Positions 1-64,000 are shown, counted from the first letter of the stretch. The stretch is 64,000 nt of DNA from Alphaproteobacteria bacterium (GCA_964291215.2 OZ219791.1:768001-832000); one strand, 5' to 3'. Numbers and translations are program-made. Notes: generated from the sequence alone by a model not told the origin.

Positions 1-146
1 GTCATCAGGTTGAACAGCGACGACTTGCCCGCCCCGTTGGGGCCGATGATGCCCACGGCTGCGCCTTCGGCGACGGACAGGCTCACCCCGTCGGCGACGA
101 CGACGGATCCGAACGCTTTCGAAAGGCCGGTGATCTCGAGCAGCAT
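1..146 (-). CDS. Branched-chain-type ABC transporter ATP-binding protein (5' part, runs off window)
   Basis: Manual translation from ATG at 146: MLLEITGLSKAFGSVVVADGVSLSVAEGAAVGIIGPNGAGKSSLFNLM, with Walker A GPNGAGKS; follows the binding-protein gene. Confidence 0.85.
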   Translation of the reverse strand, partial: MLLEITGLSKAFGSVVVADGVSLSVAEGAAVGIIGPNGAGKSSLFNLM

Positions 147-186
147 CGGCGGACAGGCCGGCCGCTGTCCGCCGCCTGCGGGCCGC

Positions 187-1509
187 TCAGGAAAGCGCCT
201 GCATCTCGGCGGTGACCGGGATCTGCGGCGCCGTGCGGTTGTCGGTGATCACGAGATCGTACTTGCCGCCGCCGACATGCCGCCACTGCCCGCCGACCAG
301 CGGGGTCTTGGAAATGTTCTTGGCGGCGAACGGCGGCACGCCCTTCCCGTCCCAATGGACATTGCCGACTATGGTGTCGAGGTTGGTGGAAGCGATGGCG
401 TCGCGAATGGCCTCGTTGCTGCCGATGTCGGCGGTCCGCTTGAGCACGTCGACGGCCATCTCGAACAGGCTGTGCACGAAACCGATCGGCTGCGTCCACT
501 GCTTCCCGGTGGCCTTGCTATAGGCCCTTGCGAGCTCGGCGGACGACTGTCCGGTCAGCGACGAACGGAACGGATGCGCCGGTGTCCACCAGACTTCCGA
601 GGACAGGTTGTGCCCGGCCTTGCCGAGGGCCTCGACCGAGACCGGGAACAGGATCGCCTTTCCGACGCTCGCCGCCTTGGGGCGGAAGCCCTGCTGGCGC
701 GCCTGGGTCCAGAAGGTGGTGAAGTCGGGCGGCAGCATGACGCCGGTCATGATCTCCGCGCCGGCATTCTTGTAAGCGGTGATCTGGGCCGTGAAATCGT
801 CCGTCAGATTCTGGTAGCGGCCGGGATCGATGAGCTTGAAGCCCTTGGCGGCCAGCGCCGGCGGGAAGCCCACATTCTTGTCGCCCCAGGCATTGCCGTC
901 TGCGTCGTTGGGAAAGGCGGCGCCGACCACCTTGTTGGTGTCGAGCTGTGACCACATGTTGGTGAACACCGCGATGACGTCCTCAAGCCCCCAGAAATAG
1001 TGATAGGCCCAGTCGAAGCGCTTCCAGGTCTTCGGATCGCCCGGATTGCCCTGCTGGCCGATGAACCAGGGCTGCCACGGGCAGTTGGTCGAGATGCAGG
1101 GCACCTCTTCGATCTCGCACTGCGTCGCGACCGGGTTGGTGGTTTCCGGGGTGTTGGCGACCATGATCAGGTCGACCTTGTCGTCGACGATCAGCTCCTT
1201 GGCCACTTCGGCCGCGCGGTTCGGGTTGGATTGCGAATCCTTGACGATCACCTCGATCTTGTGGGTCTGCTTGCCGAGCTTGAGACCGTTGCGCATCACC
1301 GCGCGGAAGGCATCGGCGGTGAAGTTGTCGCTTTCGCCGAACGGTGCGAGCGGGCCGGTCTGCGGGCTTACATAGCCGAGCTTGATGGTCCGCGCCTGCG
1401 CGATCGCGGGGGCCGGGAACTGGGACATGGCCGCCGCCGCGCCTGCCGCTGCCGATGTCGCCACGAAGGTGCGGCGCGTGACCCTGCACCCCTTTTCGTC
1501 TGTCTTCAT
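187..1509 (-). CDS. ABC transporter substrate-binding protein (Leu/Ile/Val-binding family, Tat signal), probably for aromatic compounds
   Basis: 440 aa; TRRTFVA twin-arginine signal; IKLGYVSPQTGPLA and DSQSNPNRAAEVA motifs. Confidence 0.88.
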   Translation of the reverse strand: MKTDEKGCRVTRRTFVATSAAAGAAAAMSQFPAPAIAQARTIKLGYVSPQTGPLAPFGESDNFTADAFRAVMRNGLKLGKQTHKIEVIVKDSQSNPNRAAEVAKELIVDDKVDLIMVANTPETTNPVATQCEIEEVPCISTNCPWQPWFIGQQGNPGDPKTWKRFDWAYHYFWGLEDVIAVFTNMWSQLDTNKVVGAAFPNDADGNAWGDKNVGFPPALAAKGFKLIDPGRYQNLTDDFTAQITAYKNAGAEIMTGVMLPPDFTTFWTQARQQGFRPKAASVGKAILFPVSVEALGKAGHNLSSEVWWTPAHPFRSSLTGQSSAELARAYSKATGKQWTQPIGFVHSLFEMAVDVLKRTADIGSNEAIRDAIASTNLDTIVGNVHWDGKGVPPFAAKNISKTPLVGGQWRHVGGGKYDLVITDNRTAPQIPVTAEMQALS

Positions 1510-1525
1510 CTGCTGTTTCCTCCGG

Positions 1526-3130
1526 TTACTTGTCCTTGGCGACGTGATAGCTCAGTGCGCCGGGATCGGTGAGGTCGGGAACGGTCCAGCCGTCGAGATC
1601 GTATTCGGCCATGCACTGTTCGGCGAATCCCTTCATCTTGTCGACATCGCCGCTCGCCATGGCGCCGAACAGCGCGTAGCGGCGGATCTCCTCGGTCGAA
1701 CCGGAATAGTTGATCTCGTAGAGCTCGTGCCGGCCTCCGAACTCGGTTCCGATGGCGTCCCACAGGAGCTTCATCAGCTTGACCCTGTGCTCCGCATCAT
1801 AGCCGTTCGAGCCCCGGAGATAACGGTCCAGATAGGGCCGCAACTCGGGACTGGCGAAGTCCCTGGCGTGCGAGTTCAGGAAGATCAGGCCCGAGGCCGC
1901 CGTCTCCTCGATGATATACTTGATCTTCGAATAGGCGAAGCTCATCAGCACCTGGTAGGCGCTCGCCGGCGTCATGTTCGGCAGCAGGTAGTCGCCGAGC
2001 CACGGCATCGGGTTGCGCACCATGGCGTCCGTCAGCGACCAGAACATGTTGCGCCAGGCGATGATCTCGCCGACATTGGCCTGGACACCGCGGAAATCCT
2101 TGGTGCCGGCGGCGTCGATCGCCTTGAGAATCAGCCCCGCGATGAAGTCGAGCTTCACCGCCAGGCGCGTGCAGCCGTGCAGCAGCGCACGCGGCAGGAA
2201 TCCGGTTTGCGGGAAGAAGTTGTTGGCCGTGTCGATGTCACCGTAGACGAAGACATTTTCCCATGGAATCAGCACCTTGTCGAGCACGAAGATCGCGTCG
2301 TTCTCGTCCATGCGGCTCGACAGCGGATAGTCGAACGGACTGCCCATGACGGTCGCGGTCAGTTCGAACGAGGTGCGGCAGATGAACTTCACGCCTGGTG
2401 CGTTGGACGGGATCATGAAGATGGCCGCGAAGTTCTTGTCCTGGATCGGGATCAGGCCGTGATGGGCGACGAACGTGTAGTTGGTCAGGGCCGATCCGGT
2501 GGCGACGACCTTGGCGCCGGAAACGACGATGCCGGCGTCGGTCTCCTTCTCGACATGCACGCAGACATCGCCGACCTCGTTCGGCGGCTTGTCGCGGTCC
2601 ATCGGGGGATGAATGATCGCGTGATTGACGAACGGCACCCGCTCCTGGCTGAACCTGTACCAGCGCTGCGCGTTCTCCTGGTAGGGGTTGTAGAACTCGG
2701 CGTTGGCGCCGAGCGTGGCGAGAAACGCCGCCTTGTAGTCCGGTGCGCGGCCGGCCCAGCCATAGGTCAGGCGCGCCCACTGGGCGATGGCGTCGCGCCC
2801 GGCAACCGAGTCCTCGACCGTCTTCGGCGCCTTGAAATAGGCCTGGGTCATGCCGCCGGAGCCGGTGTCGGTTGGCGTCATCAGGTTTCCGGCGAGTTCC
2901 GGATCGTGCATGGCGTCGTAGAGCCGCGCGATCATGCGCGCCGTGTTGCGGAAGGCCGGGTGCTCGGTAACCTTGCCGACCCGCTCGCCGTAGATGTAGA
3001 TCGCGCGGCCGTCGTCGATCGAGTCGAGAAACTCGGCCCCGGTCATCGAAGAGGATGCCGTCACGTTGCCGATGGTTTCCGGCCGGGCCGCGTACGCGAC
3101 CTTCTCTTCGAAATGGCGAATGTCGTCCAT
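1526..3130 (-). CDS. hpaB: Flavin-dependent two-component aromatic hydroxylase, oxygenase subunit (4-hydroxyphenylacetate 3-monooxygenase / phenol hydroxylase family)
   Basis: C-terminal 534 aa of ORF 1526..4351; [65 protein letters not shown] closely follow E. coli HpaB; exact substrate uncertain. Confidence 0.88.
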
Positions 3131-3295
3131 GAACTGCCTCCGCTGGCGCTGGGGTTCGGCCGATATTGGCTTGTTTGCCGGTCGTGGGCAAGCGCAGCGG
3201 AGTGCGCGCCTTGAAGTCGGGCCGACACTCCCGGATACTGTGGCCGGCACGGTCCGGCGGCCGTATGTGGACGCCGGTTGTAGAGGAGAACGGAA

Positions 3296-4564
3296 TTGCA
3301 GCACGACGACACGACTGCGGCCGGAACCGACGGCGCCGTGCCGGTTCCCGGCGCGTGGCCCGCCGACATGACGCTGATTCCGGACTGGATCTACACCGAC
3401 CCCGACATCTACGAACGCGAAAAGGACAGGATATTCCTCGGAGCGCACTGGAACTATGTCGGCCTCGAATGCGAAGCGCCGAACCCCGGCGACTATTTCC
3501 GTTCCTATGTGGGCCCGTTCCCCGTGGTCGTCGCGCGCGACGAGGACGGAGAGATCCATGTCTTCGAGAACCGCTGTGCCCATCGCGGTGTCGAGTTCTG
3601 CCGCGCCTACCGCGGGTCCGGTGAACGCTTCATCTGTCCGTATCACAACTGGACCTACAACCTTCGCGGCGATCTCGTCGCGGTGCCGTTCCGCCGCGGG
3701 GTGCGGGGCCGGGGCGGGGCGCCCGCCGGCTTCGACATGGCCGCGCACGGGCTGGCAAGGTTTCGGGTGGCGCGCCGCGGCGGCGTGGTCTTTGCGACCG
3801 TCGGCGACGAGGTCGAATCCCTCGAGGATTATCTCGGGCCGGGCATCCTCAAGGAGTTCGACGCCACCTTCGACGGCGGCGAGATGCGGCTCCTCGGCGT
3901 CCACCGCAATCTCGTCCGAAGCAACTGGAAGCTCTACCAGGAGAACCTCAAGGATCCCTATCATGCGACGCTGCTGCACACCTATCTGACGACGTTCGGC
4001 CTCTTCGTCACCAGCAATGAGACCAGCATTCCAACCGACGCGCGCGGCCGCCATGGCGGCCTTCTGACGCGGCGGCCCGAAGGTCGGCCGGAGGTCACCG
4101 AAGAGGAGCAGAGCGACATGCAGGCGTTTCGCGCCGCGATGGAGCTGAACGACCCCCGCGTGCTCGATTTCGTGCGTGAATTCGAGTCCGAATGGTCGGC
4201 CTCGGTGCTGACGATCTTCCCGACGCTCACGGCGTTGCGCCAGACCAACATTCTCAACACGCGGCTCCTGGTCCCGCGCGGCCCCGATTCCTTCATGATG
4301 GTCTGGACCGTGTTCGGGCGCGCCGGGGACGACGACGAGATGGTCCGCCACCGGCTCCGCCAGAACAACATCTTCGGCCCTGCCGGCTTCCTCGGAATCG
4401 AGGACAACGAGGCGCTCGCCTTCCTCCAGCAGGGCGTGCGGAGGTCGCGCCCGGGCTACGGGCTCGCGATGCTCGGCGACGACGGCGAGCCGGTCGACAC
4501 CATGATCACCGAACGCGCCATTCGCGGCATGTACCGCTACTACCGCGACGTGATGGATCTCTGA
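3296..4564 (+). CDS. Rieske aromatic ring-hydroxylating oxygenase alpha subunit (salicylate/anthranilate/terephthalate-type group)
   Basis: Rieske ligands NRCAHRG and CPYHNW; mononuclear Fe motif [13 protein letters not shown]; [12 protein letters not shown]. Confidence 0.92.
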
Positions 4565-5064
4565 TGACGGCGGCCGTCATGACCCCGGCCGCCGAGTGGC
4601 GCGAGATCCGCTTCGCGATCGAGGAATTCCACACCGAATATGCCGCCGTGCTCGACCGCTTCGACCTCGACCGGTGGGTCGAGTTCTTTACCGAGGACGC
4701 CGTGTACCACGTCGTCGCCCGCGACAACGAGGAGTCCGGCCTGCCGCTGGGGCTCATTTACTGCGAGGGCAAGGCGATGCTGAAGGATCGCGCCTATGCC
4801 ATCCTGAACACCGAGATGTTCGCACCGCGCTATCTCCAGCTCTCGGTGACCAACACCCGGATCCGCGCCGTGGAGGGGCAGCTGGTGCGCGCGGAAGCCA
4901 ACTACCAGCTCTTCGAGACTCTCGTCGAGGAGCCGACGCGTGTGCAGCAGGTCGGAAAGTACCGCGACCTGTTCGTCGTGGACGGCCGCGCGGTCCTGCT
5001 CAAGGAGCGTCGGTGCGTCTATGACAGCGTGATGATCGACAATTGCCTGGTGTTTCCGGTCTGA
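4564..5064 (+). CDS. Ring-hydroxylating oxygenase beta subunit
   Basis: ATG overlaps the alpha-subunit stop (TGATG); [35 protein letters not shown]; ends LVFPV. Confidence 0.9.
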
Positions 5065-5096
5065 CCGTGGCACCTGGCCGGCGAAAGGACTCCGAC

Positions 5097-5468
5097 ATGG
5101 CACAGCAGCCGCTCGCAACCAAGGGCAACTACTTCCACATCTACGACTTCCGGGTCAGGCCGGGGACCGGCCCCGAGTTCCTCAGGAAATTCGAGGAGTT
5201 CGACTATTCCGATGACAATCCGATGCACAAGTCGCCGGCCCAGGTGAAGGACGGCGTCATGCTTCAGGACATCGACGACCCGGACCATTTCTACCTCATC
5301 GCTGAATGGGCCGATGTCGAGGAACACCGGAGAATCCTGAACGAGGTGCAGGCGATGGCGCCCGAGTTCGCCGGCTACATCGAGGATCTCGACAAGGGTG
5401 CCTTCATTCCCAAGTATGCCGAAATCGTGTCGTCGACGCCGCAGCACATTCTCGACGCGGCCGAATGA
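5097..5468 (+). CDS. ABM (antibiotic biosynthesis monooxygenase)-like dimeric alpha/beta barrel protein
   Basis: AAGGA RBS; FRVRPG..EF and LQDIDDPDHFYLIAEW patterns; biased codon usage. Confidence 0.6.
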   Translation: MAQQPLATKGNYFHIYDFRVRPGTGPEFLRKFEEFDYSDDNPMHKSPAQVKDGVMLQDIDDPDHFYLIAEWADVEEHRRILNEVQAMAPEFAGYIEDLDKGAFIPKYAEIVSSTPQHILDAAE

Positions 5469-5527
5469 CGCGGCGGCGGTCCGCGCACCTTCGGCGCTGC
5501 CGCCCGGCCGCGCCCGAAGCGTAGACC

Positions 5528-7822
5528 TCAGTCGCCCCCGTCGGTCGCGTCCGGAGTACCCGGCCGCAGGACGCCGGGGCCGGTTGCGGCTCGCGCCGCC
5601 GGAGGCTGGTTCGCCGGTTGCGGCGGACGGGCCTCCTCGAGCCGCACCGACGCGGCTGGCGCGCGGCCCGACTTGTCCTCGCCGAAATACACCGTCTGGT
5701 GGGGGAACGGAATCTCGATCCCGAGCTCGTCGAAACGGTGCTTGACGCGGCGGTTGAACTCGCGCCCCACGGACCACTGCATACCGGGATCCGTCATGAT
5801 CCGGCCGCGGATGACGACCGCCGAATCGGCAAGCGCATCGAGCCCCATGATCTCGAGCGGTTCGCGCACCACCGGGCCGAAGATCGGGTCGGCCCTGAGC
5901 TCCTCGCCGATGACGGACAGTATCCCGATCACCTCGTCGACATCTTCGCGATAGGCCACGCCGATGTTGAAGACATGCCGCGAATAGTCCTTGGTCATGT
6001 TGGTGACCGTGGAAACCGAGCTGAAGGGGAGGACATGCACGTTGCCGCCGAGATCGCGGAGACGGATGGTGCGGATCGTGATGTCCTCGACGGTGCCGGT
6101 GATGCCGCCGACCGAGATCACGTCGCTGACGGCGAACTGGTCCTCGGCGAGTATGAAGAAGCCGGTGATCACGTCCTTGACCAGCGTCTGTGCGCCGAAT
6201 CCGACCGCGAGGCCGACGACGCCGGCGCCGGCGAGCAGCGGTCCGATATCGACCCCGATCTCCGACAGGACCACGAAACCCGAGATTGTCACGGTGACGA
6301 TCAGCAGAGTCCGGCGGAGCAGGGGAAGCAGCGTGCGCGCCCGGGCGCCCGGCTCGCGGTCACCGGCGAGCTGGCGCTCGATCATCGCGCTCGCGATCTC
6401 CCAGAACAGGGCGGCGGCGGCGCCGACGACGGCGATCGAGACCGCGGCGCCGATCACCCTGCGTCCGGCGTCGGTGGCGATCCAGTCGAAGGCCTCGATG
6501 CCCCAGGCTTCCAACGCCGCCAGCGCCGCGAACACGGTGACGAGCGCCGTTGCAGCGACATGCAGGATCGCGAAATACCGGTCCGCTCGGGTGGCGAGAG
6601 CAGGATAGCGGGCGATGATGTCGGCGCGCAGCCCGAAGACATGGTTGAGGATCCGGTGCGCGGCGATGATCAGGAGCTTGGCCGCGATCACGATCGCGAG
6701 GCTGATCGCGCTGGCCTGCAGGACGTACGCGAAGCCGCCCGGAATGCCGAGCATCCAGACGGCGTAGACGGCGCCGAAATAGATCACCGCGAGCACGTGC
6801 CAGATGTCGGCGAACCGCCTGCGGAGCAGCCGCAGACCGGCGAACCCGCCCCCCTCCGGTCCGCGGAGCCAGGCGCCGACGGCCTCCCGGTTCTGAAGCA
6901 CGAAGATCATTGCCAGCAGCGCGAAAACCAGCCCGATGATCCGCGTCAGCGCCATGTAGGCGCCCGCCGCGAGGCCCAGTGACAGCGAGGCCTCGGCCAG
7001 GAAGTAGCCGGCGGCACCGACCATGGCGAAGCGGCGGACCCACGCCATGAGGTAGTTCGCGCTCTCGTCGCCGAGGCCGACGATCCGCAGATTGACGGCC
7101 CGCGGCGCAAGGACCGTCCTCCCGGCCGTAATGACGAGACTGGCGGCAATCGCGGCGTTTGTCGTCGCCAGCGCGATGATGCGCGTGAACTCCCGCGGCT
7201 CCAGGAGCGCGAGGAGGACGTAGCCGGCGGCGGCGAAGGCGGCCACCGGGAGGAGGTCGAGAATCATCCTCACCGCGAGGAACGGCAGGCGCGTCCAGGC
7301 GCTTTCCCTCTGCTGCCCCTCCACCGCCGCGCGCGGCGCCGCGAGAAGCCGGTGTGCGGCCGCCCGGATCAGGATGGCGGCGGCAAGGATGAGCGCCAGC
7401 TTCCAGAGGAAGTCGAGCCATGTGCGGCGCGCCTCGGGACTTGCCGCCTGATCGCGGAGCCACGCCGCCGTCTGCGACACGCTGAACAGAACCGAGGTGC
7501 CGGCGACGAGGTCTGCGGCGAGCCTTCCGGCGCGGCCCTGAAGGCCGCCCGGAGTCGGGTCGCCATCCCGGGCGGTTGCGCCGCGCAGCAGTTCGAGCTG
7601 GCGCAGCAGCCGCGCGCGGGCCTCCGGATCCCTGAGCGTGGCAGCGAGATCGTCGATCTCCGCGGCCTCCGCCCGCAGCGCGGAGCTGGCAGCCCGCTGC
7701 GCGGCCGTGCTCTGCGTCCCTTCATCCGCGCCCTGCGGCTGCGCCGGCAGGGGTAACGCGAGAAGCAGGGCGACGACGGCCGGCGCGAGCAGCTTCGGGA
7801 CGAGGCGGAGCAGCAGTTTCAT
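5528..7822 (-). CDS. Large MscS-family mechanosensitive channel (YbiO-like)
   Basis: Signal peptide, many TM helices, LLAGAGVVGLAVGFGAQTLVKD, TGTVEDITIRTIRLRD, GIEIPFP. Confidence 0.92.
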   Translation of the reverse strand: MKLLLRLVPKLLAPAVVALLLALPLPAQPQGADEGTQSTAAQRAASSALRAEAAEIDDLAATLRDPEARARLLRQLELLRGATARDGDPTPGGLQGRAGRLAADLVAGTSVLFSVSQTAAWLRDQAASPEARRTWLDFLWKLALILAAAILIRAAAHRLLAAPRAAVEGQQRESAWTRLPFLAVRMILDLLPVAAFAAAGYVLLALLEPREFTRIIALATTNAAIAASLVITAGRTVLAPRAVNLRIVGLGDESANYLMAWVRRFAMVGAAGYFLAEASLSLGLAAGAYMALTRIIGLVFALLAMIFVLQNREAVGAWLRGPEGGGFAGLRLLRRRFADIWHVLAVIYFGAVYAVWMLGIPGGFAYVLQASAISLAIVIAAKLLIIAAHRILNHVFGLRADIIARYPALATRADRYFAILHVAATALVTVFAALAALEAWGIEAFDWIATDAGRRVIGAAVSIAVVGAAAALFWEIASAMIERQLAGDREPGARARTLLPLLRRTLLIVTVTISGFVVLSEIGVDIGPLLAGAGVVGLAVGFGAQTLVKDVITGFFILAEDQFAVSDVISVGGITGTVEDITIRTIRLRDLGGNVHVLPFSSVSTVTNMTKDYSRHVFNIGVAYREDVDEVIGILSVIGEELRADPIFGPVVREPLEIMGLDALADSAVVIRGRIMTDPGMQWSVGREFNRRVKHRFDELGIEIPFPHQTVYFGEDKSGRAPAASVRLEEARPPQPANQPPAARAATGPGVLRPGTPDATDGGD

Positions 7823-7977
7823 GGCCTCAGGAGCTTGGTCGAGCGATGTGAAAGCCTATATGCTCCGCATCGCCATGTCACATGATCCGGCCGTGCCGGT
7901 GCGTGGTCGCCCGCGGTCCTGCCGGCACGTGCCGGGGCGGTGCGCCCTGCGCTCTACAACAACAGGATCGTCCTTTC

Positions 7978-8898
7978 GTGTCTGGCCGCATCTCCGCGAC
8001 ATGGCTCCGGCTGCCGCCCAATCTGCGGGGGATCCTGTGGATCCTGATGGGCACACTTTCCTTTGCCGCCAACGATGTCATGGTCAAGTCGCTTGGTCAG
8101 ACCATGACGCCGTTCCAGCTGGCGTTCTTCCGCTATTCGCTGGGCTTTCTCGTAATGATGCCGATCTTCCTGCGCATGGGGCTGCCGGCGCTGAAGACGA
8201 GCCGGCCCGGAATCCACGGCGCCCGTCTCATTGTCGCCTGCATCGCCCAGGTCGGCGTCTTCACGTCGGTCGTGCACTTGCCGCTGGCGGATGCCACGGC
8301 GCTCGCCTTCTCGCGCATCCTGTTCACGACGGTTGTCGCAGTGATAATGCTCCGCGAGATCGTGGGCGGGCGGCGCTGGACGGCGACCGCGGTCGGCTTC
8401 GTCGGCGTCATCATCATGGTGCGCCCGGGCGGGGACATTGATCCGGTGGCGCTGATCGCGATCGGCGCCGCCTGCATGTTCGCGGTGGCCAACGTCATGA
8501 TACGGATGATGGCGACCACGGAACCGCCGAACCGGATCCTCTTTTTCTACCAGTGCGGTGGCGCGCTGGTGTTCCTCGCCCCGACCATCTGGCTCTGGCA
8601 GACGCCTCCGACCATCCATCACTGGGGCATGGCAGGCGCCATCGGCGTCCTGACGACGCTCGGGATGGTCGGGTTCATCCGCGGATTCGCGGTCGGCGAG
8701 GCCAGCGTCATCGGACCGGTGGAATATGTCCGGCTGATCTTCGCCGTCCTTCTCGGGCTGTTGATTTTTGGCGAGGTTCCCGATCTCTGGACCGTTGTCG
8801 GCGCGCTGATCATCGTCGGGTCCACGGGCCTGCTGGCCCGCGCCGAGGCGGCGTCGAGCCAGCGACAGGATGCCGGCGGCGCCAGCCCGGCCGGCTGA
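7978..8898 (+). CDS. DMT/EamA family transporter
   Basis: About 10 TM helices; LREIVGGRRW..VGFVGVIIMVRPG; FGEVPD; start uncertain. Confidence 0.88.
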   Translation: MSGRISATWLRLPPNLRGILWILMGTLSFAANDVMVKSLGQTMTPFQLAFFRYSLGFLVMMPIFLRMGLPALKTSRPGIHGARLIVACIAQVGVFTSVVHLPLADATALAFSRILFTTVVAVIMLREIVGGRRWTATAVGFVGVIIMVRPGGDIDPVALIAIGAACMFAVANVMIRMMATTEPPNRILFFYQCGGALVFLAPTIWLWQTPPTIHHWGMAGAIGVLTTLGMVGFIRGFAVGEASVIGPVEYVRLIFAVLLGLLIFGEVPDLWTVVGALIIVGSTGLLARAEAASSQRQDAGGASPAG

Positions 8899-8914
8899 AC
8901 CGGACCGTGGCGCC

Positions 8915-9199
8915 TTATCGCTGGGCGCGGCGGCCGGGTTGTCGGAGCCAGCCGAACTGCCGTTGGGCTGCCCCGACGGCATCATCGAGCCTGTCGAAGG
9001 CAGCCGTGCCGATGGCGCCCGTTGGGCGCCATCCGGCCGGATCCTCGGGGTCGCGCCGCCATTCGTCATAACGGTAGCGGCCGTCGCCGGTCCGGAAGAT
9101 GTCGACGCAGCGCAGCCCGTCGGCGCTCTCGATCGATCTGACGATGGTTCGCGTCCCGCCCGGGCGGCAGGATTCGCGTCCGTCGGATTGCCCGGACAA
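8915..9199 (-). CDS. Small hypothetical protein
   Basis: TTG start with GGGGA RBS; protein-like stretch SIESADGLRCVDIFRTGDGRYRYDEWRRDPEDPAGW; divergent from rpmH. Confidence 0.6.
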   Translation of the reverse strand: MSGQSDGRESCRPGGTRTIVRSIESADGLRCVDIFRTGDGRYRYDEWRRDPEDPAGWRPTGAIGTAAFDRLDDAVGAAQRQFGWLRQPGRRAQR

Positions 9200-9300
9200 T
9201 TCTGTTCCCCCGTCTGTGCCGTGCTGTTGACCGGCGCCAGCCGAACCTATATACAGCGTCTGACTTGCATTGAAACCGAACCGCAAGCCGGGGTTTAGCC

Positions 9301-9435
9301 TTGAAACGCACTTTCCAACCCAGTGTCCTGGTCCGCAAACGCCGGCACGGCTTCCGCGCACGCAAGCAGACGGTCGGGGGCCGCCGGGTTCTCGCCCGTC
9401 GCCGCGCCAAGGGTCGCAAGCGTCTTTCTGCCTGA
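9301..9435 (+). CDS. rpmH: 50S ribosomal protein L34
   Basis: Not in ORF track; manual translation (TTG start) [44 protein letters not shown]. Confidence 0.97.
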
Positions 9436-9447
9436 CCGGGCGGCGCC

Positions 9448-9804
9448 GTGCTTGAGCGCCTGAGGACCCGTCGGCAGTTTCTTCGCGTTGCTGCAGGCAA
9501 CAGGAAATGCGCCATGCCGGGAGTCGTGCTGCAGGTCGTGGCGCAGCCGCCGCATGACCGCTCGTCCCGGGGCGCCATGCGCTATGGCCTGACGGTGAGC
9601 CGGCGGGTTGGCAACGCGGTGGTGCGCAACCGGGTGCGCCGCCGTCTGCGCGCAGTGGCCGAGAAGGTCCTGCCGTGCGCCGCCGCCGACGGGCACGACT
9701 ATGTGCTGATCGGCCGCAAGGCGTCGGCGGGCCGGCGGTTCGACGCGCTGGAGCGGGATGTCGAGACCGGCCTGCGCCAGCTCGGCGCGGCAAGGGAATC
9801 GTGA
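9448..9804 (+). CDS. rnpA: Ribonuclease P protein component
   Basis: [24 protein letters not shown] (RNR motif); follows rpmH. Confidence 0.95.
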
Positions 9805-9805
9805 G

Positions 9806-10087
9806 ATGGCCGAAACGCGGCGCTCAGGCATGATGGTGTGCGCGACGGCATCGCTGCGCCGGTTCGCGACCGGTATCCTGGTGTGGCTGGTCAGGGGTTA
9901 CCGGCTTCTCGTCTCGCCGGTGCTGCCGCCGTCCTGCCGCTTCCACCCGACCTGCTCGGGCTATGCGATCGAGGCCCTCAGGGCCCACGGCCCGTTGCGC
10001 GGCGGCGCCATGGCGCTCGCTCGCATCGCGCGCTGCCACCCTTGGGGCGGGCAGGGTTTCGACCCGGTTCCCCCGGCGCGGAAATAG
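9806..10087 (+). CDS. yidD: Membrane protein insertion efficiency factor
   Basis: [25 protein letters not shown]. Confidence 0.95.
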
Positions 10088-10093
10088 GCGGTC

Positions 10094-12022
10094 ATGGACC
10101 AGCGCAACCTCGTCGCCGCCATCGCGTTTTCCGTCGCCATCCTGCTGGGTTGGCAGATCTTTATCGAGGCGCCGAGAATCGGGCAGGAACAGGCGCGGCG
10201 CCAGGCCGAGGCCGAGCGCGCCGCCGTGCTGCCGCCCGCCGCCGGCGTCACGCCGCCCGCCGCGCAGGCCCCGCCGCCGACGGCTGGCGCTCCGGTCGCC
10301 GGCGCGCCCGTAGTGCAGACGCCGCGCCGCGAGGATGTGCTGGGAGCGTCGCCCCGGGTGCGGATCAACACCGACCGGGTGACCGGGTCGATACGCCTGG
10401 AAGGCGCGCTCATCGACGATCTCACCCTGACCGAATACCGCCAGGAGGTCGAGGAGGACAGCTCCCGCATCATCTTGCTGTCGCCGCCCGATACAGAGAA
10501 GCCGTACTTCGCGCGGTTCGGCTGGGTCGCCGCGACGCCCGGGGTCGAGGTTCCGGGTCCCGAGACGGTGTGGCGGGCGGACCGGGCGGAGCTGACGCCC
10601 GACAGGCCGGTGACGCTGACCTGGACGAATCCCGCCGGTGTCGAGTTCAGCCAGATAATCTCCATCGACCGCAATTTCATGTTCTCCGTCGTGCAGCGGG
10701 TTCGCAACGCCAGCGCGGGCTCCGTCTCGGTCAGTCCCTACGGGCTGGTCTCGATGACCGGGACGCCGGAGACATCGGGTTTCTGGATCCTGCACGAGGG
10801 CCTGATCGGCGTCTTCGACAACCAGCTGAAGGAAGTCGATTACGACGATGTCCAGGACGAGGACGGCGGCCAGATCAGGATCGCGGCGACGGGCGGCTGG
10901 CTCGGCATCACCGCCAAGTATTTTGCGACTGCGCTGATCCCGGACCAGAAGGCCGCCAACACCAGCCGGTTCGTGCATACCGCGCCGCAGCAGACCGACA
11001 AGTACCAGGCCGACTTTCTGGCGGCGGCGCTGACGGTGGCCCCCGGGGAGGCGGCGGAATTTCCGGCGCGCCTGTTCGCCGGCGCCAAGGAGGTGCTGCT
11101 CCTTGACGCCTACGAGGAGGAGCTGGGGATCCCGCGGTTCGACCGCATGGTGGATTTCGGGTGGTTCTACTTCCTGACCAAGCCGATCTTCTACGTCATC
11201 GAGTATTTCTACAGGATGCTGGGCAATTTCGGGCTCGCGATCCTGCTCCTGACAGTCATCATCAAGATCTTCTTCTTCCCGCTCGCCAACAAGTCCTATC
11301 GCTCGATGAGCCGGCTCAAGACACTCCAGCCCAAGATGATGGAGATCCGCGAGCGCTTCAAGGAAGACCGCCAACGCCAGCAGCAGGCGATGATGGAGCT
11401 GTACAAGAAGGAAGGGGCAAACCCGATGTCGGGCTGCTTCCCCATCCTGATACAGATCCCGGTGTTCTTCGCGCTCTACAAGGTGCTGTTCGTCACCATC
11501 GAGATGCGCCACGCTCCGTTCTTCGGCTGGATACAGGATCTCTCGGCCCCTGACCCCCTGGGCATCCTGACCCTGTTCGGTCTGGTTCCATGGGACGTTC
11601 CCCAGGCGTTGATCATCGTCAATATCGGTATCTGGCCCATCATCATGGGCGGTACGATGTACCTGCAGCAGAAGCTCAACCCGCAGCCGGCGGATCCGAT
11701 GCAGCAGAAGATATTCATGCTGCTCCCCATCGTCTTCACGTTCCTGCTCGGGAGTTTCCCGGCCGGGCTGGTGATCTACTGGGCCTGGAACAATCTTCTG
11801 TCGATCGCCCAGCAATGGCTGATCATGCGTCAGATGGGGGTCAAGGCATCCGGCGAACTCGTGAGCGCGTCCGCGCCGACCCCGCCGCCGCGCGGCGGCG
11901 GGGCCAAGGCCGCGGATGCCGGAGAGAAGACGGCGGCCAAGGCGGACGGCGGCGCTGCCGAGGCCGCGCAACCCAAGAACCAGAACCGCCGGAAGACGCG
12001 GCGCCAGCGCCGCCGCCAATAG
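10094..12022 (+). CDS. yidC: Membrane protein insertase
   Basis: DFGWFYFLTKP, GNFGLAI, NPMSGCFPILIQIPVFFALY, GLVIYWAWNN. Confidence 0.97.
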   Translation: MDQRNLVAAIAFSVAILLGWQIFIEAPRIGQEQARRQAEAERAAVLPPAAGVTPPAAQAPPPTAGAPVAGAPVVQTPRREDVLGASPRVRINTDRVTGSIRLEGALIDDLTLTEYRQEVEEDSSRIILLSPPDTEKPYFARFGWVAATPGVEVPGPETVWRADRAELTPDRPVTLTWTNPAGVEFSQIISIDRNFMFSVVQRVRNASAGSVSVSPYGLVSMTGTPETSGFWILHEGLIGVFDNQLKEVDYDDVQDEDGGQIRIAATGGWLGITAKYFATALIPDQKAANTSRFVHTAPQQTDKYQADFLAAALTVAPGEAAEFPARLFAGAKEVLLLDAYEEELGIPRFDRMVDFGWFYFLTKPIFYVIEYFYRMLGNFGLAILLLTVIIKIFFFPLANKSYRSMSRLKTLQPKMMEIRERFKEDRQRQQQAMMELYKKEGANPMSGCFPILIQIPVFFALYKVLFVTIEMRHAPFFGWIQDLSAPDPLGILTLFGLVPWDVPQALIIVNIGIWPIIMGGTMYLQQKLNPQPADPMQQKIFMLLPIVFTFLLGSFPAGLVIYWAWNNLLSIAQQWLIMRQMGVKASGELVSASAPTPPPRGGGAKAADAGEKTAAKADGGAAEAAQPKNQNRRKTRRQRRRQ

Positions 12023-12060
12023 GCCGGGACCGGCTGCCGTGAACGGGCGGGACGGGCGAC

Positions 12061-12720
12061 ATGACCGGTGACGGGCCGCAGCAGAGCGGGTTCGATGCCG
12101 ACGCGATCGAGCGCGGACGCTGGCTGTTCGCGCAGGACTGCGTCTTTGTCGCCGGCGCCGTGGACCATGCGGGCCTTCCCGAGGCGGCGCTGCCCGAGGT
12201 GGCGTTCGCCGGACGCTCGAATGTTGGCAAGTCGAGCCTGATCAACGCCCTCACGGGGCGGCGGGCGCTGGCGCGGATCTCGAACACGCCGGGGCGGACG
12301 CGTCAGATAAACTTCTTTCGCCTTCGCGACAGGCTCATGCTTGCCGATCTTCCCGGTTACGGCTACGCTCGGGCGTCGAAATCCGAGATCCGGAACTGGA
12401 CGAAGCTGATCTTCGCCTATCTGCGCGGCCGTCCGACGCTGCGCCGGGTCTGTCTTCTCATCGATGCCCGCCACGGCATCAAGGACTCCGACGAGGGTGT
12501 CATGCGGCGGCTGGACGACGCCGCGGTGTCGTACCAGATCGTCCTCACGAAATGCGACAAGGTCCGGGCCGGCGAACTCCAGCAGATCGAGGCCGGCGTG
12601 TCTGCCCGGATCGGGCGGCGCGTCGCGGCTCATCCCCATGTTCTGCGCACCAGCGCCATCCGGCCCGAAAGCATGGTGGATCTGCGTGCGGAGCTGGCGC
12701 TTCTGGCGGCGGCCGGATAG
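12061..12720 (+). CDS. yihA: GTP-binding protein YihA/YsxC
   Basis: GRSNVGKSS, DLPGYG, TKCD G-motifs. Confidence 0.95.
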   Translation: MTGDGPQQSGFDADAIERGRWLFAQDCVFVAGAVDHAGLPEAALPEVAFAGRSNVGKSSLINALTGRRALARISNTPGRTRQINFFRLRDRLMLADLPGYGYARASKSEIRNWTKLIFAYLRGRPTLRRVCLLIDARHGIKDSDEGVMRRLDDAAVSYQIVLTKCDKVRAGELQQIEAGVSARIGRRVAAHPHVLRTSAIRPESMVDLRAELALLAAAG

Positions 12721-12821
12721 CCGCTCCGCCCATCGCGCCGCCCGACCGACAGATTCGCCAGCACGGGGCGTTTCTGCGACGATGACGAAAAGGCGCGGGG
12801 AAGAATGAAGGATGCCTCCAG

Positions 12822-13328
12822 ATGACGGCCAAACCGCCCGCCCGGGATCGGGTCGCGCACGCATCGTAGGCCCTCGGCCTGTCGCTCGATCCGGCAGATC
12901 TGGATGAATTCGTCGAGATGGTCTGCGGCGCCGTCGAGACCTGTTGTCGGCCGCTCGACCGACTGCCCGACAACCTGCCGCCGGTACAGTATCCGCGTAC
13001 CGCCGGGCGCATCCCGGACGATGCCGAAGACCCGCTGCGCGCCTGGCACGTCATATCGACCATCAAGGGTAGCAGGCGCGGAAAGCTGAGCGGCAAGACG
13101 GTGGCGATCAAGGACAACATCGGCGTCGCCGGCCTGCCGATGATGAACGGCGCTTCGGTGCTCCAGGGCCGCGTGCCGGAGGCCCACGACCTTTCGGTCG
13201 TGCGCTGCCTGTGCGGCCGGGTGGCCATCATGAATCGCGGCCGCATCGTCGAGCAGGGGGCGACGGAGCAGGTCTTCCGCGCGCCACGGCACGACTGTAC
13301 CAGGGCCTTGCTTGCGGCCGCCCCCTGA
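12822..13328 (+). pseudogene. Chimeric pseudogene: amidase N-terminus fused in frame to peptide-ABC ATPase C-terminus
   Basis: AAGGA RBS, ATG 12822, in-frame TAG 12867; amidase KTVAIKDNIGVAGLPMMNGAS then abruptly HDLSVVRCLCGRVAIMNRGRIVEQG..F.APRHDCTRALLAAAP. Confidence 0.8.
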
Positions 13329-13480
13329 CCGACTTCCTGCCGGGGCCGGCTGATGTTCGGTGGAAAACGCGGTATCATGGCAACCTCGGCTTGCCGGCCG
13401 GGTTTCGGGCGAGCGCAGTCCTTGCGGGCCGGCATTCCCTCGTCATGAACGGCCATTGCGCCCCACCCGGGACACGTCCT

Positions 13481-14206
13481 GTGAAGCTGACCGATTTCAA
13501 GGTGTTGACCTTCGACTGCTACGGAACCCTCATCGACTGGGAAAGCGGCATGATCAGGGGGCTCGGGGACCTGGTACGGAGAGCCGACCGCGAACTGACG
13601 CGCGACGAGATTCTCGGGGCGCATGCTCGCCACGAGAGCGCGCAGCAGAAATGGACGCCGGCCAAGCCCTACGACGAGCTGCTGCAGACCGTCTACAGGC
13701 GCCTGGCGGAGGAATGGGGCGTGAGCGTGACCCGGGCGGAGTGCGAAGCCTACGGCCGCTCCGTCAGGAACTGGCCCGCCTTCGCGGACTGCCGGGATGC
13801 GCTCGGCTACCTGAAGCGGCATTACAGGCTTGTGATTCTGTCGAATGTGGACAATGACAGCTTCGCTGCGAGCAGCGAGAAGCTCGATGTCGAGTTCGAC
13901 GCGATCTACACCGCCGAAGACATAGGGTCCTACAAGCCAGCGGACCGGAACTTCGAGTACATGCTGGAGAAGCTTGCGGCCATGGGCATCGGGAAGGGCG
14001 ATATCCTGCATACCGCGGAGAGCATGTTCCACGACCACGGCCCCGCAAACAGGTTCGGCCTGACATCGTGCTGGATCTACCGCCGCCATGCCGAGGGCGG
14101 TTTCGGCGCCACCATGACTCCCGGAGAAATGCCGGGATACGAGTTCCGTTTCGACTCGCTGGCTGCAATGGTCGGGGCGCACAGCGAAGCGCTGGATGGT
14201 AGCTGA
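13481..14206 (+). CDS. Haloacid dehalogenase type II (HAD-IA hydrolase)
   Basis: FDCYGTLIDWE, ILSNVD, GSYKP, LHTAESMFHDH. Confidence 0.9.
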   Translation: MKLTDFKVLTFDCYGTLIDWESGMIRGLGDLVRRADRELTRDEILGAHARHESAQQKWTPAKPYDELLQTVYRRLAEEWGVSVTRAECEAYGRSVRNWPAFADCRDALGYLKRHYRLVILSNVDNDSFAASSEKLDVEFDAIYTAEDIGSYKPADRNFEYMLEKLAAMGIGKGDILHTAESMFHDHGPANRFGLTSCWIYRRHAEGGFGATMTPGEMPGYEFRFDSLAAMVGAHSEALDGS

Positions 14207-14342
14207 CCGGCGGCCGTGAAGCGGGCCCGTGCGGGCGCTCCCGGATCGCGCGGCGCTGAAGAACGCCCGGCGCGGCTGTCTTCGCCCCGCGAGCGGGTGT
14301 GTGATATACCGCGCACACCAATTTCCTCCCGAGGGTTTCAGG

Positions 14343-15287
14343 ATGGCCCCAGCCGCGAAGGACGACGGTTCGATGGATCCGGCGAACGCCAGATCACTCT
14401 TGCGCACGGCCCGGACGCTGTCGGAAGCGCTGCCCTATCTGCAGGAGTTCTCCGGCCGGACTTTCGTCATCAAGTATGGCGGGCATGCGATGGGCGACCC
14501 GAGGCTCGCGGGGCTGTTCGCGCGCGACATCGTTCTCCTCAAGCAGGTGGGAATCCACCCGGTCGTCGTTCACGGAGGCGGACCGCAGATCGGCCGCATG
14601 CTCGAACGGCTCCAGATCAAGAGCCAGTTTGTCGACGGGCTCCGTGTCACCGACCGCGACACGGTTGAGATCGTCGAAATGGTCCTTGCCGGCGCGATCA
14701 ACAAGGAAGTCGTGTCTGAAATCAACCGGGCGGGCGGGGCCGCGGTCGGGATCTCCGGAAAGGACGGGAATCTGATCCGGGCGCGCAAGCTCCGCCATGA
14801 GCGCAAGACGGATTCGAACATCGAAAAGGTGGTTGATCTCGGTTATGTCGGCGAACCGGTCGAGATCAACAATCTCGTGCTCGATGTGCTGGCGGGCTCG
14901 CACATGATCCCGGTGATCGCGCCGCTCGGCGTGGGCGAGGACGGGGAGACCTTCAACATCAACGCCGACACCGCGGCCGGCGCCATTGCCGGCGCCGTCG
15001 GCGCCGCACGGCTCATGATGCTGACCGACGTGGCCGGCGTGCTTGATACCGGCGGCGACCTGGTCAGCGAGATCGACACCAGCCAGGCGCGGGCCATGAT
15101 CGGGGAAGGAACAATCTCCGGCGGGATGATCCCCAAGGTCGAGACCTGCCTCGATGCTGTCGCAGGCGGTGTCGAGGCTGCGGTCATCATGGACGGGCGG
15201 GTTCCGCATGGTCTCCTTCTCGAGTTGTTCACCGAACACGGGGCCGGAACCATGCTCCGGCGCGAGGCGGAAAGCTCCGGCCCATGA
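14343..15287 (+). CDS. argB: Acetylglutamate kinase
   Basis: [33 protein letters not shown]. Confidence 0.96.
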
Positions 15288-15991
15288 AGCCCGGAAACCT
15301 GCCGCAGGCCCGCGGGCTCGGCGATGTCGATACCTGGATCTTCGACCTCGACAACACGCTCTACCGGATGAGCAATCGCATGACGGCCCAGATCGACGAT
15401 CTCATGGGTTCCTTCATTCGCGAGCTCCTCGGCGTCGGCAGGGACGAGGCCTACAGGGTGCAGAAGGACTATTTCCGGAAATACGGGCTCACGCTGCGCG
15501 GCCTGATGCTGCATCACGCCGTTGACCCCGACACCTACATGGAGCATCTCTCGGCGCTCGATCTCTCGGACATCGGGCCCGATCCCGATCTCGGAAGGGC
15601 GATCGGCAGGCTGCCCGGGCGCAAGATCATCTATACCAACATGTTTTCCGGCCATACCGAGAAAGTCATCCGGCGCCTCGGTTTCTCCGGGCATTTCGAC
15701 GGGGTGTTCGACATCGGCACGGCCGACTATATTCCGAAGCCCGCGATCGAACCCTATCGAACCCTCTGCAACCGCTACGATGTCGATCCGCGGCGCGCCG
15801 TCATGATCGAGGACATTGCGAGAAACCTCGAACCCGCAGCGGAGCTCGGCATGGGCACGGTGTGGCTTCGTAGCGGCCCGCGGAGAGGGCCGGAGGTCAT
15901 CAAGACGGAGCACATCGACTATGTCATTGACGATCTTGTCGCCTGGCTGGACGCCGCGGCGGACGGTCTTTCTTCGGCTGGCGCGACGTGA
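15284..15991 (+). CDS. Pyrimidine 5'-nucleotidase (HAD)
   Basis: [24 protein letters not shown]; usual argB-dapD linkage. Confidence 0.9.
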
Positions 15992-16061
15992 CGGCGCTGG
16001 CCAGCTGCACGGGCCCTGATCATGGGCCGCGGGGCTGCGAGAACTGCGGGAGAGGAACGAC

Positions 16062-16919
16062 ATGAACGCATGGGAACTTGAAAAGGCGATCGACGAGATC
16101 TGGGAGGACCGCGACGCCATCGGGCCGGACGGTACAGGCCCTGGCTGCGACGAGATCGAGGCGGCTCTCGACGGACTCGATTCCGGAATGTTGCGTGTCG
16201 CCGAGAGGCGCGGCGATGGCTGGTCTGTCAACCAGTGGCTGAAAAAGGCGGTGCTGCTGTCGTTTCGCATCTACGACATGACGCCGCTGCCCGGGGGCCC
16301 GACCTTCCCGGGCATCGGCGAAAGCCCCTGGTTCGACAAGGTTCCCTCGAAATTCGCTGGCTGGGATGACGCGAGGTTTCGCGAGGCCGGATTCCGCGCC
16401 GTCCCCAACTGCACCGTCCGCCGCTCGGCCTATCTCGCCCCGGGCGTGGTGCTCATGCCGAGCTTCGTCAATCTCGGCGCGTATGTCGATTCGGGAACGA
16501 TGGTCGACACCTGGGCGACCGTCGGCTCCTGCGCGCAGATCGGCAAGAACTGCCACATATCTGGCGGAGCGGGCATCGGCGGCGTGCTTGAGCCGCTGCA
16601 GGCGGATCCGGTAATTATCGAGGACGACTGTTTCATCGGCGCGCGTTCGGAAGTAGCCGAGGGCGTCATCGTCGAACGCGGCTCCGTCCTCTCAATGGGC
16701 GTGTTCTTGGGCCAGTCGACCCGGATCGTCGACCGCGCGACGGGCGAGGTCCATTACGGTCGCGTTCCGGCCTATTCGGTGGTCGTTCCGGGAACGCTGC
16801 CGGGACGGAAACTGCCGGACGGGAGTGACGGGCCGTCACTCTACTGCGCGGTGATCGTCAAGCGCGTGGACGAGCAGACACGTTCGAAGACGTCACTCAA
16901 CGAACTGCTCAGGGACTGA
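16062..16919 (+). CDS. dapD: Tetrahydrodipicolinate N-succinyltransferase
   Basis: [45 protein letters not shown]. Confidence 0.97.
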
Positions 16920-18076
16920 TCGCCATTATCGACGCTCTCGAACTCGCGCGCGATCTGATCCGCCGGCCGAGCGTGACGCCGGCGGATGCCGGTGCGCTCG
17001 ATGTCCTCCAGTCCGCCGCCGAGGGGCTGGAGTTCGCCTGCCATCGGCTGACCTTCAGCGAGGCCGGCACCGACGATGTCGACAATCTCTATGCGCGCCT
17101 CGGCACCGGGGCGCCGAATTTCTGCTTTGCCGGCCACACCGATGTGGTTCCGCCTGGCGATGCCGAGTCGTGGAGTTCCGACCCGTTCGGTGCCGTGGTC
17201 GCCGACGGCGTGCTCTACGGGCGCGGCGCAGCCGACATGAAGAGCGCGATCGCTGCCTTCATGGAGGCGGTGGCGCGCTTCCGGGGACGGCGCCGCGGCA
17301 GTTTCGACGGCTCGATCAGCCTCCTGATCACGGGCGACGAGGAAGGCAAGGCGATAAACGGGACCAGAAAGGTTCTCGAATGGATGGCTGGCCGCGGCGA
17401 GACCATCGATGTCTGCCTGGTCGGTGAGCCGAGCAACCCGCTGGCGCTTGGCGACATGATCAAGATCGGGCGTCGCGGAAGCCTGACCGGAAAGCTCGTC
17501 GTTACCGGCGTCCAGGGGCACACCGCTTATCCGGACCAGGCCGACAACCCACTGCCGCGCCTGATCGCCATGCTGTCGGCGATCGTCGGGACGCCGCTTG
17601 ACGAAGGCACTGCCCATTTCCAGCCGTCCAATCTGCAGTTGACGACGATCGATGTCGACAACCCCGCGCCCAATGTCATCCCCGAGCGGGCGAGCGCGGG
17701 TTTCAACATCAGGTTCAATGACCTGCACACGGGCGACAGCCTGACATCGTGGCTGCGCGAGCAAATGGATGGCGTCGGCGGGGATTACGACCTTGATATC
17801 CATGTCTCGGGCGAGGCGTTTCTTACCCCGCCGGGTGAATTTTCCGAGCTCATCGTTCGCGCGGTGCGCGAAGTCACGGGCAGGGTGCCGGAGTTGGGCA
17901 CCACCGGCGGCACCTCGGACGCCCGCTTCATCAAGGACTACTGTCCCGTGGCCGAGTTCGGACTCGTCGGTCAGACCATGCACAAGGTTGATGAGCGGAT
18001 TGCGGTCTCTGACGTGCGGGTGCTGGTCGAAATCTATGAATCAGTGCTGGAGGAGTATTTCGCCGGCGTTGCCTGA
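16916..18076 (+). CDS. dapE: Succinyl-diaminopimelate desuccinylase
   Basis: [38 protein letters not shown]; homologous N-terminus [15 protein letters not shown] extends upstream of the called GTG at 16973. Confidence 0.94.
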
Positions 18077-18365
18077 CGGTCTCTCCGTCAGACAAGATCG
18101 CCGTGGCTGCACCGGCGCATCAGCACATCTGGCAAGCGTTCGTTCGTGCGGTGAGGGGTTGTTGTTTCCGTCCGTTCGAGGGGCTTTTGTCAGGGAGTTC
18201 CAGCGTTACCCGGAGCAGTTTCGTGCACGGCTGGGCGGGATGCGCGGTGAGGTTGGGCGAGCACTGGCGCCATGCGGTGTTTTCCGCATTGGTTGCGGTT
18301 TTGTCCCGGCGCTGCGAGAAGGAGCTGAGCGTCATCCTGTGCTGGCCGCGCTTCGATGACGCCCG

Positions 18366-18860
18366 CTACCCCTTCTCGCTCTTGCGCCCGTACATCGACG
18401 ACCTGCTCGAACGAAGCTTGTTGCGCTCCGCCTCAAGCGCCCTAACTCGCTCCTTCAGAACCTTCTCCTTGGTCTTCAGGCCGGCATTCTCCATGCGCAG
18501 CGACACCACCGTCGACCGCTTCCGCGCGTCAACGCCGGCCTCGGCAAGAAGCCCGCCTGGACGCGCAACCTGCTGTTTCAGCGCAAGAGACTGCTTTGCT
18601 GTCCGCCGAACTTCCTTGATCTCCGCACGGGCAGCTGACAGCTTCTCACGATTGCTCTCGAAAATCGCCTTCAGGGAATTCGCGCGGCTGCGCTCCTCCA
18701 CCTCCTGCAAGCGCAGCTCCTCACAGCGACCCTCCGCAGCCTCGGCTCGAATACGCTCGCGATCGTACAGGGACTTCCAGGTGGCCGAATCACGACACGA
18801 CGACTGCGGCATGTCGCCAGCGGCGTCCGCACCCGATGATGACACGAAATCCTCGATGCA
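18366..18860 (-). pseudogene. IS66 TnpC N-terminal coiled-coil fragment
   Basis: Coiled coil ending MYGRKSEK, typical of the IS66 leucine-zipper region; catalytic domain missing. Confidence 0.65.
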
Positions 18861-18882
18861 CATGACCATGCACGACCTGATG

Positions 18883-19066
18883 CAGGGCTCTTCTTTTGTC
18901 CGGTTCCGTCCGACGAGGGGGCGTTGTAGGCAGATCTGGAGGTCCATTCGGGGGCGGATTTCGTTGTCGATATGCCGGTTCCGACCTTGAGACGGTGCCA
19001 CCAACTTCAAGAACGGTCACTCTGACACGCATGTCCGTCGCCGATCGCGACAACAGAATGGTCCTG
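18883..19066. mobile_element. MITE family B (~183 bp), copy 1
   Basis: Imperfect TIRs CAGGGCTCTTCTTTTGTC / CAGGACCATTCTGTTGTC; 10-bp TSD CGACCTGATG / CGACTTGATG; inverted near-copy at 31791-31972. Confidence 0.9.
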
Positions 19067-19200
19067 CGACTTGATGGCACCGCCAAAAAAATTTACAGCC
19101 CCCTTCTCCGAATCACCAAAATAAACCTCGGCGCAGATCGTCATCACCGCACGAACGAACGCTTACCATATCTGAGCATCATTGTAATAACTTTTCCGGC

Positions 19201-19427
19201 ATGAGAACCACATTGAACATCGGCGACGAGATCCTTGAGACGGCGAAGTCGATTGCCGGAGAACGAAATCTCTCGGTGGGCGCGGTGCTGTTCGAGTTAG
19301 CGCGACGCGGATTGCAGCAGGCGACGACAATCCGGCCCGAGCGAAAAGGGGGCCCGTGTTCGGCATCTTTGACGACAGCACGCCTCTCATCCTTGATCGC
19401 GTCAAGCGGCATGAGAACGAGTCCTGA
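19201..19427 (+). pseudogene. VapB-like (RHH) antitoxin, frameshifted, followed by a few codons of a VapC-like toxin
   Basis: MRTTLNIGDEILETAKSIAGERNLSVGAVLFELARRGL; 1-nt shift near 19350 restores PVFGIFDDSTPLILDRVKRHENES*; overlapping TFLLDA (PIN N-terminus) then lost. Confidence 0.7.
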
Positions 19428-19508
19428 CCTTCCTTCTCGATGCCCAGATTAAACTCCGAACCGAAGCACATTGATTGTCTCTCCACGGAGGTGGTGTAGA
19501 GGGCGGGT

Positions 19509-20249
19509 TCAATCGTATTTCACCGCTCTCAGACAGAGTCCGCTGGCGGGCGCGGTCGGCCCTGCTGCGCCCCGATAGCGGGCCTCGAGCGCTGCCGCGA
19601 CATCGTCCGTGGACCATCGTCCCGCGCCGACGCACTCGAGCGTCCCGACCATGCTGCGGACCTGGCGGTGGAGAAACGAGCGCGCCTCGGCCGTTACGCG
19701 GATCTCGTCGCCGACCCGGCGGACCTCCAGCAGGTCCAGGGTCTTTACCGGCGATTTTGCTTGGCATTCGCTCGCGCGGAAGGTGGTGAAGTCGTGGTGG
19801 CCAACAAGCCGCTGCGCGGCTAGGTCCATGGCATTTGCGTCGAGCGGCGGCCCGACATGCCATACCCGTCCCCGATCGAGGGCCGGCGGCGGCCGGCGGT
19901 TGAGAATGCGGTAGAGATAGATGCGCCTCGTGGCCGAGAATCGCGCGTCGAACCCGTCGTCGACATCTTCGGCTTCGACGACAGAAATCCTCTGGTTCCG
20001 AAGATGGGCGTTCACGGCGGAGCGAAGCGTGTCCGCATCGCCGGACCTGGCGAGATCGACATGGGCAACCTGACCAAGCGCGTGCACGCCAGCGTCTGTC
20101 CGCCCGGCGCCGAATACCCGCACGGTCTCGCCGGAGTATGCGAATACGGCCTCCTCGAGGGCGGCCTGAATGGATGGTCCGTTCCGCTGGCGCTGCCAGC
20201 CAACGTATCCGGTGCCGTCATATTCGACGGTCATGCGGTAGCGCGTCAT
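19509..20249 (-). CDS. truA: tRNA pseudouridine(38-40) synthase
   Basis: [44 protein letters not shown]. Confidence 0.96.
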
Positions 20250-21160
20250 GCGAGCACGGTTCCCGGAGGGAGGGCATAGCCGCGCAGGAACTCTTCCACG
20301 GCCATTGCCGGCCTGCCGGCGCGCTGAATCTCGTCTATCGCGAGCGCATCCTTTCCGCAGGCGACGCGAAGCGGTTCGCTGATCACCGTTCCCGGCGACC
20401 CCGACCCCGGAAAGATTCGCGCCCTCAGGATCCGGAGGCGCGCGCCTTCGTGTTCGCACCAGGTCCCGGGCCACGGGTTGAAGGCCCGGATCCGGCGTTC
20501 TGTCGCGGCCGCGTCATCCGACCAGTCGATCCTGCCTTCGCCGCGCACGAGGCGCGGCGCGTGGGTCGCGTCTTCTTCGGCCTGCGCCCTCGGCTCCGGA
20601 AGGGGCGAACGCAACATTTCCGTTATCCGCCGTGCGCCCAGTTCCGCGAGCCGGTCGTGCAGAACCGGAGCCGTGATATCGGGACCGATTGCGACCGGGG
20701 CAGCGCGGAGGATGGGGCCGGTGTCGATGCCTTCGTCCATCTGCATGAGGGTTATCCCGGTTTCGCTGTCTCCCGCGGCGATGGCGCGCTGGATCGGCGC
20801 GGCGCCGCGCCAGCGCGGGAGGAGCGAGGCATGGACATTGATGCAGCCCTGGCGCGGAGCCGCGAGAATCGCGGCCGGCAGCAGCAGCCCGTACGCGACG
20901 ACAACGGCGATATCGGCATCGAGGCTTGCGAACGCCGCCTGCTCCTCAGCGGCCCTGAGGCCGGACGGGGTGCGTACCGCGATGCTGTTCGCCGAAGCGA
21001 ACTCATGCACCGGCGAGTGTTGTTCGCGATGCCCGCGGCCCGCCGGTCTGGGCGCGCGCGTATAGGCGCAGAGAATTTGGTGGCCGTCGACGACCAGCGC
21101 CTCGAGGGTGGCGACCGCGAATTCGGGCGTTCCCATGAAGACGATTTTCTGTGGCGGCAT
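20246..21160 (-). CDS. fmt: Methionyl-tRNA formyltransferase
   Basis: [37 protein letters not shown]. Confidence 0.97.
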
Positions 21161-21196
21161 TCTGCCGGGTCTCCCGCGTCTGCGCGGATCGCAGGG

Positions 21197-21730
21197 TCAG
21201 GCGTGAGCCCCGACCTTGCCCGCGCGGGCGCGCTTTTCCTTCTTCAGTTTGCGGAGAATGATGCCGCGACGCACGGTCGAGAGGTGATCGACGAACAGGA
21301 TGCCGTCGAGATGATCGATTTCGTGCTGGAGGCAGGTTGCCAGTATGCCGTGGAAATCCTCTTCCCGGCGGCAGTTGGAATGGTCGATATAGGAGATGCG
21401 CACGCGGGCCGGACGGTTGATCTCGGCATAATGCTCCGGCAGCGACAGGCATCCTTCCTCGTAAGCCAGCATCTCGTCCGACATGCTGACGATTTCGGGA
21501 TTGGCCATCTGGACGGGCTGCAACTCCTCGTCGTGACGGGCGACGTCTGCTACGATGACACGCTGCAGGCGCCCGACTTGCGGTGCCGAAAGGCCGATTC
21601 CCGGCGCGGCGTACATGGTCTCGAGCATGTCGTCCATCAGACGCCGAACATCGTCGTCGACGGCCGTCACGGCGGCCGATACCCTCTTGAGCCGCCGGTC
21701 CGGCGCGATCAGAATTGGCAGGATTGCCAA
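21197..21730 (-). CDS. def: Peptide deformylase
   Basis: GIGLSAPQVG, EGCLS, QHEIDHLDG. Confidence 0.97.
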   Translation of the reverse strand: MAILPILIAPDRRLKRVSAAVTAVDDDVRRLMDDMLETMYAAPGIGLSAPQVGRLQRVIVADVARHDEELQPVQMANPEIVSMSDEMLAYEEGCLSLPEHYAEINRPARVRISYIDHSNCRREEDFHGILATCLQHEIDHLDGILFVDHLSTVRRGIILRKLKKEKRARAGKVGAHA

Positions 21731-21936
21731 GTGCCTGTCCTTCCATGCGGTGAGTTCCCGGGCGTTATACCATGTTCGGCAGGCCGCTGAAGCCCGCGGC
21801 TGGCCTCGTCCCGTCCCCTGCTTGCTGGTAAATTCGGGTTGCGTCCGCGCTTCGTTCGCGACGCTCGCGCCGTCCCGTCGCCACGGGCTCCGTTTGTCAT
21901 GCCGCCGCCGCGGCTCCGGCCGCCAGGAGGTCGTTT

Positions 21937-22764
21937 GTGCAGCCGATCATCGCTTCTCTGGAAAACGACGGGCTCGTTCTCGCCGGAGCGGCGGCAGTCG
22001 CCCTGATTGTCGCCATGCTGGCCGCGTCGAGGTCACGGCGGAACCGCCGCGACCTCGAATCGGCCAAGGATTCCATCGACCAGGTCCGGAGCATGCTCGA
22101 GCGCATTTTCAATGCGCCGGGCGCAATGGGCGCGTTCGGCGAGTTCTTTCTTCAGGAACTGGTGGAAGACGTTCTGCCGCAGTCCAGCTACGAGTTTCAG
22201 GCCAGGCTCGGCAACGGCAGGATCGTCGACTGCCTTGTCGCCTTTTCCATGCCGCCGGGCCCGGTCGCCATAGACGCCAAGTTTCCGCTCGAGACCTACG
22301 AGGCGTATCGCAAGGATCCCGACGACAGGACCGCGCGGGGAAAGTTCGAGAGGGCGGTGCGCGGCCATGTCCGGGACATTGCGGAAAGATACATCGTTCG
22401 CGGAGAGACTGCGGAATGGGCGCTGATGTACGTGCCGTCCGAGGGTATTTTCGCCACGCTTCACTCGGTGCCCTTCAGGGACGTCGTGAGGGAAGCGCAC
22501 AGCCGTCGTGTCGGAATCGTGTCGCCCGCAACGACGATGGCCCTGCTCCAGACAGTCCGCGCCGTCATGCAGCATGCGCACATGGTGGAGCGCACCGATG
22601 ACGTTCTCGAGAAGCTCGGCATCATCGCCGGAGAAACCGACAAGCTCGAGTTGCGTGCCCGCGATCTTGAGAAGCAGTTCAACAATGCCAGGGAGACGCT
22701 GCAGAAGATCCTGACGCTGGTCGCGGCCATCCTGCGGCGGACGAGGACGATCGGGGACGAATGA
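21937..22764 (+). CDS. rmuC: DNA recombination protein RmuC (short form)
   Basis: GAFGEFFL, IDAKFPLE, ALMYVPSEG, IVSPAT; divergent from def. Confidence 0.85.
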   Translation: MQPIIASLENDGLVLAGAAAVALIVAMLAASRSRRNRRDLESAKDSIDQVRSMLERIFNAPGAMGAFGEFFLQELVEDVLPQSSYEFQARLGNGRIVDCLVAFSMPPGPVAIDAKFPLETYEAYRKDPDDRTARGKFERAVRGHVRDIAERYIVRGETAEWALMYVPSEGIFATLHSVPFRDVVREAHSRRVGIVSPATTMALLQTVRAVMQHAHMVERTDDVLEKLGIIAGETDKLELRARDLEKQFNNARETLQKILTLVAAILRRTRTIGDE

Positions 22765-22822
22765 CCGCGGAGAGATGGCGCGGTCGAAGCAGACCGGAGA
22801 CCGCCACGGCGGACCGCCGGTC

Positions 22823-23434
22823 CTATGCCGGAAGGCGCGCCTTCATTGCCGTCAGCAGCGTTCCGTCATCGAGATAGTCCAGCTCGCCGCCGACGGGAAC
22901 ACCGTGCGCGAGCCGGGTGACTTTCGGAACCTGTTCGCCGGAGACAGGTGTCTTGGCAATCCGGTCCGCGACGTAGTGCGCCGTCGTCTGTCCATCGACG
23001 GTCGCCGATATGGCCAGGATTACCTCCTCGATGCCGCCCGCCGCGACGCGTTCAGCCAGCTGCGCGATCCGAAGGTCTTCCGGCCCGCGCCCGTCGAGCG
23101 CCGACAATACGCCGCCGAGCACGTGATAGACGCCGTCGAAGGACCCGGCGCGTTCGAGCGCCCAGACGTCTGCGACACCCTCGACGACGCAGACAATCGA
23201 CCGGTTCCGCCGCGGGTCCGTGCAGATGCCGCAGGTGTCGGCGGTATCGAGGTTGCCGCATACGCCGCAGTCCCGCACCGACCGTGCGGCGTCGCTCAGC
23301 GCTTGCGAGAGCGGATCGAGCAGGGTTTCCCGATGCCGAATCAGGTGAAGCGCCGCCCGCCGCGCCGAGCGCGGACCCAGCCCAGGAAGCCGGGCCAGCA
23401 ACCGGATCAGCTGTTCGATCTCGTTGGGGGCCAT
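22823..23434 (-). CDS. recR: Recombination mediator RecR
   Basis: [11 protein letters not shown] HhH, C4 zinc finger, Toprim domain, GGELDYLD. Confidence 0.97.
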
Positions 23435-23461
23435 GCGAAGCCGATGAATCCGTGCCGCAGG

Positions 23462-23782
23462 TCAGAACGGGAGGGGCATTCCCGGGATCTGCAGTCCGCC
23501 GGTGACCTTCGACATCTCCTCGGTCCTGTGATCCCTGGACTTGGCCGTGGCGTCGTTGAAGGCGGCAAGCACAAGATCCTCGATCACGCCCGCATCCCCG
23601 TCGCCGAGCAGTGCCGGATCGATCGTCACCTTGCGGGCGTCTCCGAGCCCGTTCACGATGACGGTGACCATTCCGCCGCCGGAGGAACCCGGGATTTCGG
23701 TGCCGGAGAGCCGTTCCGTGGCCTCTTCCATGCGCGCCTGCATGTCCTGAACCTGCTTCATCAGGTTGCCGATGTTCTTCAT
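23462..23782 (-). CDS. ybaB: YbaB/EbfC nucleoid-associated protein
   Basis: MKNIGNLMKQVQDMQ..GSSGGGMVTV..EDLVLAAFNDA; between dnaX and recR. Confidence 0.94.
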   Translation of the reverse strand: MKNIGNLMKQVQDMQARMEEATERLSGTEIPGSSGGGMVTVIVNGLGDARKVTIDPALLGDGDAGVIEDLVLAAFNDATAKSRDHRTEEMSKVTGGLQIPGMPLPF

Positions 23783-23783
23783 T

Positions 23784-25613
23784 CTATCCTCCGCCGGTAG
23801 ACATCGCGCCGGGGTAGTCGCCGAATTCGTCGTCCTCGTCGGGAAGGGGAACCGTTTCGGCGTCCGGCAGCCCGGCACCTGCCGGTGGCGGGACGTTTCT
23901 CACGTCCACGACCCTGGCATCCGGAAACGCTTCGAGTGCGGTTCTGACGATGGGGTGCTGCAATGCGGCGTCCTTGCGCTGTTTCTCCCGTCCTTCCCGC
24001 TGTTGGCTCAGCGGCAACTCCCCCTCTTCGGGGCTGTCCTCGACTGTCCATGGGCGGCCGGTCCATTCCGTAAGGCACTGGCTGACCTGCCTCGGGAGAA
24101 CGCGCGGCGCATCCTTGGTGAGCCTCAGGGAAATCTGTCCGACGGCGAACCGGACGAGGTGAACATTGTTCGCGAGGTAGGCATGGAGCAGCGGGGCGCC
24201 GTTGATCCGGAACAGGTCGACGGCCTGCTCGAAGGTCATCGGCAGGCTGTTGCGGTCGTCGACCGGCGGCACATCGAATTCGGAGTTCGCCGGAAGCGCC
24301 GGCTCGCGAGCTGGCGGCGGCCGGGCGTCCGCCTCCGGGGCGCCGGATGGTTCCGGAGCCGATGCCGGCCTTTCGGCGGCCGGCGCGGCGGCTCTGGCGC
24401 TGTCTCCGCCCGCGGCCGGAGCGGATGCGGCCCGGCCGCGCTGGTCGGCAAGGTCCCGCACGATCTTTTCCGGCGGTGGCAGGTCGGCAGCAAACGCGAT
24501 GCGCACGAGAACCATCTCCGCCGTCTGCGCCGCCGACATCGCGCCGCTTACTTCGCCTATGCCCTTGAGGAGCAGCTGCCAGGTTCGCGTCAGCACAGGG
24601 ATTTTCAGGCGTTCCGCGATTTCCCTGCCTCGCTTGAGATCAATGTCGGAGGCAGGAATGGCGCGTGACCCTTGCGGGGCCGCCTTCAGGCGGGTCAGCC
24701 AGTGGGTGATTTCGGCGAGGTCGCGCAGAATGACGAGCGGATCCGCGCCGGCAACGTACATGGCATCGAAACGCTCGAGCGCTGCGGCGATGTTGCCCTT
24801 CATGAGGTGCTCGAAGAGATCGAATATCTGGACATGCTCGGCGACGCCCAGCATGTCGCGCACGAGCTGTTCGCCGATCTCGGAATCGGGACCGGCATGG
24901 GCGATGGCCTGATCGAGCAGCGACAGCCCGTCTCGGACCGATCCGTCAGCGGCGCGGGTGATGAGGGAGATGGCGCCCGGCGTGACGCGGACATCCTCCT
25001 TGCCGGCGATCGCGGCGAAGTGATCCGCCAGGACGTCGAAATCCACGCGCCGCAGGTCAAAGCGCTGGCATCTGGACAGCACCGTGACCGGCACCTTCCG
25101 TATCTCCGTCGTCGCGAAGATGAACTTTATGTGTTCCGGCGGCTCCTCGAGCGTCTTGAGCAGCGCGTTGAAAGAACTGGTCGAGAGCATGTGCACTTCG
25201 TCGACGATGTAGATCTTGTAGCGGCCGGCCGCGGGGCGGTAGAGCACACCCTCCAGAAGTTCGCGCATCTCCGCGACGCCGGTGTGGCTGGCCGCGTCAA
25301 TCTCCATGACGTCGACATTTCGGTCTTCCGCGATCGACGCGCACTGGTCGCAAACGCCGCACGGCGTCGCGGTCGACCCTCCCTTGCCGTCCGGACCGAT
25401 GCAGTTGAGCATGCGCGCGATGATGCGCGCGGTCGTCGTCTTGCCGACACCGCGCACGCCGGTCAGCATGAATGCGTGGGCAAGGCGTCCGGCTGCGATC
25501 GCGTTGGACAGCGTGCGCACCATCGCGCCCTGGCCGATCAGCGTGGAGAAGTCACGTGGTCGATATTTGCGGGCGAGAACGCGGTAGGGCTGGACGTCTG
25601 TCTGTGAGGTCAT
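23784..25613 (-). CDS. dnaX: DNA polymerase III subunit gamma/tau
   Basis: YRVLARKYRP, GVRGVGKTT, DEVHML, SRCQRF. Confidence 0.97.
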   Translation of the reverse strand: MTSQTDVQPYRVLARKYRPRDFSTLIGQGAMVRTLSNAIAAGRLAHAFMLTGVRGVGKTTTARIIARMLNCIGPDGKGGSTATPCGVCDQCASIAEDRNVDVMEIDAASHTGVAEMRELLEGVLYRPAAGRYKIYIVDEVHMLSTSSFNALLKTLEEPPEHIKFIFATTEIRKVPVTVLSRCQRFDLRRVDFDVLADHFAAIAGKEDVRVTPGAISLITRAADGSVRDGLSLLDQAIAHAGPDSEIGEQLVRDMLGVAEHVQIFDLFEHLMKGNIAAALERFDAMYVAGADPLVILRDLAEITHWLTRLKAAPQGSRAIPASDIDLKRGREIAERLKIPVLTRTWQLLLKGIGEVSGAMSAAQTAEMVLVRIAFAADLPPPEKIVRDLADQRGRAASAPAAGGDSARAAAPAAERPASAPEPSGAPEADARPPPAREPALPANSEFDVPPVDDRNSLPMTFEQAVDLFRINGAPLLHAYLANNVHLVRFAVGQISLRLTKDAPRVLPRQVSQCLTEWTGRPWTVEDSPEEGELPLSQQREGREKQRKDAALQHPIVRTALEAFPDARVVDVRNVPPPAGAGLPDAETVPLPDEDDEFGDYPGAMSTGGG

Positions 25614-25668
25614 CAGCTGGCGTCTCTGGTCATCGGCGTCGACCGACGGATGGCTGCGCCGGCGGAGC

Positions 25669-25766
25669 GGGAGACCGGCGATATGCGACCCGGGAAGAAC
25701 TCGTTACGGCTGCTTCCTTCCGGACCTGACCGGGTTGGCGAGTTTCCCGTCCGCAGCCAGCCTCCC
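25669..25766 (-). ncRNA. ffs: Signal recognition particle 4.5S RNA
   Basis: Conserved CCGGTCAGGTCCGGAAGGAAGCAGCC core; terminal pairing GGGAG..CTCCC; upstream of dnaX. Confidence 0.95.
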
Positions 25767-25819
25767 GGGCGAGATATACCATGATCGTGACCGCGCCAAA
25801 ACCATGATGTCGGGTCGGC

Positions 25820-26011
25820 CACGACGATCCCACGCTGCTAATCCAGCGGCGATCGGCGAGATTTTTCGGTCTGCGTCGCGCTGCAATCGTGCCGCCAAGG
25901 CTCAATGAGACCTTCTCGGCGCGAAAAATTGCGATCAAGAGGCGATCTGTGATGACGCGAGCCCCAACGCACTCGGATTTCGCGTCTCGGAATCGGCATG
26001 GGATCGCCGTG
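25820..26011 (+). mobile_element. MITE family A (192 bp), copy 1
   Basis: TIR CACG(A/G)CGATCCCA(C/T)GC; perfect 9-bp TSD CGGGTCGGC. Confidence 0.93.
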
Positions 26012-26066
26012 CGGGTCGGCTGGCGGTGCGCATGTGCCACGACGAGAGCGGTCGCGCGGTGGGTGT

Positions 26067-27182
26067 TCAGGTGGTTCCCGCCGCCTCTATATGGACATGG
26101 ACGGCTTCCGGCCCGTCCTGGATCTCGCGGCCGAGGACCCGGATTGCGGTATCGGCGTTGTCCACGGGGTAATGGTGGGTGCAGAGTTTCTGCAGCGTGT
26201 CGGCCTTGCGACGAATGACGTCGATGGCCTTTTCGACCGAGGACCAGCTCGAAGATAGGACGCCGAGCATCGAGATTTCCTTGGTGATCAGCTTGTCGGA
26301 GACGAAATCCGGAATCGGCCTGGAACTCTTGAGGCCGGCGACCACGACCTTGCCGCCCGGGCGCACCATCTCGATGGCTTGGGTGATCGGTTCGGTGGAG
26401 AACGCCGAGACATCGACGACGATATCGGCGAGTCTTCCGTCCGTGGCTTCAACAACCCGTTCCACGGGATCGTCGTCCTCGACAATGATCGTTTTGTCGG
26501 CGCCGAGTTCACGCGCCAGCGAAAGGCGAAACGTGTCCTGGCGCGTGCCGGTGACGATGATCTTGCCGGCGCCGGCCTCGCGCGCCGCGACCACCGAGAG
26601 CAGGCCGCGCTGGCCCGGACCCTCAATGACGACGGTGTCGCCGATTCCGGTTTCGGGGCGTTCCACGGCCCAGCGCACGGCGTTGGACATGGGATTGAAC
26701 AGGCTCATGATGTCGGTCGGAACGTCCGCCGGTGCCTTGTGAAGGGTCGTCTGCGGATGCAGGTACATGTGGGTCGCATACCCGCCCCAGAGATGCGGCG
26801 GGTTCTCGTAGCCCATGCGGAGGCCGTAGCCCATGCCGTTCCGGCACAGCACCGGGCGGCCGACCTGGCACTGGAAGCACTGGCCGCAGGGGATCGAGGC
26901 TTCCACCGTCACGCGGTCGCCTTCCTTCACCCCCCACCGTCTCGCGGCCTCCGGGCCGATCTTGTCGATCCATCCGAGAATCTCGTGGCCCGGGATGATG
27001 GGCCGCACCGACCAGGGTGTGTTGTCGAGATGGCCCAGATACTGTTCCCAGTCGGTTCCGCACAGGCCGGCGGCCTCGACACGGAGAATTCCCGAATCCT
27101 TGTCGATTTCCGGAATGTCCACTTCCCGATAATCGAATGTCCGTGGATCGGTCAGTACCGCCACCTTGGCCTTTTCCGTCAT
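26067..27182 (-). CDS. Zinc-dependent medium-chain alcohol dehydrogenase
   Basis: GLCGTD, GHE, CGQCFQCQVGRPVLC; the longer ORF start is read-through from a MITE. Confidence 0.9.
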   Translation of the reverse strand: MTEKAKVAVLTDPRTFDYREVDIPEIDKDSGILRVEAAGLCGTDWEQYLGHLDNTPWSVRPIIPGHEILGWIDKIGPEAARRWGVKEGDRVTVEASIPCGQCFQCQVGRPVLCRNGMGYGLRMGYENPPHLWGGYATHMYLHPQTTLHKAPADVPTDIMSLFNPMSNAVRWAVERPETGIGDTVVIEGPGQRGLLSVVAAREAGAGKIIVTGTRQDTFRLSLARELGADKTIIVEDDDPVERVVEATDGRLADIVVDVSAFSTEPITQAIEMVRPGGKVVVAGLKSSRPIPDFVSDKLITKEISMLGVLSSSWSSVEKAIDVIRRKADTLQKLCTHHYPVDNADTAIRVLGREIQDGPEAVHVHIEAAGTT

Positions 27183-27273
27183 CGCATCCTCCGGGGAAGC
27201 CGTTGTCGGCGTTCGTCCCGTTGGAAACTTTGCCACCGGCGCTGCGGCCGCACAAGCTACTGGCGCCCACCAG

Positions 27274-27465
27274 CACGACGATCCCACGCTGCCAATCCAG
27301 CGGCGACCGGCGAGATTTTTCGGTCTGCGTCGCGCTGCAATCGTGCCGCCAAGGCTCAATGAGACCTTCTCGGCGCGAAAAATTGCGATCAAGGGGCGAT
27401 CTGTGATGACGCGAGCCCCAACGCACTCGGATTTCGCGTCTCGGAATCAGCATGGGATCACCGTG
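27274..27465 (+). mobile_element. MITE family A (192 bp), copy 2
   Basis: Near-identical to copy 1; perfect 9-bp TSD GCCCACCAG. Confidence 0.93.
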
Positions 27466-27564
27466 GCCCACCAGCGGGCCTGCGTGATCGGCCGACAACG
27501 CGCACCGGGGGCGGGCGCGTCGTGGAGCCGTTCGTCGCCGGGCTTCCGCGCCGTCTGGTCCGGT

Positions 27565-28053
27565 TCAGGCCTGGGCGTGGGCCTCCACGAGCCACAGGTT
27601 CTTGTCGATGTCGCGGGAGACGCCGGTAAACAGATCCTCGGTGTCGGCATCGCCGGTCTCTCCCGCCTTCGCGATCGCTTCGCGAACCGCCTTGCCAAAG
27701 CAGGCGAGCGCCGTGCTGACGGCTTCGACATGGTCGGCGCCGTCGTGGATCTCCGAGGGCCATGGCGGGAGTGTCGAATCGGTAGCGGCCGTCGCGGCCG
27801 TGCCCTGCGCCGTTCCGCCGAGCGCCGTCACGCGTTCGGCAATGTCGTCGACATGGACCAGGATGGCGCCGTGCACCGTGTCGAAAAGTTCATGCAGGGC
27901 AATGAAGTTCGGACCCCTGACATTCCAGTGAGCCTGCTTCATCCGGGTGGCAAGGTCGACGGCATCGGCAAGGCGGGCATTGAGAAGTCCGACCAGCGCC
28001 GCGCGAGCGTTCTCGGGAATGTCGATCTTTGTCGGGTGCAGTTTTGGCAACAT
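27565..28053 (-). CDS. dps: DNA protection during starvation protein
   Basis: KQAHWNVRGPNFIALHELFD, DDIAERVTALGG, LWLVEAH. Confidence 0.95.
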   Translation of the reverse strand: MLPKLHPTKIDIPENARAALVGLLNARLADAVDLATRMKQAHWNVRGPNFIALHELFDTVHGAILVHVDDIAERVTALGGTAQGTAATAATDSTLPPWPSEIHDGADHVEAVSTALACFGKAVREAIAKAGETGDADTEDLFTGVSRDIDKNLWLVEAHAQA

Positions 28054-28061
28054 GACTCATC

Positions 28062-28090
28062 TCCTACATTGGAATGATTCCAATATAGGA
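28062..28090. promoter_or_regulatory. Palindromic operator upstream of dps, resembling the Irr iron-control element
   Basis: TCCTACATTGGAA-TGA-TTCCAATATAGGA near-perfect palindrome; core resembles TTTRGAA-N3-TTCYAAA. Confidence 0.65.
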
Positions 28091-28124
28091 GATGCGCCCG
28101 GTTTTTCAAGGGGCGCGTGAAATC

Positions 28125-28574
28125 CTAGACGCCGAGCCCCGGCGCCTCGAAAGGCGTGAAAGTCTCCGGAGTTACCCCTTCAGCCGCTGCGTCGAAAGCC
28201 ACTTCGACCAGTACCCCGTTGGGGTCGTGGAAGAACACCTGGACCAGTTGTCCGCTGGCGGCGAGCCTCTTGCAGTACTGCACATTGTGTTTCCTGAGCG
28301 TTTCTTCCGTGCCCTCCAGGTCATGGGCCGAAAGTCCGATATGGTCGAGGCCGTCGCCCATGCCCTCCGCAACCGTTCGCCGTTCGCTCTCGTCCTCGCT
28401 TGGCGAGAGATGAACGATGGCGACATCTCCGCAATAGAGCCAGTAGCCGTGATTGGGGAATTCGGGCCGGAAACCGACCTTGAGGCCCACCACGTCCACG
28501 AAGAAATCCCTAGTTTCCTCCATCAACAGGGTCCGGATATTGATATGATTGAGCTCGTCGACCGCCATTGTCAT
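28125..28574 (-). CDS. VOC/glyoxalase family protein
   Basis: LNHINIRT, GYWLY, LDHIGL, QVFFHDPNGVLVE; AGGAGG RBS. Confidence 0.88.
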   Translation of the reverse strand: MTMAVDELNHINIRTLLMEETRDFFVDVVGLKVGFRPEFPNHGYWLYCGDVAIVHLSPSEDESERRTVAEGMGDGLDHIGLSAHDLEGTEETLRKHNVQYCKRLAASGQLVQVFFHDPNGVLVEVAFDAAAEGVTPETFTPFEAPGLGV

Positions 28575-28781
28575 ATCCTCCTGCCTGAAGACCGCGGCCG
28601 AACCGGTTTCCGGGCCCGCGGAACTGTCCGGAATTGTGCCTGCTTCATGATTGCGAGACAACCCCGTTTCCGTTCCCGAAACGGCGACCCGGGGAGGCGC
28701 GACATCGTGCCGTGTGCGGTGGACGGGCGGCGCTTCGGTTCGAGCATGCGGCACCGGGGATGTCGGCTCCCCGGGAGAGGG

Positions 28782-28973
28782 CGCGCTGATCCCAGTTTAA
28801 TTCGGAGACTCGAAATCCGAGTGCGTTGGGGCTCGCGTCATTACAGATCGCCCCTTGATCGCAATTTTTGGTGCCGAGAAGGCTTCATCGAGCCTTGGCG
28901 GCACGATTGCAGCGCGACGCAGACCGAAAAATCTTGCCAGTCGCCGCTGGACTAGCAGCGTCGGATAGCGGTG
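28782..28973 (-). mobile_element. MITE family A (192 bp), copy 3, diverged
   Basis: Reverse-complement match with substitutions; flanks GGAGAGGG / GGAGAGGA. Confidence 0.85.
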
Positions 28974-29026
28974 GGAGAGGAGCAGGGATGTCGACCTGCC
29001 GGCTCCGATGTCCTATAGTCGCGGAC

Positions 29027-29992
29027 ATGCTTGATCATTACGATGCCCCGCCTGCCGGGGACTCGCCTCTGCCTTCCAAGTTCGGCGACCCGCACTGCAC
29101 CGCAAGCGGCGAAGTCCGGGCCAAGGTCGCGTTGACGAGGCTGGATACGCTCTGGTTCAACACCGGCACGCTCTGCAACCTGACCTGCGCCGGCTGCTAC
29201 ATCGAATCAAGTCCGCTCAACGACCGCCTGTCCTATATCTCGGTCGGTGATGTCCGGGCCTATCTCGACGAGATCGTGGATGAGGGCCTTGGCACACGGG
29301 AGATCGGGTTCACCGGCGGCGAACCCTTCATGAATCCCGAGATCATCGAGATTCTCGACCTTACGCTGGACCGGGGTTTCGAGGCGCTGGTGCTGACCAA
29401 CGCGATGAAGCCGATGTGGAAGCGGCGTGACGAGCTGCTCCGGCTGCGCGATGCCTACGGCGACATGCTGTGCCTGCGCGTATCGATCGATCATCACGAC
29501 CGGGCCCGGCACGAAGCCGAACGTGGCCCGCAGAGCTGGCAGCCGATGATCGACGGCCTTGTCTGGCTTTCGTCGCACGGTTTTCGCATCACCATCGCCG
29601 GCCGCACCTTCGACGGAGAGAGCGAGGATGCGCTCCGTGCCGGCTATGTGCGGCTGTTCGCCCGGCTGGGGGTCGGAAGCGATGCCCGGAACCCGGCCGA
29701 TCTGGTGCTCTTCCCGGAAATGGAAGACGGCGCCGATGTCCCCGAGATCACCACCGGCTGCTGGGATCTCCTCGAGGTCTCGCCGGATGCGATGATGTGC
29801 GCGAACTCGCGGATGGTGGTCAGGCGCAAGGGGGCCGACGGTCCGGTGGTGGTGCCGTGCACGCTGCTGCCCTACGGCCAGGAGTTCGAGATGGGCACGA
29901 CACTCGCCGCGGCTTCGGGAAGCGTTCCCCTGAACCACCCCTACTGTGCAAGCTTCTGCGTGCTCGGCGGAGGACGCTGTACCGGCGCGTGA
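29027..29992 (+). CDS. Radical SAM protein
   Basis: CNLTCAGC, FTGGEPF, LTN; C-terminal CTLL and HPYCASFCVLGGGRC. Confidence 0.88.
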   Translation: MLDHYDAPPAGDSPLPSKFGDPHCTASGEVRAKVALTRLDTLWFNTGTLCNLTCAGCYIESSPLNDRLSYISVGDVRAYLDEIVDEGLGTREIGFTGGEPFMNPEIIEILDLTLDRGFEALVLTNAMKPMWKRRDELLRLRDAYGDMLCLRVSIDHHDRARHEAERGPQSWQPMIDGLVWLSSHGFRITIAGRTFDGESEDALRAGYVRLFARLGVGSDARNPADLVLFPEMEDGADVPEITTGCWDLLEVSPDAMMCANSRMVVRRKGADGPVVVPCTLLPYGQEFEMGTTLAAASGSVPLNHPYCASFCVLGGGRCTGA

Positions 29993-30010
29993 CCGTCGGG
30001 CTCCCGAAGC

Positions 30011-30718
30011 CTACAGGTTGGCGGCGAGCCAGGCAGCCATCTTTGCAAACGAATCGGAGGTTGCGGCGGCGCGGTAGCCGGCCGGGTTCGTGAAGTTCTG
30101 GAACGCGTGCCCGCAGCCATCATAGGCATGGAACTCGTGGATCACGCCAAGCTCGGTCAACCTCCTGTCGATCCTTGCGACATCCTCGGGAGACGGATTC
30201 TCGTCGTCATTTCCGAAGAAGCCGATGACCGGCCCGCGAAGCCGGTCAAGCTTCTCGAACGGCGTCGTGTCGCCATTGCCCCAGAGCCGGAACATGTTGC
30301 CGCCGTAATAGACGACATTGGCCTTGAATGCCGGGATCTCGCTCGCTCCCAGGAACGACACCCGTCCACCCATGCAGTGGCCGGCGATGACCACGCGGCC
30401 ACTATCGACCGTACCGAGTTCGTCGAGCCAATCGACGGCGGCTTGCAGGTCGGCGACGATCTCGATGTCGTCGAGCCGAGCCAGGGATTCGCGGGTGTCC
30501 TCGCCCTCGGGGCGCCGGTGGTGCAGGTCGGGTGCGACGGTGGCATAGCCGAGTCCTGCAAGATCCTGGACGAACTTGGTGGTGGCGACGTCCAGGCCCG
30601 CGCGGTGATGCGCCACGACGACCGCAGGGAAGGGGCCGGTTCCGGCCGGGAGGTCGACGAAGATCCGCATGTCGTTGCCGTCGACGGTTGTCATCCTGTA
30701 GGTCGCATTCGAGCTCAT
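30011..30718 (-). CDS. Dienelactone hydrolase family protein
   Basis: GHCMGG nucleophile motif; YDGCGHAF. Confidence 0.9.
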   Translation of the reverse strand: MSSNATYRMTTVDGNDMRIFVDLPAGTGPFPAVVVAHHRAGLDVATTKFVQDLAGLGYATVAPDLHHRRPEGEDTRESLARLDDIEIVADLQAAVDWLDELGTVDSGRVVIAGHCMGGRVSFLGASEIPAFKANVVYYGGNMFRLWGNGDTTPFEKLDRLRGPVIGFFGNDDENPSPEDVARIDRRLTELGVIHEFHAYDGCGHAFQNFTNPAGYRAAATSDSFAKMAAWLAANL

Positions 30719-30727
30719 GGCTGATCC

Positions 30728-31708
30728 TCACGCGGTGTCCGCGCGCTCGCGGACACGGGGTTTCTGGCGCAGTTTCATATCGCGTTTCTCGCGGGTGAGC
30801 GGCTGGGCTTTCGAACGCTTGAGCCCGTCCGCCAGCATCCACTCGGCGAAGGTTTCGGGCGCTGGATCCCAGTGTCCGGGCGTCCAGTTCTCGGTCAGGA
30901 AATCCTCGTCGCAGAAGTACTCGGTGGTGCCGCCGGCCGAACAGTCGAAATACCAGAAATAGCAGGACGAAATATGATGGCGGCCCGGCCCCACCTGGAC
31001 CTTGTGACCCCGGTTCTGGAAATAGGTGCCGCCGGCGAAGAGTTCGTGCACATCCTGCACGCCGAAGGCGACATGGTTAATTGCAGGCCTGCCGTCGGCG
31101 CTTTCGAGATAGAACAGGTTGTGGTGCCCGCCGCGGGGTGCAGCGCACAGGAACACGCCGCGGCCCGTGTAGTAGTCGGAGACGTGAAAGTCCAGCCGCT
31201 CGGTATAGAAGGCTTCCATCTTTCCGATGTCGGGCGCCATGAACACGCAATGGCCGATATGGCTCGGGCGGGCGCGCTCGTGGTAGGTGGCGCGGGCATC
31301 CACACGGTCCGGCGTAGCCAAAGAATTCATCGGCTGGCGCCCGTCCCGAACACGCTTGCGGACGGTGTTGCGGAATGCGATCCCGAGATCGTCGGTGGAA
31401 TGGATGACGCCGTCGTCGTCGACCGTCACCTTACGGTCCCGCGCAAGTTCCCTCGCGATGCGCCGGAGATCCGCCTTCGACGTTGCGCCCCAGACGATCT
31501 CGCGAACCATCGATCCCCTCTGGATGGCCTTGGGCAGCGTCTTGTCGGTTCGGGACCGGAGAACGGCTTCACAGCCGTCCTCGGTGAGGAAGACGGCGGC
31601 ATCGGCCGATGACGAAGTCTCCCGGAGGCCCCAGTCGGTGAAGTGCTGCCGGCTTTTTTCCATGTTCGAGACACCGTAGACGACAGCGTCGATCCCAGTG
31701 AGTGCCAT
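30728..31708 (-). CDS. Two-domain VOC / extradiol ring-cleavage dioxygenase-like protein
   Basis: IGHCVF, GGHHNLF, INHVAF, GPGRHHISSCYFWYF..GGTTEY metal-site pattern. Confidence 0.82.
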   Translation of the reverse strand: MALTGIDAVVYGVSNMEKSRQHFTDWGLRETSSSADAAVFLTEDGCEAVLRSRTDKTLPKAIQRGSMVREIVWGATSKADLRRIARELARDRKVTVDDDGVIHSTDDLGIAFRNTVRKRVRDGRQPMNSLATPDRVDARATYHERARPSHIGHCVFMAPDIGKMEAFYTERLDFHVSDYYTGRGVFLCAAPRGGHHNLFYLESADGRPAINHVAFGVQDVHELFAGGTYFQNRGHKVQVGPGRHHISSCYFWYFDCSAGGTTEYFCDEDFLTENWTPGHWDPAPETFAEWMLADGLKRSKAQPLTREKRDMKLRQKPRVRERADTA

Positions 31709-31790
31709 GTCCTGTCCTCCGTCGGCGGCAGGGGGATGGCGTACACAAAAACTCTACTAGCGGGGTGGTTGCGGATCAACCCGGGCGATA

Positions 31791-31972
31791 CAGGACCATT
31801 CTGTTGTCGCGATCGGCGGCGGACAACCGTGTCAGAGTGGCCGTTCTTGAAGTTGGTGGCACCGTCTCAAGGTCGGAACCGGCATATCGACAACGAAATC
31901 CGCTCCCGAATGGACCTCCAGATCTGCCTACAACGCCCCTCGTCGGACGAAACCGGACAAAAAAGAGCCCTG
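31791..31972. mobile_element. MITE family B (~183 bp), copy 2
   Basis: Inverted near-copy of 18883-19066; 10-bp TSD CCGGGCGATA / CCGGGCGATG. Confidence 0.9.
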
Positions 31973-32069
31973 CCGGGCGATGCGGCCGGGCCGTCCGTAT
32001 GGACGGCGACGGGGCATGACGGCATATTGTGCGGCGGCCGGCGACCGGGCCGGTCCTGATGTCGAGACG

Positions 32070-33623
32070 ATGCCGATGGGGCTGGGTGAAATTCTGAAAC
32101 TTGCCGCGCAACGCGCGCCGCAGAAGCCGGCGGTGGTGGGTGACGGCCTCTCGGTGACATTTGCCGAGTACGACCGGCTGGCGAACCGGTTCGCGCATTT
32201 CCTGATCTCGAACGGAGTTCGGAAGGGCGACCGCGTCGCCTGTATCCTGTTCAACGGCATCGAGTACGGGATCGTCCATTTCGGAAACGCGCGGGCGGGC
32301 AGCGTGCTCGTGCACATATCGCCGATGTATGCCGCGCCGGAAATCCTGCGCATTATCAGGCGCACCAGGCCGCGCGTCATCGTGACCGACCAAATGCATG
32401 CCGAGGCGATCGCCGAGGTTGCTGCCGGATCGGATCCTGTTGCTGCCGTCGTTGTCGTCGGGGATGACGGAGATGGCGGCGAGCCCGCCTTCCAGGCAGC
32501 CCTCACCGGACAGCCGGAGGGCGAGCCCGGCGTGGAGATCGATTCCTCGGACCCGGTGGCGATGACGTTCACGGGCGGAACCACGGGAGAGCCGAAGGGT
32601 GCCGTCGTAAGTCACGCTGCCCGCCGGGTGTCGGCCTGGACCACGGCGCTCGAGCACCGCGTGAACGGCGCGGATGTCGCTGGCGTCGTGACGCCGATGT
32701 TTCACGCCGTCGGGCTGATGATCTGGTATCAGGCGACCGTGCTCGCCGGCTGCACATCGGTGATCATCAGGAAATGGAACGCGGGCGAGTTCATTGCGCA
32801 GGTTGAGCGATACGGGATCTCGTCGGTGTTCCTGGTCCCGGTGCAGGTGCGGGACATCCTCGATTCGCCGGACTTCGACCCTCTGCGTCTGGCCTCACTC
32901 CTGAATGTCGGCGTCGGCGGCGCACCGACGCCGGCGGGGCTGATCGCCGAATGCAGAGCGGCCCTTCCCCACTGCGACTACACCGACCATTACGGACAGT
33001 CCGAGACCGGGCCCCTGACCATTCTCAAGCCGTGGCAGGCTGATGCCCATCCGGGCTCCATCGGCCAGGCTGCGGCCGGGGTCGATCTTCGCATCGTCGA
33101 CGACGACGGCATGCCGGTTGCGGCAGGGGAGGTCGGCGAACTGATCGCGCGGGGACCGTTCATGATGGACGGGTATTTCGAGGACCGCGCCGAGACCGAA
33201 CGGTATTTCAGGAAGGGCAACGGATGGGGATGGTCCGGCGACCTGGCGGTGATGGACGAGAGTGGTTTCGTCACCCTGGTCGGGCGCTCCAAGGAGATGA
33301 TCATCTCCGGCGGGATCAACATCTATCCGAGGGAGGTAGAGCAGGTTCTCGAAGCGCGCCTCGACATCGCCGACTGCGTCGTGTTCGGGGTGCCGGACGA
33401 GCGCTGGGGAGAGGCGCTGGTCGCCTATGTGGTCAGGGCGCCTAGAGCGGACGTCTCGGAAGAGGATCTGGGCCAGTACTGCACGGAGCAATTGGCCCGC
33501 TACAAGCGGCCGCGCGAGATCTCGTTCGTCGAGAGCATTCCGAAGACGCCGTCGGGCAAGGTGCAGAAGCCGCTCCTCCGCGAAGCCTATCAGGAGGACC
33601 GGCGGCGCGCCGTCGAGACCTGA
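32070..33623 (+). CDS. Acyl/aryl-CoA ligase (AMP-binding)
   Basis: FTGGTTGEPKG, YGQSETG, SGD, GRSKEMIISGG, PKTPSGK; start uncertain. Confidence 0.9.
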   Translation: MPMGLGEILKLAAQRAPQKPAVVGDGLSVTFAEYDRLANRFAHFLISNGVRKGDRVACILFNGIEYGIVHFGNARAGSVLVHISPMYAAPEILRIIRRTRPRVIVTDQMHAEAIAEVAAGSDPVAAVVVVGDDGDGGEPAFQAALTGQPEGEPGVEIDSSDPVAMTFTGGTTGEPKGAVVSHAARRVSAWTTALEHRVNGADVAGVVTPMFHAVGLMIWYQATVLAGCTSVIIRKWNAGEFIAQVERYGISSVFLVPVQVRDILDSPDFDPLRLASLLNVGVGGAPTPAGLIAECRAALPHCDYTDHYGQSETGPLTILKPWQADAHPGSIGQAAAGVDLRIVDDDGMPVAAGEVGELIARGPFMMDGYFEDRAETERYFRKGNGWGWSGDLAVMDESGFVTLVGRSKEMIISGGINIYPREVEQVLEARLDIADCVVFGVPDERWGEALVAYVVRAPRADVSEEDLGQYCTEQLARYKRPREISFVESIPKTPSGKVQKPLLREAYQEDRRRAVET

Positions 33624-33686
33624 TCGCCGGACATCGGCGCGGTTTCCTGCGGCACCGCCGCAGATGCGGTTCCGGCTGTTCCAAAA

Positions 33687-33702
33687 AGTTGCGATGTCAA
33701 CT
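33687..33702. promoter_or_regulatory. Putative MarR-type operator
   Basis: Inverted repeat AGTTG-CGATGT-CAACT followed by TATATA, upstream of the sulfatase-marR pair. Confidence 0.5.
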
Positions 33703-33755
33703 ATATATGGCGCCTTCGCCTTGTTGCTCGACGCTGCCGCTTTACGAGACCGCCG

Positions 33756-35288
33756 TTGCAGAATTCACCGAACATCCTCCTGATCACATCGGACCAGCAT
33801 CGCTGGGACTGCTTTGGATTCGAAGGGCGCCGGATCCGTACGCCGCATCTCGACCGCATGGCCGCGAACGGCACACGGTTTTCTGCCGCGATCACGCCGA
33901 ACCTGGTGTGCCAGCCGGCCCGCGCATCTATTCTCACCGGGTTGTTGCCGCTGAGCCACGGCGTCTACGACAATCATGTGAGCCTTGACGCCCGGACGGG
34001 CGAACGAGGTTGGGCCGGGCGGCTTTCAGCCGCCGGTTACCGGAGTCATTTCATTGGCAAGGGGCATTTCGGCGAAGATCCGGCCGCCACCCCCCACGGT
34101 CCGCCAGAGAGCCGCACGGAATCCGCATCGTTTCCTGACGACTGGTCCGGCCCGTACATGGGATTCGAGACCGTGGAGATGATGATTCTGGGGCACTGGC
34201 ATGATCTGCTGCCCTGTGAAGAACCGCCGCGCGGTCAGCACTTCGAACGCTGGTTCTGGGGACACGGCGGGAACGGCGAGGCATGGAGGTTGTGGGCCGA
34301 GGATTTCGGGCCGAAGCCGGCGGCGGCCCAGACCTGGTTTTCCAGGTTGCCGGCCCTGTGGCATTCGACGACCTGGGTGACCGACCGCACGCTGGCCTTC
34401 CTCGACCGGCAGCAGGGCGAACCGCCGTTCTGCCTGTGGGCCTCCTATCCTGACCCGCATCATCCGTTCGACTGTCCCGAGCCGTGGAGTCGGCTGCATG
34501 GAGCCGATGACGTCGACATTTCCCGGACCCATCGGCGCGACCTCGATCGCCGGCCCTGGTGGCACCGCGAGGCGCTCGAACGCGAACCCCTGGGCAGGAC
34601 GGAACGGGCCCGCATCCTGCGGCGGGAATACAGCCGGATCGAGCCCCAGACGGACAGGCAGCTCGCCGAGATGACCGCCAACTACTATGGCGAGATATCG
34701 TTCGTCGACGATGGCGTCGGGCGCATCCTCGAACGCCTGCGCCTGCTTGGGCTCGACAGGGACACGTTGGTCGTGTTCACGACGGACCATGGCGATCTTC
34801 TCGGAGACCACGGTCTCTACCTCAAGGGCCCGACCCCCTATGAAGGCCTGCTCCGTGTCGGGATGATCATGGCCGGACCCAGTATCCCCGAAGGTCATGT
34901 CGTCGCGGACCCCGTCTCCACGCTGGACCTCGCTGCCACCTTCTACGATCTTGTGGGCATCGATCAGCCTGAGGACATCCAGAGCCGGTCGTTGCGCCCG
35001 GTGATTGCGGGCATGCATGGCCGCGATGTGGCCTACAGCGAATGGAACATGCATCCCAGCCGCACCGGGGTCGAGCTGCAACTCCGGACCGTCCGCACCG
35101 GATCCGCGAAGCTGACGCTCGACCTGATTTCCGGCGTCGGCGAAATGTATGATCTGAAAGACGATCCGGACGAGATGGAGAACCTGTTCGACGATACCGG
35201 CCATCGGCTGCTTCGGCGCCATCTCATGGAATTGATTCGCGCGCGCCCGGGCCCGATCCTCGACCAGTTCCCCGAACACCTCGAGTGA
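33756..35288 (+). CDS. Formylglycine-dependent sulfatase
   Basis: PNILLITSDQ, CQPARASILTG (CxPxR), GKGH, DPHHP, TDHG. Confidence 0.92.
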   Translation: MQNSPNILLITSDQHRWDCFGFEGRRIRTPHLDRMAANGTRFSAAITPNLVCQPARASILTGLLPLSHGVYDNHVSLDARTGERGWAGRLSAAGYRSHFIGKGHFGEDPAATPHGPPESRTESASFPDDWSGPYMGFETVEMMILGHWHDLLPCEEPPRGQHFERWFWGHGGNGEAWRLWAEDFGPKPAAAQTWFSRLPALWHSTTWVTDRTLAFLDRQQGEPPFCLWASYPDPHHPFDCPEPWSRLHGADDVDISRTHRRDLDRRPWWHREALEREPLGRTERARILRREYSRIEPQTDRQLAEMTANYYGEISFVDDGVGRILERLRLLGLDRDTLVVFTTDHGDLLGDHGLYLKGPTPYEGLLRVGMIMAGPSIPEGHVVADPVSTLDLAATFYDLVGIDQPEDIQSRSLRPVIAGMHGRDVAYSEWNMHPSRTGVELQLRTVRTGSAKLTLDLISGVGEMYDLKDDPDEMENLFDDTGHRLLRRHLMELIRARPGPILDQFPEHLE

Positions 35289-35782
35289 GGCGCGCCTTGG
35301 CAGATCACCAACCGTCGACCGGGATCGAACCGTACAACCTCGGCGGCATTACGGGCTTCCGGATATCGCGGCTTTCCAACAGGCTCACGCGCTGGGCGGC
35401 CCGGGTCTATGACCGCGAGTTCGGGGTCAGCGTGCTGGAATGGAGGATCACGGCCTCGCTCGGGTTGCTTGGCCAGGCGACCGCCAGCGAAATTGCCGAC
35501 CTCGCCGTGCTCGACAAGAGCAACGTAAGCCGCACCGTTCGCCGGCTGCTCGAACGCGGGTTCGTCGAGCGGTCTGATCATCCGGACGACAGCCGCAAGA
35601 AGGTTCTCTCGCTGACCCCGGAAGGACGGGCCTTGCACGAACGCATCGCGCGGCGGTCACAAGAGCGCGAGACCCTGCTGTTCGAGGGTTGGAGCGAGGC
35701 CGATCGCGGGAAGTTCCTGTCTCTTGCCGAACGGCTGGACGCACGGGCCACAGAACTCGTCGAAAGCACACAGGGCCGGTAA
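35285..35782 (+). CDS. MarR family transcriptional regulator
   Basis: DKSNVSRTVRRL..GFVER..PDDSRKKVLSLTPEG. Confidence 0.92.
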   Translation: MRRALADHQPSTGIEPYNLGGITGFRISRLSNRLTRWAARVYDREFGVSVLEWRITASLGLLGQATASEIADLAVLDKSNVSRTVRRLLERGFVERSDHPDDSRKKVLSLTPEGRALHERIARRSQERETLLFEGWSEADRGKFLSLAERLDARATELVESTQGR

Positions 35783-35833
35783 GGCGAGGCTCGGACTGCG
35801 GTCATGGTGCGGGCCGGATGACGAACGGCGACG

Positions 35834-37468
35834 TCAGGTCGTTACCGCTTCGATCTCGTGCGATTCGAGGTCGAAGGCGGCGGCCATGAGCGCCCGGGTG
35901 TAGTCCTCTCGGGGGGCCTCGAAGATCTCGGCGGCCGGTCCCTGCTCCACCACCCGGCCATCCTTCAGCACGATCAGTTCGTCGGCCAGGGCGCGCACCA
36001 CTTTCAGATCGTGGCTGATGAACAGATAGGCCAACCGATAGCGCTCCTGCAGGTCGGAAAGAAGTTCGATGATTTGTGCTTGGACCGAGACATCGAGCGC
36101 CGAGGTCGGCTCGTCGAGTACGACGAGCTTCGGTTTCAGGGCCATCGCCCGGGCGATGGCGATCCGCTGGCGCTGCCCTCCGGAGAATTCGTGCGGATAG
36201 CGGTCTTGGGTAACGGGGTCGAGCCCGACTTCGCGCAGGGTTTCTCCGATCACGCCACGCCGTGCCTCGTAGTCTTCGGCGACGAGGCTGTGGACCTGCA
36301 GACCCTCCTCGATGATCTGGCCGACGGACATCCGGGGCGAGAGCGAGGAGAATGGATCCTGGAACACGATCTGCATCTCGCGGCGCAGCGGACGCATGGC
36401 TTTCCAGCCGTTGGCGTCGATGCGCTGTCCGCGAAAGCTGATCGCGCCTTCGCTGCGTTCTAGCCGCAGGAGCCCCATAGCGAGCGTGGTCTTGCCGGAG
36501 CCCGACTCGCCAACGACCCCGATCGTCTGGCCCTCGCATATCCGGATGTCGACGCCGTCCACGGCCCGGACATGCCCGACCGTGCGCCGCAATATTCCCC
36601 TGCGGATCGGAAACCATATGCGCAGGCCGTCGGCCCGGATCACGTCCGGCGCCCCGTCGCGGGCAGGGGTCTGGCGCCGTTTCGGTTCGGAGGCGATCAG
36701 GTGGCGCGTGTAGGCGTGTTCCGGGCTCCCGAATATCCGCGCCGTGCCGCCGGTCTCGACGATTTCGCCGTCGGTCATCACGCAGACGCGGTCGGCGGTT
36801 TTCCGGACGATGCCGAGGTCATGCGTGATCAGGAGCATCGACATTCCGCGCTCGCGCTGGAGGCGCCGCAGCAGCGCCAGGATCTGGGCTTGGATGGTCA
36901 CGTCGAGCGCCGTCGTCGGCTCGTCGGCGATGAGCAGATCGGGATCGTTGGCCAGCGCCATCGCGATCATGACGCGCTGGCGCTGGCCGCCGGAGAGTTG
37001 GTGGGGATAGGAACGCAGCCGGGTCTCGGCATCGGGAAGGCCGACCTCTTCGAGAAGTTCCACGATACGGTCCCGCGCCGAGGTCCTGCCGAGCTTCTTG
37101 TGAACCGCGAGGATCTCGCCGACCTGCTTTTCGATGGTGTGCAGCGGGTTGAGCGAACTCAGCGGCTCCTGAAAGATGATCGCGACCCGGTTGCCGCGTA
37201 TCTCGCGCATCCGCGAAGCCGGGGCGCCTACGATCTCTTCGTCCTCGAGCCTGACCGAACCCGAGGGATGATGCGCCGTCGGATAGGGCAGAAGTTGAAG
37301 CAGCGAGAGCGCGGTCACCGTTTTTCCCGAACCCGACTCGCCGACCAGGGCCACTGTCTCTCCCTTGCCGATGTCGAAGGAGATATGCCGCACTGCGCGC
37401 ACCTCGTTGCCCCCGTGTCCGAACGATACCGACAGGTCGTCCACCTCGACGAGGGCGCGGTCAGTCAC
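35834..37468 (-). CDS. yejF: Peptide ABC transporter ATP-binding protein with two ATPase domains
   Basis: Two GESGSGKT and SGGQRQR motifs. Confidence 0.88.
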
Positions 37469-38552
37469 CGAACGTCTTCCTCGGATCGAATACGTCGCGC
37501 ACGGCTTCGCCGACGAAGATCAGCAGCATGAGGGTAAGTGAGATGCTGACCGTGGAAGTCAGGCCCAGCCATGGCGCCTGCAGGTTGGACTTCCCCTGCT
37601 GCAGCAGCTCGCCAAGTGAAGGCGCGCCGGGCGGCATGCCGAGCCCTAGGAAGTCGAGTGCCGTCAGGCTGGTGATCGAGCCGGTGAGGATCAGCGGCAG
37701 AAAGGTCAGGGTCGCCACCATCGCGTTCGGAAGAACGTGGCGGTACATGATGGCGGCATTGCTCACACCGAGCGCGCGGGCGGCCTTGACGAATTCGAAG
37801 TTCCGCGCCCGCAGGAACTCGGCCCGGACCACTCCGACCAGCGCCGTCCAGCCGAACAGCAGCAGGATCAGGAGCAAGGTCCAGAAGCCGGGAATGATCA
37901 CGCTGGAAAGGATGATCAGGATGTAGAGCTGCGGCAGCCCGCCCCAGATCTCGATGAAGCGCTGAAAGAAGAGATCGAGCCGGCCACCGAAATAACCCTG
38001 GACGGCGCCGGCGGTGACGCCGATGGCGGACCCCAGCGCCGTCAGGATCAGGCCGAACAGGACCGACAGGCGAAAGCCGTAGATCACGCGGGCAAGAACA
38101 TCCCGGCCCTGGTCGTCGGTGCCAAGCACGTTGTCCGCCGAGGGCGGCGCCGGCGCGGGCACGCGCAGATTGAGGTTCACGGTGTTGTGGCTGTAGGCGA
38201 TCAGCGGCCAGACCGTCCAGCCGCCCTTTCCCGCAATCAGTTCCTGTACCTCGGGCTCCCGGTATTCGGCCTCGGTCTCGAACACGCCGCCGAATTCGGT
38301 CTCGGGATAGGTCTGGAGCACCGGCAGGTAGAGCCTGCCATCATACCAGACCACGAGCGGGCGGTCATTGGCGATGAATTCGGCGGGCAGTGTCAGGATG
38401 AACAGGGCGAGGAATATCCAGAGCGACCAGAAGCCTCGTCGGTTGCGGCGGAAATTCTGAAGGCGCCGCCGGTTCAGCGGAGACAGGCCGATGCCAAACA
38501 GGCGACGGCCGGTCCGGTGCGGCCACACGGATGTGGACGGCGCGCTAGACAT
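37461..38552 (-). CDS. yejE: Peptide ABC transporter permease
   Basis: AEFIANDRP, YPETEFGG, LGTDDQGRDV. Confidence 0.9.
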   Translation of the reverse strand: MSSAPSTSVWPHRTGRRLFGIGLSPLNRRRLQNFRRNRRGFWSLWIFLALFILTLPAEFIANDRPLVVWYDGRLYLPVLQTYPETEFGGVFETEAEYREPEVQELIAGKGGWTVWPLIAYSHNTVNLNLRVPAPAPPSADNVLGTDDQGRDVLARVIYGFRLSVLFGLILTALGSAIGVTAGAVQGYFGGRLDLFFQRFIEIWGGLPQLYILIILSSVIIPGFWTLLLILLLFGWTALVGVVRAEFLRARNFEFVKAARALGVSNAAIMYRHVLPNAMVATLTFLPLILTGSITSLTALDFLGLGMPPGAPSLGELLQQGKSNLQAPWLGLTSTVSISLTLMLLIFVGEAVRDVFDPRKTFGD

Positions 38553-39654
38553 TGCGACTCTCGAAATCGATGCGCGGATCGATAATGGTATAGGTCAGGT
38601 CGCCGATCAGGTTCATCACCAGTCCGAGCAGCGTGAAGAAATAGACCGTGGCGAACATGATCGGATAGTCGCGCTTGATCGCCGCCTCGAAGCCCAGAAG
38701 GCCGAGCCCGTCGAGGGAGAAGATGATCTCGATCAGCATGGCGCCGGTGAACAGGATGCCGACGAACGCCGACGGGAAGCCGGCAATGACGATCAGCATG
38801 GCGTTGCGGAACACGTGGCCGTAAAGCACCCGCCGTTCGGTCAGTCCCTTGGCGCGCGCCGTCTGCACGTAGAGCATGTTGACCTGGTCGAGGTAGGAGT
38901 TCTTGGTCAGCATCGTTAGCGACAGGAACCCGCCAAGAACAAGGGCCGTGACCGGCAGGACAAGATGCCAGAGATAGTCGACGACCTTGGCGGCCAGCGA
39001 AAGCTCGTGAAAGTTCTCTGACGTAAGTCCGCGAAGCGGGAACCAGTCGAGGAACGTGCCGCCGGCAAAGAACATGATCAGCACGATCGCAAGCACGAAT
39101 GACGGGATGGCGAAACCGACCGTCAGCACCGTCGTGGTCCAGGCGTCGAACCGTGTGCCGTCGAGGACGGCCTTTCGGATGCCGAGCGGAATGCAGACCA
39201 GGTAGACAAGCAGCGTGGTCCACAACCCGAGCGAGATCGAGACCGGCATCTTCGACAGCACGAGATCGACCACGGTCTCGTCGCGGAAATAGCTGGTGCC
39301 GAAATCGAAGCGGATGAAGTTGCCCATCATGAGCAGGAACCGCTCGTGCAACGGCTTGTCAAAGCCGAACTGCTGCTCGAGTTCCCTGATGAAATCGGGA
39401 TCGAGGCCCTGGGCGCCGCGGTAGCCGCTGTCCGCTGCCGGCTCTCCCGAGACGGCCGCCGTCGCGGCGCTCGACACCTCGCTGCCGGATCCGCTTATGC
39501 GTCCGGTGGTGCCGCTGTCGATGCCTGTAAGCTCTGCGATTATCTGTTCGATCGGTCCGCCGGGCGCGAGCTGCACTACCGCGAAATTGATGATCATAAT
39601 CCCGATCAGCGTCGGAACCATGAGCAGCAGACGGCGCACGATGTAGGCAAGCAT
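38545..39654 (-). CDS. yejB: Peptide ABC transporter permease
   Basis: YRGAQGLDP, FGFDKP, TARAKGL, DPRIDFE. Confidence 0.92.
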   Translation of the reverse strand: MLAYIVRRLLLMVPTLIGIMIINFAVVQLAPGGPIEQIIAELTGIDSGTTGRISGSGSEVSSAATAAVSGEPAADSGYRGAQGLDPDFIRELEQQFGFDKPLHERFLLMMGNFIRFDFGTSYFRDETVVDLVLSKMPVSISLGLWTTLLVYLVCIPLGIRKAVLDGTRFDAWTTTVLTVGFAIPSFVLAIVLIMFFAGGTFLDWFPLRGLTSENFHELSLAAKVVDYLWHLVLPVTALVLGGFLSLTMLTKNSYLDQVNMLYVQTARAKGLTERRVLYGHVFRNAMLIVIAGFPSAFVGILFTGAMLIEIIFSLDGLGLLGFEAAIKRDYPIMFATVYFFTLLGLVMNLIGDLTYTIIDPRIDFESRNV

Positions 39655-39674
39655 GCGTCAGTGGTCGGGGAGAG

Positions 39675-41549
39675 TCACGGCGGCGGCAGCGCGCCGGGCG
39701 GTTTCGGCGGCGCCGCGCCGCGCGCGATCATCCGGGCCTTGGCGGGGTCACGCCACCAGGTGTCGAGCACCCCCATGCCGCTGTCGAAACCTGGTGCGAT
39801 TGCGGGACGGCCGAACTTGTTCCAGTAGGCGAAGTTGTGCCGGTCGTTGTACCACTGGGTCACGACATAGCGGTTCCACATCAGCGCTCGATCGAGGGCG
39901 CGGATCGCCGTCACGAGTTCCTTCCGGGTTGCGGCCGCGATTGCCGTCTCGATCAGCGCGTCGACGGCCGGATCCCTTATACCGCCGATGTTGAGGGACC
40001 CCTCGACGCTGGCGGCCGCAGAGCCGAAATAGCTGCGCTGCTCGAGACCCGGCGTCAGCGGCTGGAGGAGGCGGTGGACGACGACATCGAAGTCGAACGT
40101 GTCCTGACGCCGCTTGAAATTCGCGACATCGACGATGCGGATCGTGGCCTGGATGCCGAGGCGCTTGAGATTGGCGATGTAGGGATTGATGATGCGGGTG
40201 AAGGTCGTCTCGTAGAGGAGAAACTCGATGGTGAGCGGCCGGTCGTCGCCGTCGTGCAGTACGCCGTCCCTGATCCTGTATCCGGCCTCCTTCAGCAGAC
40301 GTGCCGCCTTCCTGAGGTTGGTGCGGGTGTTTCCCGAACCGTCGGTGACGGGTGCGCGAAAGGGCGTCGTGAAAACCTCGTCCGGCACCTTGCCGCGAAA
40401 CGGCTCGAGGAGTGCGAGTTCGGCTTCGGACGGCGGCTGCCGCGCAGCCATGCCCGAGTTCTCGAACATCGAGTTGGTGCGCTTGTAGAGGCCGAAGAAC
40501 AGCGTCCGATTGGTCCATTCGAAATCGAACGCGAGATCGAGCGCTTGGCGGACGCGGATATCGCCAAATTTGAACCGGCGCAGGTTCAGAATGAAGGCCT
40601 GGGTGCCCGACGGCGTATTGTCGGGCAGCGTCTCGCGAACGATCAGGCCCTTGCGGACCGGCGGCTTGCCGTACTGGGTGGCCCATTGCCGCGAGGTGAA
40701 TTCCATGCGGAAGTCGTATTGTTGCGAGAAGAAGGCTTGGAAGGCGACTTCGCGATCCCGGTAGTAGTCGACGATGATCCTGTCGAAGTTGTACCGCCCG
40801 CGATTCACGGGGAGATCGCGCGCCCAATAGTCCGGGACGCGCACATAGGCGACAGAGCGGCCCGGCTCGAGGCGGTCGATCCGGTAGGGGCCGCTCGAGA
40901 GCGGTGCATCGAACGTCGTCCGGTCGAAGGCATGCCGGCTGTAATAGGCCTTCGACAGGACCGGGAGCAGCGCGAGCCTCGTCGGGAGATCGCGGTGGCG
41001 GCCCGGCCTGAAGACGAAGCGCACGCGCAGCGGCGCCGTGACCTCGGCGTGCGCCACGTCGCGGTAGAGCGTGCGGTAGCGGGGGTGCCCCTTGGTGCGC
41101 AGGATGTCGAACGTGAACGCGATGTCCTTGGCGGTCACGGCCGAACCGTCGTTGAAGCGGGCCGACGGATCGATGTTGAACGCGACCCACCGGCCGTCGT
41201 CGGGGAGCTCCACCGTCCTCGCGACCAGCCCGTAGAGGGCATCGGGCTCGTCATAGGCGCGCGTCATCAGCGTATCGAAGAGTAACTGCTCCGCGAACAC
41301 CTCTTCCCGCCCCTTCAGGATGAAGGGGTTGACGGTCTCGAAAGTGTCGAGGCCGGCGACCCTGATCTCTCCGCCCTTCGGCGCGGCCGGGTCGGCATAC
41401 GCGAAATGCCGGAAACCGGGCGGGTACTTCAGGCTGCCGAATACGCTGAGGCCATGCCGCGGAGCCGGGCCGTCCGCGGCGGCCGGCGCCGTGACCGCTG
41501 CAGCGGCGATGAGCAAGCAGGCGAGGAAAGCTGTCGGTCGAAGTCTCAT
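39675..41549 (-). CDS. yejA: Peptide ABC transporter substrate-binding protein
   Basis: KYPPGFRHFAYADPAAPKGG, DYWARDLPVNRGRYNFD, DTWW. Confidence 0.9.
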   Translation of the reverse strand: MRLRPTAFLACLLIAAAAVTAPAAADGPAPRHGLSVFGSLKYPPGFRHFAYADPAAPKGGEIRVAGLDTFETVNPFILKGREEVFAEQLLFDTLMTRAYDEPDALYGLVARTVELPDDGRWVAFNIDPSARFNDGSAVTAKDIAFTFDILRTKGHPRYRTLYRDVAHAEVTAPLRVRFVFRPGRHRDLPTRLALLPVLSKAYYSRHAFDRTTFDAPLSSGPYRIDRLEPGRSVAYVRVPDYWARDLPVNRGRYNFDRIIVDYYRDREVAFQAFFSQQYDFRMEFTSRQWATQYGKPPVRKGLIVRETLPDNTPSGTQAFILNLRRFKFGDIRVRQALDLAFDFEWTNRTLFFGLYKRTNSMFENSGMAARQPPSEAELALLEPFRGKVPDEVFTTPFRAPVTDGSGNTRTNLRKAARLLKEAGYRIRDGVLHDGDDRPLTIEFLLYETTFTRIINPYIANLKRLGIQATIRIVDVANFKRRQDTFDFDVVVHRLLQPLTPGLEQRSYFGSAAASVEGSLNIGGIRDPAVDALIETAIAAATRKELVTAIRALDRALMWNRYVVTQWYNDRHNFAYWNKFGRPAIAPGFDSGMGVLDTWWRDPAKARMIARGAAPPKPPGALPPP

Positions 41550-41665
41550 GCCGGGCGGGTCTTCGATCTGGTCCGGGGCGCGCCGGCCAGCGCGCCGGGC
41601 TGGTTCCATCCTAGTCGCAACCGTGTCCGAAGTCACAGCCATGCGTGGCATGCCGGTGCCTCGAT

Positions 41666-43183
41666 TCAGGTCTCCTTCGCACGGATGGGTGCTGCGAGAG
41701 CCCGCTCGCGGGCTGCGGCATGATCGACAATCGGTGCGGGGTAGGTCTCGCCCAGGGTGCCGCCGCTGGCGGCAAGCCGGTCGGGAGGCGCCGTCCAAGG
41801 TTTGTGAATCCACCGGTCCGGGAGGGCGGCGATCTCGGGAATCCAGCGGCGCACATAGGCGCCTTCGGGATCGAATTTCTGTCCCTGCACGACCGGGTTG
41901 AAGATACGATGGTACGGGGCTGCGTCCGCTCCCGAACCGGCGACCCACTGCCAGTTTCCGGGGTTGTTCGCCGGATCCGCGTCGACCAGCATGTCCCAGA
42001 ACCAGGCCTCGCCCTCGCGCCAGTCAATGAGCAGGTGCTTGACCAGGAAGGATGCGGCCACCATACGGGCGCGGTTGTGCATCCAGCATGTATGCCGGAG
42101 TTCCCGCATGCCGGCATCGACCATCGGGTAGCCGGTCAGGCCCCGCCGCCAGGCATCTAGGCCGTGCGGATCGGAACGCCACGGAAACGAATCGAACCGG
42201 CCGCGCCAGTTCCGGGTCGCGATCTCCGGCCAATGAAACATCAGGTGATGGTTGAATTCGCGCCATGCGAGTTCGCGCAGGAACGCTTCGGCCGCCTTGG
42301 CGTGGGGCCCCGAACATATCCGAAGGGCCGCTGTCGCGCGCCACACCTCGGCCGGAGCGATCTCGCCCCAATGCAGATGCGGCGAAAGCCTCGAGGTGCC
42401 GATTCGGTCGGGGCGATCGCGGTCGTCGGGATAGGAGATCAACCCGTTGGCCAGGAACTGCCCGAGGCGCGCATGCGCCGCCGCTTCGCCGGGCGTCCAG
42501 GTTTCCGCAAGCCCGGCTGTCCGGTCCGGTGGCGAGGCAAGCAGTCCGAGATCGTCGAGCCTGCCGTCCTCGATGCCGTCAAGCGGCCTGATCGCGGTTA
42601 CTGCGCGCGTCGCCGGCGGCGGCCGGTACATCTTTCGCAGGCAATTCCAGAAGGGTGTGAAGACGCGGTACGGGGTGCCTGCGCCAGTGAGTACTGCGCC
42701 GGGTTCCGTCAGGAGGAAGCTGTTGAAGGTCCGGACTTCGACGCCGTCTGACGCGAGTGCGGTTTCGAGGGCAGCATCCTTGGCGGCCACTGCCGGTTCC
42801 GGGCTGCGGTTCCAGAACACTGTCCGTGCGCCGGTCTCGCGGGCGAGCTTCCTGATGGCCGCCGGCCCGCGCCGTAGCACGAGGCTGGTGCCTGCTGCCC
42901 GGAGGTCGTCGCCGAGCGCACGGAGGCTGTGATGCAGCCACCAGCGCGAGGCGCCGCCGGGCGGTCGGCCGCCGTCTCCGTCGAGAACGAACAGCGGGAT
43001 CACCGGCGCACCGGAGGTGGTGGCGGCCGTCAGCGCCGGATTGTCGCGCAGCCTCAGATCCCGGCGGAACCGGACGATGGCCGCGTTTCGGGAACCGATC
43101 TCTGCTACTCCTTCTTCGTGGACTGCTGCTTTACCGTTTTCGGCGACAGCCGTCACGCTCGGGAACGAAATTCCGGAGCGCAC
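41666..43183 (-). CDS. phrB: Deoxyribodipyrimidine (CPD) photolyase, possibly decaying
   Basis: FRRDLRLRDNPAL, TSRLSPHLHWGEI, TGYPMVDAGMR, WQWVAGSGADAAPY; start uncertain. Confidence 0.9.
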   Translation of the reverse strand: MRSGISFPSVTAVAENGKAAVHEEGVAEIGSRNAAIVRFRRDLRLRDNPALTAATTSGAPVIPLFVLDGDGGRPPGGASRWWLHHSLRALGDDLRAAGTSLVLRRGPAAIRKLARETGARTVFWNRSPEPAVAAKDAALETALASDGVEVRTFNSFLLTEPGAVLTGAGTPYRVFTPFWNCLRKMYRPPPATRAVTAIRPLDGIEDGRLDDLGLLASPPDRTAGLAETWTPGEAAAHARLGQFLANGLISYPDDRDRPDRIGTSRLSPHLHWGEIAPAEVWRATAALRICSGPHAKAAEAFLRELAWREFNHHLMFHWPEIATRNWRGRFDSFPWRSDPHGLDAWRRGLTGYPMVDAGMRELRHTCWMHNRARMVAASFLVKHLLIDWREGEAWFWDMLVDADPANNPGNWQWVAGSGADAAPYHRIFNPVVQGQKFDPEGAYVRRWIPEIAALPDRWIHKPWTAPPDRLAASGGTLGETYPAPIVDHAAARERALAAPIRAKET

Positions 43184-43222
43184 GGGCGCGAAGGCGAGGG
43201 GTCGCCGTTCAGCCGACGGCGA

Positions 43223-43783
43223 TCAGTCCTGTTCCAGCTCGCTGTCCCAGTAGAGGAAATCCCGCCAGCTCTCGTGCAGGTAATTCGGCGGGAACGCCCG
43301 TCCGTTCCGCTGCAATGCATGATTAGTCGGCTCGCGCGGCGGCGGCGACGGGACCATCCCGCATTCCTGCGGCATGCGGTCTCCCTTGAGAAGGTTGCAG
43401 TCCGAACACGCGGTGACGACGTTGGTCCAGGCGGTCTGACCGCCGCGCGACTTCGGGATGACATGGTCGAAGGTCAACTCCGAGGTTGACGGCGCGTCGC
43501 CGCAATACAGGCAAGCGAACCGGTCGCGCAGGAACACGTTGAAACGGGTGAAGGCCGGGCGTCGCGACAGCGGCACGTAACGTTTGAGCGCAATGACGCT
43601 CGGAAGGCGCATGGCGCAACTCGGCGAGCGGATCTCGCGTTCGTATTCCGAGACGATGTTCACGCGTCCGAGGAACACGGCCTTCACTGCATCCTGCCAG
43701 CACCACAGCGACAGGGGGAAGTAGCTCAGCGGCCGGAAATCGGCGTTGAGGACCAATGCAGGACAATCTTGCGCCGCAGACAT
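43223..43783 (-). CDS. HNH endonuclease (conserved McrA-like type)
   Basis: ALVLNADFRPLSYFPLS, RDRFACLYCG, DHVIPKSRGG, CSDCNLLKG. Confidence 0.92.
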   Translation of the reverse strand: MSAAQDCPALVLNADFRPLSYFPLSLWCWQDAVKAVFLGRVNIVSEYEREIRSPSCAMRLPSVIALKRYVPLSRRPAFTRFNVFLRDRFACLYCGDAPSTSELTFDHVIPKSRGGQTAWTNVVTACSDCNLLKGDRMPQECGMVPSPPPREPTNHALQRNGRAFPPNYLHESWRDFLYWDSELEQD

Positions 43784-44370
43784 CGTTCCGGCTGTCCCCA
43801 AGCACTTTCGGCGGGAAGTGCCCGCCACAACAGGCAGATTATCCCGAACTCCGGCGACAGGCAATGCGGCCACGCACAGTTTCCGGGCACAATGCGTTCT
43901 CTGCATGCGCGCCGGCTGTTCGGGCGAGCGGGTGTTGCGGCGTCTCGACGGCGACGGTCGCGCCGAAGAAAATCCTGCCGTCATCGGAATACTGCCCGCT
44001 CACACGCAGGCGCAAACTTCCGTGCAGCATGCGTCTTGTCCGGGAGTCGGCTCGGACGGCCACGGTGCGGATTGCTGCGAACATTGGCTGCAATCCGGCG
44101 ATCAGTAACCGTTCCAGTCTGAGGACACTGCCGAGCTCGACATGACCGGCGCGGGCTTCACCCTCAAAACACGTTGGCGGCCCCATAGCAGACCTGAACG
44201 GCTGGCAGTCGCCGAAGCATTGGTCTGTATGCGTTCTTGAAGGGGGGTAACTGCTCACCCCCTGGTTCCGGCTTGATGTCGGGGTAGAGCAACGAACGGG
44301 TTTTCGTGGAGATTTGACACTGCATGCCGATTCGTTTAGTGGTGGTAATCGAGAACGACGGGGACCGCCA

Positions 44371-44499
44371 GTGAACTACTTTGGATCGAAGGCGACGAGC
44401 GGGCTGTGCCAGCTGCTTCCGGGGCTCCAGCCTCCGCATGATCTGTATGTGGAAACGCATCTCGGAGGCGGCGCGCTGATGAAGCGCAAGGCCGGGTGA
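44371..44499 (+). pseudogene. N-terminal fragment of a D12-class DNA adenine methyltransferase inside IS66
   Basis: MNYFGSKATSGLCQLLPGLQPPHDLYVETHLGGGALMKRK, a Dam-type motif X / motif I region (Y.GSK..PPH..YVE...GGG). Confidence 0.7.
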
Positions 44500-45432
44500 T
44501 GGCGACGGTCAACGCGGCGCGCGAGGAGTTCGAAGCGGCCAAGACCGCGGCGCTGCCGGCAAGGTGCCGAAAGAGGCCGTGATCCGCGTCTTCGTCATCC
44601 TGCTCGACATCCTCATCGTCGTCCTTCTGGAGAAAACCACGCACGAGCCGGAACTCCGGTCTGCCGCCGTCACAGACGGACGAGAGCGTGCCGGAAGCAA
44701 GGGCCCGAAGCCGAACCAGCAGATGGGCGACAACCTGCCATCGTCGAGGAGACGGTCGCGGCCTGCGACGCCTGCGGCGCCGACGGCCCCGTCGAGCGCC
44801 GCACGACATCGTGTTCGAGGTCGTCGAGCGCCGCGCCGAGATCAAGGAATGCCCGAAGTGCAAGGCCCGGTTCCCCGACAACATCCCGTGCAGTACGGCA
44901 TCCAGGCCCTTGTCCCTGCTGGTCGCCCGGATGCTGTCCCTGCGCCGTCGCGCTCGTGCAGGCGATATCAAGCTCTCCGAGGCCTCGGCCATGCTTTCAC
45001 GATGCGTCATGGGAGGAGGCCGCCGTGGCGCACCTCCTGCAACGCCCGATGTCGACGATTTCGGATCAACAGCAAGTGGCTCCATGTCGTCGGGACGTGC
45101 AAGTTCCCGCACCGCAAGCAAGAGATCGGCCCGTGCTACAAGGGCGTCCTGGGCCTCGTACATGGCAGTGTAGCCACCAGCGGCAGCCACCTGCTGCGCG
45201 AACTGACCTTTGTCGTCGAGGCTGCCGCGCGACTGATGAAGAGCCTGCTCCCTGCCACAAGGTCAACAAGAGCGCATCCAAAACCCTGAACGACGCCGGG
45301 CGCAAGCGCTACCGCACCATCAGGGCGCCAGGGAACTGCCCGACATCCCGCCGAAAGGAAAACGCATCGCAAACGCGCACAACCTGCACGAACGTCTCGT
45401 GAAACACGAAAACCTGCGCTTCACAGACGACC

Positions 45433-47130
45433 ATCGCGGTAGGGAACCGGGTTACCCCCCGCACAGAACCGGACGTGCGCTGTTCGCATCCGGCTCCTCC
45501 CCTGACGACAAGGCGCTGGTTTGGCCACGGGTGGCGGATGCTGGCTCAGTGGGCAGCGGTGAGGGTGTCTATGTCCCCGGTGAAGTCCTTTTGGGAGCGT
45601 CGCCGAAGGGCACGCAGCTGTTTGCATTGGTGTATGAACTTCTGCAGGCTGCTTCCTGGAACGGCGTAGTAGCAGCCGTTGATAACTCACCACTTGGCCG
45701 TTTCGTGCCGGTTATCGTGCCACCGCCTGCGCAAGGCCTCCTTGATCCGCCGCAGGGTGCGGCGGATCCGTTTGCGAGATGGTTTGCGACCGACCCTGAA
45801 CCTGCCTTTCCTCGTCTGTTCGCAGAAGTGCGTCATGCCGAGGAAGTCGAACGTCTTGCCCACGCTTCCGGCGGTTTGCTCTGGCAAACCGACCGAACTC
45901 GATGATTTTCCGGGTGCAGTTCAAGTGGGCCAGTCTCTCCCCAAGGTCTCAGCGCCGCGCGTCGCCCAGACGCTGAAAGCCGCACACGAAGTCATCCGCA
46001 TAGCGGACAATGATCGTGTCGCCTCCAGCCATCCGCTTGCGCCAGTGGTTCTGGAACCAGTCGCACGTAGTGCAGGTAGACGTTCGCAAGGCATGGCGAT
46101 ACAATCGCCCCTTGCGGTGTTCCCTTGCCCGTATCCGACCAGTCGGTCCCTTCCATGACGCCGGCGTTCAGCCACTTGATGATCAGACCCCCCGATCCGT
46201 TTCCCGAGCATCGCGACCAGATGGTCGCGGTCGAGATTGTCGAAGAACCCACGGATGTCGGCGTCAACGATCCAGTTGACCTTCCGCCGTTCCACCGTGA
46301 CGGCATCGAGCGCATGATGCGCCCTGGCCGGAAGCCGTAACTAAACCCGAGGAACTCCGTCTCGTAGAGCGGCACCAGAATCACACCGCCCGCTGAAGAA
46401 TCTTGTCCTCCAGCGAGGCAATGCCAAGCGGTCGTTGCCCTCCATCCTCCTTGGGTATGTAAACCCCGGAGGCGCCCGGTACGCACCCCTGTGCACACGG
46501 GCGTGCAGGCAGTTCCACACCCTCCGCATACGCTTGCCACACAACGCCGTCCACGCCCGCCGCCGCGTCCTTCCTCAAGGAATGGAACGCATCGTGCAGA
46601 GTGTCGACCGTCACGTGGTGGAGTAAAGACGCTCTTCCGGGTTCCTCTTCGCTACCTGCGTTCAGCCGCCTGTGACCCCCGCTTCTGCGCGCGGCGCGGG
46701 CTTTGGCCAACCGCATTGCCCTTCCCTCCAGCAACTCCGCAGGCTCCGAAGAACCCTTGTTCGCCGCCTTCAACGGTACTATGGCCGAATCTGACTTCTC
46801 GTTCATCATCGGTTTACGGATTAGTTCCTTTCCTCTGCGGCCCCTCCACGACAGAGGGGCAATTGGAAGACCTCCCAGGTCCCTGCTTCGGCGCGTGCCA
46901 TGGTTCTCGGACCCCGCGGAGCCCCCCTCACCAACGCGGCTCGTTGCCTTCGGCCACGACCTCGGCACTCCGGTTTCAAAGCATCTCGTGGCTCAATAGC
47001 CTGCCGCTCCCCAACGCTTCGCCTGGCGCCTCACGACGCCCGACGCATGGTTCACGGAGAAAGTGGTGGTTAGCCTCTCTTCCTACCGGGACTTGCACCT
47101 GGCCACATTCCACCAGTTAGCCTGGCGCAC
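45433..47130 (-). mobile_element. Group II intron (RT-encoding, degraded), antisense in IS66 tnpC
   Basis: 5' end GTGCGCCAGG; domain V GAGCCGGATGCG..CGCACGTCCGGTTC; 3' end CCCTACCGCGAT; removal restores tnpC codons D-D-P-D-V-S-F. Confidence 0.92.
45500..46730 (-). pseudogene. Group II intron reverse transcriptase/maturase, many frameshifts; boundaries approximate
   Basis: YIPKEDGGQRPLGIASLEDKILQRA, FLGFSYGFRPGR, DADIRGFFD, GTPQGAIVSPCLANVYLHYV, YADD, FDFLGMTH in shifting frames; no endonuclease domain seen. Confidence 0.88.
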
Positions 47131-47385
47131 CCGATGTCAGCTTCACCAACAATGCCGGAGAACAGAAGATCAGGATGGCAAAGGTCAGGGTATCCGGATG
47201 CTTCCGCTCCACGCAAAAGCATGGTGCCGGGGCTCAAGCTACCCCACCTCCATGGCCGCACTCGGCTACAACCCACTCGTCGCCACCCAGATCGCCCTCG
47301 ACGGAAAAGCCGCAGACATCATCAACGAGCACCACGACCAATCAGAACCCAACTAGGAGTGAGTAGATACGAAGGGGGATCAATT

Positions 47386-47970
47386 ATGCCGATCACCGCC
47401 GATTTAACGATTCGCGAAACCGCGGCTCTGTCGGGGTTTTCGAAGATAACCGTGGCAAAGTCCCTGGAAGTAGGCATTTTGTGCGCTGTAGATGCTCCGG
47501 CCCGCCTTCGCGGCGGGGCGACACGCTACCTCCCAATTCGTGCCGTGGCCTATTTCAGCTCCCTCAAGGCCGCCAGTCTCACTGACTTTCTCATGCGCCA
47601 CAAGCGGGTTATCCGGGAGCATCTGGTTAGCCTTGAGCTTCTACGCCTTGAAGTGATCGAATTCGCGCGCGGTACGGTGCTCGACCTGAAGTACCTGGCC
47701 GCAGACTCGCTGTGCGAAGGCGAGCGCTACCGCGAAGCCCGGAAGCGCTACATCACCTCCGATGCGGACATTCTGGGAGGCACGCCGGTAATCAGGGGAA
47801 CCCGCCTGACGGTCTATGCGATCTTGGCACGGCTGCAGGGCGGCGATACCGTCGACGATCTCGAAGCGGACTACCCGGAGCTGCCTCGCGAGGCGTTCAT
47901 GGCCGCCGCACTCTACGCCCATCCGCTTCTGGGACGTCCGTCGGGCAGGCCTTGGCGAAACGTCGCCTGA
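47386..47970 (+). CDS. DUF433-domain antitoxin-like protein
   Basis: YITSDADILGGTPVIRGTRLTV..LQGGDTVDDLEADYPEL; RBS lies within the IS66 TSD. Confidence 0.85.
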   Translation: MPITADLTIRETAALSGFSKITVAKSLEVGILCAVDAPARLRGGATRYLPIRAVAYFSSLKAASLTDFLMRHKRVIREHLVSLELLRLEVIEFARGTVLDLKYLAADSLCEGERYREARKRYITSDADILGGTPVIRGTRLTVYAILARLQGGDTVDDLEADYPELPREAFMAAALYAHPLLGRPSGRPWRNVA

Positions 47971-48112
47971 ATTCCGACCCCCAACGGGCACATGCGCCTG
48001 CTTCTTGACGAGTGCCTGTTGCCGAGTATCGGTCAAGTACTTATGCCCGGGGCTTGCATGTCGCCATGAATCCGCGGGATTTCGGTGGTCTGGGTGCGTC
48101 GGACCACGTGGT

Positions 48113-49362
48113 CACATCCATCCCATGCTAATCACCTGAATCTAAAGTTCGTGGCATAAGTTTTGTTCGACGCGGAGACAGAAGCGCTTGACGGCGGCGA
48201 GGATTTCGTCGGCTGATTTGGTCCACTTGAAGGGCTTGGGATTTTCGTTGTGGGTTGAAGGCCCGAATGTCGGTTTCGAGTTGCAAGGTCGAGCGGCCAC
48301 GTTGCAACTGCTTGCGGGTCAGTTCGGCGAACCAGCGCTCGACCTGCACGAGGCGGATGTCGGCGTGAAGTGGACGTGCCAGTGCGGCCGCCGCGCCAGC
48401 CAGACCGCGGCGGTTTTGTGGGTGGCGTAGTTGTCCATGACGATGTCGAGGCCGTCCGGGACATTGCAGTCGATCACCTTGAGGAAGTCGAGGAACTCCT
48501 TGGCCCGGTGGCGTCTGTTGCCGATGACCGCGCCGGTGGCGATGTCGAGCGCAGCGAACAGCGAGGTCGTTCCGTTGCGCTTGTAGTCATGGGTGCGCCG
48601 CTCAGGGATGCCGGGCAGGACCGGCTGGGTGCGGGCCTGGCTCTTTTCGTCGACGCCCAGCGCGCGATCCGGCGGCGAGAGGCCGACGATGTGCGGACCT
48701 TATCGACGAAGTGCGGATCACGGGAGAGCTTGAACGTCTCGGCCCGTTGCGGCTGCAGGCGCCCCAGATGCGCCAGATCGACGTCAGCCCCGCCTCCTTC
48801 GCCATCGAGCGCAGCGACCAGTGGGTCGCGGGCGTCGAGGTGAGCGTGCGCTCGATCACTTCCGCCACCTTCTCGTCCGCGATGCTCCGCGGGCGTCTCG
48901 GCTCAGCCCCTCGATGCGGTCCTTGACAAAGCGCCTGCGCCACTTGCCGACGGTGTGCACGCCGATCTCTGCGGCCACCGCCTTGTTGCCAAGCCCGTCC
49001 GCGCAACGCAGGATTATGCGGCCGACAGCGAGCGCGCCACACGGTGGCGGCGAACCTGCGCCTCCAGATACGACCGATCACTCAAGACCAGCACCGCCAA
49101 GGGCCGTCCCGTGGCATCGCCATGACCTCCGTGTTCACACTCCGACCGCCATCATACAATCATACTTACTTCAGTTCCAGATGACTAATTCGGAGACGCG
49201 AAATCCGAATGTGTTGGGGTTCGGCTCATCACAGATCGCCTCCTTGATCGCAATTTTCGTGTCAAGAAGGCCCCATCGAGTCTTGGGAACGCGATTGCAG
49301 CGCGACGCAAACTGGAAAAATCTCGCCAGTCGTCGCTGGATTGGCAGCGTGGGATCATCGTG
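48113..49362 (-). mobile_element. MITE family A copy 4, split by IS630 (48113-48130 + 49188-49362)
   Basis: 9-bp TSD CCACGTGGT / CCACGAGGT; rejoined length 193 bp. Confidence 0.85.
48131..49185 (-). mobile_element. IS630-family element, degraded transposase
   Basis: TA duplication; TIRs ATCACCTGAATCTAAAG / GTCATCTGGAACTGAAG; [32 protein letters not shown]. Confidence 0.92.
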
Positions 49363-49692
49363 CCACGAGGTCCTGGAACGATGCGTGGAGATGGACCATG
49401 TGCTGGTAGCGGAGACTGCCAAGGACTTTCGTGCGCTGGTTGTCGTGCAGGATGTGCACCACGGCTTGATCGTGCTGTCGTGCGTCGGCCAAGCGCACTC
49501 GGAGAAATTGCCGAGCGCTGCGATCGATTTTCTTGTCCGACAGGACGACTCGATGGGCATCATGGTGAACCATGTTCTTGAAGTATTCACAGACGCGGAT
49601 ATGACGCTGTATCCGTTGCCAACGCGCGAGTAGCAGGCGACTTGCGCGATGCTGTCCACTCCCTTGTAACTTGAAGGAACGGGGGCTGGAGC

Positions 49693-49884
49693 CACGGCGA
49701 TCCCATGCTGATTCCGAAACGCGAAATCCGAGTGCGTTGGGGCTCGCGTCATCACAGGTTGCCCCTTGATCGCAATTTTTCGCGCCGAGAAGGTCTCATT
49801 GAGTCTTGGCGGCACGATTGCAGCGCGACGCAGACCGAAAAATCTCGCCGGTCGCCGCTGGATTAGCAGCGTGGGATCGTCGTG
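49693..49884 (-). mobile_element. MITE family A (192 bp), copy 5
   Basis: TIRs intact; 10-bp TSD GGGCTGGAGC. Confidence 0.93.
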
Positions 49885-50096
49885 GGGCTGGAGCGCCCGA
49901 TCCGCGTCGCCGCGACGCGATGCGGGCGCAGTCTCGGGCCTGATCCGCTCAATGATGGCGAAGGCCTCTCCGGCGGCGGCAACGCCCGAATCCCGGGTTG
50001 TCGCTCGAAGGAGACGGAAATTTGGCCTCGGTCGCGGCGACTGAAAGACCGCGCATCGATTGGTTTGCCGCGCCTGTCTGCCGCCGTCGCGGCCCT

Positions 50097-50759
50097 TCAG
50101 CTGCCGAGGACGCGCGTCGCGAACTCGAGGCCGATCCCGATCCCCTCTTCGTCGATGCCGTGTCCGAGTCGGGGTCGGACATGCATGTCGGTGGCGACGC
50201 CGCACTGGCGCAGTATTGCCGCCGCCTTTTCCGTTTCGGAGACGTGGACCAGGGGGTCGTCGGCTCCATGCACGAGGGTGATCGGCGGTTTCGAGCGGAT
50301 TTCGTCGGCGAGCAGATCAGCCCCTTCCAAGCGTCCCGAATAGCCGAGTATGCCCGCGACCGCCGTTGCGCGCCGCGGTCCGACGAACAGCGACATCATC
50401 GTGCCTTGCGAGAACCCGACGAGGAGAAGGTTCTCCTCGCCGAGATCATGCGCCGCCAGCTGGCCAGTAATGAAATCGTCGAGAATCGCGGCGGCCGACC
50501 GGATCTCCGCGAGGCGCTCGGCCCGGCCCTGCTGCCACACGTCGTACCACTGGAAGCCGAAGGGCTGGGCGGCACAGCGTGCAGGAGCGTTGGGCGCCAC
50601 GAATGCGGCGTCCGGGACGACGGACGCAAAGGTCTGGCTCAGCGAGATCAGATCGTTGCCGTCGGCGCCGTAGCCGTGCAGGAACATGACGAGGTGGCGG
50701 GCGGTGCCGCCCGAAGCCGGTCCTGCCTGGGGTCCCGCGAGTCGAACCTCTCCGTTCAC
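50097..50759 (-). CDS. Phospholipase/carboxylesterase (alpha/beta hydrolase)
   Basis: FLHGYGADGND, GFSQG, HGADD, GHGID. Confidence 0.92.
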   Translation of the reverse strand: MNGEVRLAGPQAGPASGGTARHLVMFLHGYGADGNDLISLSQTFASVVPDAAFVAPNAPARCAAQPFGFQWYDVWQQGRAERLAEIRSAAAILDDFITGQLAAHDLGEENLLLVGFSQGTMMSLFVGPRRATAVAGILGYSGRLEGADLLADEIRSKPPITLVHGADDPLVHVSETEKAAAILRQCGVATDMHVRPRLGHGIDEEGIGIGLEFATRVLGS

Positions 50760-50796
50760 CGGACTCGCCCTTCCGGCCTGATGGCTGACCTTGCGT

Positions 50797-51435
50797 TCAT
50801 TCTGCGTTTCCCTTCCTTGTCCGGACGGTGTTGAGGTAATGATGCCAAAGGATGCGCGCCGCAACGCTTCGCCACGGCCGCCAGGCTTCGCCGATCCCGG
50901 TCAGTTCGGCCGGGCCGGGGCGTGCGTCCAGCTCCTTTACGTCCTTCGCGGCGGCCTGGAGCGCGATGTCGCCGACCGGCCAGACATCGGGCCGCATCAG
51001 GCATGTCAGCAAGTAGACATCCGCGGTCCACGAGCCTATGCCCTTGATGCGCGTGAGTTCGCTGCGCACGTCGTCGTCTATCTTGCGGCCGAGGCGGTCG
51101 ATGCGAAGCGAACGGTCGAGAACGCTGTCTCCCAGATGGCGGATATAGCGGGTTTTCTGGCGGCTGACGCCGGCCGCCCGGAACTCCTGGTCCGACAGCT
51201 GTCCGACCCGTTCCGGTGTCAGGGATCCGGCAGTGGCGGTGAGACGCCGATAGGCTGCTTGCGCCGAACTCAGCGAGACCTGCTGTTCGAGAATCAGCAG
51301 GACCAGCGTCGCGTAGCCACCGGTTCGGCGCCACATCTTCGGGCGGCCGAACCGGCTGACGATCGCGCCGAGATCGGCATCCCGTTCGGCAAGCGTCGCG
51401 ACTGCGTCGTTGAAAGTCTTGTTGGTCAGGCGCAC
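50797..51435 (-). CDS. DNA-3-methyladenine glycosylase (AlkA/HhH-GPD family)
   Basis: ILEQQVS, IKGIGSWTAD, WPVGD, WRPWRS. Confidence 0.9.
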   Translation of the reverse strand: MRLTNKTFNDAVATLAERDADLGAIVSRFGRPKMWRRTGGYATLVLLILEQQVSLSSAQAAYRRLTATAGSLTPERVGQLSDQEFRAAGVSRQKTRYIRHLGDSVLDRSLRIDRLGRKIDDDVRSELTRIKGIGSWTADVYLLTCLMRPDVWPVGDIALQAAAKDVKELDARPGPAELTGIGEAWRPWRSVAARILWHHYLNTVRTRKGNAE

Positions 51436-51514
51436 AATCGCTTCGCCGTCCTGCGATCAACATCGAAATCGTCGTGTTTCTGCTGATCGGACCTTATCCC
51501 ACACGCGTGTCGCC

Positions 51515-52372
51515 ATGGCAAAATTCCGTACTGAGGCCGAGGTCACCCGGTTCGCTCCCAGCCCGACCGGCCATCTCCACATCGGCCACGCCTATTCGGC
51601 GTTGAAGGCCTACCGGGGGCGCGGCCCGGGCGGAAGTTTCCTGCTCCGCATCGAGGACATAGATCCCGGGCGCTGCCGCGACGAGTTCGTGGAAGCGATC
51701 TGCGAGGATCTGCGCTGGCTCGGCCTCGGTTGGGAAGAACCGGTGCGGCGGCAGTCGGAGCACATGGACGATTATCTGCGGGCCGCCGCCGCGCTCAAGC
51801 GCGGCGGCCTCGTCTATCCCTGCTTCTGCACGAGATCGGATATCCGCCTTGAGATCGAGCGGTCCGGCCAGGCGCCGCACGGGCCGGAGGGCCCGGTGTA
51901 TCCGGGCCTCTGCCGCGGGCTCTCGCCGGCGGAACGGACGGCGGCGTTCGCGGACAGCAGGCCTTATGCGCGTCGTCTCGATGTCGTTCGCGCCGCCGCC
52001 ACGGCCGGGCCGCTGGCATGGCGCGATCTTGGAAGGGGCGACATTGCGGCCCGTCCGGAGCACTTCGGCGATATCGTTCTCGCCCGCAAGGATGTTCCCA
52101 CAAGCTACCATCTCTCGGTTGTCGTCGACGACCATCTGCAGGGAGTTACTCTGGTAACCCGCGGAGAAGATCTGGCGCCGCTCACGGACATCCACAGGTT
52201 GTTGCAGGTGCTTCTGGATTACGAGCCGCCGGAATACCTGCACCATCGGCTGATCACAGATCCCGGCGGCCGGCGGCTTGCGAAGCGCGACAGCGCGATG
52301 ACGATCCGCAGCCTGCGCATGAGCGGCCACACGCCGTCCGACGTGATCGCCATGACGGGACTCGAGACCTGA
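51515..52372 (+). CDS. gluQ: Glutamyl-Q tRNA(Asp) synthetase
   Basis: TRFAPSPTGHLHIGH, LRIEDID, YPCFCTR, RLAKR; no anticodon domain. Confidence 0.93.
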   Translation: MAKFRTEAEVTRFAPSPTGHLHIGHAYSALKAYRGRGPGGSFLLRIEDIDPGRCRDEFVEAICEDLRWLGLGWEEPVRRQSEHMDDYLRAAAALKRGGLVYPCFCTRSDIRLEIERSGQAPHGPEGPVYPGLCRGLSPAERTAAFADSRPYARRLDVVRAAATAGPLAWRDLGRGDIAARPEHFGDIVLARKDVPTSYHLSVVVDDHLQGVTLVTRGEDLAPLTDIHRLLQVLLDYEPPEYLHHRLITDPGGRRLAKRDSAMTIRSLRMSGHTPSDVIAMTGLET

Positions 52373-52488
52373 CCGCCGCCCGCAACCGCGGCGTCGCACG
52401 GCGGGGCGGCGCAGGCGCGAGCCCAGACGCTTTCTCGCCTGACCAGAATCATGTTGTCAACGGGCGGTTTTGAAACCATATTTCCCGC

Positions 52489-52686
52489 ATGTTCGCCGTG
52501 CTGCCGATCCTGATCGCGCTTGCCGTGTTCCTCACGCTTGGCGCGCTTGCCTTCGGCGTCTTCACGATGGCGCGGGGCGGGCAGGCCAATGCCCGCAATT
52601 CCAACCGGCTGATGCGCGCCCGGGTGATCCTGCAGTTCATCGCCATCACGTTGATCCTGATAGCGTTCCTCGTCTCGTCCGACTGA
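52489..52686 (+). CDS. Twin-transmembrane HIG1-domain small protein
   Basis: SNRLMRARVILQ motif between two TM helices. Confidence 0.88.
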   Translation: MFAVLPILIALAVFLTLGALAFGVFTMARGGQANARNSNRLMRARVILQFIAITLILIAFLVSSD

Positions 52687-52949
52687 GACCTCGCCCGCCT
52701 GCGGTGTCCGTTTGAAGGCCACGCGTGTTTTCGGCTATATAGCGTCCCGTCCGCGTCCCGTGCCCGGCGGACGCCTGCCGGGATGCACGGCCCCGGTCCG
52801 GGGCTGAGTTTTTCGGTATTGCTGGCTTGGCGGCGGTCGTCCCGGACGCCGGGATGCAGTTTCCGGACGGTGGCGGATCGGTCCCGGCGGGCCGGCACCG
52901 GGCGCCCGGCCCATGGCGGGTCCCGCTTTTAGCTGGAGGACTTCGAGCG

Positions 52950-53699
52950 ATGAAAATTCTGGTCGCCGTCAAACGGGTGATCGACTACAACGTCAAGATC
53001 CGAGTCAAGACGGACGAGACTGGCGTCGAAACCGCCAACGTCAAGATGTCGATGAATCCCTTCGACGAGATTGCCGTCGAAGAGGCCCTGCGCCTGCGCG
53101 AAAAGGGCGCCGCGACCGAGATCGTCGTCGTCTCCATGGGAGTGCAGCAGTGCCAGGAGACGATCCGTACGGCCCTTGCGATGGGCGCCGACCGCGGCAT
53201 TCACGTCAAGACGAACTCCGAACTCCAGCCGCTTGCGGTGGCCAAGCTTCTGGCGCGGATCATCGAGAACGAGACGCCGGACGTTGTCATTCTGGGCAAG
53301 CAGGCGATCGATGACGATGCCGGCCAGACCGGCCAGATGCTGGCCGGCCTCCTGAACCGGCCTCAGGGAACGTTCGCGTCGAAACTCGACCTTGTCGACG
53401 GCAAGGCGGCCGTAACCCGCGAGGTCGATGGCGGCCTCGAGACCGTGCTCCTCGGTCTGCCGGCAATCGTGACGACGGATCTCCGCCTGAACGAGCCGCG
53501 ATACGCTTCGCTGCCAAATATCATGAAAGCCCGGAAGAAGCCGATCGAGGAACTCACCCCGGAGGAGATGGGCGTTGACGTCGCGCCGCGGCTGACGACG
53601 CTGAAGGTGACCGAGCCGCCGCAGCGCCAAGCTGGCGTCAAGGTGGAGACCGTGGCCGAACTCGTGGACAAGCTGAAGACCGAGGCAGGAGTGATCTGA
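52950..53699 (+). CDS. etfB: Electron transfer flavoprotein beta subunit
   Basis: [44 protein letters not shown]. Confidence 0.97.
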
Positions 53700-54649
53700 T
53701 GGCAGTTCTTGTCGTTTCCGACCACGACAATTCGGCGCTGGTGCCGATCACCCTGAACACGGTCACGGCGGCGTCCGGGCTTTCCGATGACATACATATG
53801 CTGGTGGCCGGCAGTGATGCCGGCGCCGCGGCCGAGGCCGCGGCGAGGATCGGCGGCGTGACAAAGGTCATTCATGCCGAACATCCGGCTTACGGCAACC
53901 ATCTGGCCGAAGCCGTCGCTCCGATCGTTGTCGGGCTCGCGCCGGGCTACAGCCATATCTTCTTTCCGTCGAACACGACCGGCAAGAACATCGCCCCGAG
54001 AGTTGCCGCCCAGCTCGATGCGGCGCAGATCTCTGACATCGTCGAAATCGTCTCGGAGGATACGTTCGTGCGCCCGATCTATGCCGGCAACGCGCTCGCC
54101 ACCGTGCGCTCCTCCGATGCGATCAGGGTCATCACCGTGCGCGGCACCGCGTTCGCGGCGGCGGAAGAGGGCGGCGCGGCGGCGATCGAGAAGATCGATG
54201 CCGCGGAAGATCCCGGACTTTCCAGCTTTGTCGGACATGAACTCACGAAGTCGGAACGGCCGGAGCTTACGTCGGCTCGGGTGATCATCTCCGGTGGGCG
54301 TGGCATGCAGTCCGGAGACAATTTCGCGCTGATCGACAAGGTGGCGGATCGCCTCGGTGCCGCCGTGGGCGCCTCGCGTGCCGCGGTCGACGCCGGTTTC
54401 AAGCCCAATGACTACCAGGTCGGGCAGACCGGCAAGGTGGTGGCGCCGGAACTCTATATCGCGGTCGGAATTTCCGGTGCGATCCAGCATCTTGCCGGCA
54501 TGAAGGATTCGAAGGTGATCGTCGCCATCAACAAGGACGAGGAAGCCCCGATCTTTTCCGTTGCCGACTACGGAATCGTCGGTGATCTGTTCAAGTTGCT
54601 TCCCGAATTCGACGCCGAGCTGGAAAAGAACGAGATAGCGCCGCGCTGA
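53699..54649 (+). CDS. etfA: Electron transfer flavoprotein alpha subunit
   Basis: [33 protein letters not shown]. Confidence 0.97.
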
Positions 54650-54752
54650 ACCGGGCGGCTCCGATCCCCGACACAGTGGCGGGCCGGGTCCCGCCGCTCC
54701 GGAGTGCAGCTGGCCGGGCTGCATCTGACGCAAATTCGCAGGAGCAGGATTC

Positions 54753-55667
54753 ATGGCAGAAATACAGGATCCGGGCGTGACCCCGGAAGCGATGAGCGTG
54801 AACGCGGTCGGCGTCATCGGCGCGGGCCAGATGGGTTCCGGCATCGCGCATGTTGCCGCCACGGCGGGGCTCTCGGCCGTCATGATCGATGTCGGGCAGG
54901 AGCAGCTCGATCGGGCGCGCGCCGGCATTGCGAGGAACATGGAACGGCAGGTGCGGCGCGAACGCATGTCAGAGGACGAGATGAACGCCGCGCTCGAACG
55001 CATTTCGGGATCACTGGAATTCGAGGCGCTTGCGGATTGCGATGTCGTGATCGAAGCCGTGACCGAGAACGAGGCCGTCAAGCGCGGGCTCTACGAAAGG
55101 ATCCTCCCGGTCATGAGGGCCGATGCGATCCTCGCCAGCAACACGTCGTCGATCTCGATAACGCGCCTCGCCGCGACAACCGACCGGCCCCACCGGTTCA
55201 TGGGCATGCATTTCATGAATCCGGTTCCGATCATGCAACTGGTCGAACTGATTCCGGGGCTTGCCACCGACGGCCATACCCGCGCGGTCATCGAGGGTCT
55301 TACGTGGCGCCTCGGCAAGACGCCGGTAACCTCGGAGGATTTTCCCGCCTTCATCGTCAACCGGATCCTGCTGCCGATGATCAACGAAGCGGTGTACACG
55401 CTTCACGAAAGCATCGGGTCCGTGCGCGACATAGACGCCGCGATGCGTCTCGGCGCCAATCACCCCATGGGGCCACTCGAGCTTGCCGATTTCATCGGCC
55501 TCGACACCTGCCTCGCCGTCATGCAGGTCCTCCATGACGGGTTGGCTGACACCAAGTACCGTCCGTGTCCCCTCCTGGTGAAGTATGTCGAGGCGGGTTG
55601 GCTGGGGCGCAAGTCGGGCAAGGGGTTCTACGATTATTCCGGCGACACACCCGAACCCACGCGCTGA
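54753..55667 (+). CDS. hbd: 3-hydroxybutyryl-CoA dehydrogenase
   Basis: GAGQMGSG, SNTSS, GMHFMNP, HPMGP, GRKSGKGFY. Confidence 0.93.
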   Translation: MAEIQDPGVTPEAMSVNAVGVIGAGQMGSGIAHVAATAGLSAVMIDVGQEQLDRARAGIARNMERQVRRERMSEDEMNAALERISGSLEFEALADCDVVIEAVTENEAVKRGLYERILPVMRADAILASNTSSISITRLAATTDRPHRFMGMHFMNPVPIMQLVELIPGLATDGHTRAVIEGLTWRLGKTPVTSEDFPAFIVNRILLPMINEAVYTLHESIGSVRDIDAAMRLGANHPMGPLELADFIGLDTCLAVMQVLHDGLADTKYRPCPLLVKYVEAGWLGRKSGKGFYDYSGDTPEPTR

Positions 55668-55674
55668 CACGGCC

Positions 55675-56565
55675 GTGCCGGAGACGCCCGGGACCGTACC
55701 TCACTTCGAAGGCGTGTCGGCGATCGCCGGCCGGTATGACGGTTTCATTCTCGACGTGTGGGGCGTCCTGCATGACGGCGTGACGCTGTACCCCGGTGCC
55801 GTGGGCGCGCTCGACCGGCTCGCCGATGCGGGCAAGCGGTTCGTCATGCTGACCAATGCGCCGCGACGCAGCGCGGCGGTGGTCGAGGCCATGATCGCGA
55901 TGGGAATGCCCGAGCGCCATTGCCGGAACATTCTCTCCTCGGGCGAGGCGACGTTCTCGGATCTCGTCGAGGGGAGCGCACCCTTCTATGCCGACGCCGG
56001 CAATTGTTTCATTCATATCGGGCCCGATCGCGACCGCGGGCTGTTTGAGGGCGTCGGCTGGGCTGAAACGGCGGTGATCGAAGAGGCGGGGTTGATCGTC
56101 AATACCGGCCCATGGGAGGACGACGAGACGGTCTCCGACTATGAACGGTTGCTTGCGGACGCAGCTGCGCGGCGACTTCCGATGGTCTGCGCCAATCCGG
56201 ATATGATGGTGGTCCGTGGCGGTCGGCGCATCATCTGTGCAGGGGCTCTGGCCGAAAGATACGAGGAGCTTGGTGGCGCCGTGCGTTATCTCGGCAAGCC
56301 GAAAGCGGAGATCTACGACTACTGCTTCCGGGCCTTGCCCGGCATCGAGCGGTCATGTATTGCCGCCATTGGCGATTCGTTTCGCACCGATCTCGTCGGC
56401 GCCCGTAACGTCGGCGTTGACCCCGTCCTGGTCGTCGGCGGGATGCATGCGCCCGAGCTGCTGGCAGGCGATCCAGGAGATGCGCCTGATACGCAGGTAA
56501 TGATGCGGTTGTGCGAACGATGGAACGTGCAGCCAGCAGCGTCGCTTGCGTCTTTCAGCTGGTAA
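55675..56565 (+). CDS. HAD-IIA family hydrolase
   Basis: ILDVWGVLHDG, LTNAPR, CANPD, GKP, IGDSFRTD. Confidence 0.9.
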   Translation: MPETPGTVPHFEGVSAIAGRYDGFILDVWGVLHDGVTLYPGAVGALDRLADAGKRFVMLTNAPRRSAAVVEAMIAMGMPERHCRNILSSGEATFSDLVEGSAPFYADAGNCFIHIGPDRDRGLFEGVGWAETAVIEEAGLIVNTGPWEDDETVSDYERLLADAAARRLPMVCANPDMMVVRGGRRIICAGALAERYEELGGAVRYLGKPKAEIYDYCFRALPGIERSCIAAIGDSFRTDLVGARNVGVDPVLVVGGMHAPELLAGDPGDAPDTQVMMRLCERWNVQPAASLASFSW

Positions 56566-56619
56566 CCTTTCAGCCCCACACCGTTAACTCTTGGTTCATG
56601 AGGTCGTGCATAGTGGCCC

Positions 56620-58060
56620 ATGAGAATTGGCTTTCGACATCGTAACTGCTCACCGCTGCTGGTCATGGATTGCCGTTCCTGACGGCGTTCGGGGTCAAGC
56701 ATCTTTTCTCGTCCCCTTCCCTCGCTGATTGCCGGAAACCGGAGGTGCGGGTTCCGATGGGCAAGAACCGTTCCGGTCTTCGGCCGGTCTTGCTTTCCGG
56801 CCGGTGTCGCCGGGTCTGCAATGCGGTACCGAGCCCGCGGTGCGGGTTCCATCGTGCCGGCTGAGGAATCCGGCGGTGCAGCTTCAGATATCCTGACCTC
56901 TGGAGAATTGGCAGGCAAGGCCCTCCGGCGGCCGTTCAGGCGGGCTTCGGAGGCAGTTCGTAGATCATGCGGAGCTCGGTTCCGAGAACGCAGGTGCCGG
57001 TTTCATTGAGTTCCTTCAGCAGTCCTGCGATGGCGGCGTTGCAGGCGGATCCGGGGATGCGCACCCGGAGGATCCCCGGTTCAGGTTCGGGGAGGATGTC
57101 GGCGTCGGCCTGCAGGAGGGTGCGGAGGGGTTTTCGCGGGCGCGGTTTCCTGCCCTGCTCCTTCGCCACGGCCGCCATCGTCCGGGTTTCGGCGCGGTAG
57201 GCGATCATGCGCAGGATGTCGAGCCGGTGCTTCTCCCGGAACGGAAGAGCATCGAGGGCCGGATCGGCGGCGAGTTCCCGGATGCGAACGCCGTCAGGAA
57301 AGGCGGCCAATGATCAGCAGGGGCGAGCAGTTACTCGACATCTGTCCACGACGACGGTTGATTGGCTGAAGGTGGCGTCGGTTGCCGAGAGCAGCACGCC
57401 CTGGCGCAGGGATTGTGCGAGCGCGAGGACTGGCGCAACGCGAAGGGCGAGCTGTGCCTTGCCGCGTGCGGCACTACCTGGTCTTGTCTCGGAGCTCGGC
57501 ATCGTCCTTCCTGCACCAGGGCCTCATGGCCTCGACACCCTTGAGCGGAACTGTCCCGACAAGGCACTCGCATGTTCTCCGGAGGAGCTTGGAGAGGTCA
57601 CCGTGGAGCCGGTCGGCGACGGCGAGGACAAGCGCCTGGCGATGATGGCGACCTGGCATCCCGAGGGCGAGGCGCCCGGATGAGCTACCGGATCACCTCG
57701 TCGCGCTACGGCCGCCTCGGCGGCCTGGTGTTCCGTGCGGCCAGTTGGCATCAGAAGGCGCGCGACGACTTCCGGTCCCGGGGAGCGCGTGACGTCCACC
57801 TCGCCAAGGTCGTCAACAACGCTCGCTTGCTGATACTTCCATCGCTCACCGTCCCGAACCTCCGCTCCCACATCCTCTCGCTTGTCCGCAAGCGGCTGCC
57901 CGGGGACTGAACCGAGCGCTACGGCACCACGCCCGTGCCCTGCGAGACCCTGGTCGAGGTCCCGTGCCACGGCGGCGTCTGCCGGATCCGCGTCGGAATA
58001 ACCAGCGGCCGCTACGACCGACATGACAGAAGTCGAAGAAGGACATCTGGCCCGCTCCGC
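56620..58060 (+). pseudogene. DUF4338 (DruA-like) mobile-element-associated gene, interrupted and frameshifted; 3' end approximate
   Basis: MRIGFRH|LSTTTVDW rejoins across a 693-bp insert; LCEREDWRNAKG, GGLVFRAASWHQKARD, VVNNARLLILP..PNLRSHILS, ERYG..PV..ETLV. Confidence 0.8.
56642..57334. mobile_element. Non-autonomous IS66-ended element (693 bp) carrying the C-terminus of an unrelated transposase
   Basis: TIRs GTAACTGCTC(A/G)CC; perfect 8-bp TSD TCGACATC; internal minus-strand fragment RMIAYRAET..LNET..GTELRMIYEL. Confidence 0.85.
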
Positions 58061-58094
58061 AAGGACTGGAAGCTGACCCTCGATCGCTGAACCC

Positions 58095-58302
58095 TGCAAC
58101 TGGCACAGGATGGCGTTCAGCTCCTCCTCCGCAGCGCCGGGACAAAACCGCAACCAATGCGGAAAACACGGCATGGCACCAGTGCCCCTCACCGCGCATC
58201 CCGCCCAGCCGTCCACGAAACCGCTCCGGGTGACGCTGGAACTCCCTGACAAGAGCCCGTCAAACGGACAAAAACAACAACACCTCACCGCACGAACGCT
58301 TA
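58095..58302. repeat. ~200-bp IS66 subterminal segment, inverted copy of ~18132-18340
   Basis: Shared GCAGCGCCGGGACAAAACCGCAACCAATGCGGAAAACAC..CACCGCACGAACGCT; its TIR is completed at 59443-59446 after ISAzo13. Confidence 0.85.
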
Positions 58303-59442
58303 GGTCCCGCGCCAAAATAGATTGTTTTTTGGTGTGGATCTGCCATCGATGATGTCATGGAAGCGATGGTCGATACGCTGCGATCCAAATTTGTGGTGTT
58401 GCGTCCGGTTCTGGACGAACGTGCGCGGCGCCTGTGGGCGGCGGCCCGTGCCATCGGGCGAGTGGTCGAGGCGACGGGGATGGGCACCGTTCGCGCCGGA
58501 GGAGCTTGATTCGGAGTCTTTGAGTGAGATTCCTTCAGGACGTTTGCGTCGCCCCGGCGGCGGGCGCAACGGATCCGGGGTTGGTGGTGGCGCGCGAGCT
58601 TGAACCGATGACGCGCGGCGATCCGGAGAGCTCGTTGCGGTGTCACAGTGCCGCACGGCTGGCGGACCGTCTTGCGGGGCCACCGCGTCAGCGAGCGCAC
58701 GATGAACCGGCTGCTCCACGATCCGGGGTACAGCCTCCAGGCCAACCGCAAGACGCTGGAAGGTCGCCAGCCCGGGATGCGCAGTTCCGACGCGCCGGGT
58801 GCGCGCGTTCCGGAGTCTGGGCCAGCCTGTGGTGACACGAAGAAGAAGGAAATCCAGTACCGCAATGGCGGCCGGGCCCCAAGGGCGACCCTGAGGCCGT
58901 CAACGTGCATGACTTCCCCGATCCGGAGCTCGGATCCCCTGCGGGGTCTACGATCTCACCGCCAATGCCGGCCGGGTCAGCGTCGGGCACGACACGGCGG
59001 TGTTCGCGGTCGAGACCCTGCTGGTGGCGGCAGATGGGCCGGCTGCTCTGTCCCGATGCCTGCTGATCACCGCCGACGGCAGCAGCCGCAACCGGCTGTG
59101 GAAGCTGCAGCACCTCGCCGACGAACTCGGGTTGAAGGTGTCGGTGGCCCACTTCCCGCCCGGAAAGTGGAACAAGATCGAGCACCGGATGTTCTGCCAC
59201 ATCACCCGGAACTGGCGCGGCCGGCCCCTCGTCAGCTACCAGGTGATCGTCAAGCTGATCGCCGCGACCACCACCGGTCTCACCATACGCTCGCACCTCG
59301 ACGAGAACAGCTATCCGCTCGGGGTCAAGGTCAGCGACGATCAGATGGGCGGCCTCGCCATCCGCAGAGACCCGTTCCACGGCGAGTGGAACTACACCCT
59401 CACGCCACGGACATAACAATCAATTTATTTTGGCGAGATACC
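58303..59442 (+). mobile_element. ISAzo13-family element, degraded transposase
   Basis: TIRs GGTCCCGCGCCAAAATAGATTG / GGTATCTCGCCAAAATAAATTG; TTA duplication; GYSLQANRKTLEG, DTKKKE, KWNKIEHRMF, NWRGRPL, FHGEWNY. Confidence 0.92.
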
Positions 59443-59530
59443 TTACCAAGTGCGATGATGAACTCAAGTCCGTCATCCTTCTGATCTCGTAGCAGCTTCA
59501 TCGCTGCACGTCCATTCCGCTACTGTCCAG

Positions 59531-59959
59531 CTACTGACCCGATTTCCGGAGGGCGTCGGCGACCTCCGGCGGCATGTAGTTTTCGTCGTGCTTCGCGAGC
59601 ACTTGGTCGGCAAGGAAGCTGCCGTTCGTGGCGAGGCGTCCTTCCGCGACGATTCCCTGCCCCTCGCGGAAGAGGTCCGGAAGTATGCCCCGATACTGCA
59701 CGCGCACCTCGTTTTCGAGATCCGTGATCACGAAAGAGACCCGGACGCCGCCGTCTTCACGGCGCAGGCTCTCCTCCTTGACGAGTCCGCCGATCCGCAT
59801 CCGCCTGTCCTTTTGAAGGTCGTCGCGTGTGGCGATGTCGGTTGGACTGTGAAAGAAGACCACGCTTTCCTCAAGCGCCGTCAGTGTCAGCGCCATGGCG
59901 GTGCTGAGAATCAGGAGCATGAGCATGATGCCCGCCAGCCGGCGGTGTTTTGGCATCAT
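59531..59959 (-). CDS. ccmE: Cytochrome c maturation heme chaperone
   Basis: RIGGLV, LPDLFREGQG, LAKHDENYMP. Confidence 0.95.
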   Translation of the reverse strand: MMPKHRRLAGIMLMLLILSTAMALTLTALEESVVFFHSPTDIATRDDLQKDRRMRIGGLVKEESLRREDGGVRVSFVITDLENEVRVQYRGILPDLFREGQGIVAEGRLATNGSFLADQVLAKHDENYMPPEVADALRKSGQ

Positions 59960-59972
59960 CGGCCGCCGGGTC

Positions 59973-60143
59973 TCAGCGTTTGTGGCGCCGCGGCGTCTTA
60001 GCCTCAAGCGCGGCAAGTTCGCGTTCGCGCGCGCGCATCGCGCGGAGGCTCGACGCCGTAAGCGCGACGAGGACGGCCGCGGCGATTCCCCACGCCGCCC
60101 AGACATAGACTCCGTACCCGTCCAGATGCAGAAGCGTGGTCAT
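59973..60143 (-). CDS. ccmD: Heme exporter protein D
   Basis: Not in ORF track; manual translation MTTLLHLDGYGVYVWAAWGIAAAVLVALTASSLRAMRARERELAALE; GGGAGG RBS. Confidence 0.88.
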   Translation of the reverse strand: MTTLLHLDGYGVYVWAAWGIAAAVLVALTASSLRAMRARERELAALEAKTPRRHKR

Positions 60144-60156
60144 CGGGCCTCCCCGT

Positions 60157-60999
60157 TCAAGCCGCCGGCGTGTTCATGGCTCGGTGCGCCGGATCCGTTC
60201 CCTCTGCCGGGCCGTCGGGAACGGTGGCGCGAAGGGCGCGTATGCGCTTCGCCGCGAGCTCGCTTCTCATGCGTATCAGGACCAGCGAGATGAAGAGCGC
60301 CGTGACGCCCGCGGCCATCAGCAGCAGCGGCACCAGCATGGATGCGTGAATTGACGGCGCGCCGATCCTGCTCACGCTTGCGGGCTGGTGCAGAGTGTTC
60401 CACCAGTCGACCGAGAACTTGATCACCGGGAGGTTGACCGCGCCAGCAAGGGCCAGGATCGCCGCTGCCTTTTCACCGCGCGTCTCGTTCTCGAAGGCAT
60501 TAGTCAGCGCGATGAAGCCGAGATAGAGAAACAGCAGGATGAGGACAGAGGTCAGCCGCGCGTCCCATACCCACCATGCCCCCCACATCGGCTTGCCCCA
60601 CAGAGACCCGGTGGCAAGACAGACCAGGGTGAAGCACGCGCCGACCGGCGCGATGGCGCGGGCGCCGACATGGGCGACCGGATGTCTCCAGATCAGTCCC
60701 GTGGCCGCGGCCAGCGCGAGACACGCGTAGGCCGCCATCGCGACCCAGGCGGCGGGCACATGCACATACATAATTCGCACCGACTCGCCCTGCTGGTAGT
60801 CCGGGGGCGACGCGCCGAAGGCGAAGAAGATACCCGCGCCCAGGAGAAGAACGGCAAGCACGGACGATATCGGCAGGACGGCCCGGGCGAGGCGAAGAAA
60901 GCGCACGGGGTTGGCCAGCCGGTGCAGGGCCGCGGCGCTTGTCGGGATCGAACCGCGGGATGCGGTGGCGCGAGGTGGGGGTTTGTCTTGCCGCGTCAT
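60157..60999 (-). CDS. ccmC: Heme exporter protein C
   Basis: MYVHVP, WGKPMWGAWWVWDARLT, WWNTLHQ. Confidence 0.96.
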   Translation of the reverse strand: MTRQDKPPPRATASRGSIPTSAAALHRLANPVRFLRLARAVLPISSVLAVLLLGAGIFFAFGASPPDYQQGESVRIMYVHVPAAWVAMAAYACLALAAATGLIWRHPVAHVGARAIAPVGACFTLVCLATGSLWGKPMWGAWWVWDARLTSVLILLFLYLGFIALTNAFENETRGEKAAAILALAGAVNLPVIKFSVDWWNTLHQPASVSRIGAPSIHASMLVPLLLMAAGVTALFISLVLIRMRSELAAKRIRALRATVPDGPAEGTDPAHRAMNTPAA

Positions 61000-61096
61000 G
61001 ATGCCTCAAATCTAGCGCCACCGGCGGCGCTGTTGAAGGTCCGGTGCCGTCGTTCGTGGCGGCCTGCGGAACTTGAGTATCGGCCAAGCATCGACA

Positions 61097-61762
61097 CTAC
61101 TCCGCCGCTGCCCGCAGTGCTGCTGCTGCCGCCCACGGACAGAGGCCGAGGCTGCCGAGCAGCAGCGCTCCGAGGAGCATGAGGTGCGGCCCCGAGGCGT
61201 ATCCGCCGATGGCCGCGTCGACCGCCGCCGTTCCGAAGATCAGCACCGGCACCAGGAGCGGCAGGAGCAGGAGCGAGAGAAGGACGCCGCTTCGCCGGGC
61301 GCCGAGGACGAGCGCTGCTCCGAGAGCGCCGACGAGGCTGATCGTCGCGGTTCCGAGGGTCATGGCTGCAACCAGGATGCCGTAGCCCTCCGCGTCAAGG
61401 CGAAGCATGACCGCGATCACCGGTACCGCCACCAGCACGGGCACGCCGGTCGTCAGCCAGTGGGCGGAGATCTTGGCCAGCACCGACAGCCACAGCGGAT
61501 GCGGCGCGGTTATCAGAAGGTCGAGCGTTCCGTCCTCAAAATCCGCGAGAAACAGCCTGTCGAGGGACAGCATCGCCGCCAGCAGGGCCGTCACCCACAG
61601 CACCCCCGGGGCCATGCGGGACAGGAGCGCCGGCTCGGGCCCGACGCTGAGCGGAAACAGCGCGGCTGCAATCACGAAGAAACCGACAAGCATGAGCGTA
61701 TCGGCCGGCCGGCGGAGCGCGATGCGCACGTCGCGCCGGACTATGGCGGCGAGGCCCTTCAC
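61097..61762 (-). CDS. ccmB: Heme exporter protein B
   Basis: FPLSVGP, DFEDGTLD, LLLPLLVPVLIFG. Confidence 0.95.
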   Translation of the reverse strand: MKGLAAIVRRDVRIALRRPADTLMLVGFFVIAAALFPLSVGPEPALLSRMAPGVLWVTALLAAMLSLDRLFLADFEDGTLDLLITAPHPLWLSVLAKISAHWLTTGVPVLVAVPVIAVMLRLDAEGYGILVAAMTLGTATISLVGALGAALVLGARRSGVLLSLLLLPLLVPVLIFGTAAVDAAIGGYASGPHLMLLGALLLGSLGLCPWAAAAALRAAAE

Positions 61763-62403
61763 GGGCTTGCAACCGGGCTTTCGCCGCCGCCCATGTCGAG
61801 CTGGCCGGCGCCGGGCAGTTCGAACGGTATGTTGGTCGACACCACGGCCATGCCGCCGTCGGAGCAGTGCTCCGACACTGTTGCTGCCAGCGCGGCGGTT
61901 GACGCCGCATCGAGTGTCGCAGCGGGCTCGTCGAGAAGCCAGAGCCGGGCGGGGGTCGCCAACATCCGCGCCAGCGCGAGGCGCCGCGACTGGCCGGTGG
62001 ACAGCAGTCCCGCGGGCATGGTCGCGGCCGTGAGCAGGCCGGTTTGCTCGAGGGCACTCTCGAGTCGCTCCGTCGCAACCCGGCCGGACATCCTCAACTG
62101 TGCGTGAAACGTCAGGTTCTCGATCACCGTAAGTGCAGAATTTACCGCGTCGCGATGGCCGACATAGGCCATGGCAGCATGGAATTCCTCGCGGATATCG
62201 CCGAGGGGAACACCGCGCCAGCGGATTTCTCCGGCGGCCGGCCGGGTGAGCCCGGCCATGATCCGCAACAGGCTGGTCTTGCCCGACGCGTTGGGGCCCG
62301 AGACCACAAGCGCCCCCCCGGGCCCGAGATCGAAATCTAGGGTCCCGAACAGCAGCCGATCACCGCGCCGGCAGGCAAGGTCATGTCCGCTGAAGCCTTC
62401 CAT
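61759..62403 (-). CDS. ccmA: Heme exporter ATP-binding protein
   Basis: GPNASGKTS, LSTGQSRR, WLLDEP. Confidence 0.92.
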   Translation of the reverse strand: MEGFSGHDLACRRGDRLLFGTLDFDLGPGGALVVSGPNASGKTSLLRIMAGLTRPAAGEIRWRGVPLGDIREEFHAAMAYVGHRDAVNSALTVIENLTFHAQLRMSGRVATERLESALEQTGLLTAATMPAGLLSTGQSRRLALARMLATPARLWLLDEPAATLDAASTAALAATVSEHCSDGGMAVVSTNIPFELPGAGQLDMGGGESPVASP

Positions 62404-62557
62404 CGCCGACCGGGCGCCTCCCTCCGAGGGGCAGGGATTCCGCCCCGGAATTGCAGTTTTCCCGCTTTCCGTCAATGCCACGGGCGCCGCCCGGCTTGGA
62501 AATCGTCGCCCTAGCGTTTAGATTGCTGGACAGAAACGTGGTCGACAGGAGGCAGAT

Positions 62558-64000
62558 GTGAGCGCAACCGGACAGGATACCATCGGAGCATGTCGAACCC
62601 TTGACGTGAACGGCCGATCCTACGAGTACTACAGTCTCGACGCCATCGGGAAGGCCGGATTCGGTGATATCTCGCGCTTGCCGTTTTCGCTGAAGATTCT
62701 GGTCGAGAACCTGCTGCGCCACGAGGACGGGCGCTCGGTAACCGTCGACGACATTCGCAACGCCGCCGGCTGGCTGGAGTCGCGGACCTCCGACCTCGAG
62801 ATCGCCTACCGGCCCGCGCGCATCCTGTTGCAGGATTTCACCGGCGTTCCCGCCGTCGTCGACCTGGCGGCGATGCGCCAAGCCATGGTCGATCTCGGCG
62901 GCGATCCGCAGAGGATCAACCCGCTCAGCGCCGTCGACCTGGTCATCGACCATTCGGTCATGATCGACGAATTCGGCACCAATGACGCCTTCGTCCGCAA
63001 TGTCGAGAATGAGTTCGAACGCAACCGCGAACGCTACGAATTCCTGCGCTGGGGCTCCAACGCGTTCGACAATTTCCGCGTCGTGCCCCCGGGCACCGGT
63101 ATCTGCCACCAGGTCAATCTCGAATACCTGTCCCAGACCGTGTGGACGAGCGAGGACGCGAACGGCCGCACCGTCGCCTATCCCGACACCGCGGTCGGCA
63201 CCGACAGCCACACGACGATGGTCAACGGGCTCGCCGTGCTCGCATGGGGCGTCGGCGGCATCGAGGCCGAGGCGGCGATGCTCGGACAGCCCATCTCGAT
63301 GCTGCTGCCGGACGTGGTCGGCGTCAAGCTGATCGGGGAGCTCCGCGAAGGCATGACCGCGACCGACCTAGTGCTCACGGTCACGCAGATGTTGCGTGCC
63401 CGCGGCGTTGTCGGGAAGTTCGTCGAGTTCTTCGGGCCCGGCGTCGGACAGCTGTCGCTGCCGGACCGCGCGACCATTGGCAACATGGCGCCTGAATATG
63501 GCGCTACATGTGGTTTCTTCCCCGTGGACGCGGAAACCTGCGACTATCTCCGCTTCACCGGTCGCGATCCGGAACGGGTGGCCCTGGTCGAGGCCTACGC
63601 GAAGGCTCAGGGCATGTGGCGCGGCGACGACATGCCGGAGCCGCTGTTCACCGACACGCTCGATCTCGATCTCGGCACTGTCGAACCGTCGCTAGCCGGC
63701 CCCAAGCGCCCGCAGGACAGGGTTGTCCTCTCGGAGGTTCGGTCAGTAGCCATAAATGCGATTCGCGAACACCGAAACTCCGAGCCCGCGGAGAGCGACC
63801 AGCTCGCCCGCGCTGTCGGCGACGACTTCGAGGTCGAGGACGGCGATGTGGTCATTGCCGCGATCACCAGCTGTACCAACACATCCAACCCCTCGGTCCT
63901 GGTGGCCGCGGGGCTGCTGGCGCAGAACGCGAGGGCCCGGGGGCTGAAGACCAAGCCGTGGGTCAAGACATCGCTGGCGCCGGGGAGCCAGGTCGTGCGC
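62558..64000 (+). CDS. acnA: Aconitate hydratase A (5' part, runs off window)
   Basis: Manual translation: [63 protein letters not shown]. Confidence 0.96.

Follow-up and report, generated by a model that had tools for sequence, protein, structure and literature searches.

Mobile elements in the genome of an uncultured alphaproteobacterium (G000; 6.15 Mb, ~30% of it repeats) are riddled with small deletions that peak at 5-7 bp and are shared among copies as mosaics. The explanation that we favour, and that we consider probable, is a lineage-specific 5-7-bp deletion process acting together with deletion-biased gene conversion between copies. Recombination between copies likely gives the shorter version an advantage and in this way breaks up older, abundant transposons. 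The process is RIP-like in outcome, though most likely a by-product.

Dense deletions in the mobile elements of the window

The window is the whole stretch of 64,000 nucleotides of G000 that was analysed. Genome repeats were found by k-mer counting, and each window element was aligned with the union of its own genomic copies to count deletions and substitutions. The features are as follows.

25819-26011, 27274-27465, 28782-28974: further MITE-A copies
44247..45432, + strand: IS66-like element, left part, with degraded tnpC and no tnpA or tnpB seen
44362..44496, + strand: N-terminal remnant of an accessory ORF (full length ~236 aa), upstream of tnpC in this IS66 group
45433..47130, - strand: group II intron inside IS66, RT frame degraded (52 copies)
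47131..47370, + strand: IS66-like element, right part and terminal inverted repeat
48113..49362 (48113-48130 and 49188-49362, 193 nt), + strand: MITE-A copy hosting the IS630
48131..49187, - strand: IS630-like element, degraded, at a TA within the MITE (9 copies)
49693..49885, + strand: MITE-A copy, control without dense deletions
50097..56565: intact host genes (esterase, HhH-GPD glycosylase, tRNA-synthetase-like, etfB, etfA, 3-hydroxyacyl-CoA dehydrogenase, HAD hydrolase; Pfam matches, open frames)
56642..57334, + strand: 693-nt element with IS66-type terminal repeats and a Transposase_29 fragment on the minus strand (PF21804, inverted repeat I14)
57335..57900, + strand: DUF4338/DruA-like gene fragment of a repeated element (PF14236)
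58322..59442, + strand: ISAzo13-family element, degraded (PF07592, 20 copies)

The first-pass annotation had described five mobile-element genes as degraded by frequent small losses. In four of them the dense deletions are real, with one deletion per 44-77 nt in the union alignments. The window copy of IS66 (233 left ends and 166 paired copies in the genome) differs from a 1792-nt union by 41 deletions and 25 substitutions, and the group II intron from a 1874-nt union by 30 deletions, three of which are 1 nt long and probably alignment noise, and 18 substitutions. The corresponding figures are 24 deletions (140 bp) and 10 substitutions for IS630 (1195-nt union) and 16 deletions (114 bp) and 19 substitutions for ISAzo13 (1235-nt union). 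The open frame extends over 353 aa in the 9-copy IS630 union, compared to at most 159 aa in the window copy; the name of this element rests on the motifs of the first-pass annotation and on the TA site, as its window fragments have no Pfam match. The residues that had been listed as missing are indeed gone, since six gaps in IS630 and two in ISAzo13 each match a 6-nt deletion. The fifth gene, DUF4338/DruA, departs from the description. It has no family union (one copy passed the filter), and in pairwise comparison with other copies its 5-7-nt gaps run in both directions and are sparser than in the other elements. The 693-nt element beside it, present in 6 copies, carries a single deletion, of 7 nt.

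The intron deletions are spread alike across the RNA parts (non-coding 5' and 3') and the RT coding part, and RVT_1 fragments are present in sister copies. An 8-bp target duplication (44239-44246 and 47371-47378) flanks the IS66 insertion, whose site is empty in the strain of run X3, and the IS66 joint without the intron is found in contigs of all three runs analysed. The accessory ORF remnant shares 78% identity over 41 aa with an intact ORF of genome G004; Pfam, NCBIfam and PDB searches returned no match for this ORF, which may resemble DNA adenine methyltransferases.

Other parts of the window are spared, as had been noted. The final ~130 nt of IS66 have almost no deletions, and the first 100 nt and last ~135 nt of ISAzo13 have none. 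All five MITE-A copies measure 192-193 nt; the alignment of one covers 187 of 193 nt, and the copy that hosts IS630 has 193 nt without the IS. Housekeeping genes are intact: eleven neighbouring host ORFs are open, ten of them with a Pfam match.

Assembly and consensus errors were checked on contigs from three public runs (X1-X3, all from one study). These contigs show 5-, 6- and 7-nt indel alleles at depths of 850-4900, compared to ~55 in single-copy DNA, and a 240-nt contig spans four IS630 deletions without gaps.

A deletion class of 5-7 bp

In 89 repeat families we identified 1150 distinct deletion alleles. Their sizes are not spread over 1-10 bp, as first described, and instead peak at 5-7 bp, which accounts for 627 alleles (1 nt, 143; 2 nt, 45; 3 nt, 41; 4 nt, 20; 5 nt, 157; 6 nt, 301; 7 nt, 169; 8 nt, 46; 12 nt, 37). 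Enrichment over the 2-4-nt sizes is as strong for 5 and 7 nt as for 6 nt, so reading frame is not the cause. Each hot site is dominated by one length (mean share 0.99 at 18 low-microhomology sites), and 60 of 104 alleles of 10-14 nt enclose a separate 5-7-nt allele (32.5 expected).

The microhomology reported at the gaps is enriched, with at least 2 nt at 282 of 627 junctions of 5-7 nt against 128 expected, but is absent at 188 of the 627, and at 165 of 321 in the distant congener G002. Microhomology is thus favoured and not required, and the junctions are not those of end joining by microhomology (A-EJ). Allele frequency is unrelated to its length (rho -0.01). Both deletion ends bear a weak symmetric motif, S|D-Y, which occupies the two ends together in 40 of 188 deletions (11 by chance, 43 if the ends were independent) and recurs in G002. 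Its score is 0.55 +/- 0.22 in repeat singletons, compared to -0.21 +/- 0.17 in single-copy events (n=41; random, -0.26; 0.41 in the nine with clean flanks). As single-copy events show no enrichment of the motif, deletions in repeats and in single-copy DNA may stem from different sources. Alleles with a higher motif score tend weakly to be more frequent (rho 0.19, p 0.01, n=181), and no drive was seen at motif-changing SNPs.

Single-copy DNA as a control

We compared G000 with its sister genome G001 (94% identical). Single-copy DNA has 86 deletions of 5-7 nt in G000 and 9 in G001, whereas those of 1-4 nt number 206 and 185. The G000:G001 imbalance of the 5-7-nt class holds in coding (37:2, 617 kb) and non-coding DNA (49:7, 72 kb), while 1-4-nt deletions are balanced in both (26:22 and 180:163, respectively). 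Over 20 kb of single-copy DNA, strain contigs differ by indels of 6, 1, 7 and 7 nt, three of the four being 5-7 nt long. An intact IS4 transposase of G001 aligned with the G000 family has 20 gaps, all on the G000 side. The same 5-7-bp signature is found in G002; the class is lineage-specific, present in G000 and G002 and not in the sister G001. The samples of G001, G003 and G023 contain few repeats. In G030, 88 kb of repeats show 7 gaps, of which two measure 5 nt, and in G004 there are 24 gaps in 17 kb, two of them 5-7 nt long.

Contrary to what had been proposed, the process is therefore not specific for transposase and RT genes: it reaches single-copy DNA (86 versus 9) and intron RNA regions, and young IS66 copies are intact. 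An unusual deletion process nevertheless exists, and mobile elements bear nearly all of its load, with MITEs and element ends spared. Per substitution, 5-7-nt deletions amount to 0.009 in single-copy non-coding DNA, about 0.012 (computed) in MITEs and 1.05 in IS66. The load in repeats is ~100-fold that of single-copy DNA, while new alleles, seen as singletons (0.03-0.05 per substitution), arise at just 3-5 times the background rate.

Deletions are shared among copies as mosaics

Most window deletions also occur in other copies (IS66, 41/41; intron, 30/30; IS630, 20/24; ISAzo13, 13/16). Only 9 of the 66 IS66 alleles of 5-7 nt are singletons, the bulk of the load being shared. Among 115 IS66 copies, r2 drops to 0.03-0.10 past 30 bp for SNPs and deletions both, pairs more than 30 bp apart show all four gametes in 71-99% of cases, and nearest-neighbour copies differ by a median of 43 events, with no near-identical clades. 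The shared deletions form mosaics and do not mark out a single pre-degraded lineage. Independent cutting and microhomology repair in each copy, as the first-pass annotation had it, does not agree with this sharing, nor with the failure of microhomology to predict frequency.

Deleted alleles are also skewed to high frequency. As many as 150 of 328 alleles of 5-7 nt (46%) reach a frequency of at least 50%, compared to 56 under neutrality; about 4% of SNPs do so, with polarity taken from C>T asymmetry and no outgroup. As a proxy for local sweeps, the diversity ratio within 15 nt is 0.80 at deletions and 0.91 at SNP controls. Deletion density climbs with copy number across the 89 families (rho 0.67), a trend confounded by age and by detection power in small families.

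The frames of low-copy IS66 elements are intact, as is a young IS66 family of 12 copies. Short MITEs of 184 and 193 nt are almost free of deletions; the 104 genomic copies of MITE-A hold just two 5-6-nt alleles, in 3 and 11 copies, and MITE SNP linkage is flat with distance. Terminal bins are deletion-poor in most full-length families, but deletions do occur within the initial 100 nt of IS630 and at one of the ends in a family of 1.3 kb. IS66 linkage is only modestly stronger at the ends than in mid-element. Given these deletions in some ends and the modest end linkage, cis selection for mobility may also contribute to sparing the ends.

A two-step process and its alternatives

The first step of the process that we favour is seen directly: 5-7-bp deletions accumulate in single-copy and repeated DNA, at about 0.01-0.05 per substitution. 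The weak symmetric edge motif points to their likely source, a staggered double cut after which the overhangs, 5-7 nt long, are lost. MutS recognises loops of up to four nt (PMC8235422), and loops of at least 5 nt would escape it even when intact. In the second step, short-tract conversion would copy deleted alleles over intact ones and raise the load about 100-fold; sharing, short linkage and frequency skew are direct observations, from which we infer the bias towards deletion. Conversion is probably RecA repair of breaks using a non-allelic copy. Such conversion would require flanking homology on either side, and the sparing of ends and MITEs fits this requirement. IS and intron families would be inactivated according to copy number and age, most likely as a by-product.

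The best-surviving rival, possible in our view though unlikely, is homology-triggered deletion mutagenesis, a true analogue of RIP. Pairing of copies would recruit a nuclease making new 5-7-bp deletions, with loops resolved to the shorter strand, possibly as a selected defence. This reading would account for an edge motif that is clear in repeats, singletons included, and not in single-copy events, for the 10-14-nt alleles that contain 5-7-nt ones, for a singleton ratio in repeats above the 0.009 of single-copy DNA and for the sparing of MITEs with flat linkage. It sits poorly with the same size peak and dip at 4 nt in single-copy DNA, with a load that exceeds the rise in new alleles so widely and with the lack of a candidate gene. 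Moreover, IS66 has still grown to ~170 copies, and strains differ in whether they carry the insertion found in this window, so any defence is leaky. In its full form, to which we give the same low credence, this would be a deletion-based bacterial RIP: repeat pairing leads to a symmetric staggered cut, 5-7 bp are lost, the shorter copy wins and high-copy elements are shredded, by a nuclease present in G000 and G002 and missing or silent in G001.

We find it very improbable that mutation recurs at hot spots set by sequence, repeatedly with the same ends, while conversion shuffles SNPs without bias. The weak correlation of motif and frequency, the enriched microhomology and the lack of a clear local sweep agree with such hot spots, but the motif is far too weak to set one length per site, microhomology does not predict frequency, and the rate of about 0.01 per substitution in MITEs, ends and single-copy DNA is left unexplained.

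An equally slim chance goes to the re-expansion of pre-degraded non-autonomous masters whose alleles were shuffled by unbiased conversion, with a skew that stems from the history of the elements or from shorter copies being more mobile. Degraded IS66 copies do keep ends and target duplications, and their mobilisation could come from the young intact IS66 family, whose terminal repeat is similar. However, history should skew deletions and SNPs alike, near-identical clades are absent, and the pattern recurs across dozens of unrelated families as well as in G002.

A guided defence (Argonaute, CRISPR or TnpB) that cuts transposase and RT genes and joins the ends by microhomology, as first proposed, is highly improbable. 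Two Cas1 loci and the heavy load of mobile genes are in its favour; none of 112 spacers matches outside the arrays, no Piwi, Ku, ATP-dependent ligase or TnpB was found over cut-off, the deletions have no gene strand bias (8 versus 7 in IS66), and host DNA and intron RNA regions are deleted while young transposases are intact. Finally, an assembly or polishing artefact in multi-mapping regions would likewise spare ends and short MITEs, and read support comes from contigs only, but its probability is close to nil, as independently built contigs show the alleles at matching depth, strains, and species too, differ by the 5-7-nt class in their single-copy DNA, one run has 0 differences to single-copy DNA over 5.5 and 13.6 kb and the SNP spectrum is biological (C>T).

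Candidate genes and processes

The candidate genes searched, among them those that the first-pass annotation had proposed to survey, gave no support. Argonaute/Piwi was not found in profile-family searches, TnpB gave nothing over cut-off, and no CRISPR spacer targets the elements. Ku and ATP-dependent ligase are each missing from five of five genomes, which leaves no sign of Ku/LigD end joining (NHEJ). MutS and MutL have open frames, and ExoVII, RecJ and RNase HII are intact. A mismatch-repair-deficient mutator was rejected given intact MutS and MutL and 1-4-nt indels symmetric with the sister genome. NucS, topoisomerase IB and RecT were not found in G000, nor ComEC in this genus, and the gene families searched included no dedicated deletion enzyme.

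We also considered type I restriction as the source. EcoKI may leave a 6-7-nt overhang. The passages of PMC3874165 hold no confirmation of this figure, and HsdR is present in all five congeners and does not discriminate signature-positive from signature-negative genomes. To look for repair-gene loss in G000, 853 G001 genes (1.0 of 5.0 Mb) were checked, of which 219 are missing and 9 truncated; no named repair gene is among the 195 missing ones of at least 100 aa and the 9 truncated ones scanned in this portion. An IEE-like primase match was a 35-position fragment only. Transposase footprints were rejected because abundant target duplications are of 8 and 9-10 bp, those of 5 and 6 bp being rare and a misfit to the edge motif. 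The absence of strand bias relative to the gene speaks against coupling to transcription or cDNA, C>T changes without TC preference against a deaminase, and self-complementarity that is not in excess against hairpin excision.

Relation to known systems

Fungal RIP depends on repeats, spares short ones and kills high-copy mobile elements, through new C-to-T changes made in each copy via a dedicated methyltransferase-like gene. Here too load tracks copy number (rho 0.67) and the 184- and 193-nt MITEs are nearly free; unlike in RIP, the changes are deletions, mostly shared between copies, and single-copy DNA is also affected, ~100-fold more sparsely. The analogy drawn in the first-pass annotation thus holds for the result, while targeting of transposase/RT genes is not supported. 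In Wolbachia, gene conversion among IS copies (Cordaux 2009) is said to maintain the copies. The portion consulted of the record on degraded Wolbachia IS (PMC3205602) describes retained non-functional copies. Our elements are similar in that non-functional copies are retained and exchange sequence, but each is a distinct mosaic, with a specific deletion class brought to high frequency.

The closest parallel is deletion-biased non-allelic conversion, documented in eukaryotes according to the abstract of Assis and Kondrashov 2012 (PMC3280953), in which conversion between paralogues spreads deletions faster than mutation and neutral repeats shrink together. Short recombined shared tracts and an excess of deleted alleles at high frequency are found here as well. 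That system concerns Drosophila and primates, its abstract mentioning no narrow size class; ours is bacterial, peaks at 5-7 bp, spans tens of IS and intron families that are unrelated and reaches ~1 deletion per substitution. In the excerpt used of Danneels 2018 (PMC6054270), the sizes of small deletions in bacterial pseudogenes obey a power law and 3n lengths are in excess, whereas in G000 the enrichment includes 5 and 7 nt as much as 6; the absence of Ku/LigD and partial microhomology (43% in that excerpt; 45% of at least 2 nt here) are common to both. In transformation asymmetry, or chromosomal curing, homologous recombination brings about deletion more easily than insertion, as excerpts of Apagyi 2018 state (PMC5850275). 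Recombination would favour deletion here too, but curing acts there on kilobase islands with uptake of outside DNA, and no ComEC was found in this genus.

We found no report of a 5-7-bp signature in the full-text literature searched, subscription journals being mostly outside its scope. This bacterial indel signature is off the usual power law and lineage-specific within one genus, and has internal controls in the sister genome, strains, MITEs and element ends. From inside a single chromosome, it supplies population-style evidence for the ability of recombination among dispersed copies to drive deletions, and would offer a guide-free route to inactivate IS bursts in proportion to copy number. 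It bears on the extinction of prokaryotic IS families and on repeat loss in host-associated genomes. With a signature-positive and a signature-negative genome at 94% identity, the causal gene is findable by full comparison.

Additional observations

A frameshift search with ORFs of distant congeners returned mostly antisense noise (41 single-copy multi-frame matches versus 535 single-frame; two clear host frameshifts, of 7 and 1 nt, among seven inspected) and was superseded by the comparison with G001. In the host proteins of G004, 2-aa gaps exceed 1-aa gaps (15:6).

Small deletions in the mobile elements of the window

The window (C2:768001-832000) belongs to G000, the genome of an uncultured alphaproteobacterium. 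G000 consists of two contigs totalling 6.15 Mb, with 64% GC, 99% completeness and one 16S gene, and the nearest relatives of one of its host genes are alphaproteobacterial. Sequence occurring at least three times accounts for 1.82 Mb, about 30% of the genome, and masking at two or more occurrences removes 35-36% of it. We compared each element of the window with its union, a reconstruction from the element's own genomic copies. As the first-pass annotation had claimed, the elements are dense in small deletions: 41 segments are absent from the IS66-like copy (166 paired copies in G000), 30 from its group II intron (52 copies), 24 from the IS630-like element (9 copies) and 16 from the ISAzo13-family element (20 copies). 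The union of the IS630 copies gives an open 353-aa frame, and the residues previously listed as missing each fall on a 6-nt deletion. Comparison with a sequence from outside G000 likewise points to deletion in G000: against an intact IS4 transposase of the sister genome G001 the G000 family shows 20 gaps, all on the G000 side.

Assembly error does not account for these deletions. In contigs of three public sequencing runs, 5-7-nt alleles occur at 15-90 times the depth of single-copy DNA, and such contigs span IS630 deletions without gaps; since all three sets come from one study, they confirm alleles rather than whole-copy haplotypes. The deletion pattern is real, genome-wide and unusual.

In the strain of run X3 (approximately 1-1.5% divergent), the IS66 and intron insertion at 44247-47370 is absent and a contig joins both flanks; a 1480-nt stretch of locus L085 is likewise skipped. 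Degraded elements may have moved recently. Approximately 30 IS66 copies hold the same intron at the same site, tandem intron copies occur at some loci, and all reverse transcriptase matches in G000 are partial. Between IS66 and the MITE/IS630 lies a DUF433 gene (47545-47970), followed by a short interrupted ORF; together they possibly represent a toxin-antitoxin pair broken by insertion.

Size spectrum and edges of the deletions

From 109 repeat seeds we catalogued 89 families, sampling up to 28 copies of each (115/116 for IS66). More than half of the 1150 distinct deletion alleles (627) measure 5-7 nt, compared with 143, 45, 41 and 20 alleles of 1, 2, 3 and 4 nt, and a second bump occurs at 12 nt. 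PMC6054270 gives a power law as the usual size law for bacterial pseudogene deletions, and the full-text literature searched returned no report of a bacterial 5-7-bp signature.

Microhomology of at least 2 nt borders 282 of the 627 alleles (128 expected), while 188 have none. Read inward, both deletion edges show a weak motif of G/C, then not-C, then pyrimidine. Both edges match in 40/188 cases (11 by chance, 43 with independent edges), a count that suggests a symmetric staggered cut. Alleles of 10-14 nt contain a separate 5-7-nt allele more often than expected (60/104 versus 32.5). With respect to gene orientation, the deletions show no strand bias.

Deletion alleles are shared among copies

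Per copy, the 115 IS66 copies average 27.3 deletions in the 5-14-nt range, against 25.9 substitutions. Contrary to the idea that deletions arose independently in each copy, alleles are common to many copies and arranged as mosaics, and linkage of SNPs and deletions collapses past about 30 bp. Despite the absence of the window insertion from one strain, there is no clade of near-identical IS66 copies (median of 43 differences to the nearest neighbour). Among the 5-7-nt alleles of the 15 families that have 14 or more copies, 150/328 reach a frequency of at least 50%, compared with 56 under a neutral spectrum and with about 4% of 1743 SNP alleles, whose polarity was estimated from C>T asymmetry. 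Each hot site is dominated by one deletion length. Deletion density climbs with copy number (rho 0.67), from 0.9 per kb at 3 copies to 12-14 at 20 or more, with the reservation that small families conceal shared deletions.

MITE-A (104 copies) is spared, as previously noticed: it shows two 5-6-nt alleles, in 14/104 copies, and its linkage persists at all distances (r2 0.29-0.42). By our own arithmetic it has about 0.012 deletions per substitution, compared with 0.009 in single-copy non-coding DNA and about 1 in IS66. No such deletion occurs in 24 copies of a 184-nt MITE. Terminal bins are depleted of deletions in most full-length families, except at one end of IS630 and one end of a 1.3-kb family.

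Single-copy DNA and related genomes

The proposed specificity for transposase and reverse transcriptase genes does not hold. We fetched 1.0 of the 5.0 Mb of G001, whose identity to G000 is 94%, and aligned approximately 0.69 Mb of single-copy DNA, where deletions of 5-7 nt are in excess in G000 (37 versus 2 in coding, 49 versus 7 in non-coding DNA), as are those of 8-19 nt (68 versus 15), whereas indels of 1-4 nt are symmetric (206 versus 185). Strain contigs covering 20 kb of single-copy DNA show indels of 6, 1, 7 and 7 nt. Deletions affect nearly the entire length of the intron, low-copy IS66 frames are open, and a 12-copy IS66 family with 99% identity has no 5-7-nt deletion. A single-copy host gene (L103, C2 about 596950), 88% identical to its orthologue in G004, another genome compared, bears a 7-nt frameshifting deletion.

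Across the genus, the signature has a patchy distribution. In a 400-kb portion of the distant congener G002 (about 70% identical to G000), repeats hold 117 alleles of 5 nt, 175 of 6 nt and 29 of 7 nt, compared with two of 4 nt; the edge motif is present and microhomology is scant. The signature was not seen in repeats of G004 and G030, and samples of G001, G003 and G023 were uninformative as to repeats. Host proteins of G004 (L044-L063) lack two residues more often than one relative to G000 (15 versus 6), though its repeats have no 5-7-bp peak; this may be the trace of an earlier bout of that process.

Possible mechanism

Our best explanation, which we consider fairly probable, has two parts: a 5-7-bp deletion process specific to this lineage, and conversion between copies that is biased toward deletion and amplifies it. 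The data themselves show the size class, which is lineage-specific and also present in single-copy DNA, the sharing of alleles, the short range of linkage, the skew in frequency, and an effect of repeat length as well as of copy number. Deletions would originate from a staggered cut or a 5-7-nt loop. Such loops would escape MutS, which binds loops of up to four nt according to PMC8235422. Conversion would then favour the shorter allele, a bias that PMC3280953 describes in eukaryotes and that we propose here for a bacterium. Counted against this explanation, the edge motif was not detected in 41 single-copy events, and SNPs altering it showed no drive. A test for local sweeps gave no clear one, with a diversity ratio of 0.80 within 15 nt compared with 0.91 for SNP controls. 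The main rival, in which the pairing of copies itself creates deletions through a dedicated homology-triggered system analogous to RIP, seems unlikely.

The search for a responsible gene ended without a candidate. The mutS and mutL frames are open; ExoVII, RecJ and RNase HII are intact; Piwi (Argonaute), Ku, NucS, ATP-dependent ligase, topoisomerase IB, RecT and ComEC were not found in G000, nor was TnpB over the cut-off. In the 20% sample of G001, the 204 genes missing or truncated in G000 include no named repair gene. None of the 112 spacers of two CRISPR arrays beside cas1 matches outside the arrays, and there is no self-targeting; the second array comes after a 1047-codon ORF.

CRISPR arrays of G000
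C1:574173-581216, 97 repeats
C2:2068487-2069579, 17 repeats

Accessory and expanded gene families

Directly ahead of tnpC, a position usually occupied by tnpA/tnpB, the IS66 group of the window has an ORF of about 236 aa. It has no match in Pfam, NCBIfam or PDB, and its motifs may resemble those of DNA adenine methyltransferases.

Accessory ORF of about 236 aa
window 44362-44496, N-terminal remnant
L063:8001-10101, in G004
C1 about 922200-924600, in G000

The young 12-copy IS66 family also has this ORF, with an open tnpC and a terminal repeat similar to that of the degraded IS66, and is a possible helper for the degraded copies.

G000 has an expanded type I restriction-modification set, with seven HsdR_N matches and five dispersed hsdM copies (C2:535969-537531, which is L087:470-2032, and four other loci) of 520 aa that differ by 32-45 mismatches and no gaps. 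Six or seven very large related ORFs (1300-1900 aa), unannotated, are repeated yet still open.

Large-ORF family of G000
C2:922303-926526
C2:3106496-3112078
C2:2933340-2939060
C2:1885906-1890519
C1:798394-802659
C1:1117457-1121296
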